From NCBI RefSeq assembly GCF_017876815.1, contig NZ_JAGIOS010000001.1:1620001-1652000 (forward strand): DNA of 32,000 nt, written 5' to 3'. The notes under the pieces are model-generated. The model was not told the origin of the DNA. It searched no databases and was given only the letters and a program-made list of their open reading frames with translations. The position numbers and the translations under genes were made by a program. The DNA comes from Sinorhizobium meliloti. GTDB taxonomy: Bacteria > Pseudomonadota > Alphaproteobacteria > Rhizobiales > Rhizobiaceae. Positions 1 to 32,000 of the stretch are shown here, in pieces; the stretch's first letter is position 1, and every line of letters begins with the position of its first letter.

Positions 1-1018
1 TGCCGGGAAGGTGGAGCGCGCCGACGGCCATGAAGGCGCCGCCGCCCTTCAGGAGGGGCGCGGCGCGATCTGCCATGATCCTGTTGCGATCGATGATGAT
101 GCGCTGCTCGAATTCGGCGTAGCCGGCGTCGTCGGACGACAGCCCGGCGGAGACGAGTTTCATCATCGGCATGATCGTGCCCGTCTCGCCGGAGAGGTAG
201 AGATCGGTGGTCGTCGTCATCACGTCGTCCATCGTCTTGCCGAGAGCAAGCGTTTCGATCAGCGCCTTGAGATGCAACTCGACCGGCAGCGAATCCATCG
301 CCGATAGCTGCTCGACCAGCGTTTCGAGCCCCTTGAGCGTCTTGCCCTCCTTCACCGCGTCCTCGGCGAGCTTCTTGTCGAGGAAGGAGGCACCGGCCGC
401 CTTGCGCGAGAATTCGCAGGCCGGCAGGGCCACGAAGCTGGCGATCATCCAGGGCTTCATCTTGGTGACGAGCGGCAGGGGGATGCCGCGCGCCTTGAGG
501 CCGTTTTCGAGAAGCGCGCGGTCCTCCGGCTTCAGGAAGTCGTTGATCGTCTTGTCGCCGGTGAACATGGTCAGTTCGGGCTGCATCATGATCGCAGCGG
601 TTGCCCTGTTCTGGTCGACGATCTCGTCGGACTCGACGATCACGGTCTCAGCCCTTGCGAAGGCTTCCGTCGCGCCGCCGGGCATCGCCAGTACGCGAGG
701 ATCGGTGACATGCATGGTGCCGAGCAGGAAGGAGGGCGCCTGTCCGTGGCCTTCGATTTTCCAAAGCAGGCCCTTTCCGTTGGGCACCGCCGCCGCTTCC
801 GCGCGCAGCGCCGCCAGGCGGGCCGGGTCCGAGAGTTCGAGGCCGGTCAAGATGTTGCTGCCGGCGCAATCGACTTCTTCCGCGCGTGCATCCGACACAT
901 AAAGCAGGGCGGCAAGGAGGCTTGCTGCCGTCAGTGCATTCAACATCGCGATCAGCCACAGCAGGCCGTCTGCCGCCTTGGCCGCCAGATCGCGGACCGG
1001 TCCGGTGAAAGTGTTCAT
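1..1018 (-). CDS. TraB/GumN family protein. The 3' end is cut by the window edge, and it is absent from the supplied ORF track because no stop lies inside the window.
   Basis: I translated the minus strand by hand from the ATG at 1018..1016. It reads MNTFTGPVRDLAAKAADGLLWLIAMLNALTAASLLAALLYVSDARAEEVDCAG..., with an N-terminal hydrophobic signal/anchor. Further on come GLLWKIEGHGQAPSFLLGTMHVTDPRV and, at the window edge, GGGAFMAVGALHLPG. GTxH and GALHLxG are hallmark motifs of the TraB/GumN family. The frame is open for all 339 codons. Confidence 0.75.
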   Translation of the reverse strand, partial: MNTFTGPVRDLAAKAADGLLWLIAMLNALTAASLLAALLYVSDARAEEVDCAGSNILTGLELSDPARLAALRAEAAAVPNGKGLLWKIEGHGQAPSFLLGTMHVTDPRVLAMPGGATEAFARAETVIVESDEIVDQNRATAAIMMQPELTMFTGDKTINDFLKPEDRALLENGLKARGIPLPLVTKMKPWMIASFVALPACEFSRKAAGASFLDKKLAEDAVKEGKTLKGLETLVEQLSAMDSLPVELHLKALIETLALGKTMDDVMTTTTDLYLSGETGTIMPMMKLVSAGLSSDDAGYAEFEQRIIIDRNRIMADRAAPLLKGGGAFMAVGALHLPG

Positions 1019-1029
1019 GGGTGCCCCCC

Positions 1030-1140
1030 GCATTTAGAGCATGTCAGCGATTCATTGAAACGCAGATGCGCTCTAACTCTTTGAAGCTGCGCACTTCCGG
1101 ACGGAAAACCGCTGCACACTTTTCCTGGAAGCGCTCTGGC
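1030..1140. repeat. Structured intergenic element with two imperfect stem-loops, resembling a conserved rhizobial intergenic repeat family
   Basis: ttagagc (1034-1040) pairs with gctctaa (1070-1076). ggaaaa (1103-1108) pairs with ttttcc (1120-1125), flanked by cttccgg / cctggaag. The strings gctctaactctttga and ggaaaaccgctgcacacttttcc match, from memory, a motif present in many Rhizobiaceae intergenic regions. Only one copy lies in this window, so repeat status cannot be shown here. Confidence 0.3.
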
Positions 1141-1196
1141 GGAACCCTACTCCCCCGCGGTCACGGGTTCCTTAACGCGCTTGGTTAACCGTCAAG

Positions 1197-1244
1197 CACG
1201 TCGGATTTTGGGCACGTCGGATTTTGGGCGCGTCGGATTTTAGG
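1197..1244. repeat. Tandem direct repeat, 3 x 16 bp (cacgtcggattttggg)
   Basis: Copies at 1197-1212 and 1213-1228 are identical. The copy at 1229-1244 (cgcgtcggattttagg) has two mismatches and contains the xerC stop codon (TAA, complement of 1240-1242). Confidence 0.85.
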
Positions 1245-2232
1245 CGCGCGGGTGGGCACGGTCGTAGATTTCCAGGAGCCGCGCCGAATCGACGCCGGTA
1301 TAGACCTGCGTCGTCGACAGGCTGGCATGGCCGAGCAGTTCCTGGATGGTGCGGAGATCCCCTCCGCCTGCCAGAAGATGCGTCGCGAAAGAGTGGCGCA
1401 GCGCGTGCGGCGTCGCCGAATCCGGCAGGCCGAGTGCGGCGCGCAGCTTCTGCATCTCGCGCTGGATGATCGCCGGCTGGAGCTTCGCGCCGCGAGCGCC
1501 GCGGAAAATCGGCTCTTCGGGCTCGATATGGTAGGGGCAGAGCTTCCGATAGGTCTCGACCGCTTCCGCGGCGGCCGCGATCATCGGCACGATCCGTGTC
1601 TTGCCGCCCTTTCCGGTGACCCTGAGCGACGTGACCGGTCCTGAGAAATCGGCAGGGGTCAGGTCCAGCGCCTCCGCTATCCGCAGGCCGCAGCCATAGA
1701 GCAATGTCAGCACTGCGGCGTTGCGCGCCGCGATCCAGGGTTCCTCGGCCAGTTGCGCGTCCGCCGTGACGACCTTCAGGGCCTCCCGGTCGGTCAATGC
1801 CTTGGGGAGGGACTTCGGCTGCTTCGGGGACCGAACCGCCCCTGCGCCCGCCGCATTGGCGAGCCCGTTTCTCTCGAGATAGCGCAGGAAGGAACGCAGA
1901 CCTGCCAGCCCGCGGCCGAGCGTGCGCGCGCCGGCCCCGCCCTTGCGGCGCTGCGCCAGGAAGCCGCGCAGATCCGCGGGACGCAGGGCGCAAATATCCG
2001 AGAGCCGCGGCGGCCCCGCGAGGTGCCCGGTCAGGAACGTCAGGAACTGCCGCGTGTCGCGCTCATAGGCGTCGACCGTCTTTTCGGACAACCGGCGTTC
2101 CTCGGCGAGGCTCGCAAGCCAGCGCCTTCGTTCCGCCATCACTTCCGGATGGCCTATCGCAAGAAGTTCGTTCATCATCGGGCCCGGCGGTTTCATCAGC
2201 GCGGTGAGCTCGCTGATCCAGGCTCGGAGCAT
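1240..2232 (-). CDS. xerC: Tyrosine site-specific recombinase, XerC-type
   Basis: The C-terminal catalytic block reads LRHSFATHLLAGGGDLRTIQELLGHASLSTTQVYTGV...YDRAHPRA. The N-terminal core-binding segment reads LSEKTVDAYERDTRQFLTFL. Position next to priA/atp matches my memory of rhizobial xerC, but XerC versus XerD is not certain from motifs alone. Several in-frame Met codons (MKPPGPMMNELL) make the exact start uncertain. Confidence 0.85.
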   Translation of the reverse strand: MLRAWISELTALMKPPGPMMNELLAIGHPEVMAERRRWLASLAEERRLSEKTVDAYERDTRQFLTFLTGHLAGPPRLSDICALRPADLRGFLAQRRKGGAGARTLGRGLAGLRSFLRYLERNGLANAAGAGAVRSPKQPKSLPKALTDREALKVVTADAQLAEEPWIAARNAAVLTLLYGCGLRIAEALDLTPADFSGPVTSLRVTGKGGKTRIVPMIAAAAEAVETYRKLCPYHIEPEEPIFRGARGAKLQPAIIQREMQKLRAALGLPDSATPHALRHSFATHLLAGGGDLRTIQELLGHASLSTTQVYTGVDSARLLEIYDRAHPRA

Positions 2233-2352
2233 CGCATCGGGCGTGTTATGTTTTTGCTAACGTGCTGAAGTTTGCTGCGGCGGCCCCTTGGAATTTGTCA
2301 TTGTTCGATCATATTGAACTGCAATGTTCGGCCAGCAACAGCGGATGGGACA

Positions 2353-3276
2353 ATGTCGAGACGTGATTCGGCGAGCGCTCTGGCGCATTTTGCAGAGGCG
2401 GTTGCGCTGGTCTCGCAAGGGCGTCCCGGCCATATCGTCGATACGCTGATAGCGGAGCGCGGCCAGAAGATCGTCCGCCATCCCCTGTGGCCTGCAATGC
2501 GGCCCTTTCTCTACACGCTGCTCAACTACCGCAAGGCGATCGAGTTCGCCAATGCCGTCGCCAATATGCCGGGCTTCCAGGCCTTCGAGCATCTGAGTTC
2601 GCTTCTCGATCTCGAGATCCGCGCCGACAAGCCGGAGCGTATTCCCGAGAAGGGCGGGTTCCTGCTCGTCAGCAACCACCCGACGGGGATCGCCGACGGC
2701 ATCGCCGTCTTCGATCTCCTGAAGAGCCGGCGGCCGGACATGATGTTCTTTGCGAACCGCGACGCGATCCGCGTCAATCCGCGTTTCGTCGAGATGGTCA
2801 TCCCGGTCGAATGGCGGGAGGAGTACAAGTCGAAGCTGAAGGCGCGCGAAACGCTGCAGGTCACGAACAGGGCAATCGAGGAGGGCAAGGCGACCGTGCT
2901 CTTCCCCTCCGGCCGCATCGCCTATTGGGCCGAGGGACGCCTCAACGAGCGTCCCTGGAAGAGCTCGGCGGTCGGCTTCGCACGCAAATACGGCCTGCCG
3001 ATCCTGCCGGTGCATATGAGCGCGCGCAATTCCGGCCTCTTCTACTGGTTCGCCAAATGGTCGACGGAACTGCGCGACATGACGGTGTTCCACGAACTCC
3101 TGAACAAGAAGGGCGACCGCTTCGACTTCCGGATCGGCAATCTCATTCCGGCGGACGCGCTCGACGGCGATCCGATGGAAGTGACACGTGCGCTGGAACG
3201 TCATACGGTACACGCACTGGCTGCCGACAGCGACGCGGCGTTCGAGCTGTCTGCCAGGGCGGTTGTAGCGGGCTAA
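2353..3276 (+). CDS. Lysophospholipid (PlsC-like) acyltransferase family protein
   Basis: It carries the HX4D acyltransferase motif in LLVSNHPTGIADGIAVFD and a second block, VLFPSGRIAYW, resembling the FPEGTR block. I prefer the internal ATG at 2353 (MSRRDSASALAHF, preceded by ggatggga). The track ORF starts at 2272, only 40 bp from the xerC start, and has an odd Cys/Ile-rich leader. The stop is 10 bp before the next gene. Confidence 0.7.
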   Translation: MSRRDSASALAHFAEAVALVSQGRPGHIVDTLIAERGQKIVRHPLWPAMRPFLYTLLNYRKAIEFANAVANMPGFQAFEHLSSLLDLEIRADKPERIPEKGGFLLVSNHPTGIADGIAVFDLLKSRRPDMMFFANRDAIRVNPRFVEMVIPVEWREEYKSKLKARETLQVTNRAIEEGKATVLFPSGRIAYWAEGRLNERPWKSSAVGFARKYGLPILPVHMSARNSGLFYWFAKWSTELRDMTVFHELLNKKGDRFDFRIGNLIPADALDGDPMEVTRALERHTVHALAADSDAAFELSARAVVAG

Positions 3277-3285
3277 GCCGTCACC

Positions 3286-4422
3286 ATGATGCTTCGCTCG
3301 ATGTTCGCCGAGAACTACCGGTCGCTGCGCTCGATCCGTATGGATTTGGCCGGCGTCAATCTGTTCATCGGAGAGAACGGCGTCGGGAAGTCCAACCTCT
3401 ATCGTGCCCTGCAGCTGGTTCAGGCTGCCGTGCGAGGCCATCTCGCCCGCGAGATCGCCGAAGAAGGCGGCATGGTGTCCGCTATCTGGAGCGGCCCGCA
3501 ACGCGTCGGCAAGCCGGCGCGTATTCGCCTGGACGCCGAACTGATCGACGAGGAGCGAGCGATCACCTTCCGCTACCGGATCGAGGCGGGGTTCCGCCCG
3601 CCAAAAGCGGCGGCGGGTTTCGCTCATGAGCCGCAGGTCAAGGAGGAGGAGCTCACGATCGAGACGGGCCGGCGCCCGGTTCCGGTGATGAAGCGTATCG
3701 GCCCCGGTATCTTCGTGCGCGGAGAGGGTGGCCGGATGGTGGACTATCCGGAACAGGCGATGACATCGGAAACGGCCATTTCGTTGCTCGGCGATGCCGG
3801 CCACTATCCGGAGATCGGGGACTTCCGCCGGGCGGTCGACCAATGGCGGTTCTTTCACGGCTTTCGCACCGACCGCGAATCGCCGCTGCGAATGCCCTGT
3901 CTCGCGATCACCGCGCCGCTGCTGGACGAGACCGGCTTCAACATGGCCGCCGTCTTCGCGACGCTTCGGCACACGAGACAGGATACGGTCGATCTCGATC
4001 GCGCGATTGCCGACGCCTTTGCAGGCGCCCGTCTCGCGGTTCCTGAACCTGGTCAATACGCCGATTTCTCCTTGGTCTTTCCTGACTTTCCGCACCGGTT
4101 GTTTTCGCCCCGCGAGCTTTCGGACGGGCAGATGCGCTTCCTGGCGCTGGCGGCTGCGCTTTTATCCTATCGCCGTCCCAGGTTCATCGCGCTGAACGAA
4201 CCGGAGACCAGTCTTCATCCCGATATGCTGCCGGCCCTGGCCGCCATGGTCGCCAGCGCCGCGCGCGAAAGCCAGATATGGATCGTCACCCATTCCGAAA
4301 GACTGGCGGCACTCGTTCAGGAGCGGTGCGGCGTCCGGCCCCGCCGGGTGATCCGCAGGGACGGGGCCACCTGGATCGAGGGTATGCGGCTTACCGGCAT
4401 GATCGACGAGGAAGACGAATAA
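3286..4422 (+). CDS. ABC/SMC-like AAA ATPase (AAA_21-type predicted ATPase)
   Basis: The N-terminus MLRSMFAENYRSLRSIRMDL is typical of RecF/ABC-like ATPases. Motifs seen are Walker A GENGVGKS, signature-like LSDGQ, Walker B/D-loop RFIALNEPETSLHP and H-loop IVTHSERL. About 240 aa are inserted between Walker A and the signature. Confidence 0.75.
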   Translation: MMLRSMFAENYRSLRSIRMDLAGVNLFIGENGVGKSNLYRALQLVQAAVRGHLAREIAEEGGMVSAIWSGPQRVGKPARIRLDAELIDEERAITFRYRIEAGFRPPKAAAGFAHEPQVKEEELTIETGRRPVPVMKRIGPGIFVRGEGGRMVDYPEQAMTSETAISLLGDAGHYPEIGDFRRAVDQWRFFHGFRTDRESPLRMPCLAITAPLLDETGFNMAAVFATLRHTRQDTVDLDRAIADAFAGARLAVPEPGQYADFSLVFPDFPHRLFSPRELSDGQMRFLALAAALLSYRRPRFIALNEPETSLHPDMLPALAAMVASAARESQIWIVTHSERLAALVQERCGVRPRRVIRRDGATWIEGMRLTGMIDEEDE

Positions 4423-4453
4423 GGACGCCCCTTCATCCGCCGTGCGGACGCCG

Positions 4454-5623
4454 TCAGAAAAGCTTGCGCAAATTCACATAGCCGCCAAACTGATCATAAT
4501 CGTAGATGCCGACATTACTGCTGCGCTTCTCATAGAAGACGCTCACCTCCGGGCGGATACCGTTCCACTCCAGCCGTTCGGCCGACAAGGCTATCTCGGG
4601 CCTTACCGTTGCATCTCTACGCCGGTTGCCCCAGAAGGGGCTGTATTCGGCGAAACGCGTTTGCTTCCAGCTCACTTGCGGCGTCAGCTGTATGTCGGCG
4701 ACACTGAAATTGATGCCGAAATCGACCTTTGTCGAAACATAGCTGTAGTAATCGTTCCGACTGTTGAGCGTTTCTGCCGACAACTTGCCGAACACGGTCG
4801 CGTTTGGCTGGAATGTCCAGTCCCCGAAAACATAGGCTCGGCGGAATGGTCCGGAGACGTCGGCCTCTCGCGAAAACATGTATCCGGCCTGGCCGCCAAG
4901 CCCGGCACCCGCCGTGTCGGAAAGCCGGAAGCGTTTCCACGATTCGATGGTGGGCAGCACATAGGAGTTCGGCCGGGCGATGCCGGTATCGAGGTTCGCT
5001 TGGACGAAGAGGCCGGGCAGGATCGTGATCTGCTTGCCGACTGCAAGCTGAAGATGGCCCGCTCGCAGGTCGTCGTCCTCGAAGAGCCTCGCCGACAGTT
5101 GGAGCTTTGTCAGGTAACCGTTCTGCCAGAGTTTCTCGGCGGAAAACCACGGTTCTATCCCGTAGGAAACTTCTTTCCGGGCCGGCGGTTGATACTCCAG
5201 CGGAATGCCGTTGAAATAGACCGTGCCGCCCTCGCCAACCTTGGACGGGTTGCTGTCCGTAATGATTCTGGCGCCATAACGGATGCGCAGCACGCGCAGT
5301 TCAGCCTGCTCGATAAAGGGAAGAATGTTGCGCCGAACCTTTTGTGGCGTGGCTTTTTCCAGATAGACCTGCCGAAACAATGCAAGCGCACCGGCATTGT
5401 CGCCGGTGCGCAGGAGTAACCGCGCCAGTTCGAGTTTGATACGGGGTGCCGCCGTCTCAGTTACAAGGAGGCGGAGGCTTCGTATCGCGCTGTCCGGCCG
5501 ACCGGCGCCGGCTTCGGCCAGGGCTTGCTTGAACCTGGCGTCGATCTCGGCAGGCGTGGCGGCGACCGAGTTCGTAGCCACGCCTGCGATGAGCATCCCG
5601 GCCATGAACCCGATGCGAATCAT
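4454..5623 (-). CDS. Outer-membrane beta-barrel with N-terminal TPR-like segment. Candidate Slam (surface lipoprotein assembly modifier, DUF560) protein.
   Basis: The signal peptide is MIRIGFMAGMLIAGVATNSVA|A. A helical TPR-like stretch, IKLELARLLLRTGDNAGALALFRQVY, follows. After that come about 300 aa of alternating beta-strand pattern ending in the OMP beta-signal YVNLRKLF. The start ATG overlaps the upstream lipoprotein stop (ATGA at 5620-5623). Confidence 0.6.
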   Translation of the reverse strand: MIRIGFMAGMLIAGVATNSVAATPAEIDARFKQALAEAGAGRPDSAIRSLRLLVTETAAPRIKLELARLLLRTGDNAGALALFRQVYLEKATPQKVRRNILPFIEQAELRVLRIRYGARIITDSNPSKVGEGGTVYFNGIPLEYQPPARKEVSYGIEPWFSAEKLWQNGYLTKLQLSARLFEDDDLRAGHLQLAVGKQITILPGLFVQANLDTGIARPNSYVLPTIESWKRFRLSDTAGAGLGGQAGYMFSREADVSGPFRRAYVFGDWTFQPNATVFGKLSAETLNSRNDYYSYVSTKVDFGINFSVADIQLTPQVSWKQTRFAEYSPFWGNRRRDATVRPEIALSAERLEWNGIRPEVSVFYEKRSSNVGIYDYDQFGGYVNLRKLF

Positions 5624-6510
5624 GGCTGCTTGACGGTGCCGTAGCCGCCAACCATCGTCGCGTTGTTTCCCTTCAAGTCGAAGGTGCCGCCGACTTCTTG
5701 AGCGCCCGATCCGTAGAAGCGGCCGTCTACCGTGCCGGACATCGACTGGTCGGCAGTAGCGATGTTGCCGGAGAGACCGCCGGCTGCGATATCGAGCTTG
5801 CCGGACATGTCGAGGTTGGCAGCCGTGCCGCCCGCTTCGAGCCTGGTGTTGTTGGTCCTGAACCTGGCCGTATTGTCGCCGAAGTCGACATCCAATGCGG
5901 CGTCCGCGCTCATGACGTCATAGCCGACCGTGTCGACGTAGATGCCGCCCGCCGTTCCTTTGAACGTCGCGGTTGAACTGGTGGGAACATCCGCCTTGGC
6001 CGTTTCGCTGCCGAGGCTGAAGGCCCCCAAACGGCCGCCCTTTTCGTCGACCCAGCCGCCATAGGTCTGATAGGCGAACCCGTTCTTTTCCGGATCGGCG
6101 AAACCGATGCTGCCGCTGTCGTCCTCGGCGCTGGCGATCACAAGCTTTCCGTTTTGGGAATAGGCGAGCTCGGAATTGGTGTGGTCCCAGGTTTTCGTCG
6201 TGGTCGCCGTCTTCAAGGTAGTCGAGCTGATGTCGCCACTCGTCGCGTCCCTCGCCAACTCCGCTTCCAAAGGAGCGGAAGCGCCAAACGCGGAGACGGC
6301 ACCGCTTTTCGTAACGGTGGCTTCCCGGCCGTTTCCTTTTAAAGTCGTGGTCTTGCCCGTTTCGAGCGGAAACTTCGTGAAGTTGGTCGTCCCGCCTGGA
6401 ACGCCTGAACCGCCTGGACCGCCTGGACCGCCGGAGCCTCCTCCGCAGCCGGCCAGTGCCAGTGACGCTGCCAACAAAACCGAAAATCTGACTGTAACCG
6501 AAGAAGTCAT
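5620..6510 (-). CDS. Lipoprotein with Gly/Pro tether and C-terminal TbpB/fHbp-like 8-strand barrel signature. Candidate Slam-dependent surface lipoprotein.
   Basis: The preferred start is the ATG at 6510 (MTSSVTVRFSVLLAASLALAGC), preceded by gagggg 7 nt upstream. The track ORF extends to 6618. It has the lipobox LALAG|C and the tether CGGGSGGPGGPGGSGVPGG. The C-terminal pattern is TATFKGTAGG...DVDFGDNTARF...GKLDIAAGGLSGNI...GRFYGSGAQEVGGTFDLKGNNATMVGGYGTVKQP. Confidence 0.65.
   Translation of the reverse strand: MTSSVTVRFSVLLAASLALAGCGGGSGGPGGPGGSGVPGGTTNFTKFPLETGKTTTLKGNGREATVTKSGAVSAFGASAPLEAELARDATSGDISSTTLKTATTTKTWDHTNSELAYSQNGKLVIASAEDDSGSIGFADPEKNGFAYQTYGGWVDEKGGRLGAFSLGSETAKADVPTSSTATFKGTAGGIYVDTVGYDVMSADAALDVDFGDNTARFRTNNTRLEAGGTAANLDMSGKLDIAAGGLSGNIATADQSMSGTVDGRFYGSGAQEVGGTFDLKGNNATMVGGYGTVKQP
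6392..6436. repeat. Imperfect 9-bp tandem repeat (ccgcctgga x5) inside the lipoprotein gene
   Basis: The five units are ccgcctgga, acgcctgaa, ccgcctgga, ccgcctgga and ccgccggag. On the minus strand they encode the (Gly-Gly-Pro/Ser)n tether directly after the lipobox cysteine. Confidence 0.8.
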
Positions 6511-6644
6511 TCCAATGCCCCTCAATGTGTTGCCTATTCCTGTAGTATTACCTCCAATAAAGGAGGCCAAACTGCAATAGAGAATGCCCTTTCCGATCGA
6601 CGCATGCCGAAATTGCACTTTGGTGTTTCTACCGGGCTAATTTG

Positions 6645-6660
6645 TTCTCTCTGGAGAGAA
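6645..6660. promoter_or_regulatory. 16-bp palindrome ttctctc-tg-gagagaa in the AT-richer divergent control region. Candidate operator.
   Basis: Two perfect 7-bp arms are separated by 2 nt. The site lies between the lipoprotein start (6510, minus) and the probable start of the LuxR/hydrolase gene (6771, plus). No binding factor is demonstrated. Confidence 0.3.
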
Positions 6661-6770
6661 ACTTAGCTATACGGACCTTACGGGCGGGTCCTGTTGAGGC
6701 AATCACCCAAATGGGTGAGTGCTTGATTTTGTTGCCGGGCCTATGGGTTGGCAGACACGGGAGGGGCGAA

Positions 6771-8300
6771 GTGGACGACGCGGCATCGGAAGAACTGACG
6801 GAAGCACTGGCGCATGCATTGGGTACGCTGCAGGATGGGCTGACCGGTTCCTTCCTGAAGAGCGTGGGGTCCGGGCGGAGCGATCCGGGCGATCCGGCCG
6901 GGGCATGGCAGATCATCGATTGCCAGCTTACCGGCCGCGTTCCGCATCCGCTGAAACAGGCAGACCGGCACAGCGCGCTGTGGCGGGACCTCACCCATGC
7001 GCTGAACCGGCAAGGGGAACTGCGCGGCGGGATTCTTCTCGACGATGGCCTGGCGCTGTTCGTGCCCGGCGGCAGCGAACGTCCTGCCCGCCTCATCGTC
7101 TTGAGGGATTCAACCCTTTTCGATGCCGCGGGCGAGGTTACCGGTGGCCTGACGCTCTACCCTTCGGAGCAACGCCTCCTGAAGCAACTTGTCTGCGGTT
7201 TCAACCTGGCCGCGGCCGCGACTCTCGATGGTGTCAGCCATGAGACGAAGCGCTCGCAGTTCAAGTCTCTCGCCCGCAAGCTTGGCGGCGGTTCGCAGGC
7301 GGAGATCGCCGGCAGGGCGCTCTCGCGCGTCTTCCTCGAGATTGCTTCGTTTTCCGGTACGGGCGTATCGCAGGACGACTACTTCGACGATCTGCTGCGG
7401 GAGTTCGCGCCCGGAGCGCGGACCTTGCGCCTGCGCAGCCGGGCCGGTCGGAGCCATCGCTTCGTGGAGATAGGGCCGATCGGTGGGCGGCCCGTCGTGA
7501 TGCTGCATCCCATGGTTCTGCCTGACTTCAGGAACGGGGATCTCGGGGCGCTCGATACCCTCGCCCTGCGCCTGATCGTCCCATTGCGCCATGGCGCGAT
7601 GTCGCAGGAAACGGTTGCACTGGGAGTCTCCGCTCATCTCGACCACGCCTGTGAGGGGATTGATCTCGCTCGCAGGCATTTCTGCGGCGAGCAGGCAGAT
7701 ATCATGGCCTGCATCAGCGGAACGGCCTATGGATTGGAATATGCCCGCCGTCATCCCGATCGCGTTGCTTCCTTGGCTTTCGTGGGCGCCACCGTGAAGC
7801 CGACGACATCGCGTACCACGGCGGGGCGGCTGCGGTCCGGCCTGTTCACTCTCTCGATGAACCAATGGCACGTCTACTCACGGCTCATGGATTTCTATGT
7901 GCGGCGCATCCGTCGGCCGGAAACGCTGAAACAGCTGCTCTTAAGCGTTTATCGACCCAATCTGGCCGATGTGGCCATCATCGGTGCCGAATATGGAGCG
8001 CCCTTCGGCGGCGAACGGCTGCGCAAGTTCTTCACCTCGTCGGTGCAATCGATCAAGCACGACTTCTATCATCAAGCCTTACCCGACTGGAGCGGTTTCC
8101 CGGCACCGGGCTGCCGTACGATCTTTCTTCACGGTGCGCAGGATTTCATACACTCCGCCACTGACGTGCGCGCCCTGGCGCAATCGCTGGGCGGCGTTCC
8201 GGTCGTAACGCTGCCCAGTGCCGGGCAGTTGCTCTACCATGACCACTTCGAGGCAGTGATTGGCCTCTATCGCGGATTTCTCGAACATCGGCTGGAATGA
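6771..8300 (+). CDS. Fusion protein: unknown N-terminal domain, LuxR/GerE-type HTH, and C-terminal alpha/beta-hydrolase fold
   Basis: The HTH (about nt 7155-7325) reads LYPSEQRLLKQLVCGFNLAAAATLDGVSHETKRSQFKSLARKLGGGSQAEIAGRA and aligns with the LuxR C-terminal effector pattern. The hydrolase fold (about 7450-8300) includes GGRPVVMLHP, the nucleophile elbow ACISGTAYG, LHGAQDF, and a His in AGQLLYHDHFEAV. The start is uncertain. The track gives TTG 6642 and there is an ATG at 6711. I prefer GTG 6771 because gggagggg lies 4 nt upstream and third-position GC is low before it and high after it. Confidence 0.6.
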   Translation: MDDAASEELTEALAHALGTLQDGLTGSFLKSVGSGRSDPGDPAGAWQIIDCQLTGRVPHPLKQADRHSALWRDLTHALNRQGELRGGILLDDGLALFVPGGSERPARLIVLRDSTLFDAAGEVTGGLTLYPSEQRLLKQLVCGFNLAAAATLDGVSHETKRSQFKSLARKLGGGSQAEIAGRALSRVFLEIASFSGTGVSQDDYFDDLLREFAPGARTLRLRSRAGRSHRFVEIGPIGGRPVVMLHPMVLPDFRNGDLGALDTLALRLIVPLRHGAMSQETVALGVSAHLDHACEGIDLARRHFCGEQADIMACISGTAYGLEYARRHPDRVASLAFVGATVKPTTSRTTAGRLRSGLFTLSMNQWHVYSRLMDFYVRRIRRPETLKQLLLSVYRPNLADVAIIGAEYGAPFGGERLRKFFTSSVQSIKHDFYHQALPDWSGFPAPGCRTIFLHGAQDFIHSATDVRALAQSLGGVPVVTLPSAGQLLYHDHFEAVIGLYRGFLEHRLE

Positions 8301-8334
8301 GGGCCTTCACGGTCAGCAAACGGGCGAAACGAAA

Positions 8335-8358
8335 GGGCCCCGCATCGCTGCGAGGCCC
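8335..8358 (-). terminator. Stem-loop downstream of tal. Probable intrinsic terminator, possibly bidirectional.
   Basis: gggccccgca (8335-8344) pairs with tgcgaggccc (8349-8358) with one mismatch and a 4-nt loop. On the minus strand it is followed by tttcgtttc. It lies 23 nt past the tal stop and between convergent genes. Confidence 0.5.
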
Positions 8359-8380
8359 CTTCCACTCCATGCCATTAAAG

Positions 8381-9034
8381 TCAGGCGATCTTCTGGCCGG
8401 TCTTGGCCCAATCGGCGAGGAACATTTCGAGGCCCTTGTCGGTCAGCGGGTGCTTGACCAAGGCCTTCAGCGTTGCCGGCGGCGCGGTGACGACGTCGGC
8501 GCCGATGAGGGCGGCTTCCTTCACGTGGTTGACCGTGCGCACCGAGGCGGCAAGGATCTCGGTCTCGTAGCCGTAATTGTCGAAGATCTGGCGGATTTCG
8601 CGGATCAGGTCCATGCCGTCGACGGCGATATCGTCGAGGCGGCCGATGAAGGGCGAGACGAAGGTCGCGCCGGCCTTGGCGGCGAGCAGCGCCTGGTTTG
8701 CCGAGAAGCACAGCGTCACGTTGGTCTGGTGGCCGTCCGAGGTCAGCGCCTTGCAAGCCTTGAGGCCGTCGAGCGTCAGCGGCAGCTTGATGCAGATGTT
8801 GTCGGCGATCTTCGAAAGTGCGGCCGCTTCCTTCATCATCGCGCTGTATTCGGTCGCGGTCACTTCGGCCGACACCGGTCCTTCGACGATCGAGCAGATT
8901 TCCTTGGTAACCTCGACGATGTCGCGGCCCGCCTTCAGGATCAATGACGGATTGGTGGTGACGCCGTCGAGCAGGCCGAGATCGTTCAGTTCCCGGATGT
9001 CCTTCACATCGGCGGTATCAACGAAAAATTTCAT
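8381..9034 (-). CDS. tal: Transaldolase, short type (Fsa/TalC-like, 217 aa)
   Basis: The sequence [36 protein letters not shown]... includes ICIKLPLT with the Schiff-base Lys context. The start ATG at 9034 is preceded by aaggaag. The track ORF (to 9136) is over-extended at the N-terminus. Confidence 0.9.
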
Positions 9035-9209
9035 CGGAGTCTTCCTTTGGCACTCAGCCGTTTCGGGCGCATCTCCGCAGCAGGAAATTCCATGGCGGAT
9101 ATCGCGCGCGTTGAAACTCGGTTGGAACCGTGACAAACCCTGCTTTCTGCAAGGCAGCGGTTCGCTGCGAGTTTTCTTTAACTGAAAGCGGTGGCAAGGT
9201 CACGGCAAA

Positions 9210-11414
9210 ATGACTCTTGATTCAACCGATTTATTCGGCCCCGTACTCGACCGCCGGGTGGTGCCCGTCCTGGTGCCCATGCCGGCGCCGAGGGCCTATT
9301 CCTACGCGGTGCCCGACGGCATGGCGGTCGAGCCGGGATCGATCGTGCAGGTGCCGCTCGGCCCCCGTTTCGTCGTCGGCGTCGTCTGGGACGGCGAAGA
9401 CGACGGCGGCGTCGATCCGAAGAAGCTGAAGCAGATCGAGAAGGTCTTCGACTGCCCGCCGCTCGGCCCGGACATGCGCGCCTTTCTCGATTGGGTGGCC
9501 GCCTATACGCTGACGCCGCCTGGCCTCGTCGTCCGGATGGCGCTCCGGGCGCCGACCGCCTTCGATCCGGAGCCGATGGTGGAAGCCCTGCGCCTGACCG
9601 AGATGCGGCCGGAACGGATGACTGCGGCGCGCGAGCGCGTCCTCGCCACGGCGAGCGACGGGCTTTCCTGGACCCGCTCGGGGCTTGCCCATGCCGCCGG
9701 GGTCTCGTCCAGCGTCATCGACGGCCTGACGTCGCAGGGCGTGTTCGAAACCGTCTTCATGCCGCCGCCGCCCGTCGTCGCCGCGCCGGATCCAGCTTTC
9801 GCCGCGCCGCGCCTCGAAGGCCCCCAGAAGCAGGCGGCTGCGGATCTTCTGGCGGCTGTCGAGGAGCGGAAATTCTCGGTATCGCTGATCGACGGCATCA
9901 CCGGTTCCGGCAAGACGGAGGTCTATTTCGAGGCGATAGCGGCGACGTTGCGCGCCGGCAAGCAGGTCCTGATCCTGCTGCCGGAGATCGCGCTGACCGC
10001 AAGCTTCCTCGAACGCTTCCAGGACCGCTTCGGCGCGAAGCCCGCGGAGTGGCACTCCGATCTCGCGCCGCGCATGCGGGAAAAGGTCTGGCGGCAGGTG
10101 ACGACGGGCCAGGTGCGCGTCGTCGCCGGTGCCCGCTCGGCGCTGTTCCTGCCTTTCGAGGATCTCGGCCTCATCATCGTCGACGAGGAGCACGACCCCG
10201 CCTACAAGCAGGAGGACCGTGTCTTCTATAATGCGCGCGATATGGCCGTGGTGCGCGGGCGGATCGGCAACTTTCCGGTCGTGCTCGTCTCCGCCACGCC
10301 TTCGGTGGAGAGCCGGGTGAACGGCGAGGTGGGGCGTTACCGGCCGATCCATCTGCCCACCCGCTTCGGCGATGCGGCGCTCCCCGATCTCGGCATAGTC
10401 GACATGCGCCGCCATCCGCCGGAACGCGGCGGCTTTCTCTCGCCGGTGCTCGTGAACCAGATCGGCAAGACGATCGGCCGGCGCGAGCAGGCGCTCCTGT
10501 TCCTGAACCGGCGCGGCTACGCACCGCTGACGCTCTGCCGCGTATGCGGCCATCGCTTCCAATGCCCGGATTGCTCGAGCTGGCTGGTCGAGCACCGCTT
10601 CCGCGGCCAGATCCAGTGCCATCACTGCGGCTACTCTGAACGGACTCCGGAAGCCTGCCCGGAATGCGGCACGCTCGATCATCTCGTTGCCTGCGGCCCC
10701 GGGGTCGAGCGCATCGCCGAAGAGGTCGAGCGGCACTTTCCCGACGCGCGCACCATCGTGCTCTCCTCCGATCTGATGGGGGTCAAGCGGCTGCGGCTGG
10801 AGCTCGAGGCAATCGCCCGCGGGGAGGCGGACATCGTCATCGGCACGCAACTCGTCGCCAAGGGGCACAACTTCCCGAACATGACCCTGGTCGGCATCGT
10901 CGATGCGGATCTGGGTCTTGCCAATGGCGACCCGCGCGCTGCGGAACGGACGTTCCAGCTCCTTTCCCAGGTGACGGGACGTGCCGGACGGACGGGACTC
11001 AAAAGCCTCGGCCTTCTGCAGACCTATCAGCCGCAGCATCCGGTCATGCAGGCGATCGTGTCCGGCGATTCCGACGCTTTCTACGAACGCGAGATCCATG
11101 AGCGGGAAAGGGCGGTGCTGCCTCCTTTCGGCCGGCTCGCCTCGGTCATCGTTTCGGCCGATACGCGCGGCGATGCCGAGGGCCACGCCCGCGGACTGCG
11201 CAATGCCGCGCCGCGCGTCGACGGCATCGCGATCCTCGGACCGGCGGAAGCGCCGCTCGCGCTTATCCGCGGCCGGCATCGCTTCCGGCTTCTCGTCCAC
11301 GGGCGGCGCAACAGCGACATGCAGTCCTTCGTCCGGGCTATGATCGCCGCCGGCCCCAAGGAGCGCGGATCGGTCAGCGTCCAGCTCGACATCGATCCGC
11401 AGAGTTTTTTGTGA
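9210..11414 (+). CDS. priA: Primosomal protein N' (replication restart helicase PriA)
   Basis: It has Walker A GITGSGKTEVY and the DEEH box LIIVDEEHD. The Cys-rich zinc-binding insert reads CRVCGHRFQCPDCSSWLVEHRFRGQIQCHHCGYSERTPEACPECG. The helicase C-terminal motifs read IGTQLVAKGHNFP...QVTGRAGR. Confidence 0.95.
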   Translation: MTLDSTDLFGPVLDRRVVPVLVPMPAPRAYSYAVPDGMAVEPGSIVQVPLGPRFVVGVVWDGEDDGGVDPKKLKQIEKVFDCPPLGPDMRAFLDWVAAYTLTPPGLVVRMALRAPTAFDPEPMVEALRLTEMRPERMTAARERVLATASDGLSWTRSGLAHAAGVSSSVIDGLTSQGVFETVFMPPPPVVAAPDPAFAAPRLEGPQKQAAADLLAAVEERKFSVSLIDGITGSGKTEVYFEAIAATLRAGKQVLILLPEIALTASFLERFQDRFGAKPAEWHSDLAPRMREKVWRQVTTGQVRVVAGARSALFLPFEDLGLIIVDEEHDPAYKQEDRVFYNARDMAVVRGRIGNFPVVLVSATPSVESRVNGEVGRYRPIHLPTRFGDAALPDLGIVDMRRHPPERGGFLSPVLVNQIGKTIGRREQALLFLNRRGYAPLTLCRVCGHRFQCPDCSSWLVEHRFRGQIQCHHCGYSERTPEACPECGTLDHLVACGPGVERIAEEVERHFPDARTIVLSSDLMGVKRLRLELEAIARGEADIVIGTQLVAKGHNFPNMTLVGIVDADLGLANGDPRAAERTFQLLSQVTGRAGRTGLKSLGLLQTYQPQHPVMQAIVSGDSDAFYEREIHERERAVLPPFGRLASVIVSADTRGDAEGHARGLRNAAPRVDGIAILGPAEAPLALIRGRHRFRLLVHGRRNSDMQSFVRAMIAAGPKERGSVSVQLDIDPQSFL

Positions 11415-11536
11415 TCACTGCCGGAACTTCGTCCTTCGACCGATTCACATCCGGAAGGACATAGGCTAGACCTCTTCCACGCACTGCGTCGGATCGGCGC
11501 GCGGCGGAGGGTCCACAGCAACGGGCGGGGACGGCG

Positions 11537-11923
11537 ATGGAGTTCTACATACCGACGGAAACCGGGGAGCTGCTGGCCTTTTGTGCGGCCGCGCTCGCGG
11601 CGCTGATCGGGCTCGTCATGCTCTTTGCGCCGCGCCTGACCTTTCGTGCCGCCGGGATCGGCATCGCCGAGGGGCGGCGGGGAGGACTGGCGGAGGCCCG
11701 CTCCACCATGGGCGGCATGCATCTGGGCCTGGGCCTCGGCGCCATCCTGCTTGCCCAGCCGATGGTCTATCTCGCCGTCGGCGCGGCTTTCGCGCTCGCG
11801 GCGTTCGGTCGCATCCTGTCGATCATGAGCGACAACGGCGCGACCCTCTTCAACTGGCTCGCGCTCCTGGTCCAGGCGGCGCTCGCGATCCTGCCGCTCG
11901 CCTATGTTTTCGGGCTGATCTGA
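11537..11923 (+). CDS. Small multi-pass membrane protein of unknown function (about 4 predicted TM segments)
   Basis: It is a 128-aa ORF with hydrophobic stretches LLAFCAAALAALIGLVMLF, GMHLGLGLGAILLA, VYLAVGAAFALAAFG and LALLVQAALAILPLAYVFGLI. I recognise no catalytic motif. Codon bias is consistent with coding. Confidence 0.5.
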   Translation: MEFYIPTETGELLAFCAAALAALIGLVMLFAPRLTFRAAGIGIAEGRRGGLAEARSTMGGMHLGLGLGAILLAQPMVYLAVGAAFALAAFGRILSIMSDNGATLFNWLALLVQAALAILPLAYVFGLI

Positions 11924-12161
11924 CCGCCGACAAGGGCCTGCGACACTATTTACGGCAAAATTCGGCCGAACCGGCCGGGTAATGCCGCATTCCTGCCGTT
12001 GGCGTGTTGCGAGTCCAAACATCCTATGCTAGACGAACCGCGAACTGCGGGGGAAGTGGGTCGACCGGCCTCGATATCCTGCGAGTTATTGCAGCAAATT
12101 CAAGATGTTAGGTCGACGGTTCGCCGGTCCTGACATTCCTGGATGATTTTGAGAGAAGCTT

Positions 12162-12728
12162 GTGCCCGTGGCAGACACATCCCAGCTCATTTCCGGTGTT
12201 GCAGAAAGATATGCCTCCTCGCTTTTCGAGCTTGCCCTTGACGCCGGGTCGATCGAAGCGGTCGGTGCCGATCTGACGCGCATCCAGGCGCTGATCGACG
12301 GCAGCGACGATCTGAAGCGGCTGATCGTAAGCCCGGTCTTTTCCGCCGACGACCAGTTCAAGGCGATTTCCGCCCTCGTCGAGAAGTTCGGCTTCTCCGG
12401 GTTGGTCGGCAACTTCCTGAAGGTCGTCGCGCGCAATCGCCGCCTCTTCGTGCTGCCGGGCATCATCAAGGCGTTCCGTCTGCTCGCTGCCCGCCACAAG
12501 GGCGAAATTACCGCCGACGTCACGTCGGCACATGCGCTGACGCTGGCGCAGGAAATCGAATTGAAGGCGGCGCTGAAAGGCGTCACCGGCAAAGACGTGG
12601 CGGTAAACGTCACCGTCGACCCGTCTATTCTTGGAGGTCTGATCGTCAAGGTCGGGTCCCGCCAGATTGACACCTCCCTTCGCACCAAACTCTCTACCCT
12701 TAAGCTTGCACTGAAAGAGGTCGGCTGA
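12162..12728 (+). CDS. atpH: F1 ATP synthase subunit delta (OSCP)
   Basis: It has a GTG start. The N-terminus [14 protein letters not shown] and C-terminus [26 protein letters not shown] are typical of subunit delta. The stop overlaps the atpA start (TGATG). Confidence 0.9.
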
Positions 12729-14257
12729 TGGATATCCGCGCCGCGGAAATTTCCGCAATTCTTAAAGATCAGATCAAAAATTTCGGCCAGGAAGCGGAAG
12801 TTTCCGAAGTCGGCCAGGTGCTTTCCGTCGGTGACGGTATCGCCCGCGTCTACGGCCTCGACAACGTCCAGGCAGGCGAGATGGTCGAATTCCCGGGCGG
12901 AATTCGCGGCATGGCGCTGAACCTCGAAGCCGACAATGTCGGTGTGGTTATCTTCGGCTCGGACCGGGACATCAAGGAAGGCGACACGGTCAAGCGGACC
13001 GGCGCCATCGTGGACGTTCCCGTAGGTCCGGAGCTGCTCGGCCGCGTCGTGGACGCGCTCGGCAATCCGATCGACGGCAAGGGCCCGATCAATGCCAAGC
13101 AGCGCGCCCGCGTCGACGTCAAGGCGCCCGGCATCATTCCGCGCAAGTCGGTTCATGAGCCGATGTCGACCGGCCTCAAGGCCATCGACGCCCTCATCCC
13201 GGTCGGCCGCGGTCAGCGCGAGCTCGTCATCGGCGACCGCCAGACCGGCAAGACCGCGATCATTCTCGATACGATCCTCAACCAGAAAGCCATTCACGAC
13301 AATGGCCCGGAAGGGGATAAGCTCTATTGCGTCTATGTCGCTATCGGCCAGAAGCGCTCGACCGTTGCCCAGTTCGTCAAGGTGCTCGAAGAGCGCGGCG
13401 CGCTGCAGTACTCGATCATCGTCGCTGCCACCGCTTCCGACCCGGCGCCGATGCAGTATCTGGCTCCCTTCGCCGGCTGCGCGATGGGCGAATATTTCCG
13501 CGACAACGGCAAGCACGCCCTGATCGGCTATGACGACCTTTCCAAGCAGGCCGTCGCCTACCGTCAGATGTCGCTGCTGCTGCGCCGTCCGCCGGGCCGT
13601 GAAGCCTATCCGGGGGACGTCTTCTACCTGCATTCGCGCCTCCTGGAACGCGCCGCCAAGCTCTCCGACGAGCGTGGTGCCGGCTCGCTGACGGCTCTGC
13701 CGGTCATCGAGACGCAGGGCAACGACGTGTCCGCGTTCATTCCGACCAACGTGATCTCGATCACCGACGGCCAGATCTTCCTTGAAACCGACCTGTTCTA
13801 CCAGGGTATCCGCCCGGCCGTTAACGTCGGTCTGTCGGTTTCGCGCGTCGGCTCCTCCGCCCAGATCAAGGCGATGAAGCAGGTCGCCGGTTCGATCAAG
13901 GGCGAGCTCGCCCAGTACCGCGAAATGGCGGCCTTCGCACAGTTCGGCTCGGACCTCGATGCCGCGACGCAGCGTCTGCTCAACCGCGGTGCCCGCCTGA
14001 CCGAACTCCTGAAGCAGCCGCAGTTCTCGCCGCTGAAGACGGAAGAGCAGGTCGCGGTCATCTTCGCCGGCGTCAACGGCTATCTCGACAAGCTGCCGGT
14101 CAGCGACGTCGGCAAGTTCGAGCACGGTCTCCTTTCCTACCTGCGTTCGGAAGGCAAGGCCGTTCTGGATACCATCCGTACGGAAAAGGCTATCTCGGAC
14201 GACACCAAGGCCAAGCTGAAGGGCGCAATCGACAGCTTCGCCAAATCCTTCGCCTGA
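12728..14257 (+). CDS. atpA: F1 ATP synthase subunit alpha
   Basis: It has the P-loop [10 protein letters not shown], plus the motifs [47 protein letters not shown]. Confidence 0.97.
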
Positions 14258-14284
14258 GCGGACCTCAACTAGGACGGACAACGG

Positions 14285-15169
14285 ATGCCTTCACTTAAGG
14301 ATCTGAAGAACCGGATCGCCTCCGTCAAGGCGACGCAGAAGATCACCAAGGCGATGAAGATGGTCGCCGCGGCGAAACTTCGGCGTGCGCAGGAGGCGGC
14401 CGAGGCCGCCCGGCCCTATTCGCAGCGCATGGCTGCCGTTCTCGCCAATATCGCCCAGGCGGTCGGTGCGGACGACAGCGCGCCGCGGCTGATGACGGGA
14501 ACCGGCAGGGACGACACGCACCTGGTGATCGTGTGCACGGCCGAGCGCGGCCTTTGCGGCGGCTTCAACTCGCAGATCGCCCGCTTCGCCCGCGACCATG
14601 TGCGCAAGCTTCTGGCCCAGGGCAAGACGGTCAAGATCATCTGCGTCGGGAAGAAGGGCTTCGATATGCTTCGGCGCGACTTCGCGTCGCTGATCATCGA
14701 CCGTGTCGACCTGCGTGAGGTCAAGAAGATCGGTTTTGAGAACGCGGACCGGATCGGCCACAAGGTCATCGAGCTCTTCGACAAGGGCGAGTTCGACGTC
14801 TGCACCCTGTTCTATTCCGAGTTCAAGTCCGTCATTTCGCAGATCCCGACCGCCCAGCAGCTCATCCCGGCATCGGCCGGCGAAGTGGCCGCTGCCGAAG
14901 GCGAGGGCGCATCGGCGATCTACGAATACGAGCCGGAAGCCGGAGCGATCCTGAGCGATCTCATTCCGCGCAATATCTCCGTGCAGATCTTCCGGGCCCT
15001 GCTCGAGAACGTCGCGGGTGAAATGGGCGCGAAGATGAGTGCCATGGACAATGCGACGCGCAATGCGGGTGAGATGATCGACAAGCTGACGCTCAGCTAC
15101 AACCGTCAGCGGCAGGCGCAGATCACCAAGGAACTCATTGAAATCATCTCTGGCGCGGAAGCGCTCTAA
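14285..15169 (+). CDS. atpG: F1 ATP synthase subunit gamma
   Basis: The N-terminus reads [36 protein letters not shown]. The C-terminus reads [27 protein letters not shown]. Confidence 0.95.
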
Positions 15170-16708
<1,539 letters not shown>

Positions 16709-16721
16709 TCTGCATCAGGAA

Positions 16722-16748
16722 CCGTGGCGCGGAGTTTTCGCGCCACGG
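16722..16748 (+). other. Intercistronic stem-loop between atpD and atpC
   Basis: ccgtggcgcg (16722-16731) pairs perfectly with cgcgccacgg (16739-16748) around a 7-nt loop, gagtttt. It is followed by cTTTc only, a weak U-tract. It starts 14 nt after the atpD stop, inside a roughly 120-nt spacer. Confidence 0.6.
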
Positions 16749-16830
16749 CTTTCATCCCGCCGCGGCAAATGATGGCGGAGAACGTGCACAGCCCGCCGAC
16801 CAGCGGCGCGCTCACCAGAAGTGAATGGTC

Positions 16831-17235
16831 ATGGCCGAAAGTTTCAATTTTGAGCTTGTTTCCCCCGAGCGTCTGCTTGTCTCGGAGAAGGTGACCGAAG
16901 TCGTCATTCCGGCGACCGAGGGCGAGATGACCGTGATGGCCAATCACGCGCCGACCATGACGACCATCAAGCCGGGCGTCGTCGCGGTGAAGACGGCTGC
17001 CGGCAAGACAGAACGTTACGCCGTCTTCGGCGGCTTTGCCGACATCCTGCCTTCCGGCTGCACGCTTTTGGCCGAATCCGCCGTCCATGTCGACGAGCTG
17101 GATCCCACGGTTCTCGAGAACCGCATCGAAGCGGCACGCGCCGAACTCGAAGGCGCCGGCGATGAGAAGAAGACCCGTCTGGAACAATTCATCGCCGAAC
17201 TTACGAAGCTCGGGGAGATCGTGATCCCGGCCTGA
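16831..17235 (+). CDS. atpC: F1 ATP synthase subunit epsilon
   Basis: MAESFNFELVSPERLLVSEKVTEVVIPATEGEMTVMANHAPTMTTIKPG is a typical epsilon N-terminal beta-sandwich. The track start at 16825 adds MV. I prefer the second ATG because homologues, as I remember them, begin MA(D/E)xFxFELVSP. Confidence 0.9.
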   Translation: MAESFNFELVSPERLLVSEKVTEVVIPATEGEMTVMANHAPTMTTIKPGVVAVKTAAGKTERYAVFGGFADILPSGCTLLAESAVHVDELDPTVLENRIEAARAELEGAGDEKKTRLEQFIAELTKLGEIVIPA

Positions 17236-17268
17236 AAGGGACATCCCGATAAGGGATAATGCCTAACG

Positions 17269-17292
17269 AACCCCGCCTCGAGCGGGGTTTTT
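17269..17292 (+). terminator. Rho-independent terminator of the atpHAGDC operon
   Basis: aaccccgc (17269-17276), loop ctcga, gcggggtt (17282-17289). The run t17288-t17292 gives five T. It lies 34 nt after the atpC stop. Confidence 0.85.
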
Positions 17293-17346
17293 CGTCTCCG
17301 GATATCGGTCTACTTGCGCTGAATATCCCTCTCTCCGTCCATTGCC

Positions 17347-17524
17347 GCCCCTCATCCCGCTGCCGCGACCTTCTCCCCGCAGGCGGGGAGAAGGGGCAAG
17401 CCGCGAACTCCCAGCCCTATCAGGTTTGCAGCTGCTCGCTTCGACGGAAAGAGAACAGGACGGCGCCGCGAGTCTCCTTCGCCCCGCTTGGGACGAGAAG
17501 GTGCCGGCAGGCGGATGAGGGGGC
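17347..17524. repeat. GC-rich REP/MITE-like element: two inverted copies of a roughly 45-bp rhizobial repeat motif
   Basis: The left copy contains a perfect 11-bp stem, ccttctccccg / cggggagaagg (17369-17379 / 17384-17394, tetraloop cagg). The arms gcccctcatcccgctgccgcgaccttctc (17347-17375) and gagaaggtgccggcaggcggatgagggggc (17495-17524) are imperfect reverse complements. The motif tgccggcaggcggatgagggg is, from memory, a very common Rhizobiaceae intergenic repeat. Confidence 0.65.
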
Positions 17525-17540
17525 GCTTCAAGCAGGAATG

Positions 17541-17569
17541 AAAAATGCCCGGACGAGGTCCGGGCATTT
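17541..17569 (-). terminator. Rho-independent terminator of the dehydrogenase gene (minus strand)
   Basis: atgcccgga (17545-17553) pairs with tccgggcat (17559-17567). On the minus strand the hairpin is followed by ttttt (complement of a17541-a17545). It lies 24 nt past the stop at 17592. Confidence 0.8.
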
Positions 17570-17591
17570 CGATAAACAACTGAACTCGGGC

Positions 17592-18695
17592 TCAGCTCGC
17601 CGCGCGTTCCGTCTCGTGCTTCTGGGCGTAGTAGTGGCCGAAGCGGTTGGCGAGGAAGGTGTCGAGCGCGATGTCTTCCTGGCGGACGAAGCCCTTGGTA
17701 GGGATCTTGCCTTCCGCGAGCATGTCGAGAACGGCGCAGATGCTGCCGGCGGTGGTGATCTGGATGCCGCTCTGCATGCGTCCTGCAACGACGCCGCTAT
17801 AGACCTTGTTGGCGTAGGTCTCCTGCACCAGGCGGCCTTCGCGGAAGCCCGAAACGGTAACGAAGATCACGACCACGTCCTGGGTGGTCGTCGGCAGGGC
17901 GTTTTCGAGGATGTCCTTCAGCACCTCGCGGCGATGACGCAGGCCGAGGTCGTTCAGGAGCGCCTTGAAGATCGCGGCATGGCCGGGATAACGGATCGTC
18001 TTGTAATTGAGCGTCCGAACCTTGCCTTTCAGCGTCTCGCAAAGCGTGCCGAGGCCGCCGGAGGTGTTGAAGGCCTCGTAGGTGACGCCGTCGAGCGAAA
18101 ACTCCTCGCGCTCTTCCATGGCGGGAACTTCGATCAGCGAACCTTCGACGATCGCCTCGCAGGGCTCGATATATTCGTTGATGACGCCGTCGGTGCTCCA
18201 GGTGAGATTGTAGTTCAAAGCATTCGACGGGTATTGCGGCAGGGCGCCGACGCGCATGCGCACGCTTTCGAGCGTATCGAAATGCCGGCTGAGGTCGTTG
18301 GCGACGATGGAAATGAAGCCCGGTGCAAGGCCGCACTGCGGAATGAAGGCGGTCCTGGCCTCAGCGGCGATCGCCTTGACCTGCCGGGTCGATTCGACGT
18401 CTTCCGTCAGGTCGAGATAGTGGATTTCCGCCTCGGCTGCGGCTTCGGCGATCGCCACCGTCAGATGGAACGGCGCGGCGCTGAGCACGGCGAATTTGCC
18501 GGAGAGCAGGGCTACAAGCGCCTTTCTGTCGGCGATGTCGACGACCGCGGTCGAGACGGCGTCGTGCTTCTCGACCTGCTGCAACTGCTCGGCGCTGCGA
18601 TCGGCGACGCAGACGCGGTAGTCGCCGCTATGGGCCAGCATGCGCGCGATGGTGGAGCCGATCTTGCCGGCACCGATGACGACGATGTCTTTCAT
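17592..18695 (-). CDS. Saccharopine dehydrogenase family NAD(P)-binding protein (possible L-lysine 6-dehydrogenase)
   Basis: It has an N-terminal Rossmann fold, MKDIVVIGAGKIGSTIARMLAHSGDYRVCVADRS. Its length of 367 aa and body are typical of the saccharopine dehydrogenase-like family. The divergent Lrp/AsnC regulator fits an amino-acid catabolic role. Substrate assignment is inference. Confidence 0.75.
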   Translation of the reverse strand: MKDIVVIGAGKIGSTIARMLAHSGDYRVCVADRSAEQLQQVEKHDAVSTAVVDIADRKALVALLSGKFAVLSAAPFHLTVAIAEAAAEAEIHYLDLTEDVESTRQVKAIAAEARTAFIPQCGLAPGFISIVANDLSRHFDTLESVRMRVGALPQYPSNALNYNLTWSTDGVINEYIEPCEAIVEGSLIEVPAMEEREEFSLDGVTYEAFNTSGGLGTLCETLKGKVRTLNYKTIRYPGHAAIFKALLNDLGLRHRREVLKDILENALPTTTQDVVVIFVTVSGFREGRLVQETYANKVYSGVVAGRMQSGIQITTAGSICAVLDMLAEGKIPTKGFVRQEDIALDTFLANRFGHYYAQKHETERAAS

Positions 18696-18798
18696 TTTGT
18701 ATCCCCGGGGTATGAGCCTCTTTCACCAGCATTGTCCCGCGGCCGTATATTGATTTGAAGCGTCGATATGGATAAATCGTCGGTCTATATTCGGCATT

Positions 18799-19251
18799 AT
18801 GCCGATACAGGTCGACGATATGCATGTGACGGACAAGGACCGCGAACTCCTCGCCATACTGCGCGAGAACGCCCGCATGCCGACGGCGACGATCGCCCGC
18901 CGGCTGGGCCTGTCGCGCACCACCGTGCAGGCGCGCATCGAGCGGCTGGAGCGCGAGGGGGTGATAGCGGGCTATGGCGTGCGCCTCTCGGAAAACTATG
19001 AGAAGGGCCTCGTGCGCGCGCATGTTCTGATCACGATCGCACCGCGGGCGCTGAGCCGGGTCACGCCCGAGCTCGCCGCCATCCGCGAAATCCGCATGCT
19101 GCACTCGGTCAGCGGCAGCTTCGACCTGATCGCGGTCGTCGCTGCGGCTTCGATCAGCGAGCTGGACCTGTTGATCGACCGCATCGGCGAAATCGAGGGT
19201 GTCGAAAAGACCCTGTCGTCGATCATCCTTTCGACGCGCATCGACCGCTGA
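18799..19251 (+). CDS. Lrp/AsnC family transcriptional regulator
   Basis: The HTH reads DKDRELLAILRENARMPTATIARRLGLSRTTVQARIERLEREGVIAGYGV, followed by a RAM/ACT-like C-terminal domain (VLITIAP...SGSFDLIAVVAA). The start could instead be the ATG at 18820 (MHVTDKD). Confidence 0.9.
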   Translation: MPIQVDDMHVTDKDRELLAILRENARMPTATIARRLGLSRTTVQARIERLEREGVIAGYGVRLSENYEKGLVRAHVLITIAPRALSRVTPELAAIREIRMLHSVSGSFDLIAVVAAASISELDLLIDRIGEIEGVEKTLSSIILSTRIDR

Positions 19252-19265
19252 TAGTCAGGTTCGCA

Positions 19266-20180
19266 TCAATGGTCCGGGATTGCGCCCCGGCCGGCAGGCT
19301 GCCGCGCTGCCGCCTGCGGTTCTGCCCGAGCATCGGGCCGCGCCCAGGCGCTCGGGCCCCGGATAAAGGAAACGCTCGCTCCGTCGCCCGGGATCAGCCA
19401 TTTTTCGCGGTCGAAATAGAGCTCGGCGATGCTCTTCGGCCGCGCGCGTGCGGCCTGATTGGCAAGGAAGTTGTAGCGGGGCGTGTCCCCCATCTCCCGT
19501 TTGAACTGGATACGACTGCCGAAGCGCTTGAGATCGAATTCCTGCAGGGCCTGGATCTTGAGAGTGATGCTTGCGCCCCCCGCCCAGCGGACCTCGCTCA
19601 AGAAGACGGATGCCGCCTTCGCAGCAGCGCTGGTGACGACCGGCGTGTCCCCGCTGTGCTCGATATTGAGTTTAACGCGGAAGGAGGTGATCTCCTCCTC
19701 GCCACGGCCCTTGACCAGGATGAAGATGGAAGAGCTCGGTTCCTGGCCGGGGCGGGCAAAGGGAACGAGCGATGAGCATTCCCAGCGGCCGCTCTCGGCG
19801 GATTTCCATTCGAGGTCGCGGAAGCCGGCCTCCCTCAGTCCCTCGCAAAGTGCCCTCGGGTCGCTGCGGATCTGACGGATGAATTGCTGTTCCGGCGTTG
19901 CAAGATCCGCGAAGATGTGGGCGGGCAGGAGTGCCTTTGGCGGTTCGGGCTTTTTACGTGGACCGCGGGCAGCCTCCGGCGGCCGCTCCGTTTGCGGCGG
20001 CGTCATCGCGAACCCCAGACCGGCAAGCAGCTGCTTCAGGTGGCGCTGCTCGTTGGCCAGGAGCACGGTCGCGGCGATCGCCGTGAAGATGAGCCCCACG
20101 GCGACGAAGAAGAAAGCGATGCCGGAACGGCCTTGCTGTTTCCTCTCCATCTTGCGTCGTTGCTCCGCCACGGAGATCAC
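19266..20180 (-). CDS. Hypothetical membrane-anchored protein with one N-terminal TM, a Pro/Lys-rich linker and a roughly 200-aa C-terminal domain
   Basis: The TM segment is GIAFFFVAVGLIFTAIAATVLLA and the linker is PPQTERPPEAARGPRKKPEPPKALLP. I recognise no catalytic motif. The GTG start at 20180 and the ATG at 20150 are both possible. Confidence 0.5.
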   Translation of the reverse strand: MISVAEQRRKMERKQQGRSGIAFFFVAVGLIFTAIAATVLLANEQRHLKQLLAGLGFAMTPPQTERPPEAARGPRKKPEPPKALLPAHIFADLATPEQQFIRQIRSDPRALCEGLREAGFRDLEWKSAESGRWECSSLVPFARPGQEPSSSIFILVKGRGEEEITSFRVKLNIEHSGDTPVVTSAAAKAASVFLSEVRWAGGASITLKIQALQEFDLKRFGSRIQFKREMGDTPRYNFLANQAARARPKSIAELYFDREKWLIPGDGASVSFIRGPSAWARPDARAEPQAAARQPAGRGAIPDH

Positions 20181-20264
20181 GGCATTACACCGGACCGCTC
20201 CAAACCTTCAGTCGTGGCGCACCATAAGGGATCATGGCGCCGGCGTCCAAACTCCTGAGCGAGG

Positions 20265-20370
20265 CCCCTCCCCAACCCCTCCCCACAAGGGGGAGGAGGG
20301 GCTTAAACTGTGGGTGCCGCAAGGGAGCCCCTCCCCCTTGTGGCCCTTGTGGGGAGGGGTTGGGGAGGGG
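20265..20370. repeat. Compound palindromic REP-like element with a perfect 27-bp inverted repeat
   Basis: cccctccccaacccctccccacaaggg (20265-20291) is the exact reverse complement of cccttgtggggaggggttggggagggg (20344-20370). The 52-nt spacer holds a second, imperfect inverted pair (gggggaggaggggc / gcccctccccc). The element ends 8 nt from the sitD stop codon. Confidence 0.85.
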
Positions 20371-20378
20371 GCTTACGT

Positions 20379-21233
20379 CTATTCCACGCTTGTCCGCTGC
20401 GCCTCGGCACGCGCAATCTTCCAGGTGGAATAGGCGAAGGCGAGCAGGAACATCGCCGTCATCAGAAGGACGATGGTGGGTGCCGGTGCGCTGTCGATGA
20501 AGAAGGAGAGATAGACGCCGCAGAAGGAGGCGGCGACGGCGACCATCACCGCGACCGCCAGCATGGCGCCGAATGTCCGCGTGACGAGATAGGCGATCGC
20601 GCCGGGGGCAATGAGCATGGCGATGGCCAGGATCAGCCCGACCGCCTTGAGCGCACCGACGATCGTCAGCGACAGGATCGCGAGCAGTCCGTAATGCAGC
20701 CAGCCGACCCTCAGACCGATGGCGCGCGCCTGAGCCGGATCGAAGGCGTGGAGCAGCAGGTCGCGCCATTTCAAGCCGAGAATGCCGGCGGCGAAAAGCG
20801 CGATGAGGCCCGTCTCCAGAATGTCGCCCCAGCCGATGCCTAGCATGTCGCCGAAAAGGATGTGATCGAGATGCACGTCGCTCTGGATCTTGGTGTAGAG
20901 CACAAGGCCAAGGCCGAACATGCCGGAAAAGACGACGCCCATCACCGTGTCCTGCTTGATGCGGCTGTTTTCCTTCAGGTAGCCGGTCAGAAGCGCGCAG
21001 CACATGCCGGCCGTAAAGGCGCCGACGGCGAGCGGCAGGCCGACGATGTAGGAAACGACGACGCCGGGGAAGACCGCATGCGAGATCGCGTCGCCCATCA
21101 GCGACCAGCCCTTGAGGACCAGGAAGCAGGAGAGCATCGCCGTCGGAATCGCAACCAGGACCGAGATCAGCAGCGCATTGCGCATGAACTCGAACTCGAA
21201 GACGGCAAGGAGCATGTCGAGCGAAGGCATCAT
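20379..21233 (-). CDS. sitD: Manganese/iron ABC transporter permease
   Basis: [59 protein letters not shown] is typical of the ABC-3 (TroCD/MntCD) permease family. The start overlaps the sitC stop (ATGA). The track ORF 20379..22034 is an out-of-frame read-through into sitC. Confidence 0.85.
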   Translation of the reverse strand: MMPSLDMLLAVFEFEFMRNALLISVLVAIPTAMLSCFLVLKGWSLMGDAISHAVFPGVVVSYIVGLPLAVGAFTAGMCCALLTGYLKENSRIKQDTVMGVVFSGMFGLGLVLYTKIQSDVHLDHILFGDMLGIGWGDILETGLIALFAAGILGLKWRDLLLHAFDPAQARAIGLRVGWLHYGLLAILSLTIVGALKAVGLILAIAMLIAPGAIAYLVTRTFGAMLAVAVMVAVAASFCGVYLSFFIDSAPAPTIVLLMTAMFLLAFAYSTWKIARAEAQRTSVE

Positions 21234-22087
21234 GCGGTCTCCAGAGCCTCGGATGCGCGGCGGCGGGCGGCGAGCAGCCCGTGTTTCGGGGCAAGTACGA
21301 AGGCGAACAGGAAGATCGCGGTCTGCAGCACGATGATGATGCCGCCGGTTGCGCCGTCGAGGAAGTAGCTCGCATAGGCGCCGACGAAGCTCGTCAGGGC
21401 CCCGATCGCGATGCTGATCACGATCAGCCGCGGAAAACGGTCGGTCAGGAGATAGGCGGTCGCGCCGGGGGTGACGACCATGGCGACGACCAGGAAGGCG
21501 CCGACCGTCTGCAGCGCCGCCACCGTCGAGGCCGAGAGCAGCGTGAAGAAGAGCACCTTCAGAAAGGTGGTGTTGATGCCGATGGAGCGGGCGTGGCTTT
21601 CGTCGAAGAAGGTCACCATCAGGTCCTTCCACTTGGCGGACAGGATCATGAGTGAGACGACGCCGATGATGGCGAGCTGCAACGTGTCGGCCGGGGTGAT
21701 GGCGAGGATATTGCCGAGCACGATCGTCTGAATGTTCACCGAGGTCGGCGACAGAGAGACCATGAACAGGCCGAGGCCGAAGAAGGAGGTGAAGATCAAA
21801 CCGATGATCGTGTCCTCCTTCAGCCGCGTGCGCTGGTTGAGGAACAGCATGGCACCGGCGGCAAGGGCACCGGAAAAGAAGGCGCCGAGCGAGAAGGGAA
21901 GCCCGAGCATATAGGCCCCGGCGACGCCCGGCACGATCGAGTGGGAGAGCGCATCGCCGATCAGCGACCAGCCCTTCAGCATGAGATAGGCCGAAAGAAA
22001 CGCGCAGACCGCGCCCACCAGCGCGCTTACCCACATGGCATTCACCATGTAGCTATAGGCGAACGGCTCGATGAGCGTGGCGATCAT
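21230..22087 (-). CDS. sitC: Manganese/iron ABC transporter permease
   Basis: [59 protein letters not shown] places it in the ABC-3 permease family, paralogous to the downstream gene. There is a 4-nt overlap with sitB. Confidence 0.85.
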
Positions 22088-23019
22088 TCGGAGTCCGCCT
22101 CGGATTCCGATTCCGGTTTGGCCGGCTGCGCAACCATGCGGTCGCGGGCGCCATACATGACGAGCGGACGCTCGTCGTCGCTGATGACCGAGAGCTGGCG
22201 TGGATCGGCATCGTCATGGAGGTTCTCTCCGCCGAGCACGAAGTGACGCAGGACGCCCCCGAAGGCGAGCTCCAGGTTTTCGCGGGTGAAGGTGGTTTCC
22301 GTGGGACCGTAGGCGAGCACCGTATTTTTCAGAAGGATGGTGCGGTCGCAGAATTCCGGCACGCTTCCGAGATTATGGGTGGAGACGAGCATCACACGGC
22401 CTTCTTCGCGAAGCGCGACGAGCAGGCGGATGATCGCGTCCTCCGTTTTCACGTCGACCCCGGTGAAAGGCTCGTCGAGCAGGATGACGCGGCCGTTCTG
22501 GGCAAGCGCCCGGGCCAGGAAGACCCGCTTCTTCTGACCGCCGGAAAGCTCGCCGATCTGGCGCTTGCGGAACTCGCTCATGCCGACCCGCGCCAGCGCC
22601 GTCTCGACCGCCTCGTGATCGGCCTTTTTCGGGATGCGCAGCATGTTCATATGGCCGTAACGGCCCATCATCACCACGTCTTCGACGAGGACGGGAAAAT
22701 TCCAGTCGACCTCTTCGGCCTGCGGGACATAGGCGACGAGGTTCTGTCTCAGTGCCTGCGGCACGGTGAGGCCCAGGATCGAAATGTCGCCCTTGGCCAG
22801 CCGGACGAAGCCCATGATAGCTTTGAACAGCGTCGACTTGCCGCTGCCGTTGACGCCGACAAGGGCCGCGATGGTGCCCGTCGGGATTTCGAAGGAGGCG
22901 TCGCGCAGCGCCCGGTGGCCGTTGCGGTAGGTCACCGTAGCGCCGCTGACGCGAATGCCGCCATCCTCCTCTTGCGGAGCTGCTCCCGGATAGGCGCGGG
23001 CCTTTTCCTGAAGGTTCAT
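22084..23019 (-). CDS. sitB: Manganese/iron ABC transporter ATP-binding protein
   Basis: The real start is the ATG at 23019 ([12 protein letters not shown]...). Motifs seen are Walker [10 protein letters not shown], signature LSGGQKKR, Walker B ILLDEP and H-loop VSTHNL. It carries a C-terminal extension of about 60 aa. The track ORF is over-extended into sitA. Confidence 0.9.
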
Positions 23020-23921
23020 TGCGACAAGCCTTTCGCGATCGTTTCCGATGTAACGCGCAGCAGATCGATATAGGTCGGAACGGGGCCGTCGGCCTCGCTC
23101 AAGGAGTCGACATAGAGCACGCCCCCGTATTTTGCACCCGTCTCCCGCGCGACCTGCTCGGCGGGGTCGGGCGAAATGGTGCTTTCGGAAAAGACTACGG
23201 GTATCCGATTGGCCCGAACCACGTCGATCACCTTGCGCACCTGCTGCGGCGTGCCTTGCTGGTCGGCATTGATCGGCCAAAGATAAAGCTCCTTCATGCC
23301 GAAATCGCGGGCGAGATAGCTGAATGCGCCCTCGCTCGAAACGAGCCATCGCCTTTCCGCCGGTATCCTTTCGAGCTCGGTGCGGATGGGTGCGACCGCC
23401 GCCTCGATCTTCTTCTTGTAGGCCTCGGCATTTGCCTTGTAGACCTCGGCATTCGGGGGATCGTGTTGCACGAAGGCGTCGCGGATATTGTCGACATAGA
23501 TCAGCGCGGCCGAAGGCGACATCCAGGCATGCGGGTTGGGTTTGCCGGTATAGGGCCCCTCGGCGATGCCCATCGGCTCGACGCCTTCGGAGACGACGAC
23601 GCCGGGAACGCCGTCGAAGTTCTGGAAGAACCTTTCGAACCAGAGCTCGAGGTTCAGCCCGTTCCACAGAATGAGGTCGGCATCATGCGCCTTGAGGATA
23701 TCGCGGGGCGTCGGCTGGTAATTGTGGATCTCGGCGCCCGGCTTGGTGATCGATTCGACCACCGCGGCATCGCCCGCGACGTTCTGCGCCATATCGGCGA
23801 TGACCGTGAAGGTGGTGACGGCCTTGAGCTTTTCCGCCGCCCGGGCCGCCGCCGGCATGAGCGATAGAGCAGCCATCGCCGCTGCTGCCGCCACGATCAT
23901 GCGCCTCGTTGGATGGATCAT
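23016..23921 (-). CDS. sitA: Manganese/iron ABC transporter periplasmic metal-binding protein (cluster A-I, TroA/MntC-like)
   Basis: The start ATG at 23921 ([28 protein letters not shown]) is preceded by aggaga. Metal-site contexts are [16 protein letters not shown] and VVFSEST...YVDSL. It overlaps sitB by ATGA. Confidence 0.9.
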
Positions 23922-23978
23922 CCGGCTCTCCTCTTTGCGAACCATAATATGGGTAGGCGAATGGTCTGCATAAGTCAA

Positions 23979-23999
23979 TGCAAATGAGAAGCATTTGCA
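23979..23999. promoter_or_regulatory. Mur/Fur-type operator (perfect palindrome TGCAAATG-N5-CATTTGCA) in the sitA-fur divergent region
   Basis: The site is tgcaaatgagaagcatttgca at 23979-23999, with 8-bp perfect arms. A partial second site, tgcataagtcaatgca, lies at 23967-23982. It sits 58 nt upstream of the sitA start and 44 nt upstream of the fur start. Rhizobial sitABCD is known to be repressed by Mur at palindromic Mur-responsive sequences. Confidence 0.75.
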
Positions 24000-24042
24000 A
24001 CTAGCTATTTCCAAAAGGTGTCCCCTTGGCTAGTGTCGCGGG

Positions 24043-24471
24043 ATGAGCCAGAGCAAGAATCGGATCGAGGAACTGGAAGGAATCCTGCGGGAAGGCGGCG
24101 TCCGCGTGACGCGCCAACGCGCCGCGATTCTGAAGATCCTGGCCGAGGCCGAAGACCACCCGGATGCCAGCGAACTTCACCGGCGCGCGAAGGAAATCGA
24201 CGCGACCGTGTCGCTCTCGACCGTCTATCGGACTCTTTCCGCACTGGAGCAGCAAGGGGTGGTGCAGCGGCATGCCTTCGAGAACGCGACTGCCCGCTTC
24301 GAGACGGCGGATGCGCCCCACCACGATCACCTGATCGATATCGAAACGGGTGCGGTGATCGAGTTCCGCTCCGACAAGATCGAGCAGCTGCAGGCGGAGA
24401 TCGCTGCCGAACTCGGCTATGACCTGGTGCGCCACCGGCTGGAGCTCTATTGCCGGAAGCGCAAGGACTGA
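24043..24471 (+). CDS. fur: Fur-family metalloregulator (rhizobial Mur, manganese uptake regulator)
   Basis: The winged helix reads RVTRQRAAILKILAEAEDHPDASELHRRAKEIDATVSLSTVYRTLSALEQQGVV, and the metal-site motif is HHDHLIDIETG. No C-terminal CxxC pairs are present, as in rhizobial Mur. It is adjacent and divergent to sitABCD. Confidence 0.9.
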   Translation: MSQSKNRIEELEGILREGGVRVTRQRAAILKILAEAEDHPDASELHRRAKEIDATVSLSTVYRTLSALEQQGVVQRHAFENATARFETADAPHHDHLIDIETGAVIEFRSDKIEQLQAEIAAELGYDLVRHRLELYCRKRKD

Positions 24472-24477
24472 GCGAAA

Positions 24478-25383
24478 TTACCCTCCGACAGTGGCAACCC
24501 TGGGCCGCGTAGGCATGGTCATGGCGGCGACGCCGGCGATGACGCAGCCGAGGCCGAGCCATGCAGTGGTCGAAAGCGTTTCCCCGAGAAATACCACTCC
24601 GATCGCAACGCCGATCGGCACGCGCACATAGGCCTGTGCCGTCGCGCCGACGGAACCGAGCGTGTGGATCAGGCGGAAATAGATGACGAAGGCGAGCGCG
24701 GTCGAGAAGACGGACAGGCAGAGGAGCGCAATCAGCGATTCCGGCGAGGGATCGAGCGTCCAGGGTCGATCGACGACGAGGCTCGCCGGGATGAGCAGGG
24801 CCGCACCCGCGAGAAGCGATCCGCAAGCGGGCATCATCGGATCGAGCCCCCTGAAGCCCTTCCCGAATATCGCCGCGCCGGCATAGCAGACCGTCGCAAG
24901 AACAACCGCAAGCTGCGGGATGAGCTGATCTCCGATGCCGCGGAAGGCCTCAAGACCGATGATCAGCCCGATTCCGGCGATGCCTGCAAGGACGCCCAGG
25001 AACTTGCGGGCGGTAACTGGCTCGTGCCGGGTGATCAGCGCCGTCAGGAGAAAGGCGAAGATCGGCGTCGTGGAGTTGAGGATGGCCGCGACGCCGGCAT
25101 CGGTCGTGCGCTCCGACCAGGCGATCAGGGTGAAGGGAACGACGCTGTTCAAGCAGGCCTGGAACAGGAACCGCCGCCACATCGCCCCGTCGCGCGGCAA
25201 TGTCAGGCCGCGCCACGCGATCAGCGCCAGAAGAACCGTGCCGGCAATCAGCGTTCGCGCGGCGATCAGCGTAACCGGGGGAATGGTTTCGACGCCGATC
25301 TTGATGAAGGTGTAGGAGGCGCCCCAGAGCGTTGCGAGGGCGACAAGCAGAAGCAGTTCGAGAGCGAGACGTGGCCTGTCCAT
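24478..25383 (-). CDS. EamA/DMT family transporter
   Basis: This 301-aa protein has about 10 hydrophobic segments and two EamA-like halves (LWGASYTFIKIGVETIPP... and ...GATAQAYVRVPIGVAIGVVFLGETLS). Confidence 0.85.
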   Translation of the reverse strand: MDRPRLALELLLLVALATLWGASYTFIKIGVETIPPVTLIAARTLIAGTVLLALIAWRGLTLPRDGAMWRRFLFQACLNSVVPFTLIAWSERTTDAGVAAILNSTTPIFAFLLTALITRHEPVTARKFLGVLAGIAGIGLIIGLEAFRGIGDQLIPQLAVVLATVCYAGAAIFGKGFRGLDPMMPACGSLLAGAALLIPASLVVDRPWTLDPSPESLIALLCLSVFSTALAFVIYFRLIHTLGSVGATAQAYVRVPIGVAIGVVFLGETLSTTAWLGLGCVIAGVAAMTMPTRPRVATVGG

Positions 25384-25469
25384 GAATGTGGTCCTTGTGA
25401 ATCGTTGTTCATCGGACCATTCCTAGTGTCCGGAGCCACGGCGATGCTTCGGTGCCGATCGAAGTGTGG

Positions 25470-25507
25470 CGCATTACCCCGCGGGCTTTTGCCCGCGGGG
25501 TAATGCG
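25470..25507. other. Perfect 17-bp stem-loop between the nucleobase permease and the EamA gene
   Basis: cgcattaccccgcgggc (25470-25486), loop tttt, gcccgcggggtaatgcg (25491-25507). It begins 3 nt after the permease stop (25510-25512). No U-tract follows on the minus strand, so it is not a canonical intrinsic terminator. Confidence 0.8.
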
Positions 25508-25509
25508 GA

Positions 25510-26994
25510 TCAATGGCCGTCTGCCAGCCGCGCGGCCTCGACGCATGCGGAACGCTCGATGCTGAGGCCGTTGAAGAAGGCATTGAGCACGACGGCCGAG
25601 ACCGCGGCCAGCACTATGCCGGACTCGATGATGGGATGGATCGCGTGCGGCATCCACATCAGGAAGTTGGGGGCGATCATCGGAATGAGGCCGAAGCCGA
25701 CGGAGACGGCGACCACGAACAGGTTGTTGCGCGAGGACTTGAAGTCGACCGTCGAGAGAATCCTGACGCCGGTTGCCGCCACCATGCCGAACATCACGAG
25801 CCCCGCACCGCCGAGAACGAAGGTCGGAACCGCCTCGACCAGCGCGCCCATCTTCGGGATAACGCCGAGCAGGATCATGATGACTCCGCCCATCACGCAG
25901 ACGTAGCGGCTCTTGACGCCGGTGACGCCGACGAGGCCGACATTCTGCGAGAAGCTCGTATAGGGGAATGTGTTGAAGAGACCGCCGATGATGGTGCCGA
26001 GACCGTCCACCCGAAGTCCGGCGGTCAATTGCTGCTGCTTGACCTCGCGGTTCGTCATCTCGCCGAGTGCCAGGAACATGCCGGTCGATTCGATCATCAC
26101 GACGATCATGACGAGCGACATGGTGGCGATCAGCACCGGATCGAAGATCGGCATGCCGAAGCGCAAGGGCGTCACGACGGCGAACCAGCCGGCGCTCGCC
26201 ACCCGATCGAAATGCATCATGCCGAGCAGGGCTGCCGCGACGCATCCGATCACGATGCCGATCAGAACCGCGATGTTGCTGATGAGCCCCTTGCCGAAAC
26301 GGGCCACCACGAGAATGGAGACCAGCACGAAGGCGGCAAGCGCCACATGGCCCGGTTCGGCATAGATCGGGTTCGGAACCGTGGCGCCGAGGACCAGCCC
26401 ATCCGGCACGGCCGGACCGCCGGTTGCGGCGAGCTGCTTCAAGCCGGCCAGCCACTGTGCGTGGGCCGGATCGACGAGTTTCGGCGCCGTCGGACCGAAG
26501 GGATTGCCGAATATCCAGTTGACGCCGACGCGCATCAGGGTCACCCCGATGACGAGAATGATGGTGCCGGTGACGACGGGCGGGAAGAACTTCAACAGGC
26601 GTCCCATGATGGGCGCGATGAGAAGCGCGACGAGGCCGGCGCCGATGATCGCGCCGAAGATCGTCCGTGCCCCGTCGATCCCGGGCGTCATGGCGGCCAT
26701 GGAGACCATCGGGCCGACGGCGGCAAAGGTGACGCCCATCATCACGGGAAGGCGGATGCCTATGCCCCTGGTCAGCCCCAGCGACTGGATGATGGTGACG
26801 ATGCCGCAGACGAACAGGTCCGCCGAGATCAGGAAGGCGACGTCTTCCGGGCTCAGCTGCAGCGCCCGGCCGACGATCAGGGGCACCGCGACGGCGCCGC
26901 CATACATGACAAGAACATGCTGTATCCCGAGCGTCGCAAGCCTGCCGATCGGCAGGCGCTCGTCCACGGGATGTATGCTGGATGCGTCGTTCAT
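25510..26994 (-). CDS. Nucleobase:cation symporter-2 (NCS2) family permease (xanthine/uric acid/uracil type)
   Basis: The start ATG at 26994 (MNDASSIHPVDERLPIGRLATLGIQHVLVMYGGAVAVPLIVG) is preceded by ggaggagga. NCS2 signature contexts are FPYTSFSQNVGLVGVTGVKSRYV. The track ORF (to 27099) is over-extended. Confidence 0.85.
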   Translation of the reverse strand: MNDASSIHPVDERLPIGRLATLGIQHVLVMYGGAVAVPLIVGRALQLSPEDVAFLISADLFVCGIVTIIQSLGLTRGIGIRLPVMMGVTFAAVGPMVSMAAMTPGIDGARTIFGAIIGAGLVALLIAPIMGRLLKFFPPVVTGTIILVIGVTLMRVGVNWIFGNPFGPTAPKLVDPAHAQWLAGLKQLAATGGPAVPDGLVLGATVPNPIYAEPGHVALAAFVLVSILVVARFGKGLISNIAVLIGIVIGCVAAALLGMMHFDRVASAGWFAVVTPLRFGMPIFDPVLIATMSLVMIVVMIESTGMFLALGEMTNREVKQQQLTAGLRVDGLGTIIGGLFNTFPYTSFSQNVGLVGVTGVKSRYVCVMGGVIMILLGVIPKMGALVEAVPTFVLGGAGLVMFGMVAATGVRILSTVDFKSSRNNLFVVAVSVGFGLIPMIAPNFLMWMPHAIHPIIESGIVLAAVSAVVLNAFFNGLSIERSACVEAARLADGH

Positions 26995-27200
26995 GGTTCC
27001 TCCTCCATCGCCGCGACCGTCCGTTCCCGTCCTCCAACGGGGGAGGGGAACTTTTCGTGCGGCGGGAGCATGCCGCAAGGGTGCAGGAAGTGCAAACACT
27101 TTCGGGTTTTTCGAGGGTAATCGGGCGCATCGGGGGCGATCCGGACGAGCATGCGCCCGGATCGCGTTTTCGCCGGTTCAGCGGAACGGATTGCCGTGTG

Positions 27201-28688
27201 TCAATGCGCTTCCGCGGCAAGCACGGGCACTTCCGTGCCGTTGGCGTCGTAGAGCTTGCCGTTGAGGAAATAGTCGCCGTCGTGCAGCCGCGCGATGTCC
27301 TGATAGCGCAGCGTCCGCTCCGTGCCGGCGACGAACACCGATTGCTGGTCCGAGTTCCCGGCGGTCATATGGTTGAAGATCAGGTTGAGGCTGATCGCCA
27401 TCAGCGCGGCGGAGCTGATACCGGAATGGAAGATCGTCTCGACCCAGGCCGGGAAATGCTCGTAGAAGGTCGGCGAGGCGATCGGAATCATGCCGAAGCC
27501 GATCGAGGTCGCGACGATGACCAGGTTCATGTTGTTGGCGTAGTCCACCTTCGACAGGGTGCGGATGCCGCTCGCCGCGACCGTGCCGAAGAGCACGATG
27601 CCGGCGCCGCCGAGCACGGAACTCGGAACCGCCGCGACGATGCGGCCCATGACAGGCAGAAGACCGAGCGTGACGAGAAACAGGCCGCCGGTTGCAACGA
27701 CATAGCGGCTCTTGACCCCGGTGACCGCCACCAGCCCGACATTCTGGGCAAAGGCGCTCTGGGTGAAGGAGCCGAAGATCGGTGCGAGCAGGCTCGACAG
27801 CATGTCGGCCCTGAGGCCGTCGCCGAGCCGGCGCGAATCCACTTTCGTCTCGATGATTTCGCCGACCGCCAGAATGTCCGCCGAAGGCTCGACCAGCGTC
27901 ACCATGATGACGATGAACATCGAAGCGATCGCCGCGACTTCGAAGGTCGGATAGCCGAAGTGGAAGACCAGCGGAAGCGCGAAGAAAGGCCCTTCGGTCA
28001 CCTGCGAGAAATCAGCCATGCCGGCGAAATAGGCTATCACCGTACCGATGATCAGGGCGAGCAGGATCGAGAGCCGCGAGATCGCGGCGCTTCCGAGCTT
28101 GCTGAGCAGGAGCACGATGACGAGCGTGACCGCTGCAAGCTGGATATTGGCGGGGCTGCCGAAATCAGGCGCACTGCTGTTGCCGCCCATGGCCCAGCGC
28201 GCGGCAACGGGCATCAGCGTCAGTCCTATGGTGGTGATCACGATGCCGGTGACGAGCGGCGGAAAAAAGCGGGTGATCCGCGAGAATATGGGCGTTATCA
28301 GCAGGCCGATCAGCGAGGCGGCAATGACGGCGCCGAGCACCGACTGAAGCCCCCCATTGCCGGAAATGGCGATCATCGTCGCCACGCCGGAAAAGGAAAC
28401 GCCCTGGACCAGCGGCAACTGGCTTCCGAAGAAGGGCAGGCCCATGGTTTGCAAAATGGTGGCGAGGCCGCCGGCAAACAGGGATGCCGTGATGAGCAGG
28501 CCGATGTCGCCGGAGCCGAGGCCTGCGGCCTGGCCCAGTATCAGGGGCACGGCGACGATGCCTCCATACATCGTCAGTACGTGCTGCAGGCCATAGGCCA
28601 GATTGGCGCCGATGCCGAGCTTCTCATCCTCCGGGCGCGTTGGTGATACGGTTTCCTCTGCACTGTTTGCCAAGGTAATCTCCTCCAA
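27201..28688 (-). CDS. Nucleobase:cation symporter-2 (NCS2) family permease, tandem paralogue
   Basis: Motifs seen are LGIGANLAYGLQHVLTMYGGIVAVPLILG and FGSFTQSAFAQNVGLVAVTGVKSRYV. The track start at 28688 is a TTG. An alternative TTG at 28673 sits 6 nt after ggaggag and may be the real start. Confidence 0.85.
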   Translation of the reverse strand: MEEITLANSAEETVSPTRPEDEKLGIGANLAYGLQHVLTMYGGIVAVPLILGQAAGLGSGDIGLLITASLFAGGLATILQTMGLPFFGSQLPLVQGVSFSGVATMIAISGNGGLQSVLGAVIAASLIGLLITPIFSRITRFFPPLVTGIVITTIGLTLMPVAARWAMGGNSSAPDFGSPANIQLAAVTLVIVLLLSKLGSAAISRLSILLALIIGTVIAYFAGMADFSQVTEGPFFALPLVFHFGYPTFEVAAIASMFIVIMVTLVEPSADILAVGEIIETKVDSRRLGDGLRADMLSSLLAPIFGSFTQSAFAQNVGLVAVTGVKSRYVVATGGLFLVTLGLLPVMGRIVAAVPSSVLGGAGIVLFGTVAASGIRTLSKVDYANNMNLVIVATSIGFGMIPIASPTFYEHFPAWVETIFHSGISSAALMAISLNLIFNHMTAGNSDQQSVFVAGTERTLRYQDIARLHDGDYFLNGKLYDANGTEVPVLAAEAH

Positions 28689-28849
28689 TACCTTTGCATG
28701 TCATCCACTTCCTACGAAGAAGGTGGCAAATAATGGCAGCGGCGATGGGGCGCTGCCTTACCGAAATTGGGGAAACAGTTTTCGCCTGGCGGGCGGTAAT
28801 GCTGCGGTGGTCGCAGCGGCGAGCGCGGGGTGACACCCGATTCGAAGCG

Positions 28850-28878
28850 AAAAAACCGGGGCCGTTTCCAGCCCCGGT
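28850..28878 (-). terminator. Rho-independent terminator of the ABC transporter operon (minus strand)
   Basis: ccggggc (28856-28862) pairs with gccccgg (28871-28877). On the minus strand it is followed by tttttt (complement of a28850-a28855). A second hairpin, acgccgccga / tcggcggcgt (28898-28921), lies directly after the SBP stop. Confidence 0.8.
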
Positions 28879-28928
28879 GCAGCATCTCCCCTGAAGAACG
28901 CCGCCGACGGATCGGCGGCGTCTATCGA

Positions 28929-30653
28929 TCAGTTCGTCTGCCAGCTCTTGACCAGCTCGTCATAATTGACGGTGGTCGGCTTTTCCTTCTCGTTCTCGAC
29001 CTTGAGCTGCGGTGCGAGGTTGCCGGCCTTCACGGCTTCCGCGTTCCAATATTCGAGGTCGTGCTCTTCGGCGAGCTTCGGACCGATGTCGCCCTGGACT
29101 CCCGCACGTTCCAGGCGCTGCAGCACCTTTTCCTGCTCGGCGCAGAGCGAGTCCATCGCTTCCTGGGCGGTCTTCGCGCCGGAGGAAGCGTCGCCGATCG
29201 CCTGCCACCAGAGCTGTGCCAGCTTCGGATAGTCGGGCACGTTCGTTCCGGTCGGCGACCACTGCAGGCGGGCCGGCGAACGGTAGAACTCGATCAGGCC
29301 GCCGAGCTTCGGGGCGCGTTCGGTGAAGCTCTGATGGTCGAGCGTCGACTGGCGGATGAAGGTGAGGCCGACATGGCTCTTCTTCACGTCCACCGTCTTG
29401 GAGGTTACGAACTGCGCGTAGAGCCACGCAGCCTTGGCCCTGTCGTCCGGCGTCGACTTCAGAAGAGTCCAGGACCCGGCGTCCTGGTAGCCGAGCTTCA
29501 TGCCGTCCTTCCAGTAGACGCCGTGCGGGCTCGGGGCAAAACGCCACTTCGGTGTGCCGTCCTCGTTCACGACCGGCAGGCCTTCCTTCACGAAGTCGGC
29601 GGTGAAGGCCGTATAGGTGAACATCTGCTGGGCGACCTCGCCCTGCGACGGTACCGGGCCGGATTCCGAGAAGGTCATGCCCTGGGCAGCAGCCGGCGCA
29701 TAGGCCTTCATCCAGTCGAGATATTTCTGGATGGCGTAGACCGAGGCCGGGCCGTTGGTGTCGCCGCCGCGCGCGACGCAGGATCCGACGGGCCGCGAGT
29801 TCTCGTCGACCTTGATGCCCCACTCGTCGACCGGCTTGCCGTTCGGGATGCCCTTGTCGCCGTTGCCGGCCATCGACAGCCAGGCATCGGTGAAGCGCCA
29901 GCCGAGCGACGGGTCCTTCTTGCCGTAGTCCATGTGGCCATAGACCTTCTTGCCGTCGATCTCGCGGCCGGTGAAGAACTCGGCGATGTCCTCATAGGCC
30001 GACCAGTTGACCGGAACGCCGAGTTCGTAGCCGTACTTCGCCTTGAAGTCCGCCTTGTTCTTCTCGTCGTTGAACCAGTCGTAGCGGAACCAGTAGAGGT
30101 TCGCGAACTGCTGGTCGGGAAGCTGGTAGAGTTTGCCGTCCGGAGCGGTGGTGAAGGATTTGCCGATGAAGTCGTCGATGTCGAGGTTGGGGTTGGTGAC
30201 GTCCTTGCCCTCGTTCGCCATGAAGTCGGTCAGGCTGCGCGCCTGCTGGTAGCGCCAGTGCGTGCCGATCAGGTCAGAGTCGTTGATATAGGCGTCATAG
30301 ACGTTCTCGCCCGACTGCATCTGCGTCTGCAGTTTTTCGACGACGTCGCCTTCGCCGATCAGGTCGTGGGTGATCTTGATGCCGGTGATCGCGGTGAAAG
30401 CCGGGGCCAGCACCTTCGATTCATATTCATGCGTGGTGATCGTTTCGGAAACGACCTTGATCTCCATGCCGGCAAAGGGCTTTGCCGCATCGACGAACCA
30501 TTGCATTTCCGCTTCCTGGGCAGCGCGGTCGAGCGAGGACATGTCGCCGACTTCCTTGTCCAGGAACTGCTTTGCCTCGTCCATCCCGGCAAATGCCGAG
30601 CCGGTAAATGCCAGCAGCATAGCCGCCGTCGTTGTCAAAAGGTGCCTTCGCAT
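28929..30653 (-). CDS. Large (574 aa) ABC transporter periplasmic solute-binding protein, carbohydrate/polyol type (probably glycerol-type system)
   Basis: The signal peptide is MRRHLLTTTAAMLLAFTGSAFA. It is the last gene of an operon with MalG-like permeases and a DUF2160-like small membrane protein. The glycerol assignment rests on my memory of the rhizobial glp ABC system and is inference. Confidence 0.8.
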   Translation of the reverse strand: MRRHLLTTTAAMLLAFTGSAFAGMDEAKQFLDKEVGDMSSLDRAAQEAEMQWFVDAAKPFAGMEIKVVSETITTHEYESKVLAPAFTAITGIKITHDLIGEGDVVEKLQTQMQSGENVYDAYINDSDLIGTHWRYQQARSLTDFMANEGKDVTNPNLDIDDFIGKSFTTAPDGKLYQLPDQQFANLYWFRYDWFNDEKNKADFKAKYGYELGVPVNWSAYEDIAEFFTGREIDGKKVYGHMDYGKKDPSLGWRFTDAWLSMAGNGDKGIPNGKPVDEWGIKVDENSRPVGSCVARGGDTNGPASVYAIQKYLDWMKAYAPAAAQGMTFSESGPVPSQGEVAQQMFTYTAFTADFVKEGLPVVNEDGTPKWRFAPSPHGVYWKDGMKLGYQDAGSWTLLKSTPDDRAKAAWLYAQFVTSKTVDVKKSHVGLTFIRQSTLDHQSFTERAPKLGGLIEFYRSPARLQWSPTGTNVPDYPKLAQLWWQAIGDASSGAKTAQEAMDSLCAEQEKVLQRLERAGVQGDIGPKLAEEHDLEYWNAEAVKAGNLAPQLKVENEKEKPTTVNYDELVKSWQTN

Positions 30654-30698
30654 TAAATCCTCCCTTGGGTTTTGCGATTGCGTTCACTTGCAGTTTCA

Positions 30699-30723
30699 AA
30701 GGGCGCCCGCGGTGAGCGCCCTT
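30699..30723 (-). other. Intercistronic stem-loop upstream of the SBP gene
   Basis: aagggcgc (30699-30706) pairs with gcgccctt (30716-30723) around a 9-nt loop. It lies 12 nt after the stop of the small membrane protein gene. No U-tract follows on the minus strand. Confidence 0.4.
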
Positions 30724-30734
30724 CGTTTGGTTCC

Positions 30735-31154
30735 TCAGACGTAGCGGAAGACGCCGACCGCATAGATCACCGACAGGGCGACCGCCCACCAGAGATTTGC
30801 GCCGACCAGCCCCAGCCAGGCGAGGTGAATGAATGCGCTTCCGAGCAGCGAGACGAAGAGCCGGTCGCCGCGGGTCGTCTCGAAGCGCAGGATGCCGACG
30901 CGCGGGTTTCCGCCCGGCCGGGCATATTCCCAGACGGCCATCAGCGACAGGAGCGCGAAGATCGTCAGAAAGAACATGGCGGTCGGGAAAGACCAGGCCA
31001 TCCAGCCGCCGGGGATCAGCGGGGCGAACCAGTCGGTCTTGCCGTCCTTGGCCGGCAGAACGGAAAAAAGCAGGCCGGCTGCGGTGAGATAGACGACGAG
31101 CACGGCGGCAAGCGCGACGGGCCAGCGGTTCTTGCGAGTGGCGATGGTTGCCAT
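30735..31154 (-). CDS. Small integral membrane protein (DUF2160-like) encoded inside the ABC transporter operon
   Basis: The real start is the ATG at 31154 (MATIATRKNRWPVALAAVLVVYLTAAG...), overlapping the permease stop (TGATG). The 139-aa protein has about 4 hydrophobic segments. The track ORF 30735..31835 is an out-of-frame extension into the permease gene. Confidence 0.6.
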   Translation of the reverse strand: MATIATRKNRWPVALAAVLVVYLTAAGLLFSVLPAKDGKTDWFAPLIPGGWMAWSFPTAMFFLTIFALLSLMAVWEYARPGGNPRVGILRFETTRGDRLFVSLLGSAFIHLAWLGLVGANLWWAVALSVIYAVGVFRYV

Positions 31155-31978
31155 CAGACCCTCCCCAGGGCGAAGCCCTTGGCGATGTAATTGCGAACGA
31201 AATAGATGACGAGCGCACCGGGGATGATCGTCAGCACGCCGGCGGCGGCGAGCACGCCCCAGTCGAGACCGGAAGCGGAGACCGTGCGCGTCATCGTCGC
31301 GGCGATCGGCTTGGCGTCGGTCGTCGTCAGGGTGCGGGCGATCAGCAGCTCGACCCACGAGAACATGAAGCAGAAGAAGGCTGCCACGCCGATGCCGGAC
31401 GCGATCAGGGGTAGGAAGATCTTCACGAAGAAGCGCGGGAAGGAGTAGCCGTCGATATAGGCGGTCTCGTCGATCTCCTTCGGCACGCCGGACATGAAGC
31501 CTTCCAGGATCCAGACGGCGAGCGGCACGTTGAACAGGCAATGCGCGATCGCCACCGCGATGTGCGTGTCGATGAGACCGAAGGCGGAATAGAGCTGGAA
31601 GAAGGGCAGCGCGAAAACCGCCGGCGGCGCCATCCGGTTGGTGAGCAGCCAGAAGAACAGGTGCTTGTCGCCGAGAAAGCGGTAGCGTGAAAAGGCGTAG
31701 GCTGCCGGCAGCGCCACCGTCACGGAGATCAGCGTGTTCAGGACGACATAGGTGATCGAGTTGATGTAGCCGTTGTACCAGGAGGGATCGGTAAAGATCA
31801 CCGCATAGTTCCGAAGCGTCGGATTCTGCGGCCACAGCGAGAAGGTGCTGAGGATCTCGCTCGTCTCCTTGAAGCTCATATTGACGAGCCAGTAGATCGG
31901 CAGGAGCAGGAAGACGATGTAGATCGTCGGCACCAGCCAGGAGAGGCGCTGCGAAAGTGGTTGCTTGTTGGTCATCAT
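31154..31978 (-). CDS. Carbohydrate ABC transporter permease (MalG/binding-protein-dependent inner membrane component)
   Basis: The N-terminus reads MMTNKQPLSQRLSWLVPTIYIVFLLLPIYWLVNMSF. The EAA-loop context reads VPKEIDETAYIDGYSFPRFFVKIFLPL. Confidence 0.85.
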   Translation of the reverse strand: MMTNKQPLSQRLSWLVPTIYIVFLLLPIYWLVNMSFKETSEILSTFSLWPQNPTLRNYAVIFTDPSWYNGYINSITYVVLNTLISVTVALPAAYAFSRYRFLGDKHLFFWLLTNRMAPPAVFALPFFQLYSAFGLIDTHIAVAIAHCLFNVPLAVWILEGFMSGVPKEIDETAYIDGYSFPRFFVKIFLPLIASGIGVAAFFCFMFSWVELLIARTLTTTDAKPIAATMTRTVSASGLDWGVLAAAGVLTIIPGALVIYFVRNYIAKGFALGRV

Positions 31979-32000
31979 GATGTCTCCTCCCTCCTTTCTC
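31975..32000 (-). CDS. Last 8 codons of an upstream gene (probably the partner MalF-like permease), cut by the window edge
   Basis: The minus-strand frame reads ...E R R E E T S stop, with TGA at 31977..31975 overlapping the ATG at 31978 (ATGA coupling). The fragment is too short to identify, and the call rests on operon logic. Confidence 0.3.

Follow-up and report, generated by a model that had tools for sequence, protein, structure and literature searches.

What does a Slam-like gene pair do in the chromosome of Sinorhizobium meliloti, when the experimentally verified Slam/type 11 secretion systems (T11SS) all come from animal-associated bacteria and the soil and water Slam clusters in published surveys are without a characterised member (PMC8406197, PMC12282271)? 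The pair lies at 4454..6510 of the window, that is, the whole 32,000-nt stretch of DNA analysed, and a sequence-only reading had taken it for a Slam-type (DUF560) translocon coupled to a surface lipoprotein with the TbpB fold. This assignment is supported by family HMMs, predicted folds, structural matches, and conservation of the operon in six genera, and the two genes probably constitute a chromosomal type 11 secretion (Slam) operon of S. meliloti, made up of these two genes, with surface export assigned by analogy. The locus is, then, an uncharacterised member of a known system. PGAP/RefSeq names the lipoprotein “transferrin-binding protein-like solute binding protein” and the barrel protein “surface lipoprotein assembly modifier,” and Hooda et al. 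2017 (PMC5449769, Supplementary DataSheet2) listed one Slam each for S. meliloti Rm1021 and S. medicae, so that the identification of the pair is not new. No experimental study of a Slam pair in rhizobia was found in the searchable literature, within which the earlier statement that cargo, ligand, and role are unstudied in these bacteria appears to be correct. Among SMc02491 to SMc02494, the putative tags of the genes at this locus, only SMc02491 was found in the literature, as a ChvI-bound fragment, with no mention of SMc02492, SMc02493, or SMc02494.

The lipoprotein gene, encoding the predicted Slam cargo (SLP; 5620..6510, minus strand; 296 aa), is defined by its ORF, its PF01298 match, and its PGAP name, whereas the gene for the Slam, or type 11 secretion outer-membrane, protein (4454..5623, minus strand; 389 aa) is defined by its PF04575 match and PGAP name. 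In the ORF list, the lipoprotein frame is given as 5620-6618/6510 and the Slam frame as 4454-5623, both on the minus strand, and the minus-strand text at the junction reads ...AAGCAGCCATGATTCGC... The lipoprotein stop codon TGA (5622-5620) and the Slam start codon ATG (5623-5621) thus have 5620..5623 in common, and the ATGA overlap described earlier is borne out by both the ORFs and the text. A GAGGGG Shine-Dalgarno-like run ends 8 nt ahead of the lipoprotein ATG at 6510, and the same start, yielding a 296-aa lipoprotein, is used by the NCBI gene calls in other S. meliloti strains and assemblies.

From the ATG at 6510, the lipoprotein begins with MTSSVTVRFSVLLAASLALAG|C22, followed by GGGSGGPGGPGGSGVPGG. 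The signal peptide and lipobox, LALAG|C22 (residues 1-22; 6445..6510, minus strand), were read directly from the sequence, with the lipobox pattern called by eye and by regular expression, and precede a Gly/Pro-rich disordered tether (residues 23-44; 6379..6444, minus strand) with a conserved GGGSGGPGGPG motif, pLDDT being <50 over residues 1-44. All three elements had been proposed before and are present; in an alignment of 22 homologues, L-A-G-C is conserved and C22 is invariant. The rest of the chain consists of an N-terminal all-beta handle domain, the presumed ligand-binding part (residues 45-170; 6001..6378, minus strand; nine strands within 54-167 in the AlphaFold2 [AF2] model, pLDDT ~90), and a C-terminal 8-strand TbpB_B_D barrel, the presumed Slam-targeting module (residues 171-296; 5623..6000, minus strand), which is supported by Pfam, AF2, and Foldseek. 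As had been expected of this protein, PF01298 (TbpB_B_D) matches residues 175-293 with 33.3 bits, above the cut-off of 26, and the confident AF2 model shows both a handle, with 9 strands, and a barrel, with 8 strands (180-294), at pLDDT >90 over residues 50-296. The NCBIfam model slam_lipo (NF041636) matches at E = 1e-9 with 38.9 bits, below its equivalog cut-off of 80, and the lipoprotein is therefore a relative of the family of that model rather than an equivalog. Foldseek matched the predicted structure to TbpB, LbpB, hemophilin, fHbp, NHBA, and HpuA, including all four surface lipoproteins (TbpB, LbpB, fHbp, and HpuA) with which the barrel had been said to be shared. Consistently, in a search of the family profile against the PDB, the barrel matched LbpB at E = 1e-9, with the TbpB/LbpB C-lobe barrels, NHBA, fHbp, and hemophilin matched as well. 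Of the folded parts of the lipoprotein, the handle shows the lowest conservation in the homologue alignment, and the barrel is the best conserved part of the cargo, the C-terminal block singled out earlier (TATFKGTAGG...) being present and the most conserved part of the family. The last two barrel strands are the most conserved stretch, a peak that agrees with the specificity motif suggested for the C-terminus of Slam substrates (PMC9090332).

A type-I signal peptide, MIRIGFMAGMLIAGVATNSVA|A, opens the Slam protein, whose last residues are ...YVNLRKLF; the C-terminal ...NLRKLF, with its terminal aromatic residue, is conserved among Slam relatives, as is the motif YFNGxPLEYQPP. The AF2 model (mean pLDDT 88) contains five helices (24-39, 43-56, 60-72, 76-88, and 94-111) and 14 long strands (113-387), together with an extra hairpin (133-144). 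The helices form a periplasmic domain of two TPR-like helix pairs and a connecting helix (residues 22-111; 5291..5560, minus strand), also supported by TPR profile matches, and the strands form a 14-strand beta-barrel with a small conserved hairpin insert (~124-152) and the terminal Phe (residues 112-389; 4457..5290, minus strand). Sequence and model thus agree with the signal peptide, TPR-like helices, and terminal Phe that had been read from the letters, and the model displays the anticipated combination of a TPR domain with a 14-strand barrel. The anticipated family match was also obtained: PF04575 (SlipAM, DUF560) reaches 38.9 bits, the cut-off being 22 (E = 9.7e-10), with the HMM aligning only to residues 272-389, and it is precomputed on nearly all of 41 Slam relatives. 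TPR_16 matches at E = 6e-6, under the Pfam cut-off, the PF24575 TPR_Slam model matches some relatives, the window protein not being among them, and the PDB profile search matched the helical domain to consensus TPR proteins. Beyond a small clade, the closest DUF560 relatives are at most 31% identical, and Neisseria Slam1 is ~100 residues longer than the 389-aa window protein. Foldseek and PDB profile searches turned up no Slam structure in the PDB; among barrels, the 14-strand OmpG is matched best (TM 0.65-0.67), and in its combination of TPR and barrel the protein resembles BcsC and PgaA.

Upstream of the lipoprotein gene, the divergent intergenic region (6511..6710) carries a putative SLP promoter, and a palindrome, TCACCC-ATTT-GGGTGA, near 6700-6716 is kept between two diverged S. 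meliloti alleles, the remaining intergenic region being poorly conserved. No sigma-70 consensus match was found on the minus strand of 6511..6710, and no Rfam match (riboswitch or sRNA) in 4300-6900 at permissive thresholds. A promoter motif shared by seven SLP upstream regions was sought, and a loosely similar palindrome (TCACCC-N4-GGGTGA / TTCCCCC-N4-GGGGGAA) in four of the seven was not convincing. A weak terminator-like hairpin (4423..4438, minus strand) just past the Slam stop codon, between the convergent genes, came from a consensus scan only and is not above shuffle expectation.

Neither neighbour was retained as a part of the system. The divergent gene (6711..8300, plus strand) encodes a protein of 509-529 aa with an alpha/beta-hydrolase fold, as indicated by fold searches, and in Sinorhizobium has followed the same evolutionary course as the pair, with similarly high dS. 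This 529-aa protein has an alpha/beta-hydrolase C-terminus and a central conserved segment that looks LuxR-like by eye, with weak backing from hhalign (E = 0.0024, probability 12%), and in which Pfam finds nothing; it was rejected as a regulator or third component, being absent from other SLP-Slam loci, with its homologues in Devosia and Parvibaculum not near a Slam gene. The convergent gene (3286..4422, plus strand), in the same diverged block, encodes an AAA_15/AAA_21 ATPase that is HEC-01A-like, and was set aside as defence-like and not conserved with the pair.

The proposed working of the operon follows the characterised Neisseria, Moraxella, Pasteurella, and Xenorhabdus systems, from which the delivery and export steps are inferred. 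On the sequence, HMM, and model results, the upstream gene encodes a Sec/SPII lipoprotein acylated at Cys22 and carrying the Gly/Pro tether, the handle, and the C-terminal 8-strand TbpB-type barrel, and the downstream gene, coupled through ATGA, an outer-membrane protein in which a short TPR-like domain in the periplasm is joined to a DUF560 barrel of 14 strands. By analogy, the Lol pathway would bring the lipoprotein to the inner face of the outer membrane, where the Slam protein would recognise its C-terminal barrel region; the unfolded chain would then pass through or alongside the Slam barrel and fold outside, and the lipid anchor would finish in the outer leaflet. An anchor in this position would place the handle and barrel on the cell surface, held by the ~20-residue tether.

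Comparison with known systems shows both common features and departures. Slam1/Slam2 of Neisseria meningitidis (Hooda 2016/2017; Huynh et al. 2022, PMC9090332) likewise combine a signal peptide, a periplasmic TPR domain, and a DUF560 barrel; their cargo proteins (TbpB, LbpB, fHbp, and HpuA) are lipoproteins with a flexible tether, a handle, an 8-strand TbpB_B_D barrel, and a GxFYGxxAxExxGxF-type ending; and the Slam and cargo genes adjoin. By contrast, the window Slam, at 389 aa, has only two TPR-like pairs and a Pfam alignment limited to its last 118 residues; the window cargo (296 aa) is single-lobed, whereas TbpB is two-lobed, and no cognate TbpA/LbpA-type TonB-dependent receptor (TBDR) gene is nearby; and S. 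meliloti is without an animal host. The NilB/NilC pair of Xenorhabdus nematophila and the PmSlam/PmSLP pair of Pasteurella multocida (PMC9100927, PMC12080921) are also Slam-lipoprotein pairs with no obligatory TBDR, and their cargo is not an iron co-receptor but serves host interaction, through glycan binding and complement factor I binding. However, these pairs belong to the animal-associated cluster 1, whereas the relatives of the window protein are found in non-host-associated bacteria, and NilC and PmSLP show no detectable handle-domain similarity to the window lipoprotein. Roseobacteraceae plasmids (in Alloyangia and Salipiger) carry more distant TbpB_B_D-Slam pairs that are likewise alphaproteobacterial, with the same gene order and no adjoining TBDR, and encode a lipoprotein of ~297 aa that is 31-35% identical over the end of the handle and the barrel; their Slam, however, is longer (428 aa), with only the TPR region aligning by tblastn, and the pairs are plasmid-borne. 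These pairs adjoin a TetR-Abhydrolase_3 fusion that is not homologous to the 529-aa hydrolase neighbour, and they probably correspond to the “marine cluster 3” of haemophilin-like cargo (PMC12282271).

These comparisons bear on the ligand. One possible role of the lipoprotein is the scavenging of haem or iron, whether as a hemophilin/HphA-like protein or as an HpuA/TbpB-like co-receptor, in which it would capture haem, leghaemoglobin, or another iron source and pass it to a TBDR encoded elsewhere. S. meliloti is able to use haem compounds as iron sources, which counts in favour of such a role. The hemophilin/HphA-HsmA systems of Acinetobacter, Haemophilus, Vibrio, and Stenotrophomonas (PMC8560813, 10.1101/2023.03.29.534853) have a cargo of similar size with a single handle and an 8-strand barrel and an adjoining Slam gene; profile and fold matches extend over both domains, the family profile aligning with Haemophilus parainfluenzae hemophilin across handle and barrel (8glo, E = 8e-6) and HphA and hemophilin being among the best single-lobe Foldseek matches (8glo, 6om5), and a TBDR is found in 120 of 185 curated Slam-SLP clusters (PMC5449769). 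Against this, HphA is secreted and unlipidated, whereas the window protein has a lipobox, and the HphA family is delimited by an axial His conserved in the beta5-beta6 loop of the handle, within Motif-3 (10.1101/2023.03.29.534853), whereas the window family has no conserved histidine column in its handle (residues 45-170), H110 of the window protein occurring in 36% of the aligned sequences. Furthermore, no TBDR, a companion of most Slam cargo for nutrient acquisition, and no haem oxygenase or haem-uptake gene adjoins the pair in any examined locus, and the 290 nt upstream of SLP contained no convincing match to Irr (ICE), RirA (IRO), Mur, or Fur boxes in two alleles, a weak negative. Given the lack of an adjoining receptor or haem gene, a conserved handle His, and an iron-box match, the data lend no support to a role in haem or iron capture, which is unlikely, and the analysis points towards a stand-alone surface binding protein rather than a haem/iron co-receptor. 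Family members also occur in non-symbiotic Hyphomicrobiales of soil, compost, and sludge, so that the target of the SLP need not be legume-specific.

The SLP-then-Slam order is kept, with tight linkage, in six Hyphomicrobiales genera and in unrelated genomic contexts. The carriers are Sinorhizobium, Ollibium/Mesorhizobium composti, Pseudaminobacter, Borborobacter, and two Chelativorans species, in which the flanking genes (encoding an ATPase, an alpha/beta hydrolase, a transaldolase, and others) are completely different and the SLP-Slam spacing ranges from -4 to +20 nt; the conserved module comprises just the SLP and Slam genes. In Chelativorans alearense, a Glyco_transf_25 and a Polysacc_deac_1 gene lie ~0.6-2 kb downstream on the opposite strand. 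The description of the pair as an accessory feature did not hold: far from being sporadic, the pair is found at one and the same chromosomal position in both S. meliloti and S. medicae, and 915 blocks of the assembly collection index the identical Slam protein. Strict one-to-one coupling is not universal, given that Neomegalonema carries an orphan Slam of the same clade with no adjoining TbpB_B_D gene and most S. medicae carry an intact Slam without cargo.

A further possibility is that the locus is an evolutionary relic, unexpressed or useless in S. meliloti and heading for loss. Most of the cargo gene is lost in S. medicae, and in strain USDA1037, where the cargo is mostly deleted, the Slam gene is also frameshifted; the SLP of one S. 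meliloti assembly is frameshifted by a 101-bp deletion, and in a second assembly the neighbouring hydrolase gene is split; and no SLP promoter is recognisable. The locus is in decay in S. medicae and in a single strain of S. meliloti. However, both ORFs of the window are intact, the identical Slam recurs across the assembly collection as noted above, and the good Shine-Dalgarno-like sequence and the coupled start are kept. Moreover, dN/dS values of 0.15 and 0.28 for the two genes between diverged S. meliloti alleles, at dS ~0.5, indicate long-term purifying selection, and we consider a relic very unlikely.

That the barrel protein is instead a polysaccharide-export TPR-porin like PgaA, BcsC, PelB, or EpsL, with an ordinary, periplasm-facing lipoprotein beside it, is the least probable reading and scarcely credible: although BcsC, PgaA, and PelBC are among the top Foldseek matches, PgaA and EpsL give weak NCBIfam matches (E = 0.03-0.1), and PF04575 also detects PgaA homologues (Grossman et al., PMC8406197), the NCBIfam PgaA/EpsL scores fall hundreds of bits under the cut-offs, the model is 14-stranded and closest to OmpG rather than to the 16-strand barrels of BcsC or PgaA, the neighbourhoods of the S. 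meliloti, S. medicae, and O. composti pairs are free of genes for glycosyltransferases or polysaccharide synthases, and the sole cross-genus partner is a TbpB_B_D lipoprotein, the defining Slam cargo.

Within S. meliloti, the alleles of the locus are deeply diverged and mosaic, strain-to-strain replacement changes in SLP cluster in the barrel, and strain Ak57 has a 3-aa indel in the Gly/Pro tether. The clustered changes and the mosaic alleles hint only indirectly at exposure of the SLP on the cell surface. Returning to the Slam operon with a stand-alone surface binding protein, we consider it rather improbable that the SLP is a surface determinant that varies between S. meliloti strains and binds something other than the known ligands (transferrin, lactoferrin, haemoglobin/haem, factor H/I, and glycans). 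The ligand could be, for example, a plant- or nodule-derived molecule, or the protein could serve as a recognition target for phages or predators. If this were true, the deep allelic lineages and mosaic barrel would reflect diversifying or frequency-dependent surface selection, as for tbpB in Neisseria, and the operon would provide the first description of a functional type 11 secretion system outside animal-associated bacteria, in a genetically tractable symbiont.

The basic picture is unchanged, with a recognised kind of system at an already catalogued locus. Beyond the database annotation, the analysis adds that the module consists of two genes, that a haem or iron role is unlikely, that the alleles are old and mosaic, and that loss of the locus is under way in the sister species. 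Since S. meliloti is easily handled genetically and its host is defined, the two-gene operon is convenient for asking what role Slam plays outside animals.

Two minus-strand genes at 4454-6510, identified in the ORF table and by reading the minus strand, encode a 296-aa lipoprotein (SLP; 5620-6510) and a 389-aa DUF560 outer-membrane protein (Slam; 4454-5623), with the ATGA at 5620-5623 providing both the SLP stop and the Slam start. Read from the ATG at 6510, which lies 8 nt downstream of the end of a GAGGGG run, SLP begins with MTSSVTVRFSVLLAASLALAG/CGGGSGGPGGPGGSGVPGG..., in which a signal peptide leads into a lipobox (Cys22) and a Gly/Pro tether; the identical 296-aa product is called by NCBI in other strains. 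Slam has a type-I signal peptide at its N-terminus, and its last residues are YVNLRKLF. All the sequence features previously described for the pair in a sequence-only reading, namely the overlap, lipobox, tether, signal peptides, and C-terminus, were recovered where that reading had placed them, and its interpretation of the two products as Slam and a TbpB-like lipoprotein is supported by Pfam scores, predicted barrels, and structural matches. In particular, the two anticipated Pfam families were both hit above their cut-offs: Slam matched PF04575 (SlipAM/DUF560) with 38.9 bits against a cut-off of 22, with sub-threshold TPR matches at residues 31-93, and SLP matched PF01298 (TbpB_B_D) with 33.3 bits against a cut-off of 26 over residues 175-293. 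The match of SLP to the NCBIfam slam_lipo model (E = 1e-9) falls under the equivalog cut-off.

AlphaFold2 models built on family alignments gave the expected folds, a handle plus an eight-strand barrel for SLP and TPR-like helices plus a 14-strand barrel for Slam. The SLP model (pLDDT >90) consists of disordered residues 1-44, nine handle strands at 54-167, and eight barrel strands at 180-294, and that of Slam (mean pLDDT 88) of helices at 24-111, forming two TPR-like pairs and a linker, followed by 14 long strands at 113-387 and including a small conserved hairpin at ~133-144. Foldseek searches of the PDB matched SLP to TbpB, LbpB, the TbpB C-lobe, hemophilin/HphA, fHbp, NHBA, and HpuA, and Slam to the TPR-plus-barrel proteins BcsC, PgaA, and PelBC as well as to OmpG (14-strand) and FadL; no solved Slam structure was among the PDB matches from Foldseek or the profile search. 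At the sequence level, the SLP family profile matched the LbpB and TbpB C-lobes and, over both domains, the Haemophilus parainfluenzae hemophilin.

The identification is not new, because databases and a published list already include the pair. PGAP names the products in strain Ak57 (CP090106.1) "transferrin-binding protein-like solute binding protein" and "surface lipoprotein assembly modifier", and the search of Hooda et al. 2017 (PMC5449769) over all proteobacterial classes lists one Slam for S. meliloti Rm1021 and one for S. medicae, as well as "Meganema perideroedes 1". Sinorhizobium does not appear among the curated clusters of that study. In Grossman et al. 2021 (PMC8406197), Rhizobiales DUF560 proteins fall into the uncharacterised SSN clusters 6 and 8, and a 2025 cargo survey (PMC12282271) was limited to clusters 1 and 3. 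No paper in the searchable literature mentions DUF560 or Slam alongside Sinorhizobium.

A single scan of species-representative genomes, complemented by contig look-ups, placed the Slam clade in eight genera: Sinorhizobium, Ollibium/Mesorhizobium composti, Pseudaminobacter, Borborobacter, Chelativorans (two species), Aminobacter, Neomegalonema, and Shinella. A TbpB_B_D lipoprotein gene lies directly 5' of Slam in six of these, with a spacing of -4 to +20 nt, and every SLP copy in the paired loci carries the lipobox and a GGGSGGPGGPG tether. The genes flanking the pair differ wholly between genera, being, for instance, the dcw cluster in Chelativorans and miscellaneous genes in O. composti. Among 1.84 billion representatives, an exhaustive Slam search returned just seven proteins at E ≤ 1e-30, three of which are full-length clusters with 45-50% identity; beyond these, identity falls sharply to 31% or less, with 297 proteins at E ≤ 1e-3. 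Thus, with few close relatives and then an abrupt drop in identity, the clade is a small, well-separated group in the DUF560 superfamily. In Neomegalonema perideroedes, an orphan Slam belonging to this clade (50% identity; locus L018, 8001-9191) is located between aminotransferase and malate synthase genes, no TbpB_B_D gene was found nearby, and its cargo, if any, would be encoded elsewhere or be of another type. More distant SLP-Slam pairs occur on Roseobacteraceae plasmids. Those of Alloyangia/Salipiger (L024, 8222-9883; L025, 7893-9572) adjoin a gene for a ~555-aa fusion of TetR (TetR_N and TetR_C_29) and Abhydrolase_3. Its layout parallels that of the Sinorhizobium neighbour, which combines a regulator-like region with a hydrolase, but the two proteins are not homologous and the parallel may be a coincidence.

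Homologues and exact-sequence matches place the window in the Sinorhizobium meliloti chromosome. The gene order around the pair is sucAB, lpdA, xerC, acyltransferase, AAA ATPase, Slam, SLP, alpha/beta hydrolase, transaldolase, priA, and atpHAGD, followed by a sitABCD-like transporter. The index of the assembly collection holds the identical Slam protein in 915 blocks, of which 90 have contigs >1 Mb, and the locus occupies the same chromosomal site in S. medicae; this shared site and wide occurrence indicate that it has long been part of the chromosome in this genus and is not a sporadic island. The 3.7-Mb Ak57 record CP090106.1 is titled 'plasmid pSymB' in PLSDB, yet carries the chromosomal priA, xerC, and lpdA, and its replicon name appears to be mislabelled. 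The rest of the window includes ordinary chromosomal content at 19266-28688, all on the minus strand: a DUF6030 protein (19266-20180), the sitABCD-like Mn/Zn ABC transporter (ZnuA, ABC_tran, ABC-3; about 21230-24014), an EamA transporter, and two tandem xanthine/uracil permease genes.

Neither immediate neighbour belongs to the conserved module. The plus-strand gene divergent from SLP (6711/6771-8300) encodes a 509-529-aa alpha/beta-hydrolase-fold protein annotated only as 'alpha/beta hydrolase', and was ruled out since its homologues elsewhere are unlinked to Slam. Near its centre, this ~510-aa family shows strong conservation of a segment, SE.RLLKQL.CG..L.EAA..DGVSHETKRSQFKSLARKLG, which by eye resembles a LuxR/GerE helix-turn-helix; a LuxR-like domain in the otherwise unassigned N-terminal half is weakly supported, and Pfam gave no match to it. 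A palindrome, TCACCC-ATTT-GGGTGA (~6700-6716), overlaps the annotated hydrolase start and is kept in a diverged allele that shares little of the remaining intergenic sequence. Palindromes with a loose resemblance to it precede SLP in Pseudaminobacter and Borborobacter. Also excluded is the lone AAA_15/AAA_21 ATPase (3286-4422, plus strand), convergent with Slam and without an evident partner gene, whose best PADLOC match is to HEC-01A candidate defence proteins (E = 6e-38), with further matches to AriA, MADS3, and GajA-like ATPase regions. This gene may be SMc02491, and the SLP-Slam pair is probably SMc02493/SMc02492 in Rm1021. A ChvI-bound fragment has been located inside SMc02491 (PMC3687685).

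When the window was compared with CP141212.1, another genome labelled S. meliloti, dS was 0.36-0.54 for the four-gene block of ATPase, Slam, SLP, and hydrolase (3286-8300), 3-5 times higher than that of the flanking genes (0.08-0.14), with a slightly lower G+C content (0.59-0.62 versus 0.64-0.69 in the flanks). This indicates either old allelic lineages or recombinational import, and the high dS combined with dN/dS of 0.09-0.28 implies that the block has been kept functional by purifying selection. Against strain Ak57, 37 of the ~50 differences in 4400-6600 lie within a mosaic tract of ~660 bp (5276-5936) that spans the SLP barrel along with the signal peptide and TPR region of Slam. In the barrel, residues 192-283 hold 13 replacements, among them R216/R218/N220 on every other position of a single strand, and the whole-gene SLP dN/dS is 0.94. 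In some strains, the locus is decaying: in S. medicae USDA1037 (L008, 7700-9200), a deletion has removed most of SLP (residues 1 to ~230) together with the intergenic region and the N-terminus of the hydrolase, while Slam is frameshifted after residue 33; other S. medicae strains retain an intact orphan Slam; and one S. meliloti assembly (GCA_054822785.1; L006) has a 101-bp frameshifting SLP deletion corresponding to window 6222-6323.

Domain architectures and operon structure are in evidence for this system, and the transport steps are modelled on the reconstituted Neisseria system (PMC9090332). By this analogy, SLP would be exported by Sec, lipidated at Cys22, and delivered by Lol, whereupon Slam would recognise its C-terminal barrel region and translocate it for display on the outer leaflet. 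Conservation is higher in the barrel (0.72) than in the handle (0.57), and the last two barrel strands are especially conserved, a pattern consistent with a barrel that serves in targeting and a variable handle that would bind the ligand.

Several lines of evidence speak against the obvious guess for the ligand, haem or iron. No TBDR or haem gene adjoins the pair in any examined locus, no match to consensus iron-responsive boxes, in itself a weak negative, and no Rfam element was found upstream of SLP, and the handle of the SLP family has no conserved histidine, whereas a conserved axial His defines HphA (10.1101/2023.03.29.534853); HphA, moreover, is not lipidated, unlike SLP as judged from its lipobox. 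In being without a TBDR, the pair resembles about one-third of the curated Slam-SLP clusters (PMC5449769), and non-iron Slam cargo is exemplified by fHbp, PmSLP, and NilC. A legume-specific ligand is not implied either, because relatives are found in bacteria from compost, sludge, and saline soil.

Overall, the SLP-Slam pair belongs to a known type of secretion system, with a predicted role in surface display of the lipoprotein, and its locus had already been catalogued. We consider it improbable that SLP binds a new class of ligand or is a strain-variable surface determinant of a plant symbiont; the patterns of mosaicism, divergence, and decay would fit, rather than prove, a dispensable surface-exposed product.
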